This document shows, piece by piece, positions 1 to 51,967 of a DNA stretch of 51,967 nucleotides. How positions within the stretch are numbered: the first letter of the stretch is position 1; every line of letters begins with the position of its first letter. The DNA is from a virus (lineage: Duplodnaviria > Heunggongvirae > Uroviricota > Caudoviricetes). The stretch lies in the IMG/VR virus record IMGVR_UViG_3300028999_000002; one strand, given 5' to 3'. The notes beneath the pieces are model-generated. The model worked only from the letters and a program-made list of their open reading frames with translations. It was not told the DNA's origin and did no database searches. Made by a program: the position numbers and the translations under genes.

Positions 1-390
1 TTGCTGTTCAGCTTTGATTATCAACAGGCGCAGGTAAGCGGTTTGCATACGAGATGGCTGCATTATGGGCTGCTGTGCATGGTCTCTCTGACCATTGTGG
101 CGACGCTGAAAGCGGTAGGTATCATTCTCTCCATTTCTCTGCTCATTGCGCCTGGCGCCATTGCGGTACTCCTGACACAACGCTTTCATATTGCGCTCCT
201 ACTGGCGACTGGCATATCGGTAATAGTGTCAATGACTGGTGTCTGGTTGTCCTTTTTTATCGACAGCGCACCAGCTCCGACGATTGTCGTCTTATTCGCG
301 GTTTTGTTCATCATGACGTTTGCCGTTACCAGCATCAACGCACGCAAAAAGGGAAACTCCCATACACAGGATCTGTTATCACCCAATTAG
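1..390 (+). CDS. C-terminal fragment of an ABC-3 family (ZnuB/MntB/SitD-type) metal transporter permease, truncated at the window edge
   Basis: Hydrophobic multi-TM translation ending in a short basic tail; resembles the C-termini of ABC-3 permeases from memory; 5' end lies outside the window. Confidence 0.45.
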   Translation: MLFSFDYQQAQVSGLHTRWLHYGLLCMVSLTIVATLKAVGIILSISLLIAPGAIAVLLTQRFHIALLLATGISVIVSMTGVWLSFFIDSAPAPTIVVLFAVLFIMTFAVTSINARKKGNSHTQDLLSPN

Positions 391-481
391 CACAACATCC
401 GAGGACAGCAACACCCGATACTTTTTCCTGGCTTCCAGCAACGGGGTTTCTTCCTCCGTTGCATATACAGCTCACCTTTTT

Positions 482-775
482 TCACCCACGATTAACCAAC
501 AGCCAGACCAGCAGACACGCCACCACCGGCACAGCAAAATCCATCAGGCTTGCCACATCCCAAGCTCGCGGATCAAAACCGCCCCACCACGGCATATTCA
601 TTCGCTTGCCATGCCCGAACATTTCAATCCAGCGATATTCTGCCTGGGTATGTTCACGCGCAATGAAGAACGTACAACCGGCTATCGCTCCGTAAGCCCA
701 GTTTCCGGTAAAAAGACCAACCAGTATCTGCGCAGCCACAGCACAAAGTGCATGAAGTAAGGGGCTTATATCCAT
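482..775 (-). CDS. hypothetical small membrane protein (two predicted TM segments)
   Basis: 97-aa ORF with two hydrophobic stretches; no recognisable family; lies between the host permease fragment and the tail fiber genes. Confidence 0.3.
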   Translation of the reverse strand: MDISPLLHALCAVAAQILVGLFTGNWAYGAIAGCTFFIAREHTQAEYRWIEMFGHGKRMNMPWWGGFDPRAWDVASLMDFAVPVVACLLVWLLVNRG

Positions 776-787
776 TATTTCCTCCTT

Positions 788-1066
788 TCAGCTCCATTCC
801 CGAAGCGGTGTTTCCAGCTCCACGACATAATCAGAGAATACAGAAACATCAAACAAGTCATCAAGAATGCGAATGTTGACAAAATAACCATCATTCCGGA
901 TACAGACAGGTTCTCCCTCTTCTGTTACCCCTGTTTCTGTGTAGGTGAAACCAATTTCATCAACTAACAGTTTATTCTGGAGGTCTTCATCTTCCGCCCA
1001 GCCAAGAGATGACAGGAAGGCCTTAAACTGCAGTTTGTCATGAAACTTCAAAGTTAAATCTTTCAT
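788..1066 (-). CDS. hypothetical protein immediately downstream of the side tail fiber gene, possibly a fiber chaperone or accessory protein
   Basis: 92-aa ORF whose start overlaps the tail fiber stop by 4 nt (translational coupling); not similar to lambda Tfa. Confidence 0.35.
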   Translation of the reverse strand: MKDLTLKFHDKLQFKAFLSSLGWAEDEDLQNKLLVDEIGFTYTETGVTEEGEPVCIRNDGYFVNIRILDDLFDVSVFSDYVVELETPLREWS

Positions 1067-3129
1067 ACGACCTCTTTTAATTGCCTGTCATTTAATTCTT
1101 TATGCCATATGCGGAAATTGCGAATATGGCCAAACAGATGTCGTTCTCCAGTATTCGTCTGCCCTCCAAATCGGATATTTTTATCAGCGGTCACGCCATT
1201 ATATTCACAATAAACTTCATTAACCGCTTTACCATTTGTCACCACATGAAAGTGACCATCAGCTTTTGCAATACATCCAAATGTGGTTTTCTCTGCAAAT
1301 ACATCTGTCGCTGCGCTATTAACATACGAGCCTGAAGGGTTTGACAGACTCATATATAACTTACCACTACCTCTGTTGATTGCTGCAATTGCTGATTGCC
1401 CGGTATTGGCTGCTGCTATATCCCACACGCGGGGTGCGGCGTTTGGTGCAATATCCCAGTTTTTATGAATCTCAAGTAAAAAAGTAAATGGTAACTTATA
1501 AAGATTATTTCTGGTGGGGATACTAACCAAATCACTGGCTCTTGTCGTTGCGCTGCCTCCTGAAATAATAAATGATGATACACACGGCCCATTCTCTACT
1601 TGTGGGGTGGCAAGATAAATATAGTCACCAGATACTGTTGCCCCACCCTGCCCAGGAGAATACTGTATCTGAGAGCCTATTTTTAACTCACCATCAATTG
1701 CCTGAATCGTTGCCTCTGCAAAAATCCAGCCCGTGGTCTTATCCTTCCTGACTCGTGCCGTAATTCTGCCGGCAGCACCACCTGTCATACTAATTTCAAG
1801 CGTTTGCGTATCAATGTACGCATCGCCAAGAAAAGTTGTTGCACTACCATCATACTTATCAAACCGTATACGTAACCTTACCTGTCGTTCTGTTTTAAAA
1901 CGGCATGAGGTTGTCACGTACTTGTTATCGCCTGAGACATCAACTGACTTTGTTGCAGCAATTGATGCCATATTAATAGCCGAAGTTTGCCCAACCAGAG
2001 AATCGTTGCAGACAAACTTTCCATAAGTAAAACCAAAACTATCCGTCCCGGTTTCGGGCACATCCATGTTTGATGACTTCCCCCAGCTGGCTGGACTTTC
2101 CGAATTGAGCATGTAGTTCGTTCTTTGTCCCTCAATAAGCAGGCCATCACACTCAAATCGCGGCTCATTAATTTCCGCCGTTTTCAGTTCGCCAGATTTG
2201 TTGATATATGTTGCCGTTGATGCGCGACTGAAATTAACCTGTTTATCACTGGCGACCTGAACCACATCGTCACCAATAGCTATTTTTTTATAGCCCGGAG
2301 AAAAACCCGCAATCATATCCAGTGAATCGTTAAACGGTATCCACACATCAGGCAGCGGCGGCACTATATTCGCACAGGGCTCTGCAGTCACTTCCGCTGC
2401 GGCTTCTGCGCGGTCTGCCGCCTTTTCAGCTCGTGTCGCTGCCGACAGAGCCTCATCCTTTTTCTGCCCGGCCTTTGTTGCGTCTGCTGCGGCCTCCCGC
2501 GCTTTTGTGGTGGCGACTCCGGCATTTTCAGCGGCTGACTCTGCATTACGGCGGGAAGCCTCTTCACTGTCTGCGGAGGCTTCTTCTGACGCACGGGCAT
2601 TTGTCTCTGAACGTTCTGCCGCTGTTGCTGCGTTTTGTGCGGCTGTTTTTGAAGAAGCTGCCGCTTTCGCGCTGTTACCTGCATTCGTCTCTGATGTTTT
2701 CGCCGCGTTCCTGGACGATGCCGCTGCTGTTTCTGATTTCTTTGCTGCCGCTGCGCTCTGAGAGGCGGCTTCAGCGTTGCGTGCCGCCTCTTCCACCATC
2801 TTTTCAAAACGATACAGTGCCTCCGGACAAACATCATCTTCTGTTGCAGCGCCCAGAAAATCATTCAATGTCCCCGGCTTAGAATCCTCATACACGGTGA
2901 TGGTCCCGGCATGTGAAGGCGGAAAACCTTCAACCAGCAGGGCGACGCTGTACTGGCCATACTCAACATCCATGCTGTAACGTCCGGCTTCATCCGGATT
3001 TTCTGAGGCCACCGTGTTCACCACAACTGTGGTGCTGTTACGTTTTGCTTTGAGCTGAATGGTGCAGTTCTGTATCGGTTTTCCTGCACCGTCTTTCAGC
3101 ACACCTGAAATCTGTACTGCCATATTCAC
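1063..3129 (-). CDS. stf: side tail fiber protein (Stf-like)
   Basis: N-terminus closely matches lambda Stf (MAVxISGVLKDG...SENPDEAGRYSMDVEYGQYS...), followed by an Ala/Ser/Thr-rich repeat region and a divergent C-terminal receptor-binding part. Confidence 0.85.
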   Translation of the reverse strand: MNMAVQISGVLKDGAGKPIQNCTIQLKAKRNSTTVVVNTVASENPDEAGRYSMDVEYGQYSVALLVEGFPPSHAGTITVYEDSKPGTLNDFLGAATEDDVCPEALYRFEKMVEEAARNAEAASQSAAAAKKSETAAASSRNAAKTSETNAGNSAKAAASSKTAAQNAATAAERSETNARASEEASADSEEASRRNAESAAENAGVATTKAREAAADATKAGQKKDEALSAATRAEKAADRAEAAAEVTAEPCANIVPPLPDVWIPFNDSLDMIAGFSPGYKKIAIGDDVVQVASDKQVNFSRASTATYINKSGELKTAEINEPRFECDGLLIEGQRTNYMLNSESPASWGKSSNMDVPETGTDSFGFTYGKFVCNDSLVGQTSAINMASIAATKSVDVSGDNKYVTTSCRFKTERQVRLRIRFDKYDGSATTFLGDAYIDTQTLEISMTGGAAGRITARVRKDKTTGWIFAEATIQAIDGELKIGSQIQYSPGQGGATVSGDYIYLATPQVENGPCVSSFIISGGSATTRASDLVSIPTRNNLYKLPFTFLLEIHKNWDIAPNAAPRVWDIAAANTGQSAIAAINRGSGKLYMSLSNPSGSYVNSAATDVFAEKTTFGCIAKADGHFHVVTNGKAVNEVYCEYNGVTADKNIRFGGQTNTGERHLFGHIRNFRIWHKELNDRQLKEVV

Positions 3130-3181
3130 TCCACAAATAAAAAAGGCACCATTTCTGGTGCCCGAATTTGGGTTTTAAAAT

Positions 3182-6100
3182 TCAACTGATACTGATGCCG
3201 GCTGTTGATTTCTTCATCACGACAACAAGAAGGTCGCTGATACTGGTCGTTGGCGTCCAGTTATTTGCACCATATGAAGAAACATTGAAAGTCAGGGTGA
3301 CATGGCCGTGTCCGGCAGGCATATCAATGACTGATGAAAATACCCTGCTGACATCCGTCGCGGGTTGCTGAAAGATTTCCTGTCCGTTCTTCAGCACCTG
3401 CAGCTTACAGGTTGAATACCAGTATGACTGTTGGTTGTTGCTGTTGAAGTTTTCATGCTTACCACCGCGAAACAGAACGGGGGGGACGACTATCTGACGG
3501 TCAAAAGCCTGGTCATCGTACACAGTGACCGTTATTGTACCGCTGGCATAACTGCCATTTCTCGGAAAGGCTTTTCCCACCGTTTTGACAATATCACCTT
3601 CAATCTGGTTAGCTGACAGTTTTCCCAGAATCCGACAGTTCTGGTTAATCGTGACATTATTGAGCGTCCCGGAGTTCGCATTCACGTTACCGCTGATATC
3701 CGCATTTCTCGCAGAAAGTCGACCATCAGGTGTCAGTGAAAACGTTGGGGGATTGCCACCGCTGGTAATGGTGGGAGCCGTCAGATATTTCAGGAACACT
3801 TCGTTCATGAATATCTGATCGCCCTGCCCAACAAACATCGGCTTTGTATTGCCATTCGCAGGATTAATCATCGCAATCCTGTCCGCCGCCAGCAGCACCT
3901 GACTCTGCATACCGTCAGGGGTATTCTCAATACCGGCACCAATACCCGCGATATAAAGGCGTCCGTCCTGCATCTGCTGCAGCTTCACAGCCCACATGCT
4001 GTTCAGGTTATTATTTGTATCAACCTGAACCTTCTGTATCTGCTGGATCGCTGCACTCTGGTCTTCCAGTTTCTTATTGACGGTCTGCGTGATTTCATTG
4101 CTGACATCCGTAATGGACGTCCTGATTTCAGCCAGGTCAGGCGCAAGCTGACCGTTATCAATCTGCGTCCACAACTCCTGAGCCAGATGGGTTTTCCCTA
4201 TCTCTCCTTTGAAAAAATCCAGATAGCCGGATGCATCATCACTCGGCTGGCCAACAGCCTCCACAAATGCCGATTTGCCAACGGTGTTCACACTGCGAAT
4301 GTAAAAATAATAATCATGGCCCGGTTTGATATTGATACTGGCGGCTATCCAGTACAGCGCCGTACCAAGATAACGCGCGCTGGCTTCAACCTGCCTGATA
4401 TCCGCAATCCGCTTTTCCGAGAACCAGAACTCAAACTGTACCGTCGGATCATAAACGGCAAGATGCGGCGTTGCGGTTATCTGAAAATAGCCCGGCGTCA
4501 GCTCAATCCTCGACGGTGCTGCCGGTGCGGCAATCCGGAACGATACCGACGCCGGATCGCCCTGCTGCCCCCACGCATTTACCGCCCGGACTGTCAGCCT
4601 GTAGTTCCCCAGCGCCAGTTGCCTGAAGCGGTATGTGGTTTCCGTCGTCCGGGCCGTGCTGACCAGCCGCTCACTGCCGTCATCCGCTGTTACGGTCAGA
4701 CGGAGCAGGAAGCTCACGCCCTTCACCACCTTCGGCGTGTCCCAGCGCGCCAGCACCTGATATTCCCCGCTGTCTGCGGTGACTTCGGCGGTCAGGTGCT
4801 GCACCGCTGGCGGCGTGACACCATTCACCGTGCCGCTCTGGTCGCCGTCAAAGTACGCCCCGTTATCCACGATGGCCTCTTTTTCCGGTACATGCTGCAC
4901 GGCGGTGATGGCATACGTGCCGTCGTCGTTCTCACGGATACTCACGCAGCGGAACAGGCGCTGGCGCAGCGTCGGCAGCTTCAGCCCCCACACGCTGTAT
5001 TCAGCAACACCGTCAGGAACACGGCTCACTTTCACCTTCACGCCGTCGGTGACGGACTGAACCTCCACGCTGATCGGATTGCCACTTCCGTCAACCAGGC
5101 TTATCAGCGTGGTACCGGAGGATGGCAGCGTGATTTCACGGTCGAGCGTCAGCGTCCGGGTCTGGCTGTTCACCGCCAGCACACGACCACCGGTGCTGAT
5201 ACCGGCATAGTCATCATCGCAGATTTCAATGACATCCCCCGGTACATGGCGAAGCCCTTCAGCACCCACGCTGAAGTCCACGGTCTGCGTTTCCAGCAGC
5301 TCCGTTTTAATCAGCCACAGCCCGGCGCGGTGTGCCTGCCCCCGGCTGGTACAGCCAAAGGCATCCATCTTCGTGACGTTACGGCCGTAACGGGCAATGG
5401 CCTGCGTATCCTCCACGAGCTCTGTCGCCGTCTCCCAGCCGTTATCCGGGTCAATCCAGTTCACCTCAACGGCATTATGGCGGTCCTTCAGGGCGCTGAA
5501 GCTGTAGCGGAACGGCGCGCCATCATCCGGCATCACCACATTACTGCGGTTATAGGTCCACACCTTATCTGATGGTCGGTCCTGCACGAACGTCAGCGTC
5601 TGCCCGTTCCATACCGGCATACAGCGCATCGCCGAGCAGAAATCACTGAGCACATCCCACGCCTTGCGCTGTGTGGTCAGGTACGCATTACAGGTAATGC
5701 GCGGCTCCGTGCCGCCAAAGCCGTCCGGCACCGACTGGTCGCAGTACTGGCCGATGACATACAGCGCCCATTTATCCACATCCGCCGCACCAAGACGTTT
5801 CCCCATGCCGTAGCGCGGATGGGTCAGCATATCCCACAGACACCAGGCCATGTTGTTGCTGTATGCCGGTTTTAACGTTCCGTCCCAGATACCGCTGTAT
5901 TGCCGCGTCTGCGGGTTATAGTTCGACGGCACCTGCAGAATGCGCCCGCGAAGATGATAATTACGGCTCACCTGCTGGCTGCCGAACTGCTCCGAGTCCA
6001 CCTGCACGCCAACCAGTGCCGTGTTCGGGTAGCACTGTTTCACATCGATGATTTCGGTGTATGACGACCAGAGCGTTTTGTTCAGCAGCTGGTCTGTGGT

Positions 6101-6664
6101 GCTGTCCGGCGTCATCCTGCGCATCCGGATATTAAACGGGCGCGGCGGCAGGTTATCCACCACCACCGAGGCCAGATACTGCGAGGTGGTTTTGCCCTTA
6201 ATGGTGATGTCTTTTTCCGTCACCCAGCCACCGTTACGCTGTATCTGAACCAGCAGGCGGACTTCCGACGGATTCCGGTCCCCCTTTGAGGTGGTTTCCA
6301 CCAGTGCCTGCACACCGAAGGTAAAGCGCAGACGGTCGATGTTTGCAGACGTGATGGTCCGGGTAATCGGCGTGTCGTACTTCACTTCCGTACCCAGCAC
6401 CGTCTCGGAGCCGGAGGATTCAAATCCCTCCGGCGGTGTCTGCTCCTGCTCACCTGCCCGGAAAACCACCGTGACACCGGAGATATTGGTATTCCCCTCA
6501 CTGTCCAGCACTGGCGTACTGTTCAGCAGCACACTTTTTAATCCGTCCACCGGACCTTCAATCGGCCCTTCACTGATGGCGTCTATCACGCTCAGCATCT
6601 GGGATGATTTCAGGTTGTCCTTCGCTTCGCGCGGGGTATGCCCCTTACTGCTGCCTTTACCCAT
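3182..6664 (-). CDS. J: host specificity / central tail fiber protein J
   Basis: 1160 aa; lambda gpJ-like along its length; position downstream of I. Confidence 0.95.
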
Positions 6665-6724
6665 TCCTCACGCTCCAGAAACGACAAAACCGCCCTGAGG
6701 CGGTTTCACATAAAACGTTTTTCA

Positions 6725-7396
6725 TCAACGACCAATCACCACAACCTGACCACCGTCCCCCTCGTCTGCCGTGCTGATCTCCTGAGAAGCCACCCGCGAC
6801 CCCACGCGCATTTCACCGTACAGAACAGGCAGAACATTGCCCTGGGCAACCATGTTATCCAGTGAGGAGAAATAGGTGTTCTGCTTACCGTTATCCGTTG
6901 TCTGTGTACGGGGAGTTCTAGCTTTCGGTGCCAGCATCTGCGCCACACCACCAAGTACCATACTGGCACCGAGAGAAAACAGGATACCGGTCATACCACC
7001 GGCCCCAATGGCTGCCCCCCATGCTGCAAGGGTGGCTCCGGCAGTAAAGAATGATCCGGCAATGGCGGTAGCCCCCAGAACAATCTGGAATACGCCCCCT
7101 GACTTGGCCCCGGCGACTCTGGGAACAATATGAATCACAGCGCCGTCAGGCAGAACCTCATGTAACTGCGCCGTCAATCCGGACGTGCTGACGTCCCGCC
7201 CGGCAATCCGTACCTGATACCAGCCGTCGCTCAGTTTCTGACGAAACGCCGGGAGCTGTGTGGCCAGCGCCCGGATGGCTTCAGCCCCCGTTTTCACACG
7301 AAGGTCGATGCGGCGGCCAAATCGTTGTAAATCCCCGTAAAGGCAGATGCGCGCCATGCCCGGTGACGCCAGAGGGAGTGTGTGCGTCGCTGCCAT
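6725..7396 (-). CDS. I: tail assembly protein I
   Basis: 223 aa with a Gly/Ala-rich hydrophobic C-terminal half as in lambda gpI; overlaps K as in lambda. Confidence 0.9.
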   Translation of the reverse strand: MAATHTLPLASPGMARICLYGDLQRFGRRIDLRVKTGAEAIRALATQLPAFRQKLSDGWYQVRIAGRDVSTSGLTAQLHEVLPDGAVIHIVPRVAGAKSGGVFQIVLGATAIAGSFFTAGATLAAWGAAIGAGGMTGILFSLGASMVLGGVAQMLAPKARTPRTQTTDNGKQNTYFSSLDNMVAQGNVLPVLYGEMRVGSRVASQEISTADEGDGGQVVVIGR

Positions 7397-8037
7397 TTGT
7401 CGGTGTACCTCTCTCGTTTGCTCAGTTGTTCAGGAATATGGTGCAGCAGCTCGCCATCACCACAGTAAATGGCGGCATGATTCGGCACCGATGAACCAAA
7501 ACAGCACAGCAGCACATCGCCCGGTTGTGCTGATGACAACGGCACCTGATACAGCCCTGTGGCCTCCAGATTATCCAGATAGAGATTCTGACCGTGACGC
7601 CACCAGTCATCCCCGCGATGAAAATCCGGCATCTCAATCCCCGCCAGATGATAAGCATCCCGGAACAGCGTGTAACAGTCCGTCACCCCGTGCTCAAAGC
7701 GCCGCCCGGTAAGATGCGGCACACAGCGGAATTTATGAATCTCACCCCGGCAGACCAGCCACCACGGCAAATCGCTCTGCACCTGCAGCCGCCTGTCAGC
7801 CTCACTCAGCCAGGGCAGACCACCGGGGTGGCTGTGGACCAGCGCCACAATCTCACCCTGCATTTCTGCCCGCAGCCAGTCCTCCGGCGACATCCGGAAA
7901 TACGCCTCCGGCTCACCGGAGATATTCACGCAGGGAAAATATCTTTCCCCCTTCGGCGTTCTCACCACGAAGCCACACGACTCCGCTGGCGCACATCGCC
8001 GGGCGTGCGCCAGAATCGCTGATTCTGTCTGTGTCAT
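7294..8037 (-). CDS. K: tail assembly protein K (NlpC/P60 + JAMM-like)
   Basis: Near-identical to lambda gpK from the internal Met (MTQTESAILAHARRCAPAESCGFVV...); start set at that ATG (8037) rather than the upstream in-frame Met. Confidence 0.9.
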   Translation of the reverse strand: MTQTESAILAHARRCAPAESCGFVVRTPKGERYFPCVNISGEPEAYFRMSPEDWLRAEMQGEIVALVHSHPGGLPWLSEADRRLQVQSDLPWWLVCRGEIHKFRCVPHLTGRRFEHGVTDCYTLFRDAYHLAGIEMPDFHRGDDWWRHGQNLYLDNLEATGLYQVPLSSAQPGDVLLCCFGSSVPNHAAIYCGDGELLHHIPEQLSKRERYTDKWQRRTHSLWRHRAWRASAFTGIYNDLAAASTFV

Positions 8038-8041
8038 GGGA

Positions 8042-8740
8042 TTACTGCGAAAGTTTGTTAATGGAAAGGAAGCCGCCAAAGTTGCCGACGTTATTGCGGA
8101 ACTTACAACCGCTCAGGCATTTGCTGCATTTATCCTTCGTGATATCGGACGTTGGCTGGTCATATTCATCCGCGACAGCCGGACCGCTATAACCGCACTC
8201 GTCACCGCGATAGGTCCAGGTGCAGGTGTTGGCCAGCATGATACGTCCCGGAAAAACAGCGCCATCCGTTTCCGTCGGCGTGGACAGTACAAAGGAGGCA
8301 CTCACCGCGCTCAGTTCGCTGCACTGCTCAATGCGCCAGCGGCTGATCACCTCCTGCTCCGGATCGGCATAACTGTTTCCGTTGACGAAGTTCACCGCAT
8401 CCAGAAAACGGGCGTAAACCTTACGCCGGACCACCGTTCCGCCGACCAGACTCTGCAGATCTTCCGCCATCCCGGTGACCATACCGTACAGGTTAGAAAC
8501 CGTCAGCGTGGGGCGCGTACTGGTGCCTTTGCCATTCAGTTCAAAACCGCTCCCCTGAATGGGATACGGCTGATACTGTCGCCCCTGCCAGGTGACCGGC
8601 TCACCTTTTTCGTTCTGCTCATTACAGAAAAAATAACGTTCTCCACCGACCTCTGTCAGGTCGATTTCCCAGAGCACCACGCTGGCCGACTGCTCCGCAC
8701 GGGTGCATTCATTCAGTGTTTCCTGCCGGATATCCTGCAT
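8042..8740 (-). CDS. L: minor tail protein L
   Basis: 232 aa, lambda gpL-like including the C-terminal Cys cluster. Confidence 0.95.
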   Translation of the reverse strand: MQDIRQETLNECTRAEQSASVVLWEIDLTEVGGERYFFCNEQNEKGEPVTWQGRQYQPYPIQGSGFELNGKGTSTRPTLTVSNLYGMVTGMAEDLQSLVGGTVVRRKVYARFLDAVNFVNGNSYADPEQEVISRWRIEQCSELSAVSASFVLSTPTETDGAVFPGRIMLANTCTWTYRGDECGYSGPAVADEYDQPTSDITKDKCSKCLSGCKFRNNVGNFGGFLSINKLSQ

Positions 8741-9069
8741 CAGTTCACCACCTGTTCAAACTCTGCGCTGAACTCAACACGCAGCATACTGACCCGCGAC
8801 GACCATTTTGCGCAGGTCACCTTTATCTGCCGCCACTCATAAGGCGGCGTCCACAGAAAGGATTTCCAGCCCCCGTGCTCTTCCAGAAACGACTCCAGTA
8901 CCGTGGCCTCCTCACGGGGGACAGAAAGCGTCACGCTGTACGTTTTCAGGTTGGCATTCAGCCCGGCAGGCGCTCGCTGAGAATAGCCATCACCAAAGCG
9001 CACCTTTCTTACAGAAGGGACCGAAGCCACATCCATACCGGGTTTCACTTTCCAGCGGAAGGTCTTCAT
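8740..9069 (-). CDS. M: minor tail protein M
   Basis: 109 aa, lambda gpM-like. Confidence 0.95.
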   Translation of the reverse strand: MKTFRWKVKPGMDVASVPSVRKVRFGDGYSQRAPAGLNANLKTYSVTLSVPREEATVLESFLEEHGGWKSFLWTPPYEWRQIKVTCAKWSSRVSMLRVEFSAEFEQVVN

Positions 9070-11627
9070 CGTCCACCTCCGGAGAACAGGCCACCATCAC
9101 GCATCTGTGTCTGAATTTCATCACGGGCACCCTTGCGGGCCATGTCATACACCGCCTTCAGAGCAGCCGGACCTATCTGCCCGTTCGTGCCGTCGTTGTT
9201 AATCACCACATGGTTATTCTGCTCAAACGTCCCGGACGCCTGCGACCGGCTGTCTGCCATGCTGCCCGGTGTACCGACATAACCGCCGGTGGCATAGCCG
9301 CGCATCAGCCGGTAAAGATTCCCCACGCCAATCCGGCTGGTTGCCTCCTTCGTGAAGACAAACTCACCACGGTGAACAATCCCCGCTGGCTCATATTTGC
9401 CGCCGGTTCCCGTAAATCCTCCGGTTGCAAAATGGAATTTCGCCGCAGCGGCCTGAATGGCTGTACCGCCTGACGCGGATGCGCCGCCACCAACAGCCCC
9501 GCCAATGGCGCTGCCGATACTCCCGACAATCCCCACCATTGCCTGCTTAAGCAGAATTTCTGTCATCATGGACAGCACGGAACGGGTGAAGCTGCGCCAG
9601 TTCTGCTCACTGCCGGTCAGCATCGCCGCCATATTCTGTGCAATACCATCAAAGGTCTGCGTGGCTGCACTTTTTACCTGCGACATACTGTCCGTGGCGC
9701 TCTCTTCCCACTCACTCCAGCCGGACTTCAGGCCTGCCATCCAGTTCCCGCGAAGCTGGTCTTCAGCCGCCCAGGTCTTTTTCTGCTCTGACATGACGTT
9801 ATTCAGCGCCAGCGGATTATCGCCATACTGTTCCTTCAGGCGCTGTTCCGTGGCTTCCCGTTCTGCCTGCCGGTCAGTCAGCCCCCGGCTTTTCGCATCA
9901 ATGGCGGCCCGTTTTGCCCGTTGCTGCTGTGCGAATTTATCCGCCTGCTGCGCCAGCGCGTTCAGGCGCTCCTGATACGTGACCTTGTCGCCAAGTGCAG
10001 CCAGCTGGCGTTTGTACTCCAGCGTCTCATCTTTATGCGCCAGCAGGGATTTCTCCTGTGCAGACAGCTGGCGACGTTGCGCCGCCTCCTCCAGTACCGC
10101 GAACTGACTCTCCGCCTTCCACAAATCCCGGCGCTGCTGGCTGATTTTCTCATTTGCTCCGGCATGCTTCTCCAGCGTCCGGAGTTCAGCCTGAAGCGTC
10201 AGCAGGGCAGCATGAGCACTGTCTTCCTGACGATCGCCCGCAGACACCTTCACGCCGGACTGCTTCGGCTTTTTCAGTGTCGTTTCATAGTCCTTTTTCG
10301 CTGCCGCCATCAGCGTGTTGTAATCTGCCTGCAGGATTTTTCCGTCTTTCAGGGCCTTATTCAGTTCTTCCTGACGGGCGGCATATTTCTCCAGCGGCGT
10401 CTGCAGCCGTTCGTAAGCCTTCTGCGCCTCTTCGGTATATTTCAGCCGTGACGCTTCGGTATCGCTCTGCTGCTGCGCATTTTTGTCCTGTTGACTCTGC
10501 TGTTCAGCCTTCTTTCGGGCGGCTTCAAGCGCAAGACGGGCCTTTTCACGATCATCCCAGTAACGCGCCCGCGCTTCATCGTTAACAAAATAATCATCCT
10601 TGCGCAGATTCCAGATGTCGTCTGCTTTCTTAAACGCAGCCTCTGCCTTAATCAGCATCTCCTGCGCGGTATCAGGACGACCAATATCCAGCACCGCATC
10701 CCACATGGATTTGAATGCCCGCGCAGTCCTGTCTGCCCAGGTCTCCAGCGTGCCCATGTTCTCTTTCAGGCGGCGGGTCTGGTCATCAAACCCTTTCGTT
10801 GCGGCCTCGTTCGCCGCCTGCAATGCCCCGGCTTCATCGCCGGAACGCTGCAACTGAGCAACATACGCAATCTGCTCCGCCGTCACGTTATGGAACTGGC
10901 GTGCCATCGCCGTCAGCCCCGACGTCGGGTCTGTGGTCAGCTTCCCGAAGGCTTCAGCGACCTTGTCCACCTCCACGCCGGATGCAGAGGAGAAACGCGC
11001 CACACTCTGGCTGATGGACGCAATCTGAGCCTCACCGCTTACCCCCGCCTTAACCAGTGCGCTGAGTGACTCGCTGGTCTGGTTAAACGTCAGCCCAGCC
11101 GCCTGCCCGGCTCTGGACAGGACCAGCATACGATCTGCCGTCAGACCCGCCTGATTGCCGGAAAGGACCAGCGTTTTGTTGAAATCGGACAGGGTTGAGT
11201 TGCCCTGATACCAGGCATACGCCAGCGCACCGGTCGCCACCGCCAGCGAGGTGGCCCCCACCATCGGCAGGGTGATCGCACCGGCAAGCCCCCTGAACAT
11301 GGGGATCATCCCGCCGAAGGAGTCCTTCACCTGCCCCCCCTGTTGCAGCAGGATCAGCCACGGACTTTGCCCGCCTGCAAGCTGCGTGGCCACGTCGGTG
11401 AACTGTGCAGGCAGCATACGCATGGCGGCTTTATACTGCCCGACGGAAATCCCCGCTTTCTGTGCAGCCAGCGCCTGTCGGCTCAGCGACTGTTCAACGA
11501 CTGCCGCTGTTTTTTTCGCATCACTTTCCGTACCGGAAAAATGACGCCTGACTCTGGCCATCTGCTCGTCAAATCTGGCCGCATCCAGACTCAAATCAAC
11601 GACCAGATCGCCTACCGGTTCAGCCAT
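9066..11627 (-). CDS. H: tail tape measure protein H
   Basis: 853 aa, same length as lambda gpH, coiled-coil-rich, Gly-rich C-terminus. Confidence 0.95.
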   Translation of the reverse strand: MAEPVGDLVVDLSLDAARFDEQMARVRRHFSGTESDAKKTAAVVEQSLSRQALAAQKAGISVGQYKAAMRMLPAQFTDVATQLAGGQSPWLILLQQGGQVKDSFGGMIPMFRGLAGAITLPMVGATSLAVATGALAYAWYQGNSTLSDFNKTLVLSGNQAGLTADRMLVLSRAGQAAGLTFNQTSESLSALVKAGVSGEAQIASISQSVARFSSASGVEVDKVAEAFGKLTTDPTSGLTAMARQFHNVTAEQIAYVAQLQRSGDEAGALQAANEAATKGFDDQTRRLKENMGTLETWADRTARAFKSMWDAVLDIGRPDTAQEMLIKAEAAFKKADDIWNLRKDDYFVNDEARARYWDDREKARLALEAARKKAEQQSQQDKNAQQQSDTEASRLKYTEEAQKAYERLQTPLEKYAARQEELNKALKDGKILQADYNTLMAAAKKDYETTLKKPKQSGVKVSAGDRQEDSAHAALLTLQAELRTLEKHAGANEKISQQRRDLWKAESQFAVLEEAAQRRQLSAQEKSLLAHKDETLEYKRQLAALGDKVTYQERLNALAQQADKFAQQQRAKRAAIDAKSRGLTDRQAEREATEQRLKEQYGDNPLALNNVMSEQKKTWAAEDQLRGNWMAGLKSGWSEWEESATDSMSQVKSAATQTFDGIAQNMAAMLTGSEQNWRSFTRSVLSMMTEILLKQAMVGIVGSIGSAIGGAVGGGASASGGTAIQAAAAKFHFATGGFTGTGGKYEPAGIVHRGEFVFTKEATSRIGVGNLYRLMRGYATGGYVGTPGSMADSRSQASGTFEQNNHVVINNDGTNGQIGPAALKAVYDMARKGARDEIQTQMRDGGLFSGGGR

Positions 11628-12054
11628 ACCGGACTCCTCCTGCGATCCCTTCTGATACTGTCATCAGCATTACGTCATCCTCCGTCATGTCCGCCACATC
11701 CGGGGAAGCGGGGATAACTTCATTCCCGTCCGGGCCAAAGCGGACACCTCCGGCAAGCCCTGCCGCTTTCTGCATCAGCACATCATCTTCAGGCTCTTCG
11801 TCAGCCTCGCGCCGGTTCAGCAGACTGAAATCCAGCGGATGCATATCCGGATCGCTGAAAAACAGGCTGAGCACGGTGTACGTCAGCCCGGAAAAGTGCA
11901 TATCCAGCAGAACATCATGAAAATAATGGGTACTGTAAAAGCGGTGCCAGTCGGCATACTCCGTGGATGACATCCCGGCAAGCATGGCACGCCAGTCGGG
12001 TCGCCCCATCTCACGCGCCAGTTTCAGGGCAAAACTCAGCTCACCGTCGAACAC
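11620..12054 (-). CDS. T: tail assembly chaperone T reading frame (expressed as a G-T fusion by -1 frameshift)
   Basis: ORF in the -1 frame overlapping the 3' end of G; slippery heptamer GGGAAAG lies in the overlap. Confidence 0.8.
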   Translation of the reverse strand: MFDGELSFALKLAREMGRPDWRAMLAGMSSTEYADWHRFYSTHYFHDVLLDMHFSGLTYTVLSLFFSDPDMHPLDFSLLNRREADEEPEDDVLMQKAAGLAGGVRFGPDGNEVIPASPDVADMTEDDVMLMTVSEGIAGGVRYG

Positions 12055-12458
12055 TTTCCCGCAGAAACAGGCTCTGCAGGCCCGGCGTCCTCTGCCTGTT
12101 CGGGGGCATTATTCACCACAAACTCATACATACCGGACAGCCGGTACACCACGTTTTCAGCATGAGAAATTGCCTCTGTGGGCCAGGTGGTAAGCACTTC
12201 CTGCTCAATCTGTTTAACGGCTTCATTCATGGACGGCATCTGCGTCTTCTTCGGATGGTTATGCCACAGGGACATCGCCACCAGAAACGCGCCGGTTCTG
12301 ATGACGTCTTCCACAGTAACCTGCCGGTTGCTGTCGGATCCCGCCGGTTCTGCCTGCCGTTTCATCAGGGCAAGATGCTCAATACGCTGCAGGGCTGACA
12401 GTTCAGAAAGCGTGACGGTCACGCCGTTATATTCAAATGATTCGGTTTTCAGGAACAT
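12036..12458 (-). CDS. G: tail assembly chaperone G
   Basis: 140 aa, near-identical to lambda gpG (MFLKTESFEYNGVTVTLSELSALQRIEHLALMKRQAE...). Confidence 0.9.
   Translation of the reverse strand: MFLKTESFEYNGVTVTLSELSALQRIEHLALMKRQAEPAGSDSNRQVTVEDVIRTGAFLVAMSLWHNHPKKTQMPSMNEAVKQIEQEVLTTWPTEAISHAENVVYRLSGMYEFVVNNAPEQAEDAGPAEPVSAGKCSTVS
12054..12060 (-). other. programmed -1 ribosomal frameshift slippery site (G GGA AAG) for the G-T fusion
   Basis: Plus-strand ctttccc is the reverse complement of GGGAAAG, located in the G/T overlap. Confidence 0.8.
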
Positions 12459-12473
12459 CGCTGACTCTCCGGA

Positions 12474-13214
12474 TTAACTGGCGGTGACGGTGATTTCTGC
12501 AACCGCAGCAAACTCACCATTACCGGATACAACCGGAATGTTGACCTTGCCTGCAGCAACGCCGTTCACGGTGATGGTCATACCGCTGACCGACACGGTG
12601 GCTTTTGTTTTATCCGCAGACACCGCACGGAAGCTCTTGTCGGTTGCGCCCTCCGGCTGGAATGCCACGGTCAGCGTAGTGCTCTGCCCTTTCACTACGG
12701 AAGCACTGGCGGGTGTCACCGTCATGCCGGTTGTCGCCGTCACCGTGCTGCGATCTTCTGCCATCGACGGACGTCCCACGTTGGTGACTTTCACCGTGCG
12801 GGTGATCACTTCCTTCGCCGTCACCGCCTTACCGATACTGCTGACCCAGCCGCGGAACACATCGACCGTGCCGTTCGGGAAGCGGATTTTATAGGCACGG
12901 GTATCCCCTTCATTAAACCACGCCAGCAGCGCCTGCTGCCCCTGCTCTCCGGGCATCCACGCCAGCGTGAAGCTGGTATCTCCGGCAGATTTCTGCCCCT
13001 GCCCGGTCGCAGTCCAGTCCGCATCTTCATCATCGAGATAGCTGTCGTCATAGGACTCAGCGCTCAGTTCGCCGGGCGTCAGGTCTTTAACTTTAGCCAG
13101 ACGCGACCAGTCAACGTCTGAAAGCGGGTTCGCATAAGGGTCACCGTTCCCCTTATAAACCCACAGGGTGGTCCCGGCCCCTTTCACCGGCATTACTGGA
13201 TTTGGTACAGGCAT
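12474..13214 (-). CDS. V: major tail protein V
   Basis: Lambda gpV-like from the internal Met ([22 protein letters not shown]...), with the C-terminal Ig-like domain. Confidence 0.95.
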
Positions 13215-13221
13215 ATCGTCC

Positions 13222-13617
13222 TCACATTTCATAGGTAATGACATAAGTCAGATCGGCTGAACTCCACAGGCCCGCATCATCGTCGCGCCGGTAGTCATAG
13301 CCACTGGCCACCATACTGGTGATCAAATCTGACAGTGCCGGGACATCGCTCATCACCGGATAAATCCGGGACTCCATCCACGAATCCAGCTCTGAATCCG
13401 GCACCTGAGCAGGCAGGAAAACTTCAATATGCAGCTCCGCCTGCCAGGTATCGCTGTCCAGCTCTTCGCCCGTGTATTCAGCGCCGGTGAGATAAACGGC
13501 AACTGCCGGAAAATCCTCCTCATCAAAAACAGCGGGGCGACCATCAAAAAGCGTCGCCCCGGTGTCATGTTTTTCCAGTGCATCCAGTACGGCTGCACGG
13601 AGTTCTGTATGTTTCAT
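13222..13617 (-). CDS. U: tail terminator protein U
   Basis: 131 aa, lambda gpU-like. Confidence 0.95.
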
Positions 13618-14192
13618 CGCTTTATTACCATCCTCAGTTGATGCTGCAGCGCATAGCCCAGCTCTTTCGGAAGACGTTCACGCCGTATCCGCTCAATATT
13701 CTGTTTAAACGCCGTGGTCAGCGGCACTGCCATCGGGATTTTCACCACATCAATGGGGTAACGGTTTTTCCCGGCCACACGCTGCATGACATGCCACCGG
13801 CCATTTTTCAGTTGCTGAATAAACGCGCCGGGAATACGACGGTTACCCACCACAAGCACGCTGCCGCCACCTTTCAGGGATGAACGCTGCCCCTTTTTAC
13901 GACGCCTGCGGCGCGAAAGGACAACCCGCGCATTACCCAGCCTGATTACGGGCAAATCCCCCCGGTTAACTTTGATTCTGGCCTGCGGATTTTTGACCGT
14001 GGCCCTTTTCAGCCTGGCCCTTTCCTTTACCAGTTTCCGGCGTACCTTTGTCTCACGGGCAACCAGTGACGCCGACTGCGATATCGCGGATGAAGCAACG
14101 CGGTTAATGGCCATTGCGGCGGCACCAGGCACTGCCGTTTTGCTGATACGGCTGAGGTTTTCAACGGCCTGCTCAAGACCTTTTATGGCCAT
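13614..14192 (-). CDS. Z: tail completion protein Z
   Basis: Lambda gpZ-like from the internal Met (MAIKGLEQAVENLSRISKTAVPGAAAMAINR...). Confidence 0.9.
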   Translation of the reverse strand: MAIKGLEQAVENLSRISKTAVPGAAAMAINRVASSAISQSASLVARETKVRRKLVKERARLKRATVKNPQARIKVNRGDLPVIRLGNARVVLSRRRRRKKGQRSSLKGGGSVLVVGNRRIPGAFIQQLKNGRWHVMQRVAGKNRYPIDVVKIPMAVPLTTAFKQNIERIRRERLPKELGYALQHQLRMVIKR

Positions 14193-14203
14193 ACATCCCC
14201 CTT

Positions 14204-14557
14204 TCAGCGGCGACGGCTGGCGGCAGGTGGTTGCCCCCGGTTGAGCCAGAGATAACAACTCCCTCCGTCATCCGGAGAAACACGGTCCACCCAGAACATC
14301 TCGCCGTTAATGGTCAGCGTGTCACCACGCCGTACAGCACAAACCGTATCCGTAAGCACAAATAATGACGGGTTACTTCCTTCAATACGGATCCCACTAC
14401 TGGCAAAACCCAGCGACTCCGGATCGTCAAAAACGCCATGAACCTCGCCGCCACGCTGTGCACCGGAGGTGAACTGCGCACTGATGCCCATCACTTCAAC
14501 AATCGTACTGTCCACCCCGGCAAGGGCGGCATCAAAGGCATTCTGAAAATCACGCAT
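14204..14557 (-). CDS. FII: head-tail joining protein FII
   Basis: Lambda gpFII-like (…GDTLTI…FWVDRVSPDDGGSC…); start chosen at MRDFQNAFDAA by homology. Confidence 0.85.
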   Translation of the reverse strand: MRDFQNAFDAALAGVDSTIVEVMGISAQFTSGAQRGGEVHGVFDDPESLGFASSGIRIEGSNPSLFVLTDTVCAVRRGDTLTINGEMFWVDRVSPDDGGSCYLWLNRGQPPAASRRR

Positions 14558-14924
14558 AAACAGCCATTCCACCATCAACGTGTGTTTTTGCATCTGAGGA
14601 CATAATCAGAATCACCCGACCAACATCCGCAAGCTCAACGGATTCCCCCGTTTCACCATCAACGCCACAGAGATGGAGGCAGGTCAGAACTCTGATGCGC
14701 GTTAACGCGCCGGATGTTTCCTCACGAACATCATGAGCCGCGGTTTCCCGCTCCCGGATATCCATATTCATAACCTGTACATCATCGCCGGATGACTGCA
14801 TTTCCTCTTCCCATTCTGCCACCCGCTGCGCTATCTCTGCGGCACTCCCGGATATATCCGGCTCACGCCCCAGAATCAGGGCCAGTTCATCAAGCCGTTT
14901 CAGATTTTGCTCTTTCGTTGCCAT
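14550..14924 (-). CDS. DNA packaging protein FI-like
   Basis: Positional equivalent of lambda FI, acidic protein; Gly-rich SD 6 nt upstream of the chosen ATG; only weak N-terminal similarity to lambda FI. Confidence 0.55.
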   Translation of the reverse strand: MATKEQNLKRLDELALILGREPDISGSAAEIAQRVAEWEEEMQSSGDDVQVMNMDIRERETAAHDVREETSGALTRIRVLTCLHLCGVDGETGESVELADVGRVILIMSSDAKTHVDGGMAVYA

Positions 14925-14975
14925 ATCAGCCCCCTGTGAAAAAAGACACGGGGGCATTTCGCCCCCGCTCACGGA

Positions 14976-16004
14976 TTATTTCACCTGTACCACCACAAAC
15001 TCATCCGGGTCCGGCAACACCATCAGCGGCGCGGACTGCGTCATGGTAAATTCACGGGCGGGATCCCCTACCGTCAGCCAGTGTTTCGGATAACGGGAAG
15101 AGGCCACCACACCTTCGGACAACGCCTGCGCATCCTGAATGGCACCGTAACAACGGATCCCATCTGCAGCAGTATTCCCCAGAACCAGCATGCCATCTGG
15201 AAGATAACGTTTTTCGATACCGTCTTCTGCTATATAAGACGTTTTCGCCACCACAATGGCCAGATCGCCGTAATACCCCTTGAAGGACACCACTGCGCCC
15301 AGATCTTTCACTGCCGTTTCGAGTTGAGAATTTGAACCGCGACGGGTATCCAGTTTTTCGCGGAACAGCTTAAAACCATTCAGAAGACGCCAGACGGTAC
15401 CGTCCATAATGGCAATATTCACAAGACCGCTGGCCAGGTCGCAGTAGAGGTCAATATCATGTGTAGGATCGAACGTGTCACGATCCTGTTTTGACCACTC
15501 CTTACCACTACCCTGAGTGATGTTATTCTTCGTCGACCTGCCAAAATCGACCTCAATTTTCTCGAACTGGTCTCCTTCCATGGTGTATTTGCCATACAAC
15601 ACAGCATTTACCGCCTGCATTTCTTCCACCTGGACAATCGCGTGCTCTTCCTGTTTGAGGTTATCGGTAATGATACGCAGACGGCGGTAAGCCGGATCAT
15701 TCAGTTGAGATGGATCTTCACCAGGAAGGCGCTCAACCGCCTGCTGGTAATTAAATTCGTGTTTCGGCTTGACGTAGCCCGGACGCAACACGCGGGTTTC
15801 ACCACCACGATGACGCAGCACTTTTCCTTCAACAACCGGGGAGACATAGGCCGCCACCGGCGTTTTTCCGGTAATTTTGTCCAGCATCACCTCTTCGGTA
15901 TGGAAATTCACCGTACGGCGGAAAAACAGCTCCAGAAACAGCGCACGAAATTTAACTTTTTGTTCGGTATAACCGAGTAACTGGCGGGTCGTAAACAATC
16001 CCAT
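14976..16004 (-). CDS. E: major capsid protein E
   Basis: 342 aa, lambda gpE-like (…ITQ(G/S)SG.EWSK.D…LDTRRGSNS.LETAVKDLG…GDLAIVV…). Confidence 0.95.
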   Translation of the reverse strand: MGLFTTRQLLGYTEQKVKFRALFLELFFRRTVNFHTEEVMLDKITGKTPVAAYVSPVVEGKVLRHRGGETRVLRPGYVKPKHEFNYQQAVERLPGEDPSQLNDPAYRRLRIITDNLKQEEHAIVQVEEMQAVNAVLYGKYTMEGDQFEKIEVDFGRSTKNNITQGSGKEWSKQDRDTFDPTHDIDLYCDLASGLVNIAIMDGTVWRLLNGFKLFREKLDTRRGSNSQLETAVKDLGAVVSFKGYYGDLAIVVAKTSYIAEDGIEKRYLPDGMLVLGNTAADGIRCYGAIQDAQALSEGVVASSRYPKHWLTVGDPAREFTMTQSAPLMVLPDPDEFVVVQVK

Positions 16005-16061
16005 AAATCAGTTCCTTTCATTCAGAAATCAGTCAGGCCACCGCGGTGGCCTGATAACGTG

Positions 16062-16409
16062 TTACGGCAGCGCCGCGTGACTCAGGGCACTGCCGGCAAA
16101 GGCGTTGGCCTTTTTGTGTTCATCCACACTTTCAGGCCAGTGGATTGCCTCCGTCGCAAAGGTTCCCGACTTGTAATACGTCAGCGCCGTCTCTGTGCCT
16201 TCAAGCGGCAGTACCAGTATGCCAACCGCACTACCGGCTTTCTGTCCGTCCCAGACCACCAGTTTCCCGGTGGCTTCATCCAGCATCAGGGGCGTCAGTG
16301 CCGGTGTTGGCGAGGAAATCCCGCTGCTGCCTGTGGCGGTATGAGCCGGATCATTACCGGCAAAAATACGTACTTCCGCACGCTGTTCAGTGATGGTTTT
16401 CGTCACCAT
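16062..16409 (-). CDS. D: head decoration protein D
   Basis: 115 aa, lambda gpD-like (…DPAHTAT…LTPLMLD…KLVVWDG…YKSGTF…). Confidence 0.9.
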   Translation of the reverse strand: MVTKTITEQRAEVRIFAGNDPAHTATGSSGISSPTPALTPLMLDEATGKLVVWDGQKAGSAVGILVLPLEGTETALTYYKSGTFATEAIHWPESVDEHKKANAFAGSALSHAALP

Positions 16410-16445
16410 ATTGTAAAAACCTCCTATTGATGGTCAGCACTGACT

Positions 16446-17953
16446 TCATGGCATGGCCATGAGCATTTTCACGTCCGCATCACCGTCTGCTGACGTCTGT
16501 GCCACGCCACCCTGTACCGCTGCCGGTGAATGGTTCGCCATGAAATGTTCAAACATGGCGGTTGTGGATGCAGAGACCGGTTCTGCCTTACCTGATCCCG
16601 CAGCCAGCACAGCCCGGGCGCTCTCCACTGTCATTCCCGGGCAGGCAGCCAGCTGTTCAGCCTGCGCCTCAGCCCCTTTTGCCTCATCCAGTGCCATGAT
16701 CTGATCACGGAGTGATGGTCCGGCATCCGCCTGCGGTGAAGCAGCCAGGATCGGGCGGGCTTTTTCCACCGTCATCTCCGGCATCGCCGCCAGCGTTGCC
16801 GCCAGTTGTTCACGACCGTTCGCTTCTTCACACGCCATAATGCGATCGGCTTCACTCTGCGTGGATGCCACCGGCNNNNNNNNNNTGCCGCCGCGGCCAG
16901 AATCGCCCGGGCCTGTTCAACGCTCATGCCCTGTTGTCCTGCCAGCATCGTGGCAAGCTGTTCACGTCCTTTCGCTTCCTGGCATGTCAGGATCCCCATC
17001 ACTCGCTGGTTCTCCTGCGCGGCGGCTTCCGTTGCAGTTAATTGCGGCATAGTGCCTCCTCTGACATTACTGTTCAGCGCCGTGGCCATCACACTGATGG
17101 CATCCGACGCATTGATTAATTCATCCGCCAGCCCGGCCTCAATGCCGGACTGACCTTCAAAAACGGCAGCCTCTGTTCCCGTGACGGCATCAACAGACAG
17201 ACCGGTATACATCGCCACTTTTTCGGCAAACATCCGGCGCGCCGCATCAATCCGCTGCTGCATGTCCTGGCGAACCTCTGCCGGCAACGCTTCAAACTGA
17301 TTGCCATCCACCTTGTGCGCCCCTGAGTAAATCAGCGTGATATCCACACCGGCCTGCGCCAGATGACCGGCATAGCTGACATGGCTCATCATCACGCCAA
17401 TGGAGCCGATACGGGATGTCTGGGTAACCAGCCGTCGGGAGCAGGCCGACGCCAGCAGCATGGCTGCAGAACAGGCCGTGTCATTGCACAGTGCCCAGAC
17501 CGGCTTCTGCTGACGGAGGCGGTAAATCATGTCAGCGCAGTCAAACGCGCCGGCGGCCTGCCCGCCCGGACTGTCAATGTCCAGCAGTACGCCCCGCACC
17601 TGGCTATCCGCCATTGCCTGCTGAAGACAGGCGACAATGCCGTCATAGCCTGTCATTCCGGAAAATGGCCGCATACCACCCAGCCGGTGCACCAGCGTGC
17701 CGGTCACCGGCAGTACAGCAATACCGTTCACCACCCGGTAAACACGGGCCGGTCGTTTACCTCCGGCCATGTACTCGTCCGTTTCAGCCAGCATTCCGGG
17801 AGCATCAAACTGTACCTGCTGTTGTGGTACCGAAAGACTTGCTGCCCCCATCTCGCGCCCGAGCGCGCAAAAGAAAACCCGCGCATAGGCGGGCTCCAGA
17901 AGCAGCGGTTCATTGAATGCTGCGGCAATAATGTGTGAAAGATTACGTCTCAC
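16446..17953 (-). CDS. C: capsid assembly protease C with in-frame scaffold (Nu3-like) region; interrupted by an N10 assembly gap
   Basis: N-terminal 390 aa match lambda gpC (…AFNEPL.LEPAYARVFFCAL…, S49/ClpP-like); C-terminal region contains repeated Nu3-like motifs on both sides of the N run. Confidence 0.8.
16876..16885. other. assembly gap (10 N) inside the C/Nu3 repeat region
   Basis: Run of n characters. Confidence 0.99.
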
Positions 17954-18722
17954 GTGGTGTTGTCTCCTCTTCCGGCCTACGACTCTCCGCTATCTGCTGC
18001 TGATACGCCTGCTCTATCCACACCGGACGTGAGAGTCCGGCTTTTTGCCGCTCAGCAGATTCCCTGACCTGCTGGCGGAAAATGTCCTGATAATCCTCGC
18101 CCATCAGCGCCAGCTCTTTCTCATACGTGCTCAGTCCGGCCTCAATGCGCATCACTGATTCCTGGACTTCCTTGAGCCCGTCAATGGCCATTCTTCCGGC
18201 ACCAATCCACTCTGCCCGTGACCAGGCTGATCGCGCCTGATAAAAATCAAAACGTGCCCGTGGCGGACGAATAATCCCCCGAAGAAGTGCCTCTTCCAGC
18301 CAGCAGGAAAACATCTGCGTGGCCAGCCGGGCCGCAATAAATTTTCGCCGCCCCATAAAATAGCGCCACGACTCATTGGCGGAGGCGCGGGCACTTGAGT
18401 AACTGACCTTCGAGTAATCACGGGACAACTGTTCGTAGGAAACGCCAAGACCGGCGGCGATATACCGCAGCAGCGCCTGTTCAAGCGCAGAAAATCCATT
18501 GTCTGAATCCTGCGCAGTCTGTAGTTTCAGATCATCACCAGGGAAAAGGTGCGGAATTTTGACACCGCCCAGTGTCACGTTATTCGTGTCATACCAGCTG
18601 GAAAACTTCTCCAGAATATTAATAAGCGGATTATCCTTCTGCTCCTGTGGCGCGCCGGCGATATATTCAAAGGCCTTTTCGGTATCAAGTTCACTTTCAA
18701 TCGTCGCTGCATACATCGCCTT
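17943..18722 (-). pseudogene. B: portal protein B, C-terminal half (gene split by insertion of the element at 18723-29608)
   Basis: Translation matches lambda gpB from ...KAMYAATIESELD to the C-terminus; no N-terminal half upstream, replaced by non-coding satellite sequence. Confidence 0.9.
18710..18722. repeat. left copy of the 13-bp direct repeat (att core, plus-strand CATACATCGCCTT) flanking the inserted element
   Basis: Same 13-mer with one mismatch at 29609-29621, exactly at the two breakpoints of portal homology. Confidence 0.75.
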
Positions 18723-18796
18723 TATGAAAAGACAGGAAAAAATAAAATTTAAAAACAGTACATTACGAATGCTCAGACCTATCGTTTAAAGGAGTC

Positions 18797-18817
18797 GCAA
18801 TACACACTGCAATACAC
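18797..18817. repeat. two tandem GCAATACAC(A) repeats near the left end of the element
   Basis: gcaatacacactgcaatacac; same motif three times at 29434-29485 next to the integrase gene. Confidence 0.7.
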
Positions 18818-19159
18818 GATTATTTATAAGATGAGCGGCATCCGTCATAAAGCTGGTGGATGCTTTTTCTATGCATATATGCACAGTTTTAGTGGGCGTT
18901 AATGTCGATATAGGGATCCCCATATCGAGATTGGATACCTGGCTTTTTTCCGGTTAACCTTTAATCAGGCTGGTGGGCTTTACCTGTTTTGTATGAGTGG
19001 TCATCATGACCATGTCATAACAAAAACCCCATATTCGTGGTTTTTCTGTGTCGGGCTATTCTGTCGTTGCTGTGCTGATTTGGCTGGTGGGCTGAATCAT
19101 CATTACGGCGATGCAGCTATGTAGACGTTCCTGCCTCCTCAAATTGAGGATTGTGGAAG

Positions 19160-19284
19160 AATCAATGGGTTAGTCTTACTTTCCCGACATCCCCCAATGG
19201 GGGTTTTCGAAACAATCAATAGCTTAGGCTTACTTCCCCGATTTCCTGCATTGCAGGTTTTCGAAATAATCAATGGGTTAGGCC
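19160..19284. repeat. tandem ~55-bp repeats, each with a short GC hairpin followed by TTTTCGAAA
   Basis: Two full units plus a partial third; hairpins CCCCCAATGGGGG and CCTGCATTGCAGG; a third hairpin CCCCCAGTGGGGG at about 19365. Confidence 0.7.
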
Positions 19285-19531
19285 ATCGTGCAATTTTGCA
19301 CTTTGCCAGCCAGCGCAATGTCGCGTTATCAGTCCTCAGATGTGAGGGATGTAGCCAGCTTTTCCCCCAGTGGGGGATATCCAGCACCGACGGCTTAACT
19401 GTGCGTGCCAGCACAAGGTAGCCTTGAACTACTTACTGCATCCCATCTTACAGGCCGTGCCTTCCTGCTTAACTTTTTGCAATGCAACAAGTCAGCCAGC
19501 GCAATTTTGCGTTATCGGGAATATCAGCAAG

Positions 19532-19813
19532 TTACCGCCGCAATCGTTCCGGCTTCTTCCACTGGTAAGTATTTTTCGCGCTCTCCCTCCGTTGTTGAGA
19601 ACGGCGACGATATGCCAGCAACTCAAGGACTCTTGTTCGTATGTTGCGCATATCCACGCCGTTAAGCTCAATACCGTCACGGCGCATCACCTCAGCCACT
19701 ACACGCACATAATTATCTGCGGTCACGCTGTCCGGCTGCGTGGCCTGTTCGTCATGCTGCTTGCTGATTCCACAAGCACGGCGGATTAATCGCAGTATTT
19801 CGGATTCAGTCAT
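19532..19813 (-). CDS. hypothetical protein (satellite)
   Basis: 93-aa ORF downstream of the satellite Nu1-like gene, same strand; no recognisable family. Confidence 0.4.
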   Translation of the reverse strand: MTESEILRLIRRACGISKQHDEQATQPDSVTADNYVRVVAEVMRRDGIELNGVDMRNIRTRVLELLAYRRRSQQRRESAKNTYQWKKPERLRR

Positions 19814-19824
19814 AGCGTACTACG

Positions 19825-20367
19825 TTACTTATCTTTATTCGGCTGCAACTTATCCGGTACGTTTCCGGCAGTTTCCATCAGATAATCGGACAGCATCAGC
19901 GGTATGTTTTCGTCAAGTTTTGCGCATGCGTTACAGGCTCTGATAACTTCTTTTTTCAGTCCATCCAGCATAGACGGCTTCATGTCGGGAAACTTCCTTG
20001 TCATGGCAAGCGGCAGGCTGTCCATGATTGAAGAAATCTGACTCGCCAATTTTGAAAGCACGTATATACAAAACGCTGTATCAATAACGTCGCCGCGTTC
20101 GCGCTCGTTTTTAAGCTCCTGCGCCTCTGCCTGTGCTGTCAGCAATCTGATCCTGACTCGTAGGAGTTCATCATCATCAATCTCGCCTTTGTCGTCTGTA
20201 ATCTGGTTAATTGCATTGCTAACCCGATTGTCTATTACGCTGGCAACATCATAAAACGCCTCGCGGCCTTTACGTTCAACGGGAGTCACTCCCCACTTGT
20301 CGAACGCTGTCGCACTTACACGGCAGCTTTGCGCCATGTTTTTTTTGTTCATCAGGTGCGATTTCAT
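19825..20367 (-). CDS. Nu1-like terminase small subunit (satellite-encoded)
   Basis: C-terminal two-thirds align with lambda Nu1 (…RLLTAQAEAQELKNERERGDVIDTAFCIYVLSKLASQISSIMDSLPLAMTRKFPD…); N-terminal DNA-binding region divergent; start set at the ATG with a GGGGA SD. Confidence 0.8.
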   Translation of the reverse strand: MKSHLMNKKNMAQSCRVSATAFDKWGVTPVERKGREAFYDVASVIDNRVSNAINQITDDKGEIDDDELLRVRIRLLTAQAEAQELKNERERGDVIDTAFCIYVLSKLASQISSIMDSLPLAMTRKFPDMKPSMLDGLKKEVIRACNACAKLDENIPLMLSDYLMETAGNVPDKLQPNKDK

Positions 20368-20439
20368 CAATATCCCCACTTAAGTAATGTTTCAGGTTGG
20401 TGTATTGGCTTTATCTTTTCCTTTTTATTCATAGAGATA

Positions 20440-20530
20440 GAGCGAACAACAAAACCACCACCAGCACCCGAAAAAGGCTCATAAATAGCGAAAACCCGCG
20501 AGGTCGCCGCCCCGTAGCCTACCGGATCGC
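20440..20530 (-). other. satellite cos site (lambda-type cosN GGGCGGCGACCT at 20501-20512, with adjacent cosQ-like and cosB-like sequence)
   Basis: Minus strand reads GGGCGGCGACCTCGCGGGTTTTCGCTATTTATGA, matching the remembered lambda left cohesive end; directly upstream of the Nu1-like gene. Confidence 0.85.
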
Positions 20531-20568
20531 CGGAAAGGACCCGCCAGCCAGAACGGGCCCTAATTTCA

Positions 20569-20952
20569 TCAACCAATCAACTTATAGCGACCATCCCGTG
20601 CATTGCGACGTACACGCTCAATCTTGAGGCATAGCGCCGCATCTGGCTTTTTTGGGACAGGTACGCGGCAATATTCAGAAGATCGAGGAATATTGTTTAT
20701 CCAGTCGATCACTTCACTTAAATACCAGGCCTTACGCCCTTCCGTAACCTGTACGCGTTCGGGGAACTCTCCGCGAGCCTCAAGGTTTAGCAATGTGCGA
20801 CGGCTAAGGGTAGTAAGTTCCATCACCTGATTCATATCAACAAGGCGTTCACTTAAACGCATTTTGTCAGCAATAGCCTTTAATTCCTCTACTGCTGGAT
20901 CCGGATACATCATTTCGGCAATTGGCTTAAGGTCATTGTAATGATTCTGCAT
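20569..20952 (-). CDS. AlpA/excisionase-like HTH DNA-binding protein (satellite)
   Basis: C-terminal part resembles the AlpA/Xis-type HTH (…LSRRTLLNLEARGEFPERVQVTEGRKAWYLSEVIDWI…); lies between the D-like gene and cos. Confidence 0.45.
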   Translation of the reverse strand: MQNHYNDLKPIAEMMYPDPAVEELKAIADKMRLSERLVDMNQVMELTTLSRRTLLNLEARGEFPERVQVTEGRKAWYLSEVIDWINNIPRSSEYCRVPVPKKPDAALCLKIERVRRNARDGRYKLIG

Positions 20953-20963
20953 TGTATCCCCCT

Positions 20964-21305
20964 TTACACACGAGCCAGCGGCTGAACAGAAATACCTGAG
21001 CCAACAAACGCGGCAACCTTTGCCGACAGTTCTTTTACAGACTCAGGCCAGTTCAGAGCATCAACATTTAAAACACCTGTCTTATAAACCTGTGCCTGTG
21101 TTTTTTTCGCTGTGTCGATTTGTACAGCGGAAACATAAACCGCTTTACCTACGCTCGAACCATCCCATACCACCAGTGCACCTGTTGCATCTTCCTGCAT
21201 CAGTGGCGTAAATGCAGGAATTACCCCTTTATTAGCTGAAAATATCCCCAGCGTAGTCACCAGTGCTTCAGTGCCAGCCATGAGTTCAGTGTAATGAGTA
21301 GCCAT
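20964..21305 (-). CDS. head decoration protein D-like (satellite)
   Basis: 113 aa; shares TPLM…ATG.LVVWDG…YK(S/T)G…WPESV with the prophage D at 16062-16409. Confidence 0.75.
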   Translation of the reverse strand: MATHYTELMAGTEALVTTLGIFSANKGVIPAFTPLMQEDATGALVVWDGSSVGKAVYVSAVQIDTAKKTQAQVYKTGVLNVDALNWPESVKELSAKVAAFVGSGISVQPLARV

Positions 21306-21314
21306 TGCTCCCCC

Positions 21315-22361
21315 TTAGCCAATGCGAACGGTAACAAAACGATTGATGCGGGCCGGTATTGGCTGTGGTGCTGAATGTGTCTGCACATATTCAATAGCCG
21401 GATCACCAGGCACAATATAGTTTTTCGGTGCAAGTTCGGCTTTAGTCAGCCCCATTCGGATTAGCTCCGGATCCTGAATACCGCCATAGGCGACAATCCC
21501 CTGAAGAGCCGTATTGCCAAGCACCATCAAATCAGGATCAAGGAAATGTTTTTCTGTTCCGTCCTCGTCGGTATAACGCCCGCTGTAAACAACAATCGCA
21601 ACATCGCCCATATACCCTTTAAAACTCACCGAATCACCAAGGTCTTTAAGGGCCGTTTCCAGTTCGGAATTAGAACCACGACGGGTATCCAAAGCCTCTT
21701 TTATCGCTCTGAATGAACGGTATTTCTTCCATACATTACCACCCATAATGATGATATTAGTGACGCCCTCACTAAATTCTGCGTAGCTCTCAATATCATC
21801 ATTTGGATCAAAAGTTTCTTTATCCTTACCTGACCACTCAGTACCGCCAGACTGAGTGATGATATTTTGTGGTTTTATATTCCAGTCCAGCTCATAACGT
21901 TCAATACCATCGCCCTCAATGATATTTTTCCCCGTTGTGATTGCCTGAACAGCAAGCCATTCAATACGTGCACGAATAGCTTTAGCCTGATTTACAATCG
22001 CCTGTTTAACTTTAATATTACGCGCCCCAAAAGCATTGTATTGCTCAGGTGACACACCAGCAGGGCGCACAGCTAACTTATTTGGATCAATGCTGCTTTT
22101 CGGCTTCATATAACCTGGACGAATTGTTTTTGATTCGTATCCCTCATCTCGTGAAACTTTACTGCCCACCATAGGAGAGCAAAACGCCGCGATCGGGATA
22201 TTTGGATCGTCGATCGTATCAAGAATAATGTCTCTCGATTCAAACATTACCGAGCGAGTGAAAAACAAACTGGTAAACAACGCATTTAATTTTTTTTGCA
22301 CATCTTCAGCATTAGCCACCTGCACAAGCTGTGTAGGCGAATATAAATCAACCATACTCAT
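21315..22361 (-). CDS. major capsid protein E-like (satellite)
   Basis: Shares ITQSGGTEWS, LDTRRGSNSELETA, GDVAIVVYSG blocks with lambda gpE; start set at MSMVDLY by analogy with lambda MSMYTT (the next Met two codons on is equally possible). Confidence 0.85.
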   Translation of the reverse strand: MSMVDLYSPTQLVQVANAEDVQKKLNALFTSLFFTRSVMFESRDIILDTIDDPNIPIAAFCSPMVGSKVSRDEGYESKTIRPGYMKPKSSIDPNKLAVRPAGVSPEQYNAFGARNIKVKQAIVNQAKAIRARIEWLAVQAITTGKNIIEGDGIERYELDWNIKPQNIITQSGGTEWSGKDKETFDPNDDIESYAEFSEGVTNIIIMGGNVWKKYRSFRAIKEALDTRRGSNSELETALKDLGDSVSFKGYMGDVAIVVYSGRYTDEDGTEKHFLDPDLMVLGNTALQGIVAYGGIQDPELIRMGLTKAELAPKNYIVPGDPAIEYVQTHSAPQPIPARINRFVTVRIG

Positions 22362-22572
22362 CCTCTTTACATTCATTACAAATAATTGTGAATATATTCT
22401 ATTACCGATGTCTGCTATGCGAATACATGCAACCAAGTGCAATGTTGTATAAAATATGCCGTAACAACTTCAGTGCTGATAATTCGTGTTAATGTATTTA
22501 CTTCCTTTGGTCGGGATTTATGTAGCATGCCGGAAAATCTATTTTTTTCCGGCATCTTTTTGTTTGCAGAAT

Positions 22573-22995
22573 TTAAAACGGTATATTATCGCCGTACGGA
22601 TCATCATTCCCCGACTGTTGTTTTGCCCTGTTCAGTGCGTCAGTGGCCTGCCCCTGCTGGCCTTTTTTGCCGCCCGGTCGCGCCGTTCGCGCACTGATTA
22701 CGCTGTCTGCGATAACCTGCCAGCCCCGCCGAGTTTCGCCGTTCTGGCCTGTCCACTGGCTTACCTGCATGTTACCCGCCACGCTCACCAGTTCGCCTTT
22801 GTGGTGTTTTGCCAGTGCGTCGGCCTGTCTGCCAAACGCCAGGACGGATAACCACATCGTCGCCGTTCCGTCATCTGCCTGGCTGCACGGCAGGGGAACC
22901 GCCATACTCGCCATCGCCATTTGTGTCCCTTTGCTGGTGGTCTTTAACTGCGGGTCAGCCACCAGCCGCCCGTAAGCCGCTATCTGTGCTGTCAT
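22573..22995 (-). CDS. SSB-like single-stranded DNA-binding protein (satellite)
   Basis: 140 aa with an OB-fold-like N-terminus and the SSB-type acidic tail ending …DDPYGDNIPF. Confidence 0.55.
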   Translation of the reverse strand: MTAQIAAYGRLVADPQLKTTSKGTQMAMASMAVPLPCSQADDGTATMWLSVLAFGRQADALAKHHKGELVSVAGNMQVSQWTGQNGETRRGWQVIADSVISARTARPGGKKGQQGQATDALNRAKQQSGNDDPYGDNIPF

Positions 22996-23306
22996 GCTGT
23001 CTGCTCTCCGGTTTTAACATTGATGGTTGTCACCTGTTCCGCTTCGGCAATCTCCCGTTCTGTCAGCGTGGCAAAGTTTGCCGCTGCTGTGGTCATGAAT
23101 GCGCTTATCAGGTCGGGATGTTCCTTCGCGTATCCTGCCCGTGTGTGGTGGTCTATCGCTTTGATTGCCACCTTTAAGGAAAGCTCTGTCATGTCTAACG
23201 CTTTATATTTTGCCTGTGTTCTGTCTCTGCGAATTTTGGTCATTTGTCGCCCCTGATTCATGTTTTCGGCTGGCATGTTTGTTAAGTGATTTTTATGTAT
23301 GCGCAT
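22992..23306 (-). CDS. hypothetical protein (satellite)
   Basis: 104-aa ORF overlapping the SSB-like start by 4 nt; no recognisable family. Confidence 0.4.
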   Translation of the reverse strand: MRIHKNHLTNMPAENMNQGRQMTKIRRDRTQAKYKALDMTELSLKVAIKAIDHHTRAGYAKEHPDLISAFMTTAAANFATLTEREIAEAEQVTTINVKTGEQTA

Positions 23307-23329
23307 TTATTTTCACCCCCCCCTCGTTT

Positions 23330-23585
23330 AAAAAGTTTTTAGTTGTGCCTCCCCCCCTCTACCCATCTACCCGAATGCTCATCATGTCAGTAATAGCGCG
23401 GCTTTCAGCGGGTAGATAGCTTTTTGACTCCTCTACCTGCCGTCTACCCTGCTACCTGAAACTGATAAAATCAGGTAGAAGAGGTAGAGAGCTTTTATTA
23501 GCCTTCTACCTAGCCCTATACCCACTTATCATGTTGAATAATATGCGTTTATTTTGTTCAGGTAGATGGGGTAGATGGCTTTTAC
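23330..23585. repeat. iteron array (GGTAGA / TCTACC hexamers in both orientations, C-runs): putative satellite replication origin
   Basis: About 11 copies of the hexamer in 250 bp immediately 3' of the primase gene. Confidence 0.65.
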
Positions 23586-23591
23586 AAAAAA

Positions 23592-25346
23592 TTATAAAAA
23601 CGCGTCGCAATCGTCTGTTGTAATTGCGTTGGTCTGCGTTACTCCCTTAACTTTTCGCGTAATATATTCATGCCCGTAAACTTTCGCCGCTGGCTTCATG
23701 GCCTTGCTGAACTCAGCCACGTTTAGCGGTTTGCTCCTGCCCGCGTATGCCATAAACGCCAGATAGACGCGGTAAAGGCTGTTCCTGGTCGTGTACTTCA
23801 CTGAATCACCACCGCCACCCATCATCAGGCCGCGCGCTTCCTCCAGAAAATTCAGGAACTGGCAAAACTCAATAACCGGATCCGTCTGTTGCTTTATTGC
23901 CAGTGCTTCATCACCGTCACGCTGTTCCAGTAGTAAAGCCCGTGCCTTCTCAGGGTCGGTAAAGTTCGCCAGCAATCGGCGGATAATAACGGGGATTTCA
24001 GCCGCAATCTTTTCCGGTAGCTCCCTGTCTTTTTCGGCCTCACTGACGATATTGTCGAAACGGAAAATCACGCGACGACGTGCCACACCTCCGGCCCGTT
24101 CGGTGAATATCATCGGGTTGTTGTTGGTCGCCAGCACCACCGCCCTGATTACCGCCGTGAAACGCTTTTCATATTTCGGGTTAATTTCCACGGGGTCGCC
24201 GCCTGTGATTTTCTTGATGCCCGTTCCTTCGCCTGTATATTTCGGCTGGTCAGCCAGGACGATAAGACGACTCCCGACAACCTGCGCACGTCCACCAGCA
24301 TCATCAAGCGATGTCATTTCAGCGCTTACCGTGTTCTGTTTCCCTGCCAGAAGGCTGGCTATGTGTGTGAATGTACTTTTACCGCTCCCGCCGTCTCCGG
24401 TGGCCTCAATAAACATCTGCCAGTCGTACCGGTTCGCCATAATCATGTACAGCGCGGCACATATACGCATCATCTTGCGCGGGTCTTTTCCGGCTGCGTG
24501 CTCAAGCCATTTATGAAAGTTTGGCGCGTTATCGCGGATGTTCTCCCCTGGTGCTGGTGGCGTGTACTCAATGCCGTTGTGCGTGGTGATCCAGTTCTCC
24601 GGCGTGTGCGGGGAAAATTCCCCCGTTTTCAGGTCAAGCGCACCATTGGCGAACGGCAGCAAATCGCCAGACGGCTCGCCCATTGGTTCGGCAATAACTT
24701 TTAACGCTTCCACGGCGTTATTGATTACGCGCTTGCTGAAAGTGGCCCTGTGCTCTGAATAGATCGCCACCATTTCGCGGCTAAGTTCCATTGTGCTGAC
24801 CGGACACCATACCCCGCCGCGCCATACGTGAACGATTTCACTTTCAGGATGTACGCAAACGCCATCAAAGCGATCGGCAAGCAACTGCGCGCGCTCACTG
24901 TCCGCCATCTGCGAAAGTTGCGCCTTTTGCTTTACCGGAAGCTCAATGACCAGACCATCAGAAAGATTCTGGCGTTCACGGGCCAGATATTCGCGCCAGT
25001 TCTGCACCTCCTGGCCGTGCATACCCTCAGGATAAAAATTTGCATCCTGTACGCCTGCTGCCGCCAGCTTCTGACCAATCGCCTTTATCATTACAGGCGC
25101 AAGATATCCGGCCCTGTATATGCGTGCTGATTTTCGGCCTTCCGGCACAATTTGCAGATTATCCAGTTCGGATAGCTGCTGCTCCCCAAGCCACACAGGA
25201 GGCTCATTATCTCCGGCCATACGCGCATCATGTTCCTGCCATTGTTTCGCGTGTGCCCAGGCATCACTACCCGCAAAAATAATGACTTCTGTTCCTTTGT
25301 GTTTTATGCCGCGTGACTGCTGTTTTACGTTCGGTGCCAGTTTCAT
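23592..25346 (-). CDS. primase / replication initiator with P-loop NTPase (D5-like helicase) domain (satellite pri-rep)
   Basis: 584 aa with Walker A …ATGDGGSGKST… and the overall architecture of phage/satellite primase-helicases. Confidence 0.8.
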   Translation of the reverse strand: MKLAPNVKQQSRGIKHKGTEVIIFAGSDAWAHAKQWQEHDARMAGDNEPPVWLGEQQLSELDNLQIVPEGRKSARIYRAGYLAPVMIKAIGQKLAAAGVQDANFYPEGMHGQEVQNWREYLARERQNLSDGLVIELPVKQKAQLSQMADSERAQLLADRFDGVCVHPESEIVHVWRGGVWCPVSTMELSREMVAIYSEHRATFSKRVINNAVEALKVIAEPMGEPSGDLLPFANGALDLKTGEFSPHTPENWITTHNGIEYTPPAPGENIRDNAPNFHKWLEHAAGKDPRKMMRICAALYMIMANRYDWQMFIEATGDGGSGKSTFTHIASLLAGKQNTVSAEMTSLDDAGGRAQVVGSRLIVLADQPKYTGEGTGIKKITGGDPVEINPKYEKRFTAVIRAVVLATNNNPMIFTERAGGVARRRVIFRFDNIVSEAEKDRELPEKIAAEIPVIIRRLLANFTDPEKARALLLEQRDGDEALAIKQQTDPVIEFCQFLNFLEEARGLMMGGGGDSVKYTTRNSLYRVYLAFMAYAGRSKPLNVAEFSKAMKPAAKVYGHEYITRKVKGVTQTNAITTDDCDAFL

Positions 25347-25642
25347 TTTTTACCTCTGAATCCGTTAATCATGGTTTTCATTTTCTGGATATTTCCCCAC
25401 GCTTTTTCCCTGCTGATGGGCTTACTGCGGGGTGCGGCATATACCAGGGAAAAATCACGCCGGAACTGATAAACAGGCATCACGCAGTCATAGCTATACC
25501 CCTCACGGCGGTAAGTGATGCGCCGTTCTGCCACGCCTTTAATCGTTACCGTGCCGCCGTATTTATCGCGGTAAATATCGCCGTTCATAAATTCAGGTCG
25601 AGCGGGGCCGCTGGCAATAAAGCCAGAATTTTTCATTTCCAT
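25343..25642 (-). CDS. hypothetical protein (satellite early operon)
   Basis: 99-aa ORF overlapping the primase start by 4 nt. Confidence 0.45.
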   Translation of the reverse strand: MEMKNSGFIASGPARPEFMNGDIYRDKYGGTVTIKGVAERRITYRREGYSYDCVMPVYQFRRDFSLVYAAPRSKPISREKAWGNIQKMKTMINGFRGKK

Positions 25643-25659
25643 ATTATTTATTCCTCGAC

Positions 25660-25881
25660 TTAACTCGACTTATTTGATAGCAGGGCACTATTTATTGCGT
25701 CATTGAGTTTTTCTGCTGATTCATCAATAAGTGACAACAGGCCATAAGCAATATTTGCATCTTCATTGTCATTTATGCAATCAAGCCACATATTTAATAT
25801 TGCTTTTGCTGAATTATTTAAAGTTAATGAACTTTCTGCACATGCTAACAATTTAAAAAAGACTTCCCGTTCTGTATTCAT
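25660..25881 (-). CDS. hypothetical small protein (satellite early operon)
   Basis: 73-aa ORF in a tightly packed co-directional series. Confidence 0.35.
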   Translation of the reverse strand: MNTEREVFFKLLACAESSLTLNNSAKAILNMWLDCINDNEDANIAYGLLSLIDESAEKLNDAINSALLSNKSS

Positions 25882-26073
25882 TTAATCCCCCACCAGCTTA
25901 CTTTCTTCCTCAATCAAAAAACTAGCGACACTTCCCGAAAGACGCGCCAGTAGGCTCGCCAGTGCGGATATATCAGCATCTGTAATTTTGTTCGGGTATA
26001 CCTCAAGAAGGCGGCAAATAATTTCTGTCTGGTGCGCACGTTCAGCGGCTTCGTGTAATGTAATTTCCTGCAT
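25882..26073 (-). CDS. hypothetical small protein (satellite early operon)
   Basis: 63-aa ORF abutting its neighbours. Confidence 0.35.
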   Translation of the reverse strand: MQEITLHEAAERAHQTEIICRLLEVYPNKITDADISALASLLARLSGSVASFLIEEESKLVGD

Positions 26074-26258
26074 TAATGCACCTCTTTTAATTCATACACT
26101 GCTGAAATAATGACTTGTGATAAGCCATATTCTGATGATTCGCTTCTCACCGCAGCAATAGCCGTCTGAACATTAACAGCCTTCACATTCTGAGCGATAC
26201 CAATTGTGTGGCCTATTGGGTTAACAGCTCGGGCAAATACACGGAAGGTTTTAAGCAT
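26073..26258 (-). CDS. hypothetical small protein (satellite early operon, first gene)
   Basis: 61-aa ORF; stop overlaps the next start. Confidence 0.35.
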   Translation of the reverse strand: MLKTFRVFARAVNPIGHTIGIAQNVKAVNVQTAIAAVRSESSEYGLSQVIISAVYELKEVH

Positions 26259-26540
26259 GACTCACTCCCTGGCGGATTTTTGCAGCGAATACAGCAACAC
26301 AACCGGACGGGCAACGGCTACGCGCTTCGCGTTCCGTCCAGGCGGTTACGTGGATGATTTGAGATTCTCCGGCACTCAGTGCCAGAAAACGCCACACAAA
26401 GGCCGTTTGTGTGTGTACAAGGTGTGGTATATGATTTACAGCAACCATAACGGCTCCTAGTTTACGTTGTTGGTTAGACGCCCCGTATGTGTTCCCAGCA
26501 CTGCGGGGCGTTGCTCTTTGTATTTCAACAATCCTTTCGG

Positions 26541-26618
26541 TGTGTTTCATGTTATGAGCGCATGAAACACACGTCAAGGCTTTTTGTATTTCTTTTTTTG
26601 TGTATACTGAAACACACC
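26541..26618. promoter_or_regulatory. divergent promoter/operator region of the satellite with an 11-bp perfect inverted repeat (TGTGTTTCATG n9 CATGAAACACA) and a third half-site
   Basis: IR at 26541-26571; additional TGAAACACACC at about 26608; sits between divergent minus- and plus-strand gene sets. Confidence 0.55.
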
Positions 26619-26638
26619 GATGATTAGGAGTTTCAGAA

Positions 26639-26944
26639 ATGGCAACGGCTAACAAAAACGCAAAATCACAACTGACAACTGTCAGAGTCCCACTAGATGT
26701 TATGCAAGGGATGGAATCCGTTAAGCTGGACGGTGAAAGCAATGCCGGATTTATCGTAACCGCCATGCGCGGAGAAATAGCCCGCCGCCAAGCAGAAGGC
26801 AGCGGAGAAAATCCCCTTGTGTCGTCACTGGATGCCCTGGCTAAGGTCGAACAAATCGGCATCAAAGCAGCCGAGGAGATCGGGCAACTCGTCACCGTCG
26901 CGCGTGAAGAACTCCAGCGACGCAAGGTCAAAGAGCATGAATAG
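26639..26944 (+). CDS. hypothetical small protein, candidate regulator (satellite)
   Basis: 101-aa ORF with AGGAG SD, transcribed divergently from the early operon just downstream of the operator-like IR. Confidence 0.45.
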   Translation: MATANKNAKSQLTTVRVPLDVMQGMESVKLDGESNAGFIVTAMRGEIARRQAEGSGENPLVSSLDALAKVEQIGIKAAEEIGQLVTVAREELQRRKVKEHE

Positions 26945-27001
26945 CCAATATCAGCGCCATAGTTTGAGGAACGCAGGCGCATTGCTTTACAGGACAGCAC
27001 C

Positions 27002-27181
27002 ATGAGCGACACAGAATCAACCAAAACACCATCACCAACTCGTAAGAGACGACGCAAAAATATAGCGCATGAACATGAATCAGAAAGATTCGCACCTTGT
27101 TCGTTTGCTCTTGAGAAATTCCTTAAAGAGCACAGGAAAAAGCTCTCGTTGCAAACCTTGGAACGAACCAAATCTGACTGA
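27002..27181 (+). CDS. hypothetical small basic protein (satellite)
   Basis: 59-aa ORF found by manual translation (below the ORF-track cut-off); Lys/Arg-rich N-terminus. Confidence 0.25.
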   Translation: MSDTESTKTPSPTRKRRRKNIAHEHESERFAPCSFALEKFLKEHRKKLSLQTLERTKSD

Positions 27182-27277
27182 TCACATTGCCCACCAGCCG
27201 CAAATGTGGCATTGTTGGTGATGCTTTTGTTTTCCCTTGTTCCCACTGGCGACCCTTTTGCGGTCGCCTTTGTTTTG

Positions 27278-27856
27278 TCACTGAATGCGGTTACCAAAGT
27301 AAAACTCAGGCTGATATTCACGTATCAGCGTTTTTTCTTCTTCCTCCAGCTCACGCTTTTTGCGCTTACATGCCTGTAGCTCCCTCCCCTTCTCGCTGGC
27401 ACTTATTTGATATTGCTCTTTACGGCGGGAAAAATCCTGTAATGCACCCCACGGGATACCATAAGTCCCCGTTTTTCTGATACCTGGTATCACATTTCTG
27501 AATACCCAGTTACTGAAACGATGAGCAAATGTGCCAGGCGTCGTTGCTTTGCGGCTGCGGGCTATTAGTTTGTAGAAACCTGACTCAGAGATAATTCTCA
27601 TATTCTGATTTCCTCCTGGGGTGTAAGTTAAATTTACTCCCTTTTCATCATCATCAAGCATCTGCAACGCCGTACGCGAATTGGTTAGTTCCAGCGCAGC
27701 ACAAACATCTTTTGCAACAAACCACGGATCGCCGTTCAGATACACCACACGAACGTTCACACTATCAAAGCGCAGAACGACGAGATCACGAATATCGCAG
27801 AATTTTTTCACTGGACGAGCGTACCCCTTGCCCGTCACGGCAATATTTTTATTCAT
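27278..27856 (-). CDS. Bro-N domain protein (antirepressor-like)
   Basis: N-terminal …VVYLNGDPWFVAKDVCAALEL… is a typical Bro-N motif. Confidence 0.7.
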   Translation of the reverse strand: MNKNIAVTGKGYARPVKKFCDIRDLVVLRFDSVNVRVVYLNGDPWFVAKDVCAALELTNSRTALQMLDDDEKGVNLTYTPGGNQNMRIISESGFYKLIARSRKATTPGTFAHRFSNWVFRNVIPGIRKTGTYGIPWGALQDFSRRKEQYQISASEKGRELQACKRKKRELEEEEKTLIREYQPEFYFGNRIQ

Positions 27857-27912
27857 CGCGTTTTTACCTTATAGACAAAAAACCCCTCGTGATGAGGGGC
27901 ATTATTTACTGG

Positions 27913-28170
27913 TTATTGCTGTTTTGTTTTTCCAGGTTTCCACCCAGGATGCCACTCACCACGGATCCATGCCTGAACCTCTGAAAGTCGATACCCTGCA
28001 GCACGTTCACCGATCTTGATACGTCGCGGGAATTTACCTGCCTGCTCCATTTTCCAGCGTGTTGAGTTTGCCAGCGTGGTAAGTGCTATGCACTCTTTTT
28101 CACGAATGAACCGATCAATGTCCTTCATTGTGCGCAAATCGTTTTCATCAACAAGAGAATAAATTGCCAT
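27913..28170 (-). CDS. alpA: AlpA-family transcriptional regulator
   Basis: 85 aa, AlpA-type HTH (…RWKMEQAGKFPRRIKIGERAAGYRLSEVQAWI…), immediately downstream of int as in P4-like and PICI elements. Confidence 0.75.
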   Translation of the reverse strand: MAIYSLVDENDLRTMKDIDRFIREKECIALTTLANSTRWKMEQAGKFPRRIKIGERAAGYRLSEVQAWIRGEWHPGWKPGKTKQQ

Positions 28171-28171
28171 A

Positions 28172-29413
28172 TCACACCACCTCTTTATTAAGCTCGATAA
28201 CGTTGTTGTTAAATCCTGCTATCGTATTAAGGTAATTAACCCACATATTAAGCACCTCAAGTTTTTTCTTTATATGCCTGCTTTTATTGTAAACACCAGC
28301 AACCCCTTTCACTTTATGACCTAAAAGAAGTTCGACAATATAAGGATCCGCCCCCATATCATTAAGCGTAGTGGAAAATGTGCGCCTGAAATCATGTATG
28401 CACCACAAGCCATTAGTATCATGACCAAGACGCCTGCATATTCTGTTTGCAGCCCCTGTTATTGTCGCCCTTTGCAAAGCACAACCGACAACATAACCGC
28501 GATTTTTTGTTTCTGCGTAAAGATTAACGATCCATTGTTTTATTCCGTCAGGAACAGGCCTTACTATAGCCTCCTTGTTTTTGCTGTGCTCTTTTGGGAC
28601 TGTCCATACCCAGTTTTTTAAATCCCATTCGTCCCAGGTGGATAGCCTCGCCTCCTGCTGTCGGCAACCAAACACCAGGCAGATAACCATTATTCTTCGG
28701 TTATATATTGATGACAGAGTTAGCAAATTATTACCGTAAGCATAAGACCATACATCAGCGGTTTCATTGATATTAAGAACGCGATCCCTTATACCGGATG
28801 AGCGCCCGACATAACTTACGTTAATATCTCCAAAGGGATCGCACGCGATGTATTGCCTGACGCGACAAAAACGCAACGCCTGTTTGATATCAAGAAAAAT
28901 TGCACCAGACATAACAGGCGCATTTTTTTTGATCCTGTCAAAGACGGTAAGCCATGTGTGTAATTTGCACTGTTCTATAGCCATATCACCGATATAGGGG
29001 AAGATATGCTTTTCAAATCGTTTTATTAAATATTCATGCTCTTTTCTGGCTGTTGTGGCGTGATTGTCGTACCAGTAAAACAGCGCATCCCTTACGGTCA
29101 CTGGTTGCATAGTTTTTTCGGCAGCAAGTTTTATTTGCCTGCGGGGGTCCAGATTTTCAGCCAGCCATTCACGGCACTGATCACGCATGCGCCTGGCCGT
29201 TGCAAGAGACATGTCAGGATAGCGACCAAGTGTAAGCCATACCGGAGGGGATTCCCTGCCACCAAGACGATAGTAAAAAACAAAGCTGATCCCCCCAACC
29301 ATGCTTACACGCACAGACAACCCGCGCCCATCCGCTATTGTTTTTTGTTTGTCCTGCCGTTTTCCGACAAGACTCTTTAACAGTTTGTCACTGAGTTTGT
29401 TTTCAATAGCCAT
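28172..29413 (-). CDS. tyrosine integrase, P4-type (satellite)
   Basis: 413 aa; P4-family integrase N-terminal domain and C-terminal catalytic region; 5' end about 200 bp from the right junction. Confidence 0.9.
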   Translation of the reverse strand: MAIENKLSDKLLKSLVGKRQDKQKTIADGRGLSVRVSMVGGISFVFYYRLGGRESPPVWLTLGRYPDMSLATARRMRDQCREWLAENLDPRRQIKLAAEKTMQPVTVRDALFYWYDNHATTARKEHEYLIKRFEKHIFPYIGDMAIEQCKLHTWLTVFDRIKKNAPVMSGAIFLDIKQALRFCRVRQYIACDPFGDINVSYVGRSSGIRDRVLNINETADVWSYAYGNNLLTLSSIYNRRIMVICLVFGCRQQEARLSTWDEWDLKNWVWTVPKEHSKNKEAIVRPVPDGIKQWIVNLYAETKNRGYVVGCALQRATITGAANRICRRLGHDTNGLWCIHDFRRTFSTTLNDMGADPYIVELLLGHKVKGVAGVYNKSRHIKKKLEVLNMWVNYLNTIAGFNNNVIELNKEVV

Positions 29414-29433
29414 TAAAAGCCCTCAAGAGATTT

Positions 29434-29485
29434 GCAATACACACCCATCCCGATCGCCAATTTGCAATACACATTGCAATACACA
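29434..29485. repeat. three GCAATACACA repeats between the integrase start and the right att core
   Basis: gcaatacacac … gcaatacaca ttgcaatacaca; same motif as at 18797-18817. Confidence 0.7.
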
Positions 29486-29561
29486 AAACCGCGAAAAACT
29501 GGAAGGGTGATGAACGGTCATCAAAAGCATGGAAAACGACATTCCAGACGCAGCAAGGGTT

Positions 29562-30434
29562 TCAGTGGAGTTGGCGAACGATGCGGGCAACTACGGTGAG
29601 ATGATAGACATAAATCGCCTTCACTATGGCCGACTGAAGCTGTGTTGCCTGCAGGGAATCGAGCATCTTCAGCCGTTCCATGACGCTGTAAAACTGATTA
29701 GCCCCACGGGTCTGCCCGTCCTCCACCGGCTCGAAAATATGCAGCATGGCCGGACGCCCGGTGGGAAGTTCACGCGGGATCCGTTCCCATCGTCCACTAC
29801 CAGAGAACGGAAAATCATCCTCACAGATATGGTACGCGACGGCACGGCCATATCGATCGACCTCCACACCGGCCCGCAGAAAACGGTTCCCCATACCGTG
29901 TCCAGGCGTGTCCACCCGTTTCGGACTCACGGCTTTAAAACGCGTACGGAATAACTGCGTGGTTTCCGTATCCCAGACCGGCTGCACAAAGATTTCGCCG
30001 TTAAACGCATGAACGCCCACACCTTCACGGATAAATTCCGTGAACGTGCGTTTTCCTTCCACGTCGATCTCGCCAAACATCCCTTCGGCGTATTCCGACC
30101 AGGCCGCCTCCACCTCATCGACAAAGCTTTTTGCTGCGGTCTCCCGCATCCCCAGCCAGCGCCAGTTCGGACGGTAGCTGATCAGAAACATATGCCCGAC
30201 AATGTGATCCTTATGCAGAGCCACCGCATTAGCCGCTATTCCGTTATTGCGCACCAGATCATCTGCCCGGGCATTCCCCAGACGCAACGCGGGCAGCAGG
30301 GCCGCATCGGCACTCTGCGCCGGTGGCAACCACTCAGCCATTTGCCCGCCAAATCCTGCACCGCCCCCGTTGTAGCTGAGACTCTCACGAAGCGGAACGC
30401 CGTTCACATCAATCAGGACAGGCGTTCGTTTCAT
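29562..30434 (-). pseudogene. B: portal protein B, N-terminal half (ends in 15 element-derived codons after the junction)
   Basis: Translation matches lambda gpB up to …LQSAIVKA(I)Y, then diverges into element sequence and stops. Confidence 0.9.
29609..29621. repeat. right copy of the 13-bp direct repeat (att core, plus-strand CATAAATCGCCTT)
   Basis: Portal homology ends exactly here; one mismatch to the left copy. Confidence 0.75.
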
Positions 30435-30637
30435 AACCTCACTCCCAGCGGACGACGGCGACACCGGGTTGTCCCCAGTACCGACTCCGCATCATTGATC
30501 GCCCGGTTAAGCTCATCCAGAGAAGCCGCCGTATATTCAATTCTGCGACCATCTTTCTGGACAGACACCACCCGTTTACCGGTTAATAAATCAAGGCGCG
30601 CCTGACGCAGCGCCTGCAGTTCAGCGACTGTAACCAT
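30431..30637 (-). CDS. W: head-tail joining protein W
   Basis: 68 aa, lambda gpW-like (…LLTGKRVVSVQKDGRRIEYTA…). Confidence 0.9.
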   Translation of the reverse strand: MVTVAELQALRQARLDLLTGKRVVSVQKDGRRIEYTAASLDELNRAINDAESVLGTTRCRRRPLGVRL

Positions 30638-32549
30638 TCACTCCTCCGGACAGCTTCGCTGCCAGTTCTTTAAGGGTTGGCCGGGTCGTCTCTTCTTCCC
30701 GGGATTTTGCCAGTACAGCCAGATCAAGCTGCCAGCGTTGCACGGACACACGTAATGCCGCGTAGGCATACACCAGGCAGTCCAGCGCTTCGTTACGCCG
30801 CTTTTTGTTATCCCACAGCAGACGCATCTTTCCTTTTTCCCACTTCTCCACAAGCTCTTCCGCGACCAGTTGCTGCGCCTCTGTCTGCGAAAAAATCTCC
30901 GGATCATCAGGAAAACGGATAGCATACGACGTGGCTTCATCCACAGGCGTGGGATCGGCTTTCATACGGGCATAGAGAATTTCTTTTGCGGTGTCCGTCC
31001 CCACTTCACACAGATACACGCCCCGCTGATTGCGGGTTTTTGGCATGGTGATCACCGGCTTGCCATAGACAGATGCGCCTTTTACCGGCAGCACCCGGAA
31101 AACACCGTGTTTTTTTGACCTCTGATAAACGATTTCGCCATCGATCCCCCCGATGTCCCAGCAGACACGGGAAATGGTCATTTCGGTTCCGTCTGCATGG
31201 CGGTATTTTTTGTTGATCGCCGCATCCACACGTAACAGCGTCTCTTCCTCATCGGGACGCCCCATAATGATGATTTTATCCACCAGAAAGGCTTCCTCTC
31301 CCGGAGCCCATCCCCAGACATACATCTCAAAACGGTTTCGCTGCGAGTCAATGCCCGCCGTCAGATAAACCACCCGGGCAGGCACCGCCGCCGTGTAACG
31401 CACAACCTTATCCATCAGCACCTGGTGATCGAGTTTTTCGCCCACAGCCTCTTCCCAGGTCTCGCCCAGCGTGGTGTTCACAAAGGTTTTCAGGCCGTTG
31501 GGATCTTTCAGTGCATCCAGCCAGTCATAGACAATCTGTACCCAGGTGGTGAACGGACTGTACGCCGTCCAGATATGGAAAGTGATGGAGCGCGGCGGCG
31601 GAATTTCATCACCCCGGGCGCTGAAAAACATCAGGCCGTCACGGGTCCACATGCCCGTGTTTTCACAGATCCACCGCCCGTTACTCTGGTCAAGCTCAGA
31701 CTGATGGATCACACAGCCATGATGCTCACAAAGGTAGAAAACACTTTCTGGCTTATTCTTCTCCCACTTAAGACCGAAAGGCGAGGCATCATCGCCAAAT
31801 TTCAGATACTGCTCCTCCCCACAGTGCGGACAGGGCACATAAAAACGCATGAAGTGTGCCGACTCGTTAGCGGCTTTTTCGATCTGGCAGGAGCCTTTGA
31901 TTTTAGGCGTCGAGCCGCGAATGGATTTTGGCCATACAGAGCCCTCAATACGTTTATCCCCCAGCAGGGTTGGCGAACCCTCTTTTTCAACATCCGGTTC
32001 GAACGAGGAAAGCTCGTCATAACAGACCACATCCACGGATTTTTCACGGTAGTTTTTTGCTGCCGCACCACCCAGACACCAGAACCCCACACCGGAGGAA
32101 AAACGCTTCAGGGTGAGCGTATTATCGCGGTGTTTTCTTCCGAACCATGGAGCCAGCTCCAGCAATGCAGGAACATCCCTTATCGTTGGCTCAACATGAG
32201 ATTTCATAAAATCTTCAGCAGCTGAGTCCGTGGGCTGAAAAAGAAGGCTGTTGCGTGATTTATGCTCAATAAAATAAGCCTCCACTCCCAGCAACATCTT
32301 TGTATAACCAACACGGGCAGATTTAATCAGGTTAACCGTGCGAATCAGATCGTTGCCCATACAGTTCATGATGCCAACCTGAAACGGCAGTGTTTCCCAT
32401 CGCCCCGGGGTATAAGACGACTCTTTAGGAAGGTAATAATGTTTATTGGCCCACTGAACTGTCGTCAGTGGAACAGGAATAATGAGAGATAAAAGCCCTG
32501 TAGCTATCGCACCGGCTGCATTAGCTGCCTTCTGCGCGTCTGAAATCAT
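30621..32549 (-). CDS. A: terminase large subunit A
   Basis: Lambda gpA-like throughout (…[22 protein letters not shown]…); start set at the internal Met giving a lambda-like overlap with Nu1. Confidence 0.95.
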
Positions 32550-33067
32550 CGATCCACCCGCCCACGTTTTCACCGGCCTTAGCTGCAACATTGGAGGCTT
32601 TCGCGATTTCAGTTTTCACCACATCAAGGTGTGATGGTGAAATGTCCGGATATTTACGCTGTAATGTCAACGGCACACGCACAAGTATCCCCGAAATCTC
32701 CTGTGCCACACGTTGCAGAATGAAGGTAAACAGTTCAGTTTCCAGCACTACTCCGTCTTCACGGGCATTTTTCAGTTCCTGCGCATCTGCCTGCGCTTTT
32801 GTGAGCCGGTAGCGTTCATAGTCAATGGTGCCGGGTTGTAAATCTGACTCCGCTGCCGCACGCAAATCGTCCAGTTCTTTGCGGAGCTTTTCGTTTTCGA
32901 TATCAGTTTCCCTCTGCGCATACCACTGAATTGCCATGGCAGTATCAAATACAGATTCAATGCCCTTACTACCTTTGGAGGCGCAAGGGAGTCCCTGACT
33001 GCCAGCGTTCAATCGTCCGCGGGTCCACGTTGAAAATTTCGGCAAGCCTCTTTTTATTAACCTTCAT
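32521..33067 (-). pseudogene. Nu1: terminase small subunit Nu1, frameshifted in this sequence
   Basis: ATG at 33067 opens [32 protein letters not shown]-stop (lambda Nu1 N-terminus); homology continues in another frame (…[39 protein letters not shown]…) to the stop at 32521. Confidence 0.8.
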
Positions 33068-33199
33068 GAAAACAACCCATTATCAAATACAAGGCCCGAC
33101 ATGAAAACGCCAGAAAAAGGCATTTTCGGACACTTTCATGTCGGACCTTTACGGATGCAATATTAAAAAAAAACAAAAAGTTATATTCGAGAAGTACCG

Positions 33200-33290
33200 A
33201 CACGATTTTCCCTGAAAAATTTTCATAAATAGTGAAAAACCGCGAGGTCGCCGCCCCGTAACCTGTTGGATCGACGGAAAGGACCCGAAA
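33200..33290 (-). other. prophage cos site (cosN GGGCGGCGACCT at 33245-33256)
   Basis: Minus strand reads GGGGCGGCGACCTCGCGGTTTTTCACTATTTATGAAAATTTT, upstream of Nu1 as in lambda. Confidence 0.85.
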
Positions 33291-33404
33291 ACGAGAATAA
33301 TTATCACTTACAGCAAGAATCGAATCTGATCTATTATGGTGCTTGCTATTATGTGCCGGCACAAGTGCGTCGTTTACCGTCATTTCACACAGAGGCATCA
33401 TCAA

Positions 33405-33656
33405 ATGAAAATCAGAAATATTCTCGCTATCTCCCTTGCGACATCATCCTTCAGTTGCCTGGCATTTAAATCCTCGCCCAATGTGCTACCAGGACCAACG
33501 AATCAACTAACTGCGGTAGAAAGTAAAATTATCGGACATTTTTATGCCCCACACAGTACATTACCCGGAACAACCATCACAGGGACATGTGACGCCTCCC
33601 CCGTCCCGGGATGCACCTGTCCGTTTTGTACTATGCTGCGTAGCCAAAACCGATAA
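33405..33656 (+). CDS. hypothetical secreted protein (signal peptide predicted)
   Basis: 83 aa from MKIRNILAISLATSSFSCLA…; hydrophobic N-terminus, Cys-rich C-terminus. Confidence 0.3.
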   Translation: MKIRNILAISLATSSFSCLAFKSSPNVLPGPTNQLTAVESKIIGHFYAPHSTLPGTTITGTCDASPVPGCTCPFCTMLRSQNR

Positions 33657-34019
33657 CATCCGCATTTACCTGGTATTCCATGATGAGTTCACGCAGCGAC
33701 TGATAGAGGAAGGAAAGATGGTTAGTAAAAGCAAGGCGCATTGCCGCCGCATGCTGCAGGCATTGCAACAGACGAGAGCAGGTATTTTTGACCAGTTGGA
33801 AAACTGCCAGCATACTTTGCCCGAGTATATCGCCATCTCATCGGAAACCAGTGCAACTCTTATTCATCGGGTTCCACCAGAGAAAAAGAAGAAATGAACA
33901 GTGAGGCGTTGTGTGGCATACAACGCCTTCTTCCATCATTCCTCGTCAGCCATGACAAAAATATAACCGCTGGCTCTTTCATTTTTCTCCTGCTTCCAGC
34001 CCCTCTCTACCTGGAAGCA

Positions 34020-34346
34020 TCAAGGACGTGACGGCGTAAAGATAAATTGTCTCTTCACTCCCTGACAGGGGCGATTCTTTTCAAATCGCCATTTCGCCAT
34101 GGCCTTCACCACTTCATCACGAAACAAATTATGAGGCTCTGAGCGGAGAAAAACGATCCGTGTCACAGTCCCATCAGCACCAATATCGAACTTAACCTCA
34201 ACCAGCCCCTTGATATAATTTGCTGCAGCATATTCCGGATATCGTGGATACACCGTCACTAATTGCCGGGGCTCATCAGCTTTTTGCTGCGAGCATCCCA
34301 CTGCCAGGACAGATAACAGAAAAAGTAGTAAAAGGCGTCTTTTCAT
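34020..34346 (-). CDS. lipoprotein with a TonB C-terminal-like domain
   Basis: MKRRLLLLFLLSVLAVGC lipobox signal, then a TonB_C-like segment (…YIKGLVEVKFDIGADGTVTRIVFLRSEPHNLFRDEVVKAMAKWRF…); AGGA SD. Confidence 0.5.
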   Translation of the reverse strand: MKRRLLLLFLLSVLAVGCSQQKADEPRQLVTVYPRYPEYAAANYIKGLVEVKFDIGADGTVTRIVFLRSEPHNLFRDEVVKAMAKWRFEKNRPCQGVKRQFIFTPSRP

Positions 34347-34826
34347 TTTTATTCCTACGGGTCTTATTCTGACAATATATCCTGTGTTCCAGACTGCCAC
34401 ATCACCACATCCTGTGCCATTATCTGACTCACATTACATACATCGCATCGGGATACAGTAGTAGCACTTTCTGTAATACAGCTTCCTGTTTCTTCCACCA
34501 TCGCACCGGGATAAACCCGCGAATCATTAACGCGGTAAAAACCCGGTGTGCATCGTTTTTAATTATTCCCGCACACTCACGCAGAAGGAATTCCCCGTCG
34601 GGCTACGGTCATGGTTAATGCGGGAATACGGCGACGATACAGCGCAGCTAAAAGGGTAATGGACGGATAGACCGGTTTATTTCATTCCACAGGATTCTGA
34701 GTGTCCCCAACTTCCTCCAATAGTCTGAGCCCACCTGTGTAGTTTTAATTTTCATCAATCCATTTAACTATCGTTTAATTGTTGTCACATAGGATTCTGC
34801 CGTTTTTAACAATGCAGGATAATAAG

Positions 34827-35120
34827 ATGAAAAAAATGTTGTTTTCTGCCGCTCTGGCAATGCTTATTACAGGATGTGCTCAACAGACGTTTACTGTTGG
34901 AAACAAACCGACAGCAGTAACACCAAAGGAAACCATCACCCATCATTTCTTCGTTTCGGGAATTGGACAGCAGAAAACTGTTGATGCAGCCAAAATTTGT
35001 GGCGGCGCAGAAAATGTTGTTAAAACAGAAACCCAGCAAACATTCGTAAATGGATTGCTCGGTTTTATTACTTTAGGCATTTATACTCCGCTGGAAGCGC
35101 GTGTGTATTGCTCACAATAA
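34827..35120 (+). CDS. bor: Bor lipoprotein (serum-resistance, Iss homolog)
   Basis: Near-identical to lambda Bor (MKKML…ITGCAQQTFTV…EARVYCSQ). Confidence 0.9.
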   Translation: MKKMLFSAALAMLITGCAQQTFTVGNKPTAVTPKETITHHFFVSGIGQQKTVDAAKICGGAENVVKTETQQTFVNGLLGFITLGIYTPLEARVYCSQ

Positions 35121-35151
35121 TTGCATGAGTTGCCCATCGATATGGGCAGCT

Positions 35152-35613
35152 CTATCTGCACTGCTCATTAATATACTTCTGGGTTCCTTCCAGTTGTTTT
35201 TGCATAGTGATCAGCCTCTCTCTGAGAGTGAAATAATCCCGTTCAGCGGTGTCTGCCAGTCGGGGGGAGGCTGCATTATCCATGCCGGAGGCGGTGGTGG
35301 CTTCACGCACTGACTGACAGACTGCTTTGATGTGCAACCGACGACGACCAGCGGCAACATCATCACACAGAGCATCATTTTCAGCTTTCGCATCAGCTAA
35401 CTCCTTCGTGTATTTTGCATCGAGCGCAGCGACATCACGTTGGCGCACCTGCATGTCAGTAATTGTCGAGTTCGCCAGCTTCAGTTCTCTGGCATTTTTG
35501 TCGCGCTGGGCTTTGTAGGTAATGGCGTTATCACGGTAATGATTAACCGCCCATGACAGACAGACGATGATGCAGATAACCAGAGCGGAGATAATCGCGG
35601 TTAATCTGTTCAT
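35152..35613 (-). CDS. Rz: spanin, inner-membrane subunit Rz
   Basis: 153 aa, lambda Rz-like. Confidence 0.9.
35211..35393 (-). CDS. Rz1: spanin, outer-membrane lipoprotein subunit Rz1 (embedded in Rz, +1 frame)
   Basis: 60 aa with lipobox (…VVVGCTSK…) and Pro-rich tail. Confidence 0.8.
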
Positions 35614-36086
35614 ACCTCAATCTCTCTGACCATTCCGCCCGCTTCTTTGAATTTTGCAATCAGGCTGTCAGCCTTATGCTCGAACTGACCATAACCAGCG
35701 CCCGGCAGTGAAGCCCAGATATTGCTGCAACGGTCGATAGCCTGACGAATATCACCGCGATCAATCATCGGTAAAGCGCCACGCTCTTTAATCTGTTGCA
35801 GTGCCACAGCGTCCTGGCTTTTCGGAGAGAAGTCTTTCAGGCCAAGCTGCTTGCGGTAAGCATCCCACCAGCGTGAAAGAAGTTGATAACGGCCTGCAGC
35901 TGTTGATTTGAGTTTCGGGTTTAGCGTGACAAGTTTGCGAGGGTGATCGGAGTAATCAGTGAAGAGTTCTCCACCGACAATAACGTCATAACCGTGGTTA
36001 CGTGTCGGTTGTCGCCCGTTATCCGTTCCCTCTGACCATGCCACCATATCCAGGAAAGCTTTACGCTGGGAATTTAGTACCTGCAT
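35610..36086 (-). CDS. R: endolysin R (lytic transglycosylase)
   Basis: 158 aa, lambda R-like (…[16 protein letters not shown]…). Confidence 0.95.
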
Positions 36087-36089
36087 AAA

Positions 36090-36416
36090 TTACTCCTTAG
36101 AGCCACCAAACTTGTTACCGATTACTCTCATTGCAGCCCCACGAATAGCATCAACACCGATCAGCCCCACCCCACCACCAATGGCAACAGATAGTGATTT
36201 AGGCCATCCGACATACTCAAGAGCGGATGCAAAAGTCAGCGTCAGAGCGCCACAGAGTAGAATTTCGAGTGTTTTTCGCTTCCAGCCGCCACCACCGCCA
36301 AAATAGGCAATACGTAAACCAGCCATAACAATCGACATAATCACTGCGCCCAGCGGTGTGTCTCCACGCCACCAGCTCTGGACCAACTCCAGCCATGTAT
36401 TTGGGTTATGAGGCAT
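36090..36416 (-). CDS. putative holin (not lambda S-like)
   Basis: 108-aa membrane protein in the S position directly upstream of R; Gly-rich TM segments. Confidence 0.6.
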   Translation of the reverse strand: MPHNPNTWLELVQSWWRGDTPLGAVIMSIVMAGLRIAYFGGGGGWKRKTLEILLCGALTLTFASALEYVGWPKSLSVAIGGGVGLIGVDAIRGAAMRVIGNKFGGSKE

Positions 36417-36560
36417 TTGTAGTTATCTCTCACCTCGCTGATACAGCAGGTGCAAATTGAGGAAACATCATGTACCGCAAATCAGAAGCGGAAACGTCAA
36501 AGAAGCCGAGTCAATGGATAACTGCGGGATAGGCTAGGACCAAGGAATCCCCAGACCCAG

Positions 36561-36593
36561 AAACGACAAAACCCGCTCGATGGCGGGTTTAAG
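36561..36593 (-). terminator. intrinsic terminator-like hairpin (AAACCCGC-n6-GCGGGTTT) upstream of the holin; candidate tR'
   Basis: Perfect 8-bp stem followed by a T-rich tract on the minus strand. Confidence 0.45.
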
Positions 36594-36707
36594 CTGTGTG
36601 GCGAAGTGAGCACACTTAACAGATTACGATATTTTTTGCGTACGCGTTAGTGTTTTGATAGAATTTTCAGCCACATAAAAATTCATTCTTATAATTCGGG
36701 ATATATA

Positions 36708-37883
36708 ATGGATATAACTTGTTTAGAATGTGGCAATGTTCTTGACGACCCAACTGTAGCTTGCGATAAATGCGGTGCCACGCCTCATGTTGTAGTGCTG
36801 GGCAAACAATCGTACTTTCCTATTGGTGCTGTAACAGCAAATCTTGAAAAAAATGATTCAAGAGCATTTGATTATCGATTAGGTGAAGTTTGGGATCTAA
36901 AAAATGAAGTCACATCTGAATTCATAACCAGAATTGAGAAAAAATTTAGCCGAAAAAACAAATTTCATAACTTCCTAGACTCAGATCACAACCCTTCATC
37001 CATTCCTACGATCCTAAAAAAATACATTAATAAAAATAATGAATTCATTGATTTATCTAGAGCTATAATAGAGAAGCTTAAACATAATGCTAATAACGAA
37101 TCGAGAGTTGCCCAACTTCAGGGGGGGAGCGTTGTTTTCATCCACTATAAGTCTACCGAACCAGAGGATTTGGGGAAACTTCTAATCGTAATGGTTGATA
37201 AACAAAGCGCCTATGACTTTGATTCGGATAAGTTGACCCCAACAAGATTAAATCCAATTAATACCGATGCCTTACGGCAGGCTGCGATGTTCGATTTAAC
37301 TTTATTCGAAGCCAGTTATCCAGAAAACAAGGGTGACTCATATGTACATTTCTTGCAAGGTAAATCTAAAAGCGATTTTTTCAAAGACTCATTAGGTTGC
37401 CGACATGATTCGGACAATAAAAGAAGCATTCAGCAATTATTCAGTGCTATAGATATTTTTGCTAGTAAAAACTCACTCGGTCGTGTACTGCGTGATACTA
37501 TTGACAATGAAGTTAAATCCTTACTGGAAAAAAAATCAAAAGATAAACACGGAAATAAGTCCGTTAAGATAGAGGATATTTCAAAAATAATTGACTCATG
37601 CCTGACTGATTCACACAAATGTAAGGGAACGTTTGTCGATTTTGTTAATCTTAATGGTTTCCAGATTGACCCTCAATTTGAACCAACTCCTAAAGCAGCT
37701 GAAAGCGCGCTTACAATTGAAGTGGCAGATAACGACAATAATTTTAAGTTGAAAATAATGCGTGGAGCTATTGGAGACGAAAAGTCAAATAAGCCTGTAA
37801 TTCTCACTGACAACAAATGCGAAATTGTGATAAAATTGAGTCAGGCAAATTATGATGAACTCAAAAGATATAGAGACAGCTAA
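36708..37883 (+). CDS. zinc-ribbon protein with a YejK/NdpA-like (NA37 nucleoid-associated protein family) domain
   Basis: N-terminal CxxC…CxxC; central region aligns with remembered E. coli YejK (GG.V.F.HY…DLT…Y.(T/H)FL.G…DFF.D.LG); AT-rich. Confidence 0.6.
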   Translation: MDITCLECGNVLDDPTVACDKCGATPHVVVLGKQSYFPIGAVTANLEKNDSRAFDYRLGEVWDLKNEVTSEFITRIEKKFSRKNKFHNFLDSDHNPSSIPTILKKYINKNNEFIDLSRAIIEKLKHNANNESRVAQLQGGSVVFIHYKSTEPEDLGKLLIVMVDKQSAYDFDSDKLTPTRLNPINTDALRQAAMFDLTLFEASYPENKGDSYVHFLQGKSKSDFFKDSLGCRHDSDNKRSIQQLFSAIDIFASKNSLGRVLRDTIDNEVKSLLEKKSKDKHGNKSVKIEDISKIIDSCLTDSHKCKGTFVDFVNLNGFQIDPQFEPTPKAAESALTIEVADNDNNFKLKIMRGAIGDEKSNKPVILTDNKCEIVIKLSQANYDELKRYRDS

Positions 37884-37885
37884 TA

Positions 37886-39100
37886 ATGACAATTGCTGAT
37901 GACTTATCAAGATTAGCGCAGATTATTAACGGAGCCTCAAGCAGAGTTGAGGGCTACTACACTGTCATAAGTCTTGAAGAAAGCATTGTTATTGTAAATA
38001 GTTCTGAAATAATTAGACTGTTACAATCTATAGGTTATAAAAAGGCAACAACCTGCATCGAAAATAATGAAATTTGGCTAGATCGCCAAGCTTCATCTTG
38101 GGATGATGCTATAATTTATGAGAATGTTGAGTCTTTTTGGTCTAGAGTAAACACCCAAAACGCTCTTCCGAAAAATTATATCATCGGAACGCCGTTAATA
38201 CTCCCTACTTCTAAGAATGAAAGCATCGAAAAAATCCATATTTTCTTTATGTGGAAAGATATCCTTTCATTAATTTCTGATCATCATAACAGTGACTGCT
38301 CTGTCTTATTTTTCACCAATGAAGACAAAAGTTATACAGTCGAACTCACGCATTTTTTACAATATAGCGAGATTAATCGCTTATCGAACTCGTCTCTTAA
38401 ATATGAAATTATAAAGGAGCTTCTCGACACAATAAAAATCAATGATTTACACAAAAGCGAGCGCAAGCTCGTTATACGCTCAGCCATAAACGAAGTATTT
38501 AAAGCAAATGGTACGTTCAATTTCTTTGACTTGCTTAACTCTACTGAACTCGTCAGGAAAAAATATGATGAACTATATGAGATTTACACAAAGAGGTTTT
38601 CTGTAAATAAAATTCTTAACGAACTCGATGAGAAAAATCTTGAGTTCACGAGTAAAATTAACGAATTCATATCATCTAATCAGACAAAAGCATTGACTAT
38701 TCCCGGTGCATTAATAGCAGCTGGTGGCTTAGTGAAGGCTAATGAAACAACCGAAGCAATATTGATTATCGCAGGACTTTGGATGATAAAAAAAGTCAAT
38801 TACATTTCTATTGAGATATTCAATGAAACATTCGACAACTTACGTTCTCGAGTGGAGTCCGCTTTCGATAAGTATTTAAAGTTTGAAGAAAATAAAGAAA
38901 TCAAAGATAATGCAGATAGTATTAAGAGTAGCATTACAGGTTTGATTGATAAAGCTAAAAAAAGGATGAGAACTGTTAAATATCTCGCATCAGCCATGTT
39001 TTATGGAGGCCTTATTTACGTTGGATATAAACAGTTCCCAGTCTTTTTTGAAAAATCGGCAGTAAATCTATTTTATTTTTTATGCCATACTATAAGCTAA
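37886..39100 (+). CDS. hypothetical membrane protein (C-terminal TM segments), co-operonic with the preceding gene
   Basis: Start 2 nt after the upstream stop (TAATAATG); hydrophobic segments near the C-terminus; AT-rich. Confidence 0.6.
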   Translation: MTIADDLSRLAQIINGASSRVEGYYTVISLEESIVIVNSSEIIRLLQSIGYKKATTCIENNEIWLDRQASSWDDAIIYENVESFWSRVNTQNALPKNYIIGTPLILPTSKNESIEKIHIFFMWKDILSLISDHHNSDCSVLFFTNEDKSYTVELTHFLQYSEINRLSNSSLKYEIIKELLDTIKINDLHKSERKLVIRSAINEVFKANGTFNFFDLLNSTELVRKKYDELYEIYTKRFSVNKILNELDEKNLEFTSKINEFISSNQTKALTIPGALIAAGGLVKANETTEAILIIAGLWMIKKVNYISIEIFNETFDNLRSRVESAFDKYLKFEENKEIKDNADSIKSSITGLIDKAKKRMRTVKYLASAMFYGGLIYVGYKQFPVFFEKSAVNLFYFLCHTIS

Positions 39101-39446
39101 CATTGCTAAACAGCCATCAACAAACCCCATTGCAGTTTGCAGTTCCTTCCTAATTGTGCCATCAGAGCATTTTCTCTTCTTCGCAATAGTGCGTAATGAG
39201 ATACCGATAACAAAGTGGGCGATGATGAGCTCATATTCCTCTGGTTTATACCTTCTCAACCGAGCCACACAACTGTCTATCATGATGCCTTCGTCATCAT
39301 CACACTGAATCCGTGACTTTTTGCCATGAGGTAAAAGTCCCTTGAAACCAGCCGCTATCGGCTGNNNNNNNNNNCCAGTCCACTCCGCTATTGTCTGAAG
39401 CAGCCCAAGCTCCCCAACGATCCATTACTTCATACATATCACGCAT
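39080..39446 (-). CDS. Q-like late antiterminator (Phage_antitermQ-type), interrupted by an N10 assembly gap
   Basis: N-terminal piece MRDMYEVMDRWGAWAASDNSGVDW upstream of the gap and a C-terminal HTH-containing piece (67-aa ORF) downstream; family assignment from memory. Confidence 0.55.
39365..39374. other. assembly gap (10 N) inside the Q-like gene
   Basis: Run of n characters. Confidence 0.99.
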
Positions 39447-39463
39447 CAACTTTCTCCACAAAA

Positions 39464-40459
39464 TCAGGCCAACACACCAATTGCCAGCGCACGATCGATA
39501 AAACGAAATATCAACTCCAGCTGGGAGCCATACTTCTCTTCAAATGCCACGGTATCCGCATGCAGCTCGTCGTGATGCTTTCTGCACAAAGGCAGCACAA
39601 AGAGATCATGCTCTTTTGTACCCATTCCCCCCTGACCGTGGCCTATCAGATGGTGGGGATCATCAGCAGGCTTTCCACAACATGCACACGGCTGCGTCTT
39701 AACCCAGCGCGTGTACTTTTCATTAACCCAGCGGCGACGTTTTGGGCGTAACATAAAAGACTCCGGCGACTCCGGATCCACTTTCAGCGCCAGCACCTTT
39801 TTAGCTTTATCCTGGATGATGCTGGTGGCAGGAACCGAAGGCACAAGGTCACTTTCCCGGGTGACAGATGGCACAACAGGCTTCGGTAATCTCAGTGCCT
39901 TACGGGCTGCACTTTCCGGTAAGGCATCCGCCAGATCATTACGAACCAGCCACCAGCACAGTTCCGGCATTGTCACAACGTGACTGTCATCAAAACCGAG
40001 ATCCCGACGCACGACAGACAACACCCAGCGGGCACAGTTATCCGTTGCCATTGATTCCAGCCGTTCCGTGAACTGGTCACGCAGCTGGTTATCGCAGTGC
40101 CAGCACAGACGAATTGCTCCCGGAGCGTGCCGCATTGTGGTCATGTTCTCGCTGTGCCAGTCAGAATGAGGCCACTGACAGCCCTTTTCACGAAGTAACC
40201 AGCTTTCAAGACATTCCACGCCACCAGCACGACGGATCACTGCCTCATTGCGGAACACGGTCCGAACGGCAGGATCATCCGCCAGCGGTTGTGATGCCGC
40301 CGGAACGGCACCACTGGCGAAAGATGAATAACGTTCCGGCTCTGGCTCCAGCAGGACACGCCCCTGCATAAACAGGGGCATCAGCTCTGAACCTGGCCTG
40401 AACAATACGATCCCCATACGCGGGGCAATTTCAGGCGTCAGTAGTGCTCTCACGGTCAC
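39464..40459 (-). CDS. DUF968-type protein with C-terminal HNH-like nuclease motif
   Basis: C-terminal …CACCGKPADDPHHLIGHGQGGMGTKEHDLFVLPLCRKHHDELH… Cys/His cluster; nin-region position. Confidence 0.6.
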   Translation of the reverse strand: MTVRALLTPEIAPRMGIVLFRPGSELMPLFMQGRVLLEPEPERYSSFASGAVPAASQPLADDPAVRTVFRNEAVIRRAGGVECLESWLLREKGCQWPHSDWHSENMTTMRHAPGAIRLCWHCDNQLRDQFTERLESMATDNCARWVLSVVRRDLGFDDSHVVTMPELCWWLVRNDLADALPESAARKALRLPKPVVPSVTRESDLVPSVPATSIIQDKAKKVLALKVDPESPESFMLRPKRRRWVNEKYTRWVKTQPCACCGKPADDPHHLIGHGQGGMGTKEHDLFVLPLCRKHHDELHADTVAFEEKYGSQLELIFRFIDRALAIGVLA

Positions 40460-40460
40460 C

Positions 40461-41258
40461 TCAATGAACGGTATCGAGTAGCTTTAACAGCTCAGGGAAT
40501 CGGGATTCGAAGAAATGCGGCTGCGTCTCGCGCGGATTTGCGGGACTGGTGATGTTCTTGCCGAACATGCAGCCTTTCGCCGTCAGCGACCAGAATTTTT
40601 TGATGTTGTTAATCGCGGTACGGCTGTATCGTTCGCGCTGCTCGACGATCCCCAGCTTCACCATCTGGTGATATGCCTGATTAGCTGTCAGGCGGATACC
40701 ATACTGCTTCAGCAGTGCACTCAGTGACAGCGTGGGGCGGCTTGAGCCATCAGGCGCGTCAGCAGGAGCATCAATGGCATAGCGCGGTGCCAGATTCGGT
40801 AAGCCAACAGCCTCCTGGAGTTTCTGACAGGCTCCAAGCACTGAAGAGTTAGACAGATTTAACTCCCGGCGCATAAAGTCCAGCAGAATCACGCCAGCCT
40901 GCATCTTGTCAGCAGCCTGTCCGGATAATTTTTCAGGTGCGCTGGTTACCATGTCGAAAGTACGGATCACCTTCAGATGGAATGACGGGCTGATCCACAT
41001 TGCATAGGCATACACCAGTTCTTTGCAGACATACGTCCCCTGGTTATTTCCGCCACGAATAACGTTAACTGGCTCTATATTGACCGAGTTGCAAATCTGC
41101 AACTCGCTTATTAAACGTTCAGTTTGCTCATTGCGGAGCCAGAATGCAGGCTTATGCTTATCCAGAGAATCGGCAGCCCTGTGCAGATCGTTCAGGCTGT
41201 AACGACCATAAGCATCACGACGAACTTCAATACCATCAATGACCATCAGATTATTCAT
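40461..41258 (-). CDS. KilA-N domain protein
   Basis: N-terminal KilA-N-like segment (…IDGIEVRRDAYGRYSLNDLHRAA…). Confidence 0.65.
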   Translation of the reverse strand: MNNLMVIDGIEVRRDAYGRYSLNDLHRAADSLDKHKPAFWLRNEQTERLISELQICNSVNIEPVNVIRGGNNQGTYVCKELVYAYAMWISPSFHLKVIRTFDMVTSAPEKLSGQAADKMQAGVILLDFMRRELNLSNSSVLGACQKLQEAVGLPNLAPRYAIDAPADAPDGSSRPTLSLSALLKQYGIRLTANQAYHQMVKLGIVEQRERYSRTAINNIKKFWSLTAKGCMFGKNITSPANPRETQPHFFESRFPELLKLLDTVH

Positions 41259-41277
41259 ACTTCGTTTCTCCTCTTAA

Positions 41278-41667
41278 TCAGGCGGCTGCACCCGCCGGTT
41301 TCTCGTACTTACTGATAGTGATCTCAACCTTCCCTTCCGGGATAACCGGTCCCCACTCCACCAGCATTCTTTTCACCTGACTGTCGTCTTCCCACACACC
41401 CGCGTGGGTCAGGGCGTCAAACAGCGCCTTGTTATAGTTGTCCAGATCGCGGATCCGGTTATCCGGAGGAAACAACACGATCTCCACTGAAGCAGGTGCC
41501 GACGTTGGTTTCGGCAGACGACGTAACTGCTCAACTATTGCTGCGCACGCCGCGCTCTGAAATTTTCGCCCCGCCTCGCTTATCAGGCTCTTACCAGCAA
41601 ATGCCCCTTTGTTGGGGTGTCGCCAGTACGTGTTCACACTGGGCGGGAAAGGAAGGATCAACTTCAT
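41278..41667 (-). CDS. rusA: Holliday junction resolvase RusA
   Basis: 129 aa with the RusA pattern (…LPFPPSVNTYWRH… …RIRDLDNYNKALFDALTHAGVWEDDSQV…). Confidence 0.85.
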   Translation of the reverse strand: MKLILPFPPSVNTYWRHPNKGAFAGKSLISEAGRKFQSAACAAIVEQLRRLPKPTSAPASVEIVLFPPDNRIRDLDNYNKALFDALTHAGVWEDDSQVKRMLVEWGPVIPEGKVEITISKYEKPAGAAA

Positions 41668-41990
41668 ACTTTCAGGCCCCTCTCATGTAACCAGTGGGCT
41701 GCACGCAACCTAGCGTTCTCCTCAGCGGCAAGCAGTGCGCGGATGATACCGACCGCTTCGCTGTCGTCGTCCTTCACTGCGGTATGAAGCGTGATCCCCC
41801 GGGCCACGCCACGCTTTATCGTGATGACGCCTTTTTTCTCCAGTGCGCGAAGATGCTCCACCGCTGCATTCACTGAACGGTATCCCAGCATGGTTGCCAC
41901 CTCCTGATTGGTTGGCGGGAAGCCACGTTCTTTCTGGTAAGAAATCAGCATATCCAGCACCTGCTGCTGGCATTGAGTTAACGTCGTCAT
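41664..41990 (-). CDS. LexA-N-terminal-type winged-helix DNA-binding protein
   Basis: …QQQVLDMLISYQKERGFPPTNQEVATMLGYRSVNAAVEHLRALEKKGVI… resembles the LexA DNA-binding domain; no peptidase domain. Confidence 0.5.
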   Translation of the reverse strand: MTTLTQCQQQVLDMLISYQKERGFPPTNQEVATMLGYRSVNAAVEHLRALEKKGVITIKRGVARGITLHTAVKDDDSEAVGIIRALLAAEENARLRAAHWLHERGLKV

Positions 41991-42640
41991 GCCGCCATCT
42001 CCCTGACCAGTTTTTCCGCCTGCTGGCGAACCTGTGCCAGAAAGGCCTCACCACATGCCTCAAGTTCATCGCGCCCGATGTAGCTGATTGCCGGTCCCTT
42101 CCAGGTCTTGTCGAAAACAGCAATAGCACCAGCGAAGAAAGCGCCTGTCGGCACCTGCTTCTCATCTTTCGGGATAAACCAGGCAGGCAGTTCAAAACCA
42201 ATACGCCCGCGAATAAAAGCAATATGGTCTGCATCTTCCGGCCACCACACTTCGCTGGTGGCAGCTTTGATCAGGAAAACATAGCGCCCGCCTTTATCAC
42301 GCATGGCACCGGCATGTTTCATGATGTAACGCATGCCGGTGATGTATTGCCCCTCATGCTGACTGGCGCGACTGTATGGGGGATTACCAAAGGCAGCACC
42401 TTTAAGCTCCGCAAGACGTTCTGACCAGTCATGCGCCAGCGCGTTGTCTTCCGCCGTGTAATACGCGGTACATTTGGCGTTATCACCGTCAGTAAACAGA
42501 TCCAGGACAAACGGGCCAAACAGGGTGTTAATTCCCCAGAAAATGTTATCCGGCGTGCGCCACTGATCGCCCACTTCCTTCAGTTCATGGGCTGGTTTGT
42601 TCCGCAGTTCCACCAGCGCCCGGCAATATTTATTACTCAT
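41987..42640 (-). CDS. phage DNA N6-adenine methyltransferase (Dam-like)
   Basis: NPPY motif (…GNPPYSRA…); start set at the Met with a GGGGG SD overlapping the upstream stop. Confidence 0.75.
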   Translation of the reverse strand: MSNKYCRALVELRNKPAHELKEVGDQWRTPDNIFWGINTLFGPFVLDLFTDGDNAKCTAYYTAEDNALAHDWSERLAELKGAAFGNPPYSRASQHEGQYITGMRYIMKHAGAMRDKGGRYVFLIKAATSEVWWPEDADHIAFIRGRIGFELPAWFIPKDEKQVPTGAFFAGAIAVFDKTWKGPAISYIGRDELEACGEAFLAQVRQQAEKLVREMAA

Positions 42641-43134
42641 TAAGCCCCCACGTAATTCCCTGACAGATACCACTCTTCACCCGATGCAGCGCGCTTGCTG
42701 CTTTTCCGTAAGCACCGCTCACGACGTGCCAGAAAATTGTTTCGTTCTGGCTGGGAGTGGCTTTCACGGAATGCCGCCATCCACACGGTTGCAGCACGAC
42801 GGTATAAGCCCCTTGACTCCAGTTCTTCAGCCTGGCGGGTCAGGCATAAAATCACCCGGGGATCGTTAGTGCCGACATAGAAATTGCGCACAGGTCTGGT
42901 TTCACGAACTGGTTGTGGTTCCGGCTCCTGCGCTCTCTCAGTCAGGCGCGGGAAATGTCTGCGTGTATCTCCTTCACAACGGTGAGCCACACGCCCACTC
43001 TGACGTAACTTGCTTGCTGACTGCAGAACGCGCTGCCGTGAGTAACCTGCAAAAGCATCCGCAATGTCTCCGGAAGTACAGCCCGGATGGGCTTCAATGA
43101 ATTTCTGAACGTCATTCAAAAGACTCATGCTCAC
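42640..43134 (-). CDS. hypothetical protein
   Basis: 164-aa ORF coupled to its neighbours; no recognisable family. Confidence 0.4.
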   Translation of the reverse strand: MSMSLLNDVQKFIEAHPGCTSGDIADAFAGYSRQRVLQSASKLRQSGRVAHRCEGDTRRHFPRLTERAQEPEPQPVRETRPVRNFYVGTNDPRVILCLTRQAEELESRGLYRRAATVWMAAFRESHSQPERNNFLARRERCLRKSSKRAASGEEWYLSGNYVGA

Positions 43135-44072
43135 CCCCTGAATCCTGCCGGGATCTGGCTGTAGTCCACATTGTCGTAACTGGCTTTGAAGTACGGGTCT
43201 TCGCGTTTTTCTGTGTACGTGCTGACGGACGGCGATAAGCGCAGGGAAAGCTCATCCCATTTTTCCCGCAGCTTCGACGGGCTGAGCACGTTACGGCACC
43301 AGAACGGATCGCGGCTGACGCGGCTGTACATCTCGCAGATTTGTTTGTGAGTACGACCATCCTGCACACACATCAGGCGAATTTCGTTTGCCCAGGCTGT
43401 CCAGTTCGGTTCTTTGGGACGAACCACCTCGCCGTCACATTCGGCAGCCTGCTCGTACAGGGCGATGATTTTTTTCCAGAGCCACTGTGCGCAGGTCAAA
43501 TCATCCTGCGTCCCCCACTGGCGCTTTTTAGGGCTGAATACAACCGCATCAGGATGGCGAGTTAAAAAATCCTGTTCAGCCGTCTGCGTGTCCGGTTGCG
43601 AAGCGTCCGGACGAGAAGTTTTTTTATCTGACGGATCATGTTTTGATTTTACTGACGGATCCCCGCCAGATTCTGACGGGTGAAAACCCGCTTTTTTGCC
43701 AGATTTCGACGCATCAAATTTTGACGGGTCAGATTTTGATGCGTCAGATTTTGACGGGTCAGAATCTGACAGTTGAGAAAATGCCGCTGCCTGAAGCTTC
43801 GCAACGTTAAGCTGATAAACATTCGACGCATTGCGGTTACCCTGGCGACGCGCCTTACGCGTTAACCAGCCTTCTGCTTCCAGCCGTGCGATAGCCGTTC
43901 TGACGGTACTCATCCCCGCGCCAATCTGACGGGCAATGGTTTTAATTGATGGCCAGCACACACCTTCGTCATTACTGAAATCAGCCAGGCGGGCCATAAT
44001 TGCCACGCTGGATAACTTCATGCCTGATGCAGCGCAACCATCCCATACATAGCCGGTTAATTTAGTGCTCAT
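43131..44072 (-). CDS. replication initiator protein (O-like) with N-terminal HTH and internal iterons
   Basis: N-terminal winged-helix-like segment; internal DNA iterons encode the repeated SDPSKSDASKSDPSKFDASKS peptide, as in lambda O/ori. Confidence 0.7.
   Translation of the reverse strand: MSTKLTGYVWDGCAASGMKLSSVAIMARLADFSNDEGVCWPSIKTIARQIGAGMSTVRTAIARLEAEGWLTRKARRQGNRNASNVYQLNVAKLQAAAFSQLSDSDPSKSDASKSDPSKFDASKSGKKAGFHPSESGGDPSVKSKHDPSDKKTSRPDASQPDTQTAEQDFLTRHPDAVVFSPKKRQWGTQDDLTCAQWLWKKIIALYEQAAECDGEVVRPKEPNWTAWANEIRLMCVQDGRTHKQICEMYSRVSRDPFWCRNVLSPSKLREKWDELSLRLSPSVSTYTEKREDPYFKASYDNVDYSQIPAGFRG
43626..43775. repeat. ori-type iteron array (6-8 copies of ~15 bp GATTTTGACGGGTCA-like) inside the O-like gene
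   Basis: gattctgacgggtga / gatttcgacgcatca / aattttgacgggtca / gattttgatgcgtca / gattttgacgggtca / gaatctgacagttga. Confidence 0.75.
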
Positions 44073-44081
44073 GACCGACCT

Positions 44082-44420
44082 CTATTTCCCTGAATTTACG
44101 ACGAAACTGTTCGAGCGGACTGAAGCATTCATGCTCATAACCTTCGCGGAGGTAGATAACCCGTTGTGTTTCCGGCTCCCAACGAATGACTCTGACGGGC
44201 ACTCCGTAGTGATCTTTGAACCAGCGGTTAACTTGTCGCAAAGGACTGTCTCCTTCTGCCGGTTGAAATCACCCACAGCCCACTCTGCAAAGCTGTGGGT
44301 TACAATTTCCCTGTCACCTGGTACATTCACTGCATAGCAATATTCCACCTTCGCTTTTCCACCCGGTACCGGAAGCGCAATCAGTTGCGAGCGACGGTAG
44401 TGTGTTGTTAAACTGTTCAT
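44082..44420 (-). CDS. hypothetical protein
   Basis: 112-aa ORF whose start overlaps the upstream stop by 4 nt; C-terminal half has poor protein-like composition. Confidence 0.3.
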
Positions 44421-44974
44421 GCGTTAGTTTCTCCACAACCAGAAGCAATCGACGCCACGACGCCCGGAGCTGCACACTCGCGGGCGTCATTACTTTCTGA
44501 AATGCAAAAAATTTTGTAGACAAGTGCTGCATGCTCCTGCAGCTTCGAAATTGAGAGATACAGCTCGTCGTTAATTGCTGTCTTCTCATGCGGTTCCACT
44601 ACACCGTCTTCGATTGCTGAACGAATCTGTTTTGAATAACTGCCGATCTGTTCAATGACTTCCAGCAGACGCTGGTTAATATCGGCGTTGTCCACATCCT
44701 CGACGTCAGGAAGAGACACAAAGACGCCATTTGCAGACTGCGCCACAGCATCAGCAATGAAGTGAGTGCCACCAGCACGCTGTAAAACCATTGCCCATCC
44801 CAGCGGGAAAATCTGATCGCCATCTGCACGAAGGCGGTTGAATAAAGCGTTTTCTGTTACATCGAGCCAGTCAGCCGCTTCAGCGTAACCACCCGGCAAC
44901 GCCGCGATAGTTTTTCTGACAGCTTTCACGTACCACTCAGGCTGTTTTTCTATTTTCCAGTGATGCTTACCCAC
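44417..44974 (-). CDS. CII-like phage regulatory protein (Phage_CP76-like)
   Basis: 185 aa in the cII position downstream of cro; family guess from memory. Confidence 0.45.
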
Positions 44975-45227
44975 GGTTCACCTCCTGTTCCTGTGGTTTA
45001 AACCCATTCTGATTTTGGCTAGATTGAAAACGTGCCGGATAAAGAATCTGCATTTCGCTGACTTCACCCTTAAAAAAATTGGCTAAACGTTCTGCAAGCT
45101 CGATAGATGGAATCTGCTCCAGCCTCTCAATACGACTCAACGTCGCTGGATTGACTTGAACACCCGCAGCAACATGCTGCAAAGTGAAACCATGCGCCTT
45201 ACGCACATTTCGTAATGGTGATTGCAT
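44967..45227 (-). CDS. cro: Cro-like HTH (XRE-family) regulator
   Basis: 86 aa with HTH (…HGFTLQHVAAGVQVNPATLSRIE…), divergent from cI across an operator region. Confidence 0.75.
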   Translation of the reverse strand: MQSPLRNVRKAHGFTLQHVAAGVQVNPATLSRIERLEQIPSIELAERLANFFKGEVSEMQILYPARFQSSQNQNGFKPQEQEVNRG

Positions 45228-45241
45228 ATACCCTCCAAATA

Positions 45242-45304
45242 TTGCGCGTTATGCATGTTATTTCACGCAATTATTTTGCGCAAGTTGATTTGCTTATCAC
45301 GCAA
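45242..45304. promoter_or_regulatory. OR-like operator/promoter region between cro and cI with TTGC-N7-GCAA repeats
   Basis: TTGCGCGTTATGCAT, CACGCAA/TTGCGCAA, TTGCTTATCACGCAA within about 60 bp. Confidence 0.6.
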
Positions 45305-45324
45305 TAAAGAAATGTAATAAACGC

Positions 45325-46017
45325 ATGAACATAGGAAACCGAGTCAGACAACTTCGCCAAGCGAAGAACATGAAAATCGCCGATCTCGCTGAAGCAATAG
45401 GAGTAGATGCGGCGAACATCTCGCGCTTAGAAACGGGTAAGCAAAAACAATTTACCGAACAAACACTGAGTAATATTGCCAAGAGCTTAGGTGTTGATAT
45501 TGCTGATCTCTTTACCTCTGCCCTCAAAAGTAATACTGTATATAAAAACAGTAATAATGAGGATGTTGCGCAGGTGAAGGATGTGTTCCGTATTGAAATG
45601 CTGGATATCAGTGCCAGTGCGGGAAATGGCCTTATCCAGGGCGGTGATGTCATTGATGTGATTCATGCCATCGAATACAGAACTGATAATGCTGTATCAA
45701 TGTTCGGCGGACGACCAGCCAATCACATCAAAGTTATCAACGTTCGTGGGGACAGTATGTGTCCAACCATTGAGCCAGGAGATCTCATCTTCGTTGATGT
45801 CAGCATCAATCAGTTTGATGGTGATGGTATATATGTCTTTGGTTTTGATGACAAAATATACGTTAAAAGACTTCAAATGATTCCTGACAAACTGCTGGTG
45901 ATTTCTGATAACCAGATTTACCGTGAATGGGGAATTACTAGCGAAAACGAACACCGATTCATGGTCTTTGGAAAGGTCTTAATCAGTCAGTCGCAAACCC
46001 TTAAGAGACATAATTAA
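45325..46017 (+). CDS. cI: CI-type repressor (HTH + S24 LexA-like autopeptidase domain)
   Basis: 230 aa; N-terminal HTH (…NMKIADLAEAIGVDAANISRLETGK…) and C-terminal S24 peptidase-like region (…VRGDSMCPTIEPGDLIFVD…YVKRL…). Confidence 0.9.
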   Translation: MNIGNRVRQLRQAKNMKIADLAEAIGVDAANISRLETGKQKQFTEQTLSNIAKSLGVDIADLFTSALKSNTVYKNSNNEDVAQVKDVFRIEMLDISASAGNGLIQGGDVIDVIHAIEYRTDNAVSMFGGRPANHIKVINVRGDSMCPTIEPGDLIFVDVSINQFDGDGIYVFGFDDKIYVKRLQMIPDKLLVISDNQIYREWGITSENEHRFMVFGKVLISQSQTLKRHN

Positions 46018-46029
46018 CCTCAATATCCC

Positions 46030-46053
46030 ATCCATCGGCCACCGAAAGGTGGC
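46030..46053 (+). terminator. intrinsic terminator downstream of cI (GGCCACC-GAAA-GGTGGC + T-run)
   Basis: Perfect hairpin followed by TTTTTATT. Confidence 0.7.
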
Positions 46054-46064
46054 TTTTTATTACC

Positions 46065-46100
46065 CATCATTTTGCATATATCGCAATATTACTTGCATAT
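46065..46100. promoter_or_regulatory. OL-like operators (TTGCATATATCGCAA and TTGCATATCTCGCAA)
   Basis: Two 15-bp sites with the same TTGC-N7-GCAA architecture as the OR region. Confidence 0.6.
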
Positions 46101-46294
46101 CTCGCAATTTAATTTTATCTTTTGTTCCAGACCAACTACAGGATTACAACAAAATCTGGTTGCAAAACGGTGCATGTGTCGTAAGCGGTCAGTAAATGTC
46201 AAAAACGAACAGGCAGGACGCCCACGAAGTAGCAGCCTGGGGCATATGAAGTCCAGGATGATTCGTTAGCGGATGATTTCAGTGGAGAGAATAG

Positions 46295-46603
46295 ATGAAT
46301 GAGCAGGATTTGAAGCATGTGATCGCATTGTTGCTGGAAGACGCTAAACGTTTGCAGCAGATAGAGCCAAATGCAGGCACTGAGGCCCGTATTTTGTTAG
46401 CAAAACAGGCATTAAAGACTTGCGAGGCGCAAGACCCTGATCGAACCAAGTTCATGAATTTCATGGCTAACACGATCACCCCACTGCCATGCAATGGAGA
46501 GAGGGTGAGCCGTGTTTATCACGACACAATGGTTAAGGCATTAAGAATCGAGCTTGATGGGCTTAGGCGTAAGATCGTGATGAACAAAATCGTTGCCAAC
46601 TAA
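46295..46603 (+). CDS. hypothetical protein (first gene of the leftward early operon)
   Basis: 102-aa ORF with SD; not N-like. Confidence 0.4.
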   Translation: MNEQDLKHVIALLLEDAKRLQQIEPNAGTEARILLAKQALKTCEAQDPDRTKFMNFMANTITPLPCNGERVSRVYHDTMVKALRIELDGLRRKIVMNKIVAN

Positions 46604-46882
46604 GGAAGCAGACGGAAGTAAGCATGCGCTTTGTTCAAATTTGCAGACAAATATATTTGCGTCAACACCAGCACTGTTAGCAATGGAAAAAGTTTGATCA
46701 AGGATTTGTTGGCAGTTCATTGTGCTTTTGAGGATATATCCCTCTGGAATCAGTCTGCAGCAGCTATCGTCAGACTCTTTGATTGTTTTCTGGTACAGAA
46801 AGTTAAGCATTAATTCTTCAAATTTTTTGGTCTGTTCGGCTGTTGCTTCAAACAGACGAACGTGAACATAAAACTGGTTCAT
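46541..46882 (-). CDS. hypothetical protein encoded antisense to the early-left operon
   Basis: 113 aa from MNQFYVHV…; protein-like composition; overlaps the 3' end of the plus-strand ORF. Confidence 0.3.
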   Translation of the reverse strand: MNQFYVHVRLFEATAEQTKKFEELMLNFLYQKTIKESDDSCCRLIPEGYILKSTMNCQQILDQTFSIANSAGVDANIFVCKFEQSACLLPSASLVGNDFVHHDLTPKPIKLDS

Positions 46883-47161
46883 TAGGTTTCCTTGCTGGCT
46901 GTGTGAGAACTCCAGCATACCACCGAGCCTGAAGTGGTGAAAAGACAGGCAATAGTTTCATTGCTGTGTGTAGTCCTGGCGGTACCAGTTTGTACCCTTG
47001 CTTCCGGCTGGTACCGCTCTTTTTACAAAACAGAGAAGAGCATCACCGGACGACGGGCTCATAACCCAATCCATCCGGGCGGCTGCCACCGCAGGTGTTC
47101 TTCTCTGTTTTGTGGAGAAACCAACCGACCTTGCAGGGTCGATATGATGAGGAGCAGCAAA

Positions 47162-47524
47162 ATGGCTAGCGAACGCGGTACTGATGTGCAGGCATTTATC
47201 GGGGAGCTGGACGGCGGCGTATTTGAAACCAAAATCGGCGCAGTTCTCAGTGAAGTCGCTTCCGGTGTGATGAACACGAAAACCAAAGGTAAGGTCTCAC
47301 TCAACCTGGAAATCGAACCATTTGATGAGAACCGTGTGAAAATCAAACACAAACTCTCATATGTTCGCCCGACTAACCGCGGGAAAATTTCCGAAGAAGA
47401 CACCACCGAAACGCCGATGTATGTCAATCGCGGTGGGCGCCTGACTATTCTGCAGGAAGACCAGGGACAATTACTGACTCTTGCCGGTGAGCCTGACGGA
47501 AAACTCCGCGCAGCAGGTCATTAA
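47162..47524 (+). CDS. hypothetical prophage protein (120 aa; possibly YfdP-like)
   Basis: Start at MASERG with GAGGAG SD; the upstream in-frame extension of the ORF is Cys-rich and non-protein-like. Confidence 0.5.
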   Translation: MASERGTDVQAFIGELDGGVFETKIGAVLSEVASGVMNTKTKGKVSLNLEIEPFDENRVKIKHKLSYVRPTNRGKISEEDTTETPMYVNRGGRLTILQEDQGQLLTLAGEPDGKLRAAGH

Positions 47525-47589
47525 TATCGTTCTTAATTAACTGATTATTTACCTCATCACTGAATATCTTTATATAGTGAGGACTTATT

Positions 47590-48414
47590 ATGTCTCAGAA
47601 CTTAGACGCAACCGCAATTAATCAAATCCATGCCCTTATTTCTGCTCAGGGTGTTAATGAAATTATCAGTAAGATTGGTGCCGACGCAGTGGCATTACCT
47701 GAAAATTTCCGCATTCATGATCTGGAAAAATTTAATTTAAATCGCTTCCGTTTCCGTGGCGCGCTTTCCACTGCCTGCATCGATGACTTTACCCGTTATT
47801 CTAAAGATCTTGCAGATGAAGGCACCCGCTGCTTTATCGATGCCGATAATATGCGTGCCGTCAGTGTTCTTAACCTGGGTACTATTGATGAACCAGGTCA
47901 CGCAGATAATACCGCCACTCTCAAACTGAAAAAGACAGCACCGTTCTCTGCACTGTTGTCTGTTAACGGCGAGCGTAACTCCCAGAAGTCACTGGCAGAA
48001 TGGATTGAAGACTGGGCCGACTACCTTGTGGGCTTTGATGCTAATGGTGACGCCATTCAGGCAACCAAAGCGGCTGCGGCGATCCGTAAAATCACAATTG
48101 AAGCGAACCAGACTGCTGATTTTGAAGACAATGACTTCAGCGGCAAACGCTCCCTGATGGAGTCTGTCGAAGCGAAGACCAAAGACATTATGCCAGTGGC
48201 ATTTGAATTTAAATGCGTTCCGTTTGAAGGCCTGAAAGAACGTCCGTTTAAATTACGCCTCAGCATTATCACTGGCGATCGTCCTGTACTGGTACTACGC
48301 ATTATTCAGCTGGAAGCAGTGCAGGAGGAAATGGCTAACGAATTTCGTGATCTGCTTGTTGATAAATTCAAAGACAGCAAAGTAGAAACCTTTATTGGTA
48401 CTTTCACCGCCTGA
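47590..48414 (+). CDS. hypothetical prophage protein (274 aa; possibly YfdQ/DUF2303-like)
   Basis: Length and position match the CPS-53-type yfdQ gene from memory; acidic. Confidence 0.55.
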
Positions 48415-48542
48415 TTTCATTACTGCAAATGCCCCTGCGGGGGCATTTATGGAAACGTAATTGACTCAATAATCGCCTGATGGCGAGGGTTTTCTTTAAC
48501 CAAAATTCAGCGCGGTGCAGCGCATATAACGTGGAGAACAAA

Positions 48543-49079
48543 ATGTCATTTATTAAAACTTTTTCTGGGAAGCATTTTTATTATGACAAGATAAATAAAG
48601 ACGACATCGTTATTAACGATATCGCGGTTTCCCTTTCAAATATCTGCCGCTTTGCAGGACACCTTTCACACTTCTATAGCGTCGCCCAACATGCGGTGCT
48701 TTGCAGCATGCTGGTACCGCAGGAATTTGCTTTTGAAGCATTAATGCATGATGCAACAGAAGCGTATTGCCAGGACATCCCCGCAGCACTGAAACGCCTT
48801 CTTCCTGACTATAAACGGATGGAAGAAAAAATAGACGCCGTAATCCGTGAGAAATACGGGTTACCTCAGGCTATGAGCACGCCCGTGAAATATGCCGATC
48901 TCATCATGCTGGCAACCGAACGCCGCGATCTCGGGCTTGATGATGGCTCTTTCTGGCCAGTATTGGAAGGTATCCCGGCAACAGAGATGTTCGAAGTTGT
49001 TCCTCTGGCTCCTGGCCATGCCTACGAGATATTTATGGAACGTTTTAAAGAGCTGCATAAGATACATAAGCAATCCTGA
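48543..49079 (+). CDS. yfdR: HD-domain phosphohydrolase (YfdR-like 5'-deoxynucleotidase)
   Basis: 178 aa from MSFIKTF…; HD-domain metal-binding pattern (…HLSHFYSVAQHAVLCS…EALMHDATEAYCQDIP…). Confidence 0.7.
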   Translation: MSFIKTFSGKHFYYDKINKDDIVINDIAVSLSNICRFAGHLSHFYSVAQHAVLCSMLVPQEFAFEALMHDATEAYCQDIPAALKRLLPDYKRMEEKIDAVIREKYGLPQAMSTPVKYADLIMLATERRDLGLDDGSFWPVLEGIPATEMFEVVPLAPGHAYEIFMERFKELHKIHKQS

Positions 49080-49119
49080 CAGCGAAATTAACTAGTGAAA
49101 TAGTTTTGTAGCAAAAGAA

Positions 49120-49380
49120 ATGAGGTTATCAAAAATGCTTCAAATGCTGACACTTGAGGAATGGGCTGCGGAAAAATTTAGGAGTAATCCTCCAAGTGTG
49201 TCCACATTGCGTCGTTATGCTAAGCAGAATTTATTTTGTCCACCAGCAATGAAACAAGGTCGACTCTGGCGAGTACGTGAGGACGCAGAGTTAGTTGGGG
49301 AATTAGTTACTCCAGTAATCAAGAAAAGTGATTCTATTATTCTGCAAAGGATTTTAAGCAATGGCAGCCAGACCACGTAA
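49120..49380 (+). CDS. xis: excisionase (lambda Xis-like)
   Basis: …MLTLEEWAAEKFRSNPPSVSTLRRYAKQNLFCPPAMKQGRLW… parallels lambda Xis; overlaps the int start as in lambda (start may be one of two downstream Mets). Confidence 0.7.
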   Translation: MRLSKMLQMLTLEEWAAEKFRSNPPSVSTLRRYAKQNLFCPPAMKQGRLWRVREDAELVGELVTPVIKKSDSIILQRILSNGSQTT

Positions 49381-50488
49381 AAATAATGTTTCAGTACCTA
49401 ACTTGTATCCGCTTTATAGTAGAAAAGTAAATAAAGTCTATTGGCGATATAAGCATCCAGTGACCGGGAAATTTCATTCGTTGGGCACAAATGAAGCTGA
49501 AGCTATTGCTATTGCCACTGAAGCTAACACTCGTCTGGCTGAGCAAAGAACCCGGCAGATTCTAGCTATCAGTGATAGGATCGCAACCAGCAAAGGAAAA
49601 GCGATCACAACGTCAACCTGGTTAGATCGCTATCAAGCGATCCAGGATGACAGGCTCAAAAGTGGTGATATAAGACTCAACACCTATAAGCAAAAAGCTA
49701 AACCAGTATCCTTGCTCAGAGAACGAGCAGGAATGAAGTTGATCTCATCCGTTGATGTTAGAGATATAGCACAATTGCTTGATGAGTATATTGCAGCTGG
49801 ACAGCCTAGAATGGCCCAAGTCGTTAGGTCTGTATTGATCGATGTGTTTAAGGAAGCACAGCATTATGGCGAAGTTCCGCCAGGGTATAACCCTGCTCTT
49901 GCGACGAAGCAACCCAAAAGAAAAATTACCCGTCAACGCCTCAGCCTGGAAGAATGGCAAAAAATATTCGATATAGCAGACGCCAGTCATCGTTACATGG
50001 GAAATGCCATGCTCCTAGCTTTGGTCACTGGGCAGCGTTTGGGAGATATATCCAAAATGAAATTTAGTGATATTTGGGAAGATCATCTTCACGTCATTCA
50101 GGAAAAGACTGGAAGCAAAATCGCTATCCCTCTTTCTCTTCGCCTCAATGCGATTAACTGGAGTTTACGCGATGTAATAGCCCGCTGCCGTGACTATGCA
50201 GTCAGCCCATACCTAGTGCATTTTTTCCGTTCAACTTCACAAGCAGAACGTGGGGCACAGGTTAAATCCAATACATTGACGATGAACTTTAGTAAAGCGA
50301 GAGATTTAGCAGGAATTGACTGGGGTGATGGCTCACCCGCAACATTCCATGAACAAAGATCGTTATCTGAACGCCTGTACAAGGAGCAAGGGATAGATAC
50401 CAGAAAGCTACTTGGGCATAAAACACAACAACAAACCGATCGTTACCATGATGACCGAGGGAAAGGTTGGAGCAAAGTAGCTTTGTGA
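49361..50488 (+). CDS. int: tyrosine integrase, lambda-type (prophage)
   Basis: 375 aa with lambda Int-like N-terminus and catalytic region (…LLGHKTQQQTDRYHDDRG…). Confidence 0.9.
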   Translation: MAARPRKNNVSVPNLYPLYSRKVNKVYWRYKHPVTGKFHSLGTNEAEAIAIATEANTRLAEQRTRQILAISDRIATSKGKAITTSTWLDRYQAIQDDRLKSGDIRLNTYKQKAKPVSLLRERAGMKLISSVDVRDIAQLLDEYIAAGQPRMAQVVRSVLIDVFKEAQHYGEVPPGYNPALATKQPKRKITRQRLSLEEWQKIFDIADASHRYMGNAMLLALVTGQRLGDISKMKFSDIWEDHLHVIQEKTGSKIAIPLSLRLNAINWSLRDVIARCRDYAVSPYLVHFFRSTSQAERGAQVKSNTLTMNFSKARDLAGIDWGDGSPATFHEQRSLSERLYKEQGIDTRKLLGHKTQQQTDRYHDDRGKGWSKVAL

Positions 50489-50698
50489 GCGTTTAAGTTT
50501 CTCAATCCCACATTAATTATCTCATCACACATGTAACAGGCCAAACAGACTGCTCTGAGCGACGAACCGTTGTTGACCAGTAACGCCATAGAGTATATTC
50601 AGTAAGTGTTCCAATGTATATAAGAAATGCGCTGTGTATATTTTTAATTCAAAATAGTTTGAAGCACAATCATGAAACAGATTCTTATGAATACAAAA

Positions 50699-51814
50699 TT
50701 AAATTAAATCAAATAGCCCATGTTCATCTATAGCCTTTGAACTAATTAAGTTCGCGGCTTCTATGTCATTGTCACTTGCCTCAGAAATAAGGAAAAATGA
50801 ATCAACATGATTTTGCAAAATAATTTCCTTATACTTCTTGAGCCATTGTAATTTACCTGTAGTGAACAATACTTTACGCGGTAGCAAAATACGGCTAAAA
50901 ACTGATGGAAGATACTCACTTCTATTAAATGGAATAAAAGGGTCGCCTAAAGAAAGAATAGTTAGACGATTAAATTCACCGTGCGAATTCAATTTTTCAG
51001 CTGATTTGGCTATACCACTTGGTAAAAAAACACCTGTCTTGATACCGTTGCGTAAAGCAACAACAGCCATCATTTTATCAAAGGCAGTACCTCCAAATAA
51101 TAAGGAATATCCTTTTTTAACAGAAAGATCAATAGTATCAAGAACAACTTGTTTTTCTATATCACTTGGTGACGTGCTCGAAATTATCGAAAGATCAAAA
51201 TCAGTAAATAACTGCCCAGTATAATAAAGATTTTTGCCGGTGAAAGTTGACAACTTTAAAGGAAACATTTTATCATCATGCTTAATTTCAGATACATTAA
51301 GATCTGTTAAGGATGGATAGTTAAAGTTTGGTGAGGCTTTTCCGTGTTTATTATTTTTTGATGCCTGCGGACTAAAAACTAGAATTTCATTTTTATTATT
51401 ACACAGGTAATCCTGTATCATTTTTTTTACAATATCCCAATCAAGACCACCGTGACCACAACCTAAAGCTGGCAGGGTGATTGTTTTTCCATGTTTATTA
51501 TCCAAATATTTCGAGAGCCAATGCAGTCCTTTTTCGATATATTCGTACTTAGACTTATTTCTCCAATGATCCTTGGTGGGAAAGTTTATGATTTCTATTT
51601 CCTTACCATACGTATCATTACCTTTCCAAACAGCTGGTCTTCCTGGAGATATTTCTCCTTTTTTACACAGCAATACGTATTCATTATACATTTCAGGAAA
51701 CTTATTCTTAAAAGCAAAAGCAACCCCTGCCCCCATTACACCAACACAATTAACTGTATTAATTCTAATGTCAGCAGCATAATCGAAAAAATCACCATCA
51801 ACATATCTAATCAT
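50699..51814 (-). CDS. two-domain protein: N-terminal TARG1/DarG-type macro domain fused to a C-terminal DprA/SLOG-like Rossmann domain
   Basis: Start at ATG 51814 with a perfect AAGGAGG SD 5 nt upstream; macro motifs (…VNCVGVMGAGVAFAFKNKF… and …LPALGCGHGGLDWDIV…); C-terminal …LLFGGTAFDKMMAVVALRNGIKTGVFLPSGI… resembles the DprA core; AT-rich. Confidence 0.65.
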   Translation of the reverse strand: MIRYVDGDFFDYAADIRINTVNCVGVMGAGVAFAFKNKFPEMYNEYVLLCKKGEISPGRPAVWKGNDTYGKEIEIINFPTKDHWRNKSKYEYIEKGLHWLSKYLDNKHGKTITLPALGCGHGGLDWDIVKKMIQDYLCNNKNEILVFSPQASKNNKHGKASPNFNYPSLTDLNVSEIKHDDKMFPLKLSTFTGKNLYYTGQLFTDFDLSIISSTSPSDIEKQVVLDTIDLSVKKGYSLLFGGTAFDKMMAVVALRNGIKTGVFLPSGIAKSAEKLNSHGEFNRLTILSLGDPFIPFNRSEYLPSVFSRILLPRKVLFTTGKLQWLKKYKEIILQNHVDSFFLISEASDNDIEAANLISSKAIDEHGLFDLI

Positions 51815-51967
51815 AAAACCTCCTTTGGTCAGAGTATACATCCTTATTTCTGGCTCTTCAATTCTATTGTCAAAAACTTTTACAAAGTCTGCATCAGTAA
51901 AACTGATGGCGCATTTTAAAATTAAAATCAATATGTCCATATCAAACGTTATATTTGTTATTTTTTG

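What the first reader, a model, noticed from the sequence alone, without database searches (positions are those of the whole stretch)
34020..34346. Prophage-encoded lipoprotein with a TonB C-terminal-like domain next to bor
A moron between cos and bor encodes a lipoprotein (lipobox LAVGC) whose mature part resembles the TonB C-terminal domain. By analogy with phage superinfection-exclusion lipoproteins that block outer-membrane receptors (Cor, Llp), a TonB-C mimic could interfere with TonB-dependent receptors used by other phages or colicins, or alter iron uptake.
Basis: inference. Interest (0 to 1): 0.5.

Follow-up and report, generated by a model that had tools for sequence, protein, structure and literature searches.

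The report
Prophage lipoprotein mimicking TonB's C-terminal domain
A small prophage gene next to bor/iss encodes an outer-membrane lipoprotein made almost entirely of a copy of the receptor-binding end of the host protein TonB; it is real, common and already annotated, but whether it jams TonB-dependent uptake (of phages, colicins or iron) has not been tested.

Summary
Window 34020-34346 (- strand) encodes a 108-aa protein with a lipoprotein signal peptide (cleavage before Cys18, Ser at +2), a 7-residue tether and one TonB C-terminal domain. Support: Pfam E=7e-13, solved TonB structures E=1e-14, and an AlphaFold model (pLDDT 86.6) that superposes on TonB from the BtuB and FhuA complexes at 0.9-1.0 A.

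It is not new as a gene. The same protein is in phage 21 ("TonB C-terminal domain protein") and phage Perceval ("TonB fragment"), and it or a ~72-74% DNA-identity variant is in 1617 of 5426 complete E. coli genomes.

It is not a broken tonB. dN/dS between the two E. coli variants is 0.12. Lipoprotein homologues at 38-44% identity occupy the same slot (after the lysis genes, before terminase, late orientation) in unrelated Salmonella and Klebsiella prophages. Published LF82 RNA-seq shows it transcribed in the lysogen about 8-fold above its silent late-gene neighbours.

I found no paper testing its function. The best-supported mechanism (confidence about 0.4) is an outer-membrane-tethered TonB decoy that dampens TonB-dependent entry of phages and bacteriocins. 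Interest is moderate.

The parts
34020..34346 (-). CDS including stop codon: 108-aa prophage lipoprotein consisting of a signal peptide, a 7-residue tether and one TonB_C domain
   Evidence: ORF listing and translation. Pfam, NCBIfam and PDB matches. 100% protein identity to phage 21 CPT_21_73 and to Perceval LF82_160. dN/dS 0.12.
34293..34346 (-). Signal peptide (residues 1-17) plus lipid-modified Cys18; lipobox L14-A15-V16-G17-C18 occupies 34293-34307
   Evidence: Read directly from the sequence. PROSITE-style lipobox pattern matched in 12 of 13 homologues, the Cys column is invariant, and +2 is never Asp.
34038..34271 (-). TonB_C domain (residues 26-103), aligned without gaps to E. coli TonB residues 153-230
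   Evidence: AlphaFold model has pLDDT >=94 over residues 31-100. Foldseek: 2gsk_B TMt 0.92 at rmsd 1.0 A; 2grx_C TMt 0.91 at rmsd 0.9 A.
34353..34356 (-). Ribosome-binding site AGGA, 6 nt upstream of the ATG
   Evidence: Sequence. The same site is annotated in phage 21.
33904..34019 (-). Two 9-bp hairpins downstream of the stop codon (33991-34019 and 33904-33928); the second is followed by a T-rich run. Candidate terminator region, possibly bidirectional.
   Evidence: RNA fold and sequence. The consensus terminator scan did not call either hairpin on the - strand, so this is tentative.
34475..34650 (-). Conserved non-coding element upstream of the gene. It marks the right-hand boundary of the ~1.3-kb module that carries the gene, and may hold its promoter or serve as a recombination linker.
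   Evidence: ~93% identical to phage JLK-2012 although the adjacent CDS is only ~72% identical. Found in 432 phage records. 26 of 80 IMG/VR loci lose homology to the window at ~34600-34700. No Rfam match.
34827..35120 (+). bor/iss, the neighbouring divergently oriented serum-resistance lipoprotein moron. Context only; it is not functionally tied to the TonB_C gene.
   Evidence: Pfam Lambda_Bor E=2e-30. PGAP names it 'iss' in UTI89. Co-present in about 42-45 of 71 identical-variant loci.
33250..33290 (.). cos region (cosN end at ~33257, cosQ at ~33280-33286), the left boundary of the module
   Evidence: Mapped from the end of the phage 21 record and its cosQ annotation. 19 of 80 loci lose homology to the window at ~33200.

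Best explanation
The gene is an autonomously expressed prophage moron. Its product is exported, lipidated at Cys18 and sorted to the periplasmic face of the outer membrane. There it displays a complete TonB C-terminal domain on a tether of only ~7 residues.

The protein has TonB's receptor-binding module but lacks the transmembrane anchor and the proline-rich spacer that couple TonB to ExbB/ExbD and the proton-motive force. It can therefore engage what TonB engages but cannot transduce energy.

Possible partners are the TonB boxes of ligand-loaded TonB-dependent transporters, the TonB boxes of group B colicins, or TonB/ExbD periplasmic domains arriving at the outer membrane.

The most likely role is a dominant-negative decoy. 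It would lower productive TonB-transporter or TonB-bacteriocin encounters, making the lysogen less susceptible to TonB-dependent phages (T1, phi80, H8, ES18 type), group B colicins and siderophore-microcins. The cost would be some loss of siderophore uptake.

Shown here: sequence, fold, lipobox, purifying selection, conserved slot in prophages of three genera, and expression in a lysogen. Inferred: lipidation and outer-membrane location, binding to TonB boxes, and the phenotype.
For: 1. TonB CTD identity.. The model superposes on TonB as seen bound to BtuB and FhuA (TMt 0.92 and 0.91; rmsd 1.0 and 0.9 A).

2. Functionally important TonB residues are kept. These are the YP motif (Y163/P164 = Y36/P37) and the aromatic residues F180, F202, W213, Y215 and F230 (= F53, F75, W86, F88, F103). 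Apart from the lipobox Cys18 and Ser69, every residue invariant in the lipoprotein family is identical in E. coli TonB.

3. No energy-coupling parts. The protein scores 69 bits against TonB equivalog cut-offs of 265-448 bits. Its N-terminus is a lipoprotein signal peptide.

4. Precedent. [quoted passage not shown] Both are as summarised in PMC9841981, citing Howard et al. 2001 and Tuckman & Osburne 1992.

5. Moron behaviour. In LF82 prophage Perceval the identical gene (LF82_160) reads log2 FPKM 5.0-6.6 in all five conditions. Adjacent Rz and terminase genes read 2.3-4.3, and host tonB reads 4.2-7.2.

6. Selection and spread. dN/dS is 0.12. 30% of complete E. coli genomes carry it. Homologues at 38-44% identity sit in the same post-lysis, pre-terminase slot of Salmonella and Klebsiella prophages that have different lysis and packaging modules.

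7. Geometry, from my recollection of the published 2GRX and 2GSK descriptions. The N-terminal segment of the TonB CTD (R158, Q160, R166) lies at the receptor interface, so a short N-terminal lipid tether is compatible with the TonB-like binding pose.
Against: - No experiment addresses function; I found no paper.
- Stoichiometry (general knowledge; Higgs et al. 2002 is cited in PMC9841981): derepressed transporters greatly outnumber TonB. A decoy expressed at roughly tonB's mRNA level could not titrate all TonB boxes.
- Carriers include siderophore-dependent ExPEC and AIEC strains (UTI89, NU14, LF82), where a general TonB blocker should be costly.
- The TonB residues that contact receptors specifically are not conserved (R158->T, Q160->Y, R166->Y). 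The Ton-box-pairing strand beta3 is charged (VKRQFIF) where TonB has IVVNILF.
- There is no Fur box (best match 11 of 19 positions, background level). There is also no induction in macrophages or DMEM, where host tonB does respond. So it is not coordinated with iron status.
- TonB_C domains occur in many non-TonB architectures, so the fold alone does not dictate the ligand.
Confidence: 0.4

Rival explanations
1. Envelope or fitness lipoprotein unrelated to TonB traffic. The TonB_C fold would serve as a generic periplasmic binding module for another partner, such as peptidoglycan or another protein that donates a beta-strand. The benefit to the lysogen would be of the kind given by its neighbour Bor/Iss (envelope robustness, serum or stress resistance).
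For: - TonB_C domains occur in many secreted or lipoprotein architectures that are not energy transducers.
- A chromosomal, non-prophage homologue exists in Raoultella, flanked by envelope-protein genes including DUF1440/YagU.
- The receptor-contacting TonB residues R158, Q160 and R166 are replaced, and the family has its own conserved motifs (Y39, N43, S69-E70-P71, HLFD).
- Expression is constitutive and independent of iron status.
- It is often, though not always, linked to iss/bor and is enriched in pathogenic lineages.
Against: No alternative ligand is indicated by any result. Conservation is concentrated on exactly the residues that TonB needs for function. The peptidoglycan-binding idea for the TonB CTD rests on my memory of older literature and was not checked here.
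Confidence: 0.3
2. Late or lysis-associated phage function. The gene lies in the late operon orientation immediately after the lysis cassette in all prophage types examined. It could therefore act at lysis or release, either as a spanin-like outer-membrane partner or as a Llp-like protector that keeps progeny from being inactivated on receptor-bearing debris.
For: - The slot and orientation are conserved in E. coli, Salmonella and Klebsiella prophages.
- PHROGs places the protein, over its full length, in phrog_1267, labelled 'Rz-like spanin', category lysis (E=5e-43).
Against: - The window phage has its own Rz/Rz1 pair (35152-35613 and 35211-35393). The Salmonella prophage has an embedded proline-rich o-spanin inside its DUF2514 i-spanin (L007 5546-5800).
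- From general knowledge, o-spanins are short, proline-rich and unstructured, whereas this protein is a globular TonB_C domain.
- The gene is expressed in the lysogen while the lysis genes are silent.
- Closely related phages such as lambda and 434 lack it.
- The carrier phages have unrelated tail and packaging modules, so there is no common receptor to protect against.
- The PHROG label is most simply explained as annotation by neighbourhood.
Confidence: 0.1
3. Positive modulator of particular TonB-dependent transporters. It might hold or pre-extend a Ton box to favour uptake or signalling of one substrate, rather than acting as an inhibitor.
For: The same structural evidence as for Ton-box binding. 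Perceval also carries the sitABCD metal-uptake genes, so the phage carries other cargo linked to metal physiology.
Against: The protein has no energy source, and no precedent is known to me. The engineered TonB fragments that have been tested inhibit rather than stimulate.
Confidence: 0.05
4. Non-functional relic: a truncated tonB pseudogene fragment picked up by a phage, as the annotations 'TonB fragment', 'partial' and 'truncated' imply.
For: Only the legacy product names.
Against: - dN/dS is 0.12 with synonymous sites close to saturation.
- The ORF is intact in 1612 genomes.
- The lipobox is conserved in homologues down to 31% identity.
- It has an RBS and is expressed.
- Enterobacterial TonB is not its closest relative.
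Confidence: 0.03

Closest known systems
C-terminal domain of the energy transducer TonB (Pfam PF03544; E. coli TonB residues ~150-239; PDB 1U07, 2GSK, 2GRX)
   Same: Homologous domain: 38% identity over 85 ungapped positions. Same fold (TM 0.9, rmsd ~1 A). The YP motif and the five functionally important aromatic residues are conserved.
   Different: It lacks the N-terminal transmembrane helix and the proline-rich spacer, so it has no ExbB/ExbD coupling. It is anchored to the outer membrane through a lipid, not to the inner membrane. R158, Q160 and R166 are replaced and strand beta3 is charged. It also lacks TonB's last ~6 residues.
Engineered periplasmic TonB fragments (Howard, Herrmann, Stratilo & Braun 2001) and Ton-box peptides as dominant-negative inhibitors
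   Same: A TonB periplasmic domain uncoupled from the energy source and placed in the periplasm. Those constructs inhibit TonB-dependent iron import, as summarised in PMC9841981.
   Different: Those are laboratory constructs of E. coli TonB itself, soluble and overexpressed. This is a natural, diverged, lipid-anchored protein expressed at a moderate level. Whether it inhibits anything is untested.
Phage lipoproteins that inactivate the TonB-dependent receptor FhuA: Cor (phi80, N15) and Llp (T5)
   Same: Small phage-encoded outer-membrane lipoproteins that act from the periplasmic side, target TonB-dependent transporter function, and give superinfection exclusion (Cor as described in PMC11436027).
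   Different: No sequence or fold relationship: Pfam gives only TonB_C and PHROGs gives phrog_1267. Cor and Llp are specific for one receptor, whereas a TonB mimic would in principle act on the shared Ton-box step.
Bor / Iss (Pfam PF06291), the adjacent moron
   Same: A lambdoid late-region moron that encodes an outer-membrane lipoprotein and is expressed in the lysogen. It lies in the same hot-spot between Rz and cos.
   Different: Unrelated fold, opposite strand, and strongly induced in macrophages whereas the TonB_C gene is not. It is inherited independently of the TonB_C gene in about 40% of loci.

Membership tests
TonB_C domain family (PF03544 / TIGR01352) | Profile score above the curated cut-off | tested here: met
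   PF03544 scores 49.2 bits against 24.6; TIGR01352 scores 47.4 against 27.1.
TonB_C domain family (PF03544 / TIGR01352) | Three-stranded sheet plus helices that superpose on solved TonB C-terminal domains | tested here: met
   Model pLDDT 86.6. The top 16 PDB matches are all TonB-family CTDs. 2gsk_B gives TMt 0.92 at rmsd 1.0 A.
TonB_C domain family (PF03544 / TIGR01352) | Binds the Ton box of outer-membrane transporters by beta-strand addition | not testable with these tools
   No complex prediction or binding assay is available. Only residue conservation could be examined.
TonB energy transducer proper (NCBIfam equivalogs NF008080-NF008084) | N-terminal inner-membrane anchor that couples to ExbB/ExbD | tested here: not met
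   The N-terminus is a cleavable lipoprotein signal peptide. It scores 45-69 bits against equivalog cut-offs of 265-448 bits.
TonB energy transducer proper (NCBIfam equivalogs NF008080-NF008084) | Proline-rich spacer that spans the periplasm | tested here: not met
   Only 7 residues (SQQKADE) lie between Cys18 and the first domain residue.
Bacterial outer-membrane lipoprotein (signal peptidase II substrate) | Basic n-region, hydrophobic core, lipobox ending in Cys, and no Asp at +2 | tested here: met
   Pattern matched in the window protein and in 12 of 13 homologues. The Cys column is invariant. Position +2 is Ser, Thr or Ala.
Bacterial outer-membrane lipoprotein (signal peptidase II substrate) | Actual lipidation and outer-membrane localisation | not testable with these tools
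   Needs globomycin or palmitate labelling and membrane fractionation.
Phage moron | Dispensable insert: present or absent among closely related phages within a conserved gene order | tested here: met
   Lambda, 434 and many other phages share bor and the flanking element but lack the gene. The module has defined breakpoints at cos and at ~34650.
Phage moron | Transcribed in the lysogen independently of neighbouring late genes | tested here: met
   Published LF82 RNA-seq: about 8-fold above the prophage background, with Rz and terminase neighbours at background (PMC9928086). This is for the identical gene in another prophage, not this window's strain.
Phage moron | Own promoter and terminator | tested here: inconclusive
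   No sigma-70 consensus site was found on the - strand upstream. Two hairpins lie downstream, but neither was called by the terminator scan on the - strand.
Cor / Llp superinfection-exclusion lipoproteins | Sequence homology to Cor or Llp | tested here: not met
   The Pfam and PHROG scans returned only TonB_C, phrog_1267 and phrog_34172.
Cor / Llp superinfection-exclusion lipoproteins | Blocks infection through a TonB-dependent receptor | not testable with these tools
   Needs phage plating assays.
Spanin (PHROG 1267 label 'Rz-like spanin') | Is the outer-membrane partner required to complete the phage's spanin complex | tested here: not met
   The window has an embedded Rz1 (35211-35393) within Rz. 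The Salmonella prophage has an embedded o-spanin. The protein is globular rather than short and proline-rich.
Known anti-phage defence systems (PADLOC-DB) | Match to a defence-system protein model | tested here: not met
   No PADLOC hit at E<=0.01.

The most novel reading that the evidence does not exclude
Temperate phages of Escherichia, Salmonella and Klebsiella carry a dedicated family of outer-membrane-tethered TonB mimics. These would act as a broad 'energy-transducer decoy'. By capturing Ton boxes of transporters, or of incoming group B colicins, at the outer membrane without delivering energy, they would protect about 30% of sequenced E. coli from TonB-dependent phages, colicins and siderophore-microcins. 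This would be a new mechanistic class of prophage-encoded exclusion or immunity, working by mimicry of a host machine rather than by blocking one receptor.
Probability: 0.3. Interest if true: 0.7.

Novelty: new variant of a known kind. Interest (0 to 1): 0.5.

Why it matters
If the decoy mechanism is right, a gene present in roughly a third of complete E. coli genomes would modulate the single energy gateway used by siderophores, vitamin B12, many phages, group B colicins, microcins and siderophore-antibiotic conjugates. Carriers include UTI89, ATCC 25922, LF82 and O157:H7.

That would bear on four areas:
- phage-therapy host range;
- bacteriocin-based competition in the gut;
- susceptibility to Trojan-horse antibiotics;
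- how prophages trade iron-uptake cost for protection.

It would also be a natural counterpart of an inhibitor that so far has only been engineered in the laboratory. If the mechanism is wrong, the family is still a well-defined, strongly selected prophage lipoprotein of unknown function, and it is currently mislabelled in several databases as 'TonB fragment', 'partial' or 'Rz-like spanin'.

Tried and rejected
- **First structure model.** With a 6-sequence alignment it was poor (pLDDT 60.8) and its PDB matches were weak. I replaced it with a 13-sequence alignment.
- **Species-representative genomes.** A scan with the 13-sequence alignment failed because no stretch was conserved enough. A 5-sequence alignment found only a Raoultella chromosomal homologue and a probable E. 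coli contaminant contig in a Modestobacter assembly.
- **Fur regulation.** The best match to the 19-bp Fur consensus near the gene is 11 of 19 positions, which is background level. Rejected.
- **Sigma-70 promoter.** None was called on the - strand upstream. My reading of the conserved blocks found only weak candidates.
- **Structured RNA upstream.** No Rfam family matched and the fold z-score is only -2.35. The element is widespread in phages that lack the gene, so it is not specific to this gene.
- **Spanin reading from PHROGs.** Rejected after finding embedded o-spanins in the carrier phages.
- **Link to the phage's own receptor.** The tail-tip J receptor-binding domain is 50% identical to lambda's and is shared with phages that lack the gene. 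Carrier prophages in Salmonella and Klebsiella have unrelated virion modules. No link was found.
- **Viral structure library (BFVD).** No match at E<=0.001.
- **PADLOC.** No hit.
- **Literature.** Nine full-text searches found no functional study. Howard et al. 2001 is not held in the library, so it is cited only through PMC9841981.
Full report
**1. What is there**

Window 34020-34346 on the - strand is an ORF of 108 codons, MKRRLLLLFLLSVLAVGCSQQKADEPRQLV...FIFTPSRP. An AGGA ribosome-binding site lies 6 nt upstream; phage 21's annotators marked the same site.

The N-terminus has every sequence feature of a lipoprotein signal peptide. There are three basic residues, a 12-residue hydrophobic core, and A-V-G-C with Cys18. 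It matches the PROSITE-style lipobox pattern, and residue +2 is Ser. By the standard Lol sorting rule (established knowledge, not tested here) this predicts the outer membrane.

Residues 26-103 are a TonB C-terminal domain:
- Pfam PF03544 scores 49.2 bits against a cut-off of 24.6.
- TIGR01352 scores 47.4 bits against a cut-off of 27.1.
- phmmer against solved structures gives E. coli TonB CTD at E=1.4e-14.
- The alignment to E. coli TonB is ungapped (residue n corresponds to TonB n+127) and 38% identical.

**2. Structure**

A first AlphaFold model from 6 close sequences was poor (pLDDT 60.8). With 13 family members the model reached mean pLDDT 86.6, and 94 or more over residues 31-100.

Foldseek against the PDB gave TonB-family CTDs as the top 16 matches. 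The similarity is real.

**3. Context**

The window is a lambdoid prophage read on the - strand. The order is holin S (36090-36416), endolysin R (35610-36086) and Rz/Rz1 (35152-35613 and 35211-35393). These are followed by bor/iss on the opposite strand (34827-35120; Pfam Lambda_Bor E=2e-30). Next come the TonB_C gene, cos (~33257, mapped from the end of the phage 21 record), Nu1 and the large terminase subunit.

**4. It is a known, annotated gene**

The same protein (100% identity) is found in several named phages:
- phage 21, as CPT_21_73 'TonB C-terminal domain protein';
- phage Perceval of strain LF82, as 'TonB fragment';
- phage ev017, as 'Partial tonB-like membrane protein encoded within prophage CP-933N';
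- three ECOR phages.

PGAP calls it 'TonB family protein' in UTI89, NU14, ATCC 25922 and many other strains.

A blastn of the gene finds it in 1617 of 5426 complete E. coli genomes. By DNA identity, 1202 are at 99% or more and 392 fall in the 60-80% band, with listed examples at ~72-74%; this second variant is typical of O157:H7, O111 and Stx1a phages. All but one place are chromosomal.

IMG/VR holds 212 relatives, and 71 of the best 80 are 100% identical in protein.

**5. It is not a broken tonB**

- Between the two E. coli variants dN/dS is 0.12, with synonymous sites near saturation.
- An exhaustive profile search found further proteins of 107-133 aa with the same architecture. Most have a lipobox Cys, a short tether and a single TonB_C domain.
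- Their sources name these homologues in Salmonella enterica, the Klebsiella pneumoniae complex, Gibbsiella and Rahnella. One was also found in Raoultella.
- Enterobacterial TonB proteins rank below these, and below unrelated multi-repeat secreted TonB_C proteins. The family is therefore an old, separate lineage and not a recent capture of the host gene's 3' end.
- The Cys column is invariant in 13 members. In the prophage-borne members the tether from Cys to the Pro that aligns with TonB P153 is 6-8 residues.

**6. The genomic slot is conserved across unrelated phages**

Each case below has the gene after the lysis genes, before the terminase genes, in the late-gene orientation.
- In Stx-type phage JLK-2012 the 72% variant lies between S-R-Rz and the terminase genes.
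- In Salmonella prophages the 44%-identical homologue follows holin, GH19 endolysin and a DUF2514 i-spanin. It precedes HNH, TerS and TerL of an HK97-like head module.
- In Klebsiella prophages the 38-41% homologue lies between the lysis genes and a Terminase_2/Terminase_6 packaging module.

In the 71 identical E. coli loci the shared module runs only from about cos to ~34650. Homology to the window breaks at ~34600-34700 in 26 loci and at ~33200 in 19 loci. bor is co-present in roughly 60% of them. Linkage to bor is therefore common but not obligatory.

**7. Expression**

Published RNA-seq of the LF82 lysogen lists the identical gene (LF82_160) as a moron, 8-fold above the prophage background in LB (PMC9928086 Table 1).

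The supplementary tables give these log2 FPKM values:

| Gene | Values |
|---|---|
| LF82_160 (TonB_C gene) | 5.0-6.6 in LB, DMEM-type medium and macrophages |
| Adjacent Rz spanin and terminase genes | 2.3-4.3 |
| Host tonB | 4.2-7.2 |
| bor | from ~4 up to ~11 |

The gene is thus transcribed autonomously and roughly constitutively, at about the level of host tonB. It does not follow bor or tonB regulation.

Consistent with that, I found no Fur box; the best match is 11 of 19 positions, which is background level. I could not identify a convincing sigma-70 promoter. Two 9-bp hairpins follow the stop codon.

**8. Mechanism**

The protein keeps what TonB uses at the outer membrane. It has the YP motif (Y36/P37) and the equivalents of F180, F202, W213, Y215 and F230. 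Apart from the lipobox Cys18 and Ser69, every residue invariant in the lipoprotein family is identical in E. coli TonB.

It lacks everything TonB uses to receive energy. There is no transmembrane anchor and no proline-rich spacer, and it scores 45-69 bits against equivalog cut-offs of 265-448 bits.

A TonB periplasmic domain uncoupled from ExbB/ExbD is known to be inhibitory. [quoted passage not shown] A Ton-box pentapeptide reduces colicin killing and phi80 infection. Both results are as summarised in PMC9841981, citing Howard et al. 2001 and Tuckman & Osburne 1992. I could not read the primary paper.

As I recall the published FhuA-TonB and BtuB-TonB structures, the N-terminal segment of the CTD lies at the receptor interface. 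A short lipid tether from the outer membrane's inner leaflet is therefore geometrically compatible with the TonB-like pose.

My best explanation is therefore an outer-membrane-tethered, energy-dead TonB mimic. It would compete for Ton boxes of transporters or of group B colicins, or trap TonB/ExbD domains. It would lower susceptibility to TonB-dependent phages and bacteriocins. I give it confidence of about 0.4.

**9. Why not higher**

- No experiment exists in the literature I could search; nine searches found none.
- Derepressed transporters vastly outnumber TonB (general knowledge). A decoy made at tonB-like mRNA levels could not titrate all Ton boxes. It might still trap rarer ligands such as colicin Ton boxes, or TonB itself.
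- Carriers include ExPEC and AIEC strains that depend on siderophores.
- R158, Q160 and R166 of TonB are replaced by T, Y and Y. Strand beta3 reads VKRQFIF where TonB has IVVNILF.
- TonB_C domains also occur in many other architectures, and Raoultella has a chromosomal homologue among envelope-protein genes.

A TonB-independent envelope or fitness role is therefore a serious rival (confidence 0.3).

A lysis-linked role is suggested by the conserved slot and by the PHROG label 'Rz-like spanin' for phrog_1267. However, the carrier phages have their own complete spanins, the protein is globular, and it is expressed in lysogens. I rate that rival at 0.1 and regard the PHROG label as annotation by neighbourhood.

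**10. Comparison and novelty**

It is a member of the TonB_C domain family; that membership was tested and met. It is not a TonB; that membership was tested and not met. It is unrelated to Cor and Llp, with which it may share a type of function.

The gene has been annotated since the EDL933-era 'partial tonB-like' label, and it was listed as an expressed moron in 2023.

Three things are not in the literature I could search:
- that it is a distinct prophage lipoprotein family spanning three genera with a conserved slot;
- that it is under strong purifying selection;
- any test of the decoy idea.

I classify it as a new variant of a known kind, with moderate interest (0.5). The hypothesis is attractive, cheap to test and relevant to about 30% of sequenced E. 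coli, but at present it rests on inference.

Noticed in passing
window 34475-34650 (read on the - strand): A ~175-nt non-coding element upstream of the gene is ~93% identical to phage JLK-2012, although the adjacent coding sequence is only ~72% identical. It occurs in 432 phage records (lambda, 434, Stx phages, Salmonella SPN3UB), always in the same orientation between the lysis genes and cos, and is mostly unannotated. Lambda's homology to the window ends inside it (~34538). There is no Rfam match and the fold z-score is -2.35. It could be a recombination linker for moron exchange or an unrecognised late-region regulatory element.
   Followed up: partly
window 36708-37883 (+) and 37886-39100 (+): A two-gene insert on the opposite strand between holin S and the Q region. 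It encodes a 391-aa protein with a zinc-ribbon-like N-terminus and an NA37 nucleoid-associated domain (PF04245, phrog_3767), and a 404-aa protein of unknown function (phrog_5023). Neither has a PADLOC hit. It looks like another moron or a candidate defence pair.
   Followed up: partly
PHROGs phrog_1267 (matches window 34020-34346): The PHROG family that contains this TonB_C lipoprotein is labelled 'Rz-like spanin', category lysis. The carrier phages have their own Rz/Rz1 pairs, so the label is probably a neighbourhood-based mis-annotation that could propagate through Pharokka-type pipelines.
   Followed up: yes
L004 5998-7301 (Raoultella ornithinolytica) and L010 / L005 (Klebsiella prophages): In Raoultella a 45%-identical homologue is chromosomal, with no phage genes nearby. 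It lies directly upstream of a DUF1440/YagU-type membrane protein gene. The Klebsiella prophages that carry the TonB_C gene also carry a DUF1440 gene just after Q. This may be a recurrent association or a relic of prophage cargo.
   Followed up: no
L010 5379-5663 (Klebsiella prophage): A gene with the Acb2/Tad1 hairpin domain (PF24729, an anti-defence family) lies ~340 bp upstream of the TonB_C lipoprotein gene, with one small ORF between them. This shows that the post-lysis slot collects host-interaction cargo.
   Followed up: no
L003 (NZ_SJEX01000172.1, Modestobacter excelsi assembly, 418-bp contig): A 418-bp contig in an actinobacterial assembly encodes residues 1-67 of this E. coli prophage protein at 100% identity. 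It is almost certainly E. coli contamination of that assembly.
   Followed up: no
window 33544-33897 (+) versus 33631-33813 (-): Gene calls conflict between the TonB_C gene and cos. PGAP and the phage 21 annotators call a 60-aa ORF on the - strand. PHROGs phrog_4843 matches, at E=3e-46, the C-terminal 59 aa of the overlapping + strand ORF (probable start at 33718). That ORF would converge on the TonB_C gene at the 33904-33928 hairpin.
   Followed up: no
window 3182-3700 (-), C-terminus of tail-tip protein J: The receptor-binding domain of J is only 50% identical to lambda's. It is identical to that of phages ev017, Lambda_ev203 and Lambda_ev066, so the receptor of this prophage is probably not LamB-as-used-by-lambda and remains unknown.
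   Followed up: partly

What the first reader, a model, noticed from the sequence alone, without database searches (positions are those of the whole stretch)
36708..39100. AT-rich two-gene cassette between Q and the lysis genes: zinc-ribbon/YejK-like protein plus membrane protein, a candidate defence or abortive-infection system
Two tightly coupled plus-strand genes (TAATAATG junction) are inserted in the Q-to-S interval, the classic lambdoid moron position (stx genes sit here in Stx phages, as I recall), but in the opposite orientation to the phage late genes and with much lower GC than the surrounding prophage. Gene 1 has an N-terminal CxxC…CxxC zinc ribbon and a domain resembling nucleoid-associated protein YejK/NdpA (DNA binding). 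Gene 2 is a 404-aa protein with C-terminal transmembrane segments. A DNA-sensing protein paired with a membrane effector is a common abortive-infection architecture; I do not recognise this pair as a named system.
Basis: partly seen in the sequence, partly recalled or inferred. Interest (0 to 1): 0.8.

Follow-up and report, generated by a model that had tools for sequence, protein, structure and literature searches.

The report
Known prophage anti-phage system DS-1
The two genes are real, but they are the anti-phage system DS-1, already tested in the laboratory: a nucleoid-binding protein paired with a membrane-type partner, carried as cargo by an E. coli prophage.

Summary
Two tightly coupled + strand genes (36708-37883, 391 aa; 37886-39100, 404 aa; junction TAATAATG) form a 33-37% GC block. 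It lies between the prophage's Q antiterminator and its holin/endolysin/Rz genes, on the opposite strand.

It is not an unnamed system. Both proteins pass NCBIfam's curated cut-offs for DS1_1_antiphage and DS1_2_antiphage. Gene 1 is 100% identical to DS-1A, and gene 2 differs by one residue (A131S) from DS-1B. DS-1 was cloned with its native promoter and shown to protect E. coli against Bas1, Bas26, Bas3, T3, T5 and T7 (DeWeirdt, Mahoney and Laub, Science 2026).

A 2026 preprint (PANGU) describes the same architecture, a YejK-like nucleoid protein plus a membrane effector. In its model, phage-driven breakdown of the host chromosome frees the nucleoid protein, which then binds and activates the effector, aborting infection.

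My analyses fit that model:
- Gene 1 has a YejK fold.
- The N-terminal domain of gene 2 is acidic, and its hydrophobic helices are conserved.
- The two genes are adjacent and co-diverge in 20 loci.
- Both are under strong purifying selection.
- The pair rides on mobile elements.

I could not show sequence identity with the PANGU constructs. How the effector kills remains unknown. Verdict: already known, low interest.

The parts
36657..39113 (+). Whole cargo module: own promoter region, DS-1A, DS-1B, and on the other strand the last 11 codons of Q.
   Evidence: Homology to sister prophages that carry other cargo ends at 36656-36666 and resumes at 39114-39126. GC is 0.33-0.37.
36636..36700 (+). 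AT-rich region with overlapping sigma-70-like promoter candidates for the cassette: TTGCGT-17-TAGAAT with TG; TTGATA-16-AAAAAT; TTCAGC-18-TATAAT.
   Evidence: Consensus scans only. The number of sites in the region is not above the shuffled expectation. DS-1 worked from its 'predicted native promoter region' in the published test.
36708..37883 (+). DS-1A: 391-aa nucleoid-associated anti-phage protein. It has a four-Cys zinc-ribbon-like N-terminal extension (residues 5-22, nt 36720-36773) and a YejK/NA37-fold body (residues about 36-391).
   Evidence: NF053868 scores 451 bits against a cut-off of 330. Pfam NA37 E 1.2e-23. 100% identical to WP_000355468.1, which is DS-1A. The AF2 model (pLDDT 84) matches YejK 9be2.
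37886..39100 (+). DS-1B: 404-aa partner and presumed effector. It has an acidic alpha/beta N-terminal domain (1-185, net charge -9), a highly conserved long helix (220-268), and hydrophobic helical hairpins at 269-305 and 364-403.
   Evidence: NF053869 scores 375 bits against a cut-off of 315. There is one difference (A131S) from WP_000150292.1 over the 399 residues printed in the paper's table. AF2 pLDDT is 85.6. Charge and hydropathy. No Pfam, PDB-sequence or significant fold match.
39080..39436 (-). Q antiterminator (PF06530), convergent with DS-1B and overlapping it by 21 nt. A 10-base run of N (39365-39374) interrupts the reading frame in the window.
   Evidence: RefSeq annotation of the identical locus. 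Pfam E 2.7e-47. N-run.
36569..36590 (-). Terminator-like hairpin followed by a T-tract on the late-gene strand, between the cargo and the holin. It lies in the 240-bp spacer conserved among sister prophages and is possibly tR'-like.
   Evidence: Pattern scan. The spacer is 92-94% conserved in SfII, L023 and L025. Function is inferred, not shown.
36090..36416 (-). Holin (lambda family), the first gene of the lysis cassette that bounds the slot on the left.
   Evidence: Annotation of the identical locus.
35152..36086 (-). Endolysin (35610-36086) and Rz-type lysis protein (35152-35613).
   Evidence: Annotation of the identical locus; ORFs.

Best explanation
The cassette is DS-1, a two-gene anti-phage system carried as cargo by a lambdoid E. 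coli prophage and expressed from its own promoter in the lysogen.

Proposed mechanism, inferred by homology and architecture with 'type II PANGU':
1. DS-1A is a divergent YejK-fold nucleoid-associated protein that sits on chromosomal DNA in healthy cells.
2. An infecting phage degrades the host chromosome. T1-like phages, T3/T7 and T5 do this.
3. DS-1A loses its DNA and becomes free to bind the acidic N-terminal domain of DS-1B.
4. This activates DS-1B's C-terminal hydrophobic helical part, which damages or permeabilises the inner membrane.
5. The infected cell stops supporting phage growth (abortive infection).

**Shown:** the identity with DS-1, and the phage-resistance phenotype of an essentially identical construct (published).

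**Shown for a type II PANGU operon from E. coli, whose sequence I could not compare:**
- both genes are needed
- neither gene is toxic alone
- the NAP is on the nucleoid and disperses on T4 infection
- the NAP binds the partner's N-terminal domain (Kd 19 nM)
- escape mutations map to T4 denA

**Inferred:** that DS-1 uses the same trigger, and that the effector acts on the membrane.
For: **Identity**
- NCBIfam equivalog models DS1_1 and DS1_2 are both passed.
- Gene 1 is 100% identical to DS-1A, and gene 2 shows one difference (A131S) over the 399 residues of DS-1B printed in the paper's table. The published locus has the same 2393-bp length.

**Phenotype** (-log EOP; 's' = smaller plaques; the system is marked replicated)

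| Phage | -log EOP |
|---|---|
| Bas1 | 7.6 |
| Bas26 | 2.7 (s) |
| Bas3 | 1.7 (s) |
| T3 | 1.7 (s) |
| T5 | 1.0 |
| T7 | 0.9 (s) |
| SECphi27 | none; smaller plaques only |

**Architecture matches type II PANGU**
- YejK fold for gene 1.
- The basic loop G218-K-S-K-x-D-F-F-K226 aligns with YejK's KGRVGRK loop. From the KxxRK pattern, I infer this is the loop that holds Pag1A's DNA-contact residues K200/R203/K204.
- The partner's N-terminal domain is acidic across the family: mean net charge -8, range 0 to -19.
- The hydrophobic helices in the C-terminal part are conserved.

**The two genes form one module**
- The NAP gene lies immediately upstream of the partner in every locus where the upstream DNA is present. 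This includes the remote superfamily members sampled. In one of those, L030, the upstream gene is cut by the contig end but still matches the DS-1A profile.
- Spacing is -44 to +18 nt.
- Pairwise identities of the two proteins co-vary (r = 0.94; 0 of 2000 permutations reach it).
- dN/dS against the Klebsiella copy is 0.06 and 0.08.

**Mobile, defence-type contexts**
- The same Q-holin slot in Klebsiella and Yersinia prophages.
- Next to BstA_C and recombinases in Serratia.
- Next to a Pf filamentous prophage in P. aeruginosa.
- Next to a cI-like repressor in another prophage.

**Phage spectrum.** T3/T7, T5 and T1-like phages degrade host DNA. This is established phage biology; for T1 and T5 the preprint says so too. 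That fits a genome-damage trigger.
Against: - No sequences or accessions of the PANGU constructs are held. Membership of DS-1 in 'type II PANGU' rests on architecture and on remote homology to a second E. coli NAP pair.
- The phage spectra differ. The PANGU E. coli system protects against T4, and T1 and T5 are reported as resistant to it. DS-1 has no T4 row in the published table, and it protects against T5 and the Bas1/Bas3 phages.
- DS-1A has a zinc-ribbon extension that the preprint does not mention (the word 'zinc' does not occur in it). The remote NAP partners lack this extension.
- The acidity of DS-1B's N-terminal domain is moderate (-9 over 185 aa) and not obviously DNA-mimic-like.
- The hydrophobic helices are short and marginal. 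No significant structural relative exists. Membrane action is not demonstrated.
- Abortive infection has not been tested for DS-1 itself.
Confidence: 0.62

Rival explanations
1. Same two-gene defence system, different trigger. The zinc-ribbon extension specific to the DS-1 clade, or the NAP body, recognises a phage component directly: incoming DNA, a DNA-mimic or anti-restriction protein, or a replication protein. Loss of chromosomal DNA would not be the signal. DS-1B is still the effector.
For: - The N-terminal extension is present throughout the DS-1 clade. It is a Cys4 or Cys3-type ribbon in Enterobacterales and Alteromonadales and an acidic Cys-free tail in Pseudomonas. It is absent from housekeeping YejK and from the remote NAP partners.
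- DS-1's spectrum differs from the PANGU E. coli system: no T4, but T5 and Bas1/Bas3.
Against: - The phages DS-1 restricts whose biology is known are host-DNA degraders, which the genome-damage model already explains.
- The ribbon region is modelled with low confidence (pLDDT 51-68). It is replaced by an unrelated acidic tail in Pseudomonas homologues that keep the same partner. It therefore cannot be the universal sensor.
Confidence: 0.15
2. Non-abortive exclusion. DS-1A binds or compacts incoming phage DNA, and DS-1B anchors it at the membrane, blocking entry or replication without killing the cell.
For: - Gene 1 is a DNA-binding nucleoid-protein homologue.
- Bas1 is blocked completely (-log EOP 7.6), which is also seen with direct-immunity systems.
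Against: - For the analogous type II PANGU operon, cultures stall at high multiplicity of infection and the NAP leaves the nucleoid on infection.
- Small-plaque phenotypes on several phages are more typical of abortive or partial systems.
- Type I Pag1A binds DNA without sequence specificity, so self and phage DNA would not be told apart.
Confidence: 0.1
3. Addiction (toxin-antitoxin-like) module that stabilises the prophage, with phage resistance as a side effect.
For: - It is a two-gene operon on mobile elements.
- IS elements interrupt it in two genomes: an IS1 inside gene 1, and an IS5-family element within the matched stretch (rows H12 and H13). This could reflect a cost.
Against: - In the PANGU operons neither gene alone nor both together were toxic.
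- DS-1 was stably maintained and protective on a plasmid.
- Neither protein is small or labile in the manner of an antitoxin.
Confidence: 0.05
4. Lysis-accessory genes of the prophage itself, with gene 2 acting as a holin, antiholin or spanin-like membrane protein. This is the outcome the first reader named as refuting.
For: - The cassette lies directly next to holin, endolysin and Rz.
- Gene 2 has hydrophobic helices.
Against: - It is on the strand opposite the lysis genes and has foreign GC content.
- The same pair occurs away from any lysis genes: next to a Pf filamentous prophage, in a Serratia island with BstA_C, and in a prophage immunity region.
- Sister prophages with the identical holin carry unrelated cargo in this slot.
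- The defence phenotype was obtained without the prophage.
Confidence: 0.02

Closest known systems
DS-1 (DefensePredictor-discovered system 1; working id D390; NCBIfam NF053868 DS1_1_antiphage and NF053869 DS1_2_antiphage). DeWeirdt, Mahoney and Laub, Science 2026, PMC13092281.
   Same: Same two genes in the same order, in a locus of the same 2393-bp length. DS-1A is 100% identical. DS-1B is identical except A131S over the 399 residues printed. Both pass the curated equivalog cut-offs.
   Different: Only the single A131S substitution. The window's allele is WP_000150293.1, as in APEC O2-211. The paper did not study the mechanism of DS-1.
Type II PANGU (Pag2A nucleoid-associated protein plus Pag2B membrane effector). 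Li et al., bioRxiv 10.64898/2026.04.06.716658.
   Same: - Two-gene operon.
- YejK-like NAP first, followed by a protein of about 400 aa with an acidic N-terminal domain and a hydrophobic C-terminal part.
- Found in E. coli and on mobile or defence contexts.
- Anti-phage phenotype.
   Different: - Sequence relationship is unknown, because no sequences are held.
- DS-1A has a zinc-ribbon extension the preprint does not mention.
- The phage spectra differ. PANGU-Ecu protects against T4, and T1 and T5 are reported resistant to it. DS-1 acts on Bas1, Bas3, Bas26, T3, T5 and T7.
- A second, more YejK-like NAP pair exists in E. coli prophages (L025) and could equally be the PANGU-Ecu operon.
Type I PANGU (Pag1A plus the GRel toxSAS Pag1B).
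   Same: A YejK-like NAP acts as sensor, released from the nucleoid when the phage degrades host DNA. It activates its partner by binding an acidic domain.
   Different: The effector is a soluble alarmone synthetase, not a hydrophobic helical protein. DS-1B has no RelA/SpoT-type domain.
Housekeeping YejK/NdpA (PDB 9be2; NCBIfam NF001557).
   Same: Same fold and Pfam family NA37.
   Different: - About 19% identity.
- Scores 81 bits against the equivalog cut-off of 341.
- Has an extra 35-aa N-terminal extension.
- Is operon-coupled to an effector and prophage-borne.
Other cargo in the same Q-to-holin slot: PADLOC candidate PDC-M53 in Shigella phage SfII, and stx genes in Stx phages (the stx comparison is from general knowledge).
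   Same: Same interval between Q and the lysis genes. The PDC-M53 cargo has the same antisense orientation and also abuts the 3' end of Q.
   Different: The proteins are unrelated. From general knowledge, stx genes are co-oriented with the late operon and expressed from it, unlike this cassette.

Membership tests
DS-1 anti-phage system (NCBIfam equivalogs NF053868 / NF053869) | Protein A scores above the curated cut-off of the DS1_1_antiphage model. | tested here: met
   451.4 bits against a cut-off of 330; E 2.1e-135; profile positions 3-369 of 369.
DS-1 anti-phage system (NCBIfam equivalogs NF053868 / NF053869) | Protein B scores above the curated cut-off of the DS1_2_antiphage model. | tested here: met
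   375.3 bits against a cut-off of 315; E 2.7e-112; profile positions 1-337 of 337.
DS-1 anti-phage system (NCBIfam equivalogs NF053868 / NF053869) | The two genes are adjacent, co-oriented, A then B, forming one transcription unit (the paper's criterion is a gap of 30 bp or less). | tested here: met
   2-nt spacer, TAATAATG. The criterion is quoted.
DS-1 anti-phage system (NCBIfam equivalogs NF053868 / NF053869) | Sequence identity to the experimentally tested proteins WP_000355468.1 and WP_000150292.1. | tested here: met
   391 of 391 identical for A. For B, 398 of the 399 residues printed are identical (A131S).
DS-1 anti-phage system (NCBIfam equivalogs NF053868 / NF053869) | Confers phage resistance when expressed. 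| not testable with these tools
   Published for the near-identical construct (Table S7). Not tested for the A131S allele.
Type II PANGU (Pag2A/Pag2B) | A YejK-like (NA37) nucleoid-associated protein is encoded in the operon. | tested here: met
   Pfam NA37 E 1.2e-23; fold match to YejK 9be2.
Type II PANGU (Pag2A/Pag2B) | Two-gene operon with the partner less than 40 bp away. | tested here: met
   2-nt spacer here, and -44 to +18 nt in 19 related loci. The operon criterion is quoted.
Type II PANGU (Pag2A/Pag2B) | The partner has a C-terminal transmembrane domain. | tested here: inconclusive
   There are conserved hydrophobic helices at 269-305 and 364-403. They are short and of marginal hydrophobicity. 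No dedicated TM predictor was available.
Type II PANGU (Pag2A/Pag2B) | The partner has an N-terminal acidic 'DNA-mimicking' domain that binds the NAP. | tested here: inconclusive
   The N-terminal domain (1-185) has net charge -9, with a family mean of -8. Surface electrostatics and binding could not be computed.
Type II PANGU (Pag2A/Pag2B) | Match to the authors' Cluster 2 HMMs, or sequence similarity to PANGU-Ecu. | not testable with these tools
   No sequences, accessions or models are held for the preprint.
Type II PANGU (Pag2A/Pag2B) | The NAP leaves the nucleoid on phage-induced genome degradation, and phage escape maps to a host-DNA nuclease. | not testable with these tools
   Experimental. 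Reported for PANGU-Ecu with T4 denA.
Housekeeping YejK/NdpA orthologue (NF001557) | Scores above the equivalog cut-off of the YejK model. | tested here: not met
   81.4 bits against a cut-off of 341. It shares the fold but is not an orthologue.
ClyA-type alpha-pore-forming toxins / CorA-type channels (as a model for DS-1B) | Significant structural similarity of the predicted model to solved members. | tested here: not met

The most novel reading that the evidence does not exclude
DS-1 may be a distinct branch of the NAP-plus-effector systems rather than a copy of type II PANGU. In this reading:
- Its NAP carries a clade-specific zinc-ribbon or acidic N-terminal extension that tunes or replaces the genome-damage trigger.
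- Its partner is not a resident membrane protein. It would be a soluble helical bundle whose short hydrophobic hairpins insert only on activation, as in alpha-pore-forming toxins.

In addition, the slot between Q and the spacer upstream of the holin appears to be a cargo-exchange hotspot. One recombination junction lies inside the 3' end of Q, so each cargo rewrites Q's C-terminus.
Probability: 0.2. Interest if true: 0.45.

Novelty: already known. Interest (0 to 1): 0.15.

Why it matters
It shows that a sequence-only reading can correctly pick out a real defence system. The system itself has been published, is named in NCBI's annotation models, and has a mechanistic framework. What stays open:
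- how DS-1B kills or arrests the cell
- what the zinc ribbon does
- whether DS-1 senses host-genome degradation as PANGU does

The locus also illustrates a prophage slot between Q and the lysis genes where different defence cargos are swapped.

Tried and rejected
- **PADLOC 2023 models:** no hit for either protein. The database predates DS-1.
- **Pfam on gene 2:** nothing meaningful.
- **PDB sequence search with the gene 2 profile:** nothing at E up to 1.
- **Deposited phage genomes:** none carries the cassette.
- **Rfam on 36000-39600:** nothing.
- **Late promoter (pR') search:** I looked on the late strand in the conserved spacer. No sigma-70-like site with at least 8 of 12 matches turned up, so the late promoter remains unlocated.
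- **Link to the PANGU E. coli construct:** I could not tie DS-1 to it by sequence. No supplementary files or accessions are held, and the preprint does not cite DefensePredictor.
- **Lysis-accessory reading:** considered and rejected (see rival explanations).
- **Housekeeping YejK orthologue:** considered and rejected.
Full report
**1. What is in the sequence**

They are separated by two bases...AGC TAA TA ATG.... GC content falls to 0.33-0.37 between about 36600 and 39200, against 0.50-0.58 on either side. With the local base composition, reading frames this long stay open by chance with probability about 5e-14 and 2e-14.

A 2881-base query across the cassette is 100% identical to the chromosome of E. 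coli APEC O2-211. RefSeq annotates these flanking genes there:

| Feature | Window coordinates | Strand |
|---|---|---|
| antiterminator Q family protein | 39080-39436 | - |
| phage holin, lambda family | 36090-36416 | - |
| endolysin | 35610-36086 | - |
| Rz-type lysis protein | 35152-35613 | - |

The cassette therefore lies in the Q-to-holin interval on the opposite strand. Its 3' end overlaps the 3' end of Q by 21 nt.

**2. What it is**

NCBIfam gives both proteins scores above the curated equivalog cut-offs:
- Gene 1 matches NF053868 'DS1_1_antiphage, nucleoid-associated anti-phage protein' at 451 bits (cut-off 330).
- Gene 2 matches NF053869 'DS1_2_antiphage' at 375 bits (cut-off 315).

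The source is the DefensePredictor study (DeWeirdt, Mahoney and Laub, Science 2026, PMC13092281). Its tables list DS-1, working id D390, at NZ_RRVY01000002.1:220602-222994. That locus is 2393 bp, the same length as the finding. It encodes WP_000355468.1 (391 aa, 'nucleoid-associated protein') and WP_000150292.1 (404 aa).

The window's gene 1 is identical to the first protein. Gene 2 differs from the second by one residue (A131S) over the 399 residues printed in the table.

[quoted passage not shown] The rows for DS-1 are below; the system is marked as replicated.

| Phage | -log EOP | Smaller plaques |
|---|---|---|
| Bas1 | 7.6 | no |
| Bas26 | 2.7 | yes |
| Bas3 | 1.7 | yes |
| T3 | 1.7 | yes |
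| T5 | 1.0 | no |
| T7 | 0.9 | yes |
| SECphi27 | none | yes |

The paper names the YejK domain as newly implicated in defence but does not study how DS-1 works.

**3. Anatomy of the two proteins**

*Gene 1*
- It carries C5xxC8...C19xxC22 and a body that matches Pfam NA37/YejK, E 1.2e-23.
- Its AlphaFold2 model has mean pLDDT 84, with the ribbon region at only 51-68.
- The model matches a single solved structure, E. coli YejK 9be2: Foldseek E 1.8e-14 at 19% identity, and profile E 1.1e-19.
- It is not a YejK orthologue. It scores 81 bits against the YejK equivalog cut-off of 341.
- In an alignment of 45 relatives the ribbon cysteines are kept in the closer relatives (Enterobacterales). Pseudomonas relatives have an acidic, cysteine-free tail instead. 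Marine gammaproteobacterial loci also keep the cysteines.

*Gene 2*
- It has no Pfam family and no solved relative by sequence.
- Its model has pLDDT 85.6. It shows an alpha/beta domain at residues 1-185 followed by long helices.
- The N-terminal domain is acidic: -9 here, with a family mean of -8.
- The best-conserved stretch is the helix 220-268, running into the first hydrophobic helix.
- Conserved hydrophobic stretches lie at about 269-283, 287-305 and 367-384. They are short and only borderline by hydropathy. A membrane-spanning topology is therefore plausible but not established.
- Fold searches found only generic helical bundles. CorA-type channels and ClyA-family toxins appear among the non-significant or non-specific matches.

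**4. The two genes are one module**

- The closer relatives of each protein number 69 and 110 clusters, mostly from Enterobacterales with some Pseudomonas and marine gammaproteobacteria.
- A profile search of 1.84 billion representatives finds 777 relatives of gene 2 at E up to 1e-3, and 69 at E up to 1e-30.
- In every locus where the upstream DNA is present, an NA37 gene lies immediately upstream on the same strand. This includes the five remote superfamily members I sampled. In one of them, L030, the upstream gene is cut by the contig end but still matches the DS-1A profile.
- Spacing ranges from -44 to +18 nt.
- Over 20 pairs, the pairwise identities of the two proteins co-vary (r = 0.94; none of 2000 permutations reaches it).
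- Against the Klebsiella copy, dN/dS is 0.058 and 0.077.

**5. Where it rides**

- The cassette is in 106 of 5426 complete E. coli genomes at 99% identity or more, always beside Q.
- It is in none of 50,697 deposited phage records.
- In K. pneumoniae (86% identity) and Y. enterocolitica (38% identity) the pair occupies the same slot, antisense and abutting or overlapping the 3' end of Q. The holin and lysozyme families there are different.
- Elsewhere it sits beside a BstA_C gene and recombinases (Serratia), beside a Pf filamentous prophage (P. aeruginosa), and next to a cI-like repressor in another prophage.
- Comparison with sister prophages places the cargo edges at 36656-36666 and 39114-39126. 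The cargo therefore brings its own promoter region and the last 11 codons of Q.
- Sister prophages with the identical holin protein carry other cargo in the slot:
  - PADLOC candidate PDC-M53 in Shigella phage SfII
  - a three-gene TIGR04255 cassette
  - a second NAP pair whose partner is a remote homologue of DS-1B (hhalign probability 96%)

**6. How it most likely works**

A preprint from April 2026 (Li et al., 10.64898/2026.04.06.716658) defines 'PANGU' systems: a YejK-like NAP plus an effector.

Type II pairs the NAP (Pag2A) with a protein that has an acidic N-terminal 'DNA-mimicking' domain and a C-terminal transmembrane domain (Pag2B). For an E. coli type II operon the authors report:
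- Both genes are required.
- Neither gene is toxic alone.
- Cultures stall rather than lyse at high multiplicity of infection.
- Pag2A-GFP is on the nucleoid and becomes diffuse on T4 infection.
- Pag2A binds the N-terminal domain of Pag2B with Kd 19 nM.
- T4 escapes by mutating denA (endonuclease II).

For type I, a NAP mutant that cannot bind DNA makes the pair toxic without phage, and the NAP binds only DNA longer than about 200 bp.

DS-1 has this architecture. The loop that aligns with YejK's KGRVGRK keeps its lysines in DS-1A, as G218-K-S-K-x-D-F-F-K226. From the matching KxxRK pattern, I infer this is the loop that holds Pag1A's DNA-contact residues.

The phages DS-1 restricts whose biology is known (T3/T7, T5 and T1-like phages) degrade host DNA. 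This is established phage biology; for T1 and T5 the preprint says so too.

I therefore favour this chain of events: DS-1A sits on the chromosome; host-DNA degradation releases it; it binds DS-1B; the hydrophobic C-terminal part damages the membrane; infection aborts.

The published data show the identity with DS-1 and the phenotype. The trigger and the effector action are inferred for DS-1.

**7. What does not fit neatly**

- The spectra differ. The PANGU E. coli operon acts on T4, and T1 and T5 are reported resistant to it. DS-1 has no T4 row and does act on T5, Bas1 and Bas3. Expression levels also differed: native promoter on a low-copy plasmid versus IPTG induction.
- The zinc ribbon is unexplained.
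- The acidity of DS-1B's N-terminal domain is moderate.
- I could not locate the late promoter. No sigma-70-like site appears on the late strand in the conserved 240-bp spacer, although a terminator-like hairpin lies at 36590-36569.

**8. Verdict**

The system is already known and named, so interest is low. The open questions are the effector's action, the role of the ribbon, and whether DS-1 and type II PANGU are the same family.

Noticed in passing
window 36417-39126; loci L002, L023, L024, L025: The Q-to-holin slot is a cargo-exchange hotspot. Sister prophages with the identical holin protein (WP_001120496.1) and the same DUF968/KilA-N/RusA neighbours carry different cargo there. SfII carries PADLOC candidate PDC-M53A/B. 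L023 and L024 carry a three-gene cassette (TIGR04255 family protein plus proteins of 114 and 204 aa). All cargo is antisense to Q and abuts its 3' end. The right junction lies inside Q, so Q's last codons change with the cargo.
   Followed up: partly
L025 2248-4450 (E. coli JX21CE8, NZ_CP178438.1): A second, different NAP pair sits in the same slot. WP_048228897.1 is 344 aa, has no zinc ribbon, is 25% identical to DS-1A and is closer to YejK. WP_000097747.1 is 392 aa and a remote homologue of DS-1B (hhalign probability 96%; NF053869 scores 70 bits, far below the cut-off). It may be the E. coli 'type II PANGU' operon of the preprint.
   Followed up: partly
L003-L005 5001-7422 (P. aeruginosa): A DS-1-like pair (NAP 386 aa with an acidic Cys-free N-terminal tail; partner 425 aa, 28% identical to DS-1B) lies next to a Pf-type filamentous prophage (Zot, DUF2523).
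   Followed up: partly
window 39365-39374 and 16876-16885: Two runs of exactly ten N. The first interrupts the Q reading frame. The identical APEC O2-211 locus has an intact 118-aa Q, so the N-runs look like masking or an assembly artefact rather than biology.
   Followed up: partly
window 39080-39100: DS-1B and Q converge and overlap by 21 nt. No terminator-like site was found on the + strand after DS-1B. Cassette transcription may therefore run antisense into Q, and early or late phage transcription may run antisense into the cassette. The same overlap is seen in the Klebsiella locus L018 and the Yersinia locus L021; in L022 there is a short gap instead.
   Followed up: no
E. coli genomes NZ_CP182203.1 (H12) and NZ_OZ547033.1 (H13): An IS1 sits inside the NAP gene in H13. 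An IS5-family element (ISKpn26) lies within the matched stretch in H12. A Photorhabdus copy (L017) is broken into fragments. These are occasional decayed copies.
   Followed up: no
window 34833-35120 (+) and 34020-34400 (-): Two further morons lie beyond the lysis genes. One is a Bor/Iss lipoprotein (Pfam Lambda_Bor, E 1.5e-30; annotated iss in APEC O2-211). The other is a lipoprotein-like ORF with a TonB C-terminal domain (E 7.3e-13).
   Followed up: partly
window 1-34709 versus L001: The window matches the APEC O2-211 prophage only from 34710 rightwards. The structural-gene side differs, so the prophage is a mosaic and the window comes from a different strain.
   Followed up: no
window 39080-39436 (Q): This small 118-aa Q (PF06530) shows weak similarity to ECF sigma factor region 4 (Pfam Sigma70_ECF, E 6e-4). 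No sigma-70-type late promoter was found in the conserved spacer upstream of the holin.
   Followed up: no

What the first reader, a model, noticed from the sequence alone, without database searches (positions are those of the whole stretch)
50699..51814. Macro-domain (TARG1/DarG-type) fused to a DprA/SLOG-like domain, AT-rich, immediately outside the prophage int end
The gene has a perfect AAGGAGG SD and low GC. The N-terminal motifs (…CVGVMGAGVA…FK.KF… and …LGCGHGGLDW…) fit the TARG1/DarG macro family (ADP-ribose binding/hydrolysis); the C-terminal half resembles the DprA/SLOG Rossmann fold (nucleotide-ligand binding). Macro and SLOG domains recur in ADP-ribose or cyclic-nucleotide based immune signalling and in toxin-antitoxin antitoxins. 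The window ends about 150 bp upstream of the start, so operon partners cannot be seen.
Basis: partly seen in the sequence, partly recalled or inferred. Interest (0 to 1): 0.7.

Follow-up and report, generated by a model that had tools for sequence, protein, structure and literature searches.

The report
Prophage DarG antitoxin with DprA-like domain
This gene encodes an antitoxin-type enzyme that should strip ADP-ribose off DNA; it carries an unusual DNA-repair-like second domain and belongs to an undescribed variant of the known DarT/DarG toxin-antitoxin phage-defence system, carried as cargo by an E. coli prophage.

Summary

The unseen partner was recovered from seven 99.9%-identical E. coli genomes. 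It is a 448-aa DarT ADP-ribosyltransferase fused to an HD phosphohydrolase domain. All 10 other loci examined, in several bacterial orders, pair the same two genes.

The gene is not outside the prophage. It lies between attL (inside icd) and intE, the slot that holds Lit in K-12 e14.

The DprA-like domain replaces the canonical DarT-binding domain of DarG (hhalign probability 0.1%).

The last 153 bp of the window are a decayed piece of a second darT-HD gene. This locus is a chimera: an intact toxin of one lineage (42% identical to the P2 version) next to an antitoxin of another (85% identical). Both are under purifying selection.

Verdict: a new variant of a known kind, DarTG2-like, apparently uncharacterised. 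What the HD and DprA-like domains do is inferred, not shown.

The parts
50699..51814 (-). darG-like antitoxin gene, 371 aa (macro + DprA-like domain); the stop codon is 50699-50701
   Evidence: ORF and translation; full-length homologues; dN/dS 0.14-0.16
51350..51814 (-). N-terminal DarG/TARG1-type macro domain (residues 1-155). K81 corresponds to the catalytic K80 of T. aquaticus DarG. N22 and the GCGHGG loop are invariant in the family.
   Evidence: Pfam PF01661 E 3e-17; PADLOC DarG 195 bits and NCBIfam DarG 225 bits, N-terminal half only; PDB 5m31 and 5m3i; invariant columns
51320..51349 (-). Flexible interdomain linker (residues 156-165)
   Evidence: The only segment with pLDDT < 50 is residues 152-165
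50702..51319 (-). C-terminal DprA-like (SLOG superfamily) Rossmann domain, residues 166-371. It sits where canonical DarG has its DarT-binding domain.
51819..51825 (-). Shine-Dalgarno AAGGAGG, 4 nt before the ATG
   Evidence: Read from the sequence
51815..51967 (-). 3' end of a decayed second darT-HD gene (the HD-domain half of 'toxin B'), now in frame with the macro ORF. It continues beyond the window end.
   Evidence: blastx of the about 700-bp spacer in the identical APEC O2-211 sequence against the P2-borne DarT-HD: 45% over 65 aa (E 2e-11) and 53% over 49 aa (E 6e-10), with stops and frameshifts. HD-profile scores are 28.4 and 23.4 bits; 0 of 200 shuffles reach them.
50482..50698 (.). Junction between the conserved prophage backbone (end of intE) and the variable cargo; the intE and darG-like genes converge here
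   Evidence: Prophages 99.6% identical through intE (strains A42, MS1657, VTB96929v) lose similarity at window position about 50481 and carry a different gene there
49361..50488 (+). intE-type integrase of the e14-like, icd-inserted prophage (context)
   Evidence: ORF; annotated intE in identical genomes; same gene order as in K-12 e14

Best explanation
The gene encodes the antitoxin of a two-gene, DarTG2-like toxin-antitoxin / phage-defence module. An e14-type prophage carries the module as cargo between its attachment site in icd and its integrase.

Shown by computation:
- The N-terminal domain is a DarG-type macro domain with the catalytic lysine intact.
- The C-terminal domain has the DprA/ShosA fold and is unrelated to the DarT-binding domain of canonical DarG.
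- The gene's constant partner is a DarT2-like ADP-ribosyltransferase that keeps the equivalents of catalytic R51 and E160 and is fused to an HD domain with an intact H..HD..H..DD motif.
- Both genes are under purifying selection.

Inferred:
- DarT-HD ADP-ribosylates thymidines in single-stranded DNA, which blocks replication of phage and host.
- The macro domain removes the adduct and so keeps the toxin harmless until infection upsets the balance.
- The DprA-like domain most likely puts the hydrolase on its substrate, single-stranded DNA, and may engage RecA. It would then neutralise the damage rather than the toxin, as the DprA-like antitoxin ShosA does.
- The role of the HD domain is open: a second nucleic-acid or adduct-processing activity, or a regulatory one.

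This particular locus is a chimera. It was probably made by a deletion between two tandem systems, which left toxin A next to antitoxin B.
For: Macro domain. K81, N22 and the G118-G122 loop are invariant in 51 homologues.

DprA/ShosA fold.

The C-terminal domain is not the canonical one. The DarG profiles match only residues 1-163. hhalign of the DprA-like domain against the canonical domain gives probability 0.1%, while the canonical domain hits the M. tuberculosis DarG chain 7yk3_B at E 1e-20.

Partner:
- In 6 of the 7 genomes that are 99.9% identical, an intact 448-aa DarT+HD gene lies between icd and this gene.
- The same pairing occurs in 8/8 loci from genome contigs, in a Klebsiella IncF plasmid and in a P2-like prophage, usually with a 4-7 bp gene overlap.
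- It also occurs in 9 metagenome loci found by searching from the toxin side.
- The DarT domain is closest to Thermus DarT2 (7omv, E 5e-13), not E. coli C7 DarT1 (E 0.59), and R51/E160 are conserved.
- The HD motif is invariant.

Selection: dN/dS is 0.24 for the toxin and 0.16 for the antitoxin. The C-terminal domain (0.13-0.16) is as constrained as the macro domain.

Mobile and accessory: 7 + 3 of 5426 E. coli genomes carry it. The slot is variable and holds Lit in K-12.

ShosA precedent: it binds ssDNA and RecA, does not bind its toxin, and is required for neutralisation (PMC12961424, PMC11961720).
Against: - No activity was measured for any of the four domains.
- The window itself does not show the toxin, and one of the seven identical genomes (MDR_56) has it split by IS50R, so in this strain the gene could be an orphan.
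- The toxin now next to it is not its co-evolved partner: 42% against 85% identity.
- The window protein's own C-terminal domain is near neutral (pI 6.1), although the family median is 9.0, which weakens the DNA-binding inference for this copy.
- DarT-HD also occurs with a canonical DarT-DarG pair and no DprA-like domain (6 loci), so the two accessory domains are not obligately linked.
- DprA residues known to contact ssDNA were compared only by motif (R308 in 'SR' against the DprA 'RNR'), not by a computed structural superposition.
Confidence: 0.72

Rival explanations
1. The DprA-like domain is a toxin-binding domain, giving classical type II neutralisation. It would replace the canonical DarG C-terminal domain because the toxin changed, and it would clamp the HD or DarT domain of DarT-HD rather than bind DNA or RecA.
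For: It occupies the position of the DarT-binding domain of canonical DarG. The two genes overlap by 4-7 bp, as in translationally coupled pairs. The domain is basic in most family members (median pI 9.0), while the HD half of the toxin is acidic (pI 4.8-5.8). Toxin and antitoxin identities fall in parallel across most loci.
Against: In the window lineage the antitoxin sits next to a toxin only 42% identical to its original partner, yet both stay under purifying selection. This is easier to explain if neutralisation is enzymatic or DNA-directed. DarT-HD exists without any DprA-like domain in the three-gene loci. The closest structural relative, ShosA, does not bind its toxin.
Confidence: 0.3
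2. The gene acts as an orphan antitoxin or counter-defence. The prophage keeps the macro protein to erase DNA ADP-ribosylation made by DarT toxins of the host or of competing elements, like phage AdfM; the neighbouring toxin would be irrelevant or decaying.
For: The gene's original toxin has decayed to a remnant. In MDR_56 the remaining toxin is cut by IS50R, and in S1-SRB-02-B the P2-borne toxin is split. Phage macro proteins that counter DarTG2 are known (PMC13309987).
Against: Six of seven genomes keep an intact upstream toxin, with dN/dS 0.24 against Citrobacter. Across the family the toxin is present in every locus with enough context. The C-terminal domain has no match in 50,697 deposited phage genomes and no confident match among predicted viral structures.
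Confidence: 0.12
3. The protein is a nucleotide-signal sensor or processor. The SLOG-type domain would bind a cyclic or linear ADP-ribose-derived messenger and the macro domain would bind or degrade it, as in Thoeris-like signalling systems.
Confidence: 0.04

Closest known systems
DarG of DarTG2 systems (T. aquaticus, M. tuberculosis, EPEC; NCBIfam NF048014)
   Same: The N-terminal macro domain is 38-42% identical to solved DarG macro domains and keeps the catalytic lysine. The gene is encoded directly after a DarT2-like gene in a two-gene mobile module.
   Different: The C-terminal half is not the DarT-binding, ssDNA-mimicking domain (7yk3_B) but a DprA-like Rossmann domain. The whole-protein score of 225 bits is below the curated cut-off of 250. 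The toxin carries an extra HD domain and also scores below the DarT cut-off, 135 against 150.
E. coli DarTG2 used in phage-defence experiments (locus found through the published cloning primer in PMC11257639)
   Same: Macro-domain antitoxin next to a DarT gene in an E. coli prophage hotspot.
   Different: That system has a 193-aa DarT without an HD domain and a 323-aa DarG. Its C-terminal half matches neither the DprA-like nor the M. tuberculosis-type profile.
ShosA, the DprA-like antitoxin of ShosTA (PDB 8zva)
   Different: Only 16% identity. ShosA has no macro domain, and its partner is a phosphoribosyltransferase toxin, not DarT. No ShosT gene is present here.
DprA/Smf (PF02481, TIGR00732), the recombination mediator of natural transformation
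   Different: The window protein gives no Pfam DprA hit. It lacks the flanking SAM and winged-helix domains of DprA. The clade is small and almost always fused to a DarG macro domain: 40 representatives in 1.84 billion proteins.
Lit of K-12 e14 and other cargo of the icd-intE slot
   Same: Same position in the same prophage family, between attL in icd and intE. Lit is a known phage-exclusion gene.
   Different: Unrelated proteins. The slot holds ymfD-ymfE-lit in K-12, an Sll1717-family P-loop ATPase in A42 and MS1657, and DarT-HD plus macro-DprA here.

Membership tests
DarG antitoxin (DarTG2; NCBIfam NF048014 equivalog) | N-terminal TARG1/DarG-type macro domain with the catalytic lysine | tested here: met
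   Pfam Macro E 3e-17; 5m31 E 2.7e-31 and 5m3i E 1.8e-30; K81 aligns with TaqDarG K80 and is invariant in 51 homologues
DarG antitoxin (DarTG2; NCBIfam NF048014 equivalog) | Whole-protein score above the curated cut-off, with a full-length match to the model | tested here: not met
   225.1 bits against a cut-off of 250; only model positions 1-162 of 338 are matched. PADLOC DarG matches positions 1-160 of 329. Canonical DarGs from class II loci score 349-448 bits over the full length.
DarG antitoxin (DarTG2; NCBIfam NF048014 equivalog) | C-terminal DarT-binding domain homologous to the M. tuberculosis DarG C-terminal domain (7yk3_B) | tested here: not met
DarG antitoxin (DarTG2; NCBIfam NF048014 equivalog) | Encoded next to and downstream of a DarT ADP-ribosyltransferase gene | tested here: met
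   Not visible inside the window. It is met in 7/7 genomes 99.9-100% identical across the locus (one of them IS-disrupted) and in every other locus examined.
DarG antitoxin (DarTG2; NCBIfam NF048014 equivalog) | Hydrolyses ADP-ribosyl-thymidine on ssDNA and neutralises DarT in vivo | not testable with these tools
   Needs enzymology and co-expression assays
DarT toxin (partner gene; NCBIfam NF048013, Pfam PF14487) | DarT domain with the catalytic Arg and Glu; score above the equivalog cut-off | tested here: inconclusive
   Pfam DarT E 5e-40. The R51/E160 equivalents are present. The NCBIfam score is 135 bits, below the 150 cut-off, and the protein carries an extra 230-aa HD half.
DprA/Smf (PF02481, TIGR00732) | DprA Rossmann-like fold | tested here: met
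DprA/Smf (PF02481, TIGR00732) | Sequence match above the Pfam/TIGRFAM thresholds; SAM and C-terminal winged-helix domains | tested here: not met
   The window protein has no PF02481 hit at E <= 1. 17/51 homologues hit at E < 0.01; of the family members whose scores were checked against the threshold, one distant member passes (32.6 against 29.6 bits). The architecture is macro + Rossmann only.
DprA/Smf (PF02481, TIGR00732) | Binds ssDNA and loads RecA | not testable with these tools
   Indirect hints only: the family median pI is 9.0 and R308 is invariant in a motif resembling the DprA RNR
ShosTA (ShosA antitoxin) | DprA-like antitoxin paired with a ShosT phosphoribosyltransferase toxin | tested here: not met
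SLOG superfamily | SMF/DprA-LOG type Rossmannoid fold | tested here: met
Thoeris-like ADPr signalling (macro or SLOG ThsA) | Adjacent TIR (ThsB) signal generator | tested here: not met
   No such gene in any annotated or ORF-scanned neighbourhood
e14-type prophage cargo (attL-intE slot) | Lies between the icd attachment site and intE, inside the prophage limits, in a slot whose content varies between near-identical prophages | tested here: met
   In APEC O2-211 the icd 3' remnant and iraM mark the far end of the prophage. The K-12 e14 feature starts inside icd and holds ymfD, ymfE and lit in this slot. A42 and MS1657 carry a P-loop ATPase there.

The most novel reading that the evidence does not exclude
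This is a mechanistically distinct DarTG class in which neither accessory domain is decorative. The antitoxin would not sequester its toxin. Through a ShosA-like DprA domain it would be recruited to ssDNA and RecA, coupling adduct removal to recombinational repair and making the state of ssDNA or RecA during phage replication the trigger. The HD domain of the toxin would process the ADP-ribosyl-DNA adduct, for example to a phosphoribosyl stub, or the DNA itself, into a lesion that phage macro or NADAR counter-defence enzymes cannot erase.
Probability: 0.15. Interest if true: 0.8.

Novelty: new variant of a known kind. Interest (0 to 1): 0.55.

Why it matters
DarTG is one of the few defence systems that act by chemically modifying phage DNA. 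Its known antitoxins neutralise the toxin both by erasing the mark and by binding the toxin.

This variant is widespread but thinly populated: Enterobacterales, Vibrionales, Oceanospirillales, a Desulfobacterales genome assembled from a metagenome, plasmids and two prophage hotspots. It differs in two ways:
- The toxin-binding domain is replaced by a DprA-like domain whose nearest structural relative, ShosA, is the antitoxin of an unrelated system and works through ssDNA and RecA.
- An HD hydrolase is added to the toxin.

If the DprA-like domain works as in ShosA, DprA-type 'repair' domains would be a reusable antitoxin part shared between unrelated toxins. The apparent mix-and-match in this locus (toxin A next to antitoxin B, both under selection) would then have a simple explanation: neutralisation acts on the damage, not on the toxin.

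The locus also adds a third kind of cargo to the e14 icd-intE defence slot.

Tried and rejected
- Sequence searches of the C-terminal domain against PDB found nothing meaningful: the single protein and the A1 and A2 profiles gave only chance hits. The fold had to be predicted instead.
- Foldseek of the C-terminal domain against predicted viral structures gave no match at E <= 0.001. The afdb50 library was not available.
- tblastn of the C-terminal domain against 50,697 phage genomes found no match. Plasmids gave one record.
- Four literature searches (DarT3/DarG3/DarT-HD; DarT+DarG+DprA; DarTG+'HD domain'; SLOG+DprA+macro) found no description of this architecture. 'DarG3' in PMC13069673 is an ARH-like antitoxin with a helicase, which is a different thing. 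The LeRoux 2022 paper is not in the library. Its DarTG2 was located through a primer in a later paper and is a different architecture.
- Expecting the attR copy of icd inside the window: blastn of icd against the window found nothing. The structural half of the window prophage is unrelated to that of APEC O2-211. Only the last 17 kb or so of the window (about 34710-51967, running through int) is shared with these genomes.
- I first supposed that the HD and DprA-like domains always co-occur. Searching from the toxin side rejected this: 6 loci have DarT-HD + canonical DarT + canonical DarG.
- Promoter and terminator scans of the locus were no richer than shuffled sequence and were not used.
- There is no tRNA in the window.

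Full report
**1. The observation**

Window 50699-51814 (minus strand) is an ORF of 371 codons beginning MIRYVDGDFF. AAGGAGG lies at 51825-51819, four bases before the ATG. GC is 0.315-0.36 across the gene, against 0.42-0.51 in the adjoining prophage DNA.

The frame stays open upstream to the end of the window. This is why RefSeq annotates a 413-aa product from ATG 51940 in identical genomes. All homologues start at the MIRY/MLEF position, and the extension is explained in section 6.

The gene is real. The protein search returned 2739 proteins at E <= 1e-5, and among the best 120 listed nearly all are full-length relatives at 45-92% identity. dN/dS is 0.14-0.16 against two diverged copies.

**2. 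The two domains**

Residues 18-132 match Pfam Macro (E 3e-17). PADLOC DarG (195 bits) and NCBIfam antitoxin_DarG (225 bits, cut-off 250) match, but only over residues 1-163 of the protein and the first half of each model.

The best solved relatives are the macro domains of T. aquaticus DarG (E 2.7e-31, 42% identity) and M. tuberculosis DarG (E 1.8e-30), and then TARG1. K81 aligns with the catalytic K80 of TaqDarG and is invariant in 51 homologues, as are N22 and the GCGHGG loop.

The C-terminal half has no Pfam hit of its own. AlphaFold2 models it with high confidence: pLDDT 92.7 and pTM 0.90 for residues 166-371. In the full-length model the only disordered stretch is the linker, residues 152-165.

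- Other SLOG members: MCP 11.0, LOG proteins about 9.9, YpsA 7.7

Seventeen of the 51 homologues hit Pfam DprA at E < 0.01. One distant family member passes the gathering score.

**3. What the C-terminal domain is not**

I took canonical DarG proteins from the class II loci of section 5; they match the NCBIfam model over its full length at 349-448 bits. A profile of their C-terminal domains hits chain B of 7yk3 (annotated 'DNA ADP-ribosyl glycohydrolase'; chain A is the DNA ADP-ribosyl transferase), which I take to be the M. tuberculosis DarG C-terminal domain bound to DarT, at E 1.3e-20. The same profile has no similarity to the DprA-like domain: hhalign probability 0.1% and -4.7 bits on the window protein.

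So this protein has a different domain where DarG normally has its toxin-binding, ssDNA-mimicking domain (its role is described in 10.1101/2023.12.14.571748 and PMC11257639).

The DprA-like clade is small. Forty representatives at 50% identity score E <= 1e-3 among 1.84 billion proteins. Most of the full-length ones (about 370-385 aa) carry the domain at about residues 165-370, that is, fused to the macro domain; the rest are mostly short fragments.

**4. The partner and the location**

The last 1.5 kb of the window is 99.9% identical to seven complete E. coli genomes.

In APEC O2-211 the gene order is: icd, a 448-aa 'DarT family' gene, a non-coding stretch of about 700 bp (582 bp as annotated from the over-long 413-aa start), this gene, then intE and xisE. 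The 448-aa protein is DarT (PF14487, E 5e-40, residues 13-213) plus an HD domain (PF01966, residues 290-361). It is intact in six of the seven genomes and split by IS50R in MDR_56.

Its DarT domain is closest to Thermus DarT2 (7omv, E 5e-13), not to E. coli C7 DarT1 (E 0.59). It keeps the equivalents of R51 and E160. The HD half has an invariant H..HD..H..DD pattern and weak similarity to HDIG, GlnD and Cas3 HD domains.

The prophage ends at a 168-bp icd remnant next to iraM, 42 kb away, just as e14 does in K-12, where the annotated element starts inside icd. The gene is therefore inside the prophage, in the attL-intE slot.

That slot holds ymfD, ymfE and the phage-exclusion gene lit in K-12. 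Prophages that are 99.6% identical up to the last codons of intE hold an Sll1717-family P-loop ATPase there.

**5. How general the pairing is**

A scan of one genome per species with the C-terminal-domain profile gave nine loci. Eight had enough context: Citrobacter, Oceanospirillum, Vibrio, Enterobacter, Trabulsiella, Xenorhabdus, a Desulfobacterales genome assembled from a metagenome, and an uncultured bacterium. All eight have a 443-449-aa DarT+HD gene immediately upstream, usually overlapping by a few bases.

The same pair sits next to repE on a Klebsiella IncF plasmid. It also sits in the tail-fibre/tail-sheath hotspot of a P2-like prophage in three E. coli genomes.

Searching from the other side, with the HD half against metagenomes, gave two contexts:
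- Class I: nine loci with DarT-HD followed by macro-DprA.
- Class II: six loci with DarT-HD followed by a canonical short DarT (157-210 bits, above the cut-off, in the two that were scored) and a canonical full-length DarG (five of the six scored; in the sixth the gene is cut by the contig end).

The HD-bearing toxin therefore does not strictly require the DprA-like domain.

**6. This locus is a chimera**

The window antitoxin is 85% identical to the P2-borne and plasmid-borne copies. The intact toxins next to them are only 42% identical. In all other comparisons toxin and antitoxin diverge in parallel.

The about 700 bp between the toxin and this gene contains two stretches, in two frames and with stop codons, that match the HD half of the P2-type toxin. 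They show 53% identity over 49 aa and 45% over 65 aa (E 6e-10 and 2e-11). The HD profile scores them at 28.4 and 23.4 bits, and 0 of 200 shuffles reach those scores. The second stretch runs into the start of the macro gene; it is the window's last 153 bp and the spurious N-terminal extension.

Directly after the stop codon of the intact toxin there is a weaker, collinear trace of a macro-domain N-terminus (YEELFEFDADFMINIVTVIVV against GDFFDFDADIRVNTVNCVGV). It scores 7.2 bits, and 0 of 200 shuffles reach that score.

The simplest history is two tandem systems, T_A-G_A and T_B-G_B, and a deletion from within G_A to within T_B. The same arrangement occurs in Citrobacter sp. Cu233 (92% DNA identity). 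There the toxin has dN/dS 0.24 and the antitoxin 0.16, while the spacer has drifted to 84% identity. The non-cognate pair has thus been maintained. The G_A trace is suggestive only.

**7. Mechanism**

These points are shown by computation:
- a catalytically complete DarG-type macro domain;
- a DarT2-like, catalytically complete toxin partner;
- mobile, rare, defence-slot genomic contexts;
- purifying selection on all parts.

These points are inferred. The module is a DarTG2-like toxin-antitoxin / abortive-infection system. The toxin ADP-ribosylates thymidine in ssDNA and the macro domain reverses this; the chemistry of DarTG2 is described in PMC11543638 and PMC13309987.

For the DprA-like domain, the best-supported model is substrate targeting to ssDNA, possibly with engagement of RecA. 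The model rests on ShosA. ShosA binds ssDNA through arginines shared with DprA, binds RecA, does not bind its toxin, and needs DNA binding to neutralise (PMC12961424, PMC11961720). This model would also explain why a toxin only 42% identical to the original partner can be tolerated.

Four facts count against it or limit it:
- The window copy of the domain is near neutral (pI 6.1), against a family median of 9.0.
- Residue equivalence with the DNA-contacting arginines of DprA was judged only by motif.
- The alternative, that the domain clamps the acidic HD half of the toxin, is not excluded.
- The function of the HD domain is open.

**8. Comparison with what is known, and novelty**

Defence-finder profiles would label the pair DarTG, and some family members are already named DarG by NCBI.

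The experimentally studied systems differ:
- The E. coli DarTG2 located through its cloning primer has a 193-aa DarT and a 323-aa DarG without either accessory domain.
- DarTG1 uses a NADAR antitoxin.
- DarHTG/'DarG3' uses an ARH-like antitoxin plus a helicase.

I found no paper describing a DarT-HD toxin or a macro-DprA antitoxin. The library lacks many subscription papers, so an earlier comparative-genomics mention cannot be excluded. I rate it a new variant of a known kind, of moderate interest.

Noticed in passing
L019, L025, L028, L030, L031, L032 (metagenome loci): These are three-gene loci: DarT-HD, then a canonical short DarT (157-210 bits in the two scored), then a canonical full-length DarG (349-448 bits in the five scored; the sixth is cut by the contig end). 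The HD-bearing DarT can therefore ride on an ordinary DarTG pair. I found no description of this arrangement.
   Followed up: partly
window 51815-51967; L003 7317-8023: RefSeq/PGAP annotates the macro gene as 413 aa (WP_198559745.1). The extra 42 residues are the in-frame tail of a decayed darT-HD pseudogene. The about 700-bp 'spacer' also holds a faint trace of a lost antitoxin N-terminus.
   Followed up: yes
L001 11989-13419 (E. coli MDR_56): IS50R is inserted in the DarT-HD toxin gene, splitting it into a DarT fragment and an 'HD domain-containing protein' and leaving the antitoxin as an orphan in that strain.
   Followed up: yes
L002 10116-11449 (S1-SRB-02-B) versus L017 3616-4950 (LR-28): The P2-prophage copy of the toxin is split into 89-aa and 340-aa pieces in one strain and is an intact 444-aa gene in another. 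Toxin inactivation recurs.
   Followed up: partly
L014 2912-4471 and L015 2862-4145 (strains A42, MS1657): Near-identical prophages carry an 'Sll1717 family P-loop ATPase' in the icd-intE slot instead of the DarT-HD/macro pair. It is a candidate defence gene and was not examined.
   Followed up: no
L013 15600-17489 (APEC O2-211): A 629-aa DUF262-domain protein sits at the other end of the same prophage, just inside the icd remnant. This is a second cargo position; from memory, K-12 e14 has mcrA there.
   Followed up: no
window 36708-39100 (+): A pair of plus-strand genes lies among minus-strand prophage early genes: a 391-aa NA37/NdpA-like nucleoid-associated protein (Pfam E 1e-23) followed by a 404-aa protein with no Pfam hit. 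It looks like an inserted two-gene module.
   Followed up: no
window 1-34700 versus 34710-51967: Only about 17 kb at the right-hand end of the window (early-region genes through int, plus the cargo) is shared with the seven DarT-HD-carrying genomes. The structural half of the window prophage is unrelated to that of APEC O2-211, so the prophages are mosaic.
   Followed up: partly
L041 3622-5179 (E. coli RM10809-3): The experimentally used E. coli DarTG2 lies in a P2-like prophage. Its DarG C-terminal half matches neither the M. tuberculosis-type nor the DprA-like profile, so DarG C-terminal domains fall into at least three unrelated kinds.
   Followed up: partly
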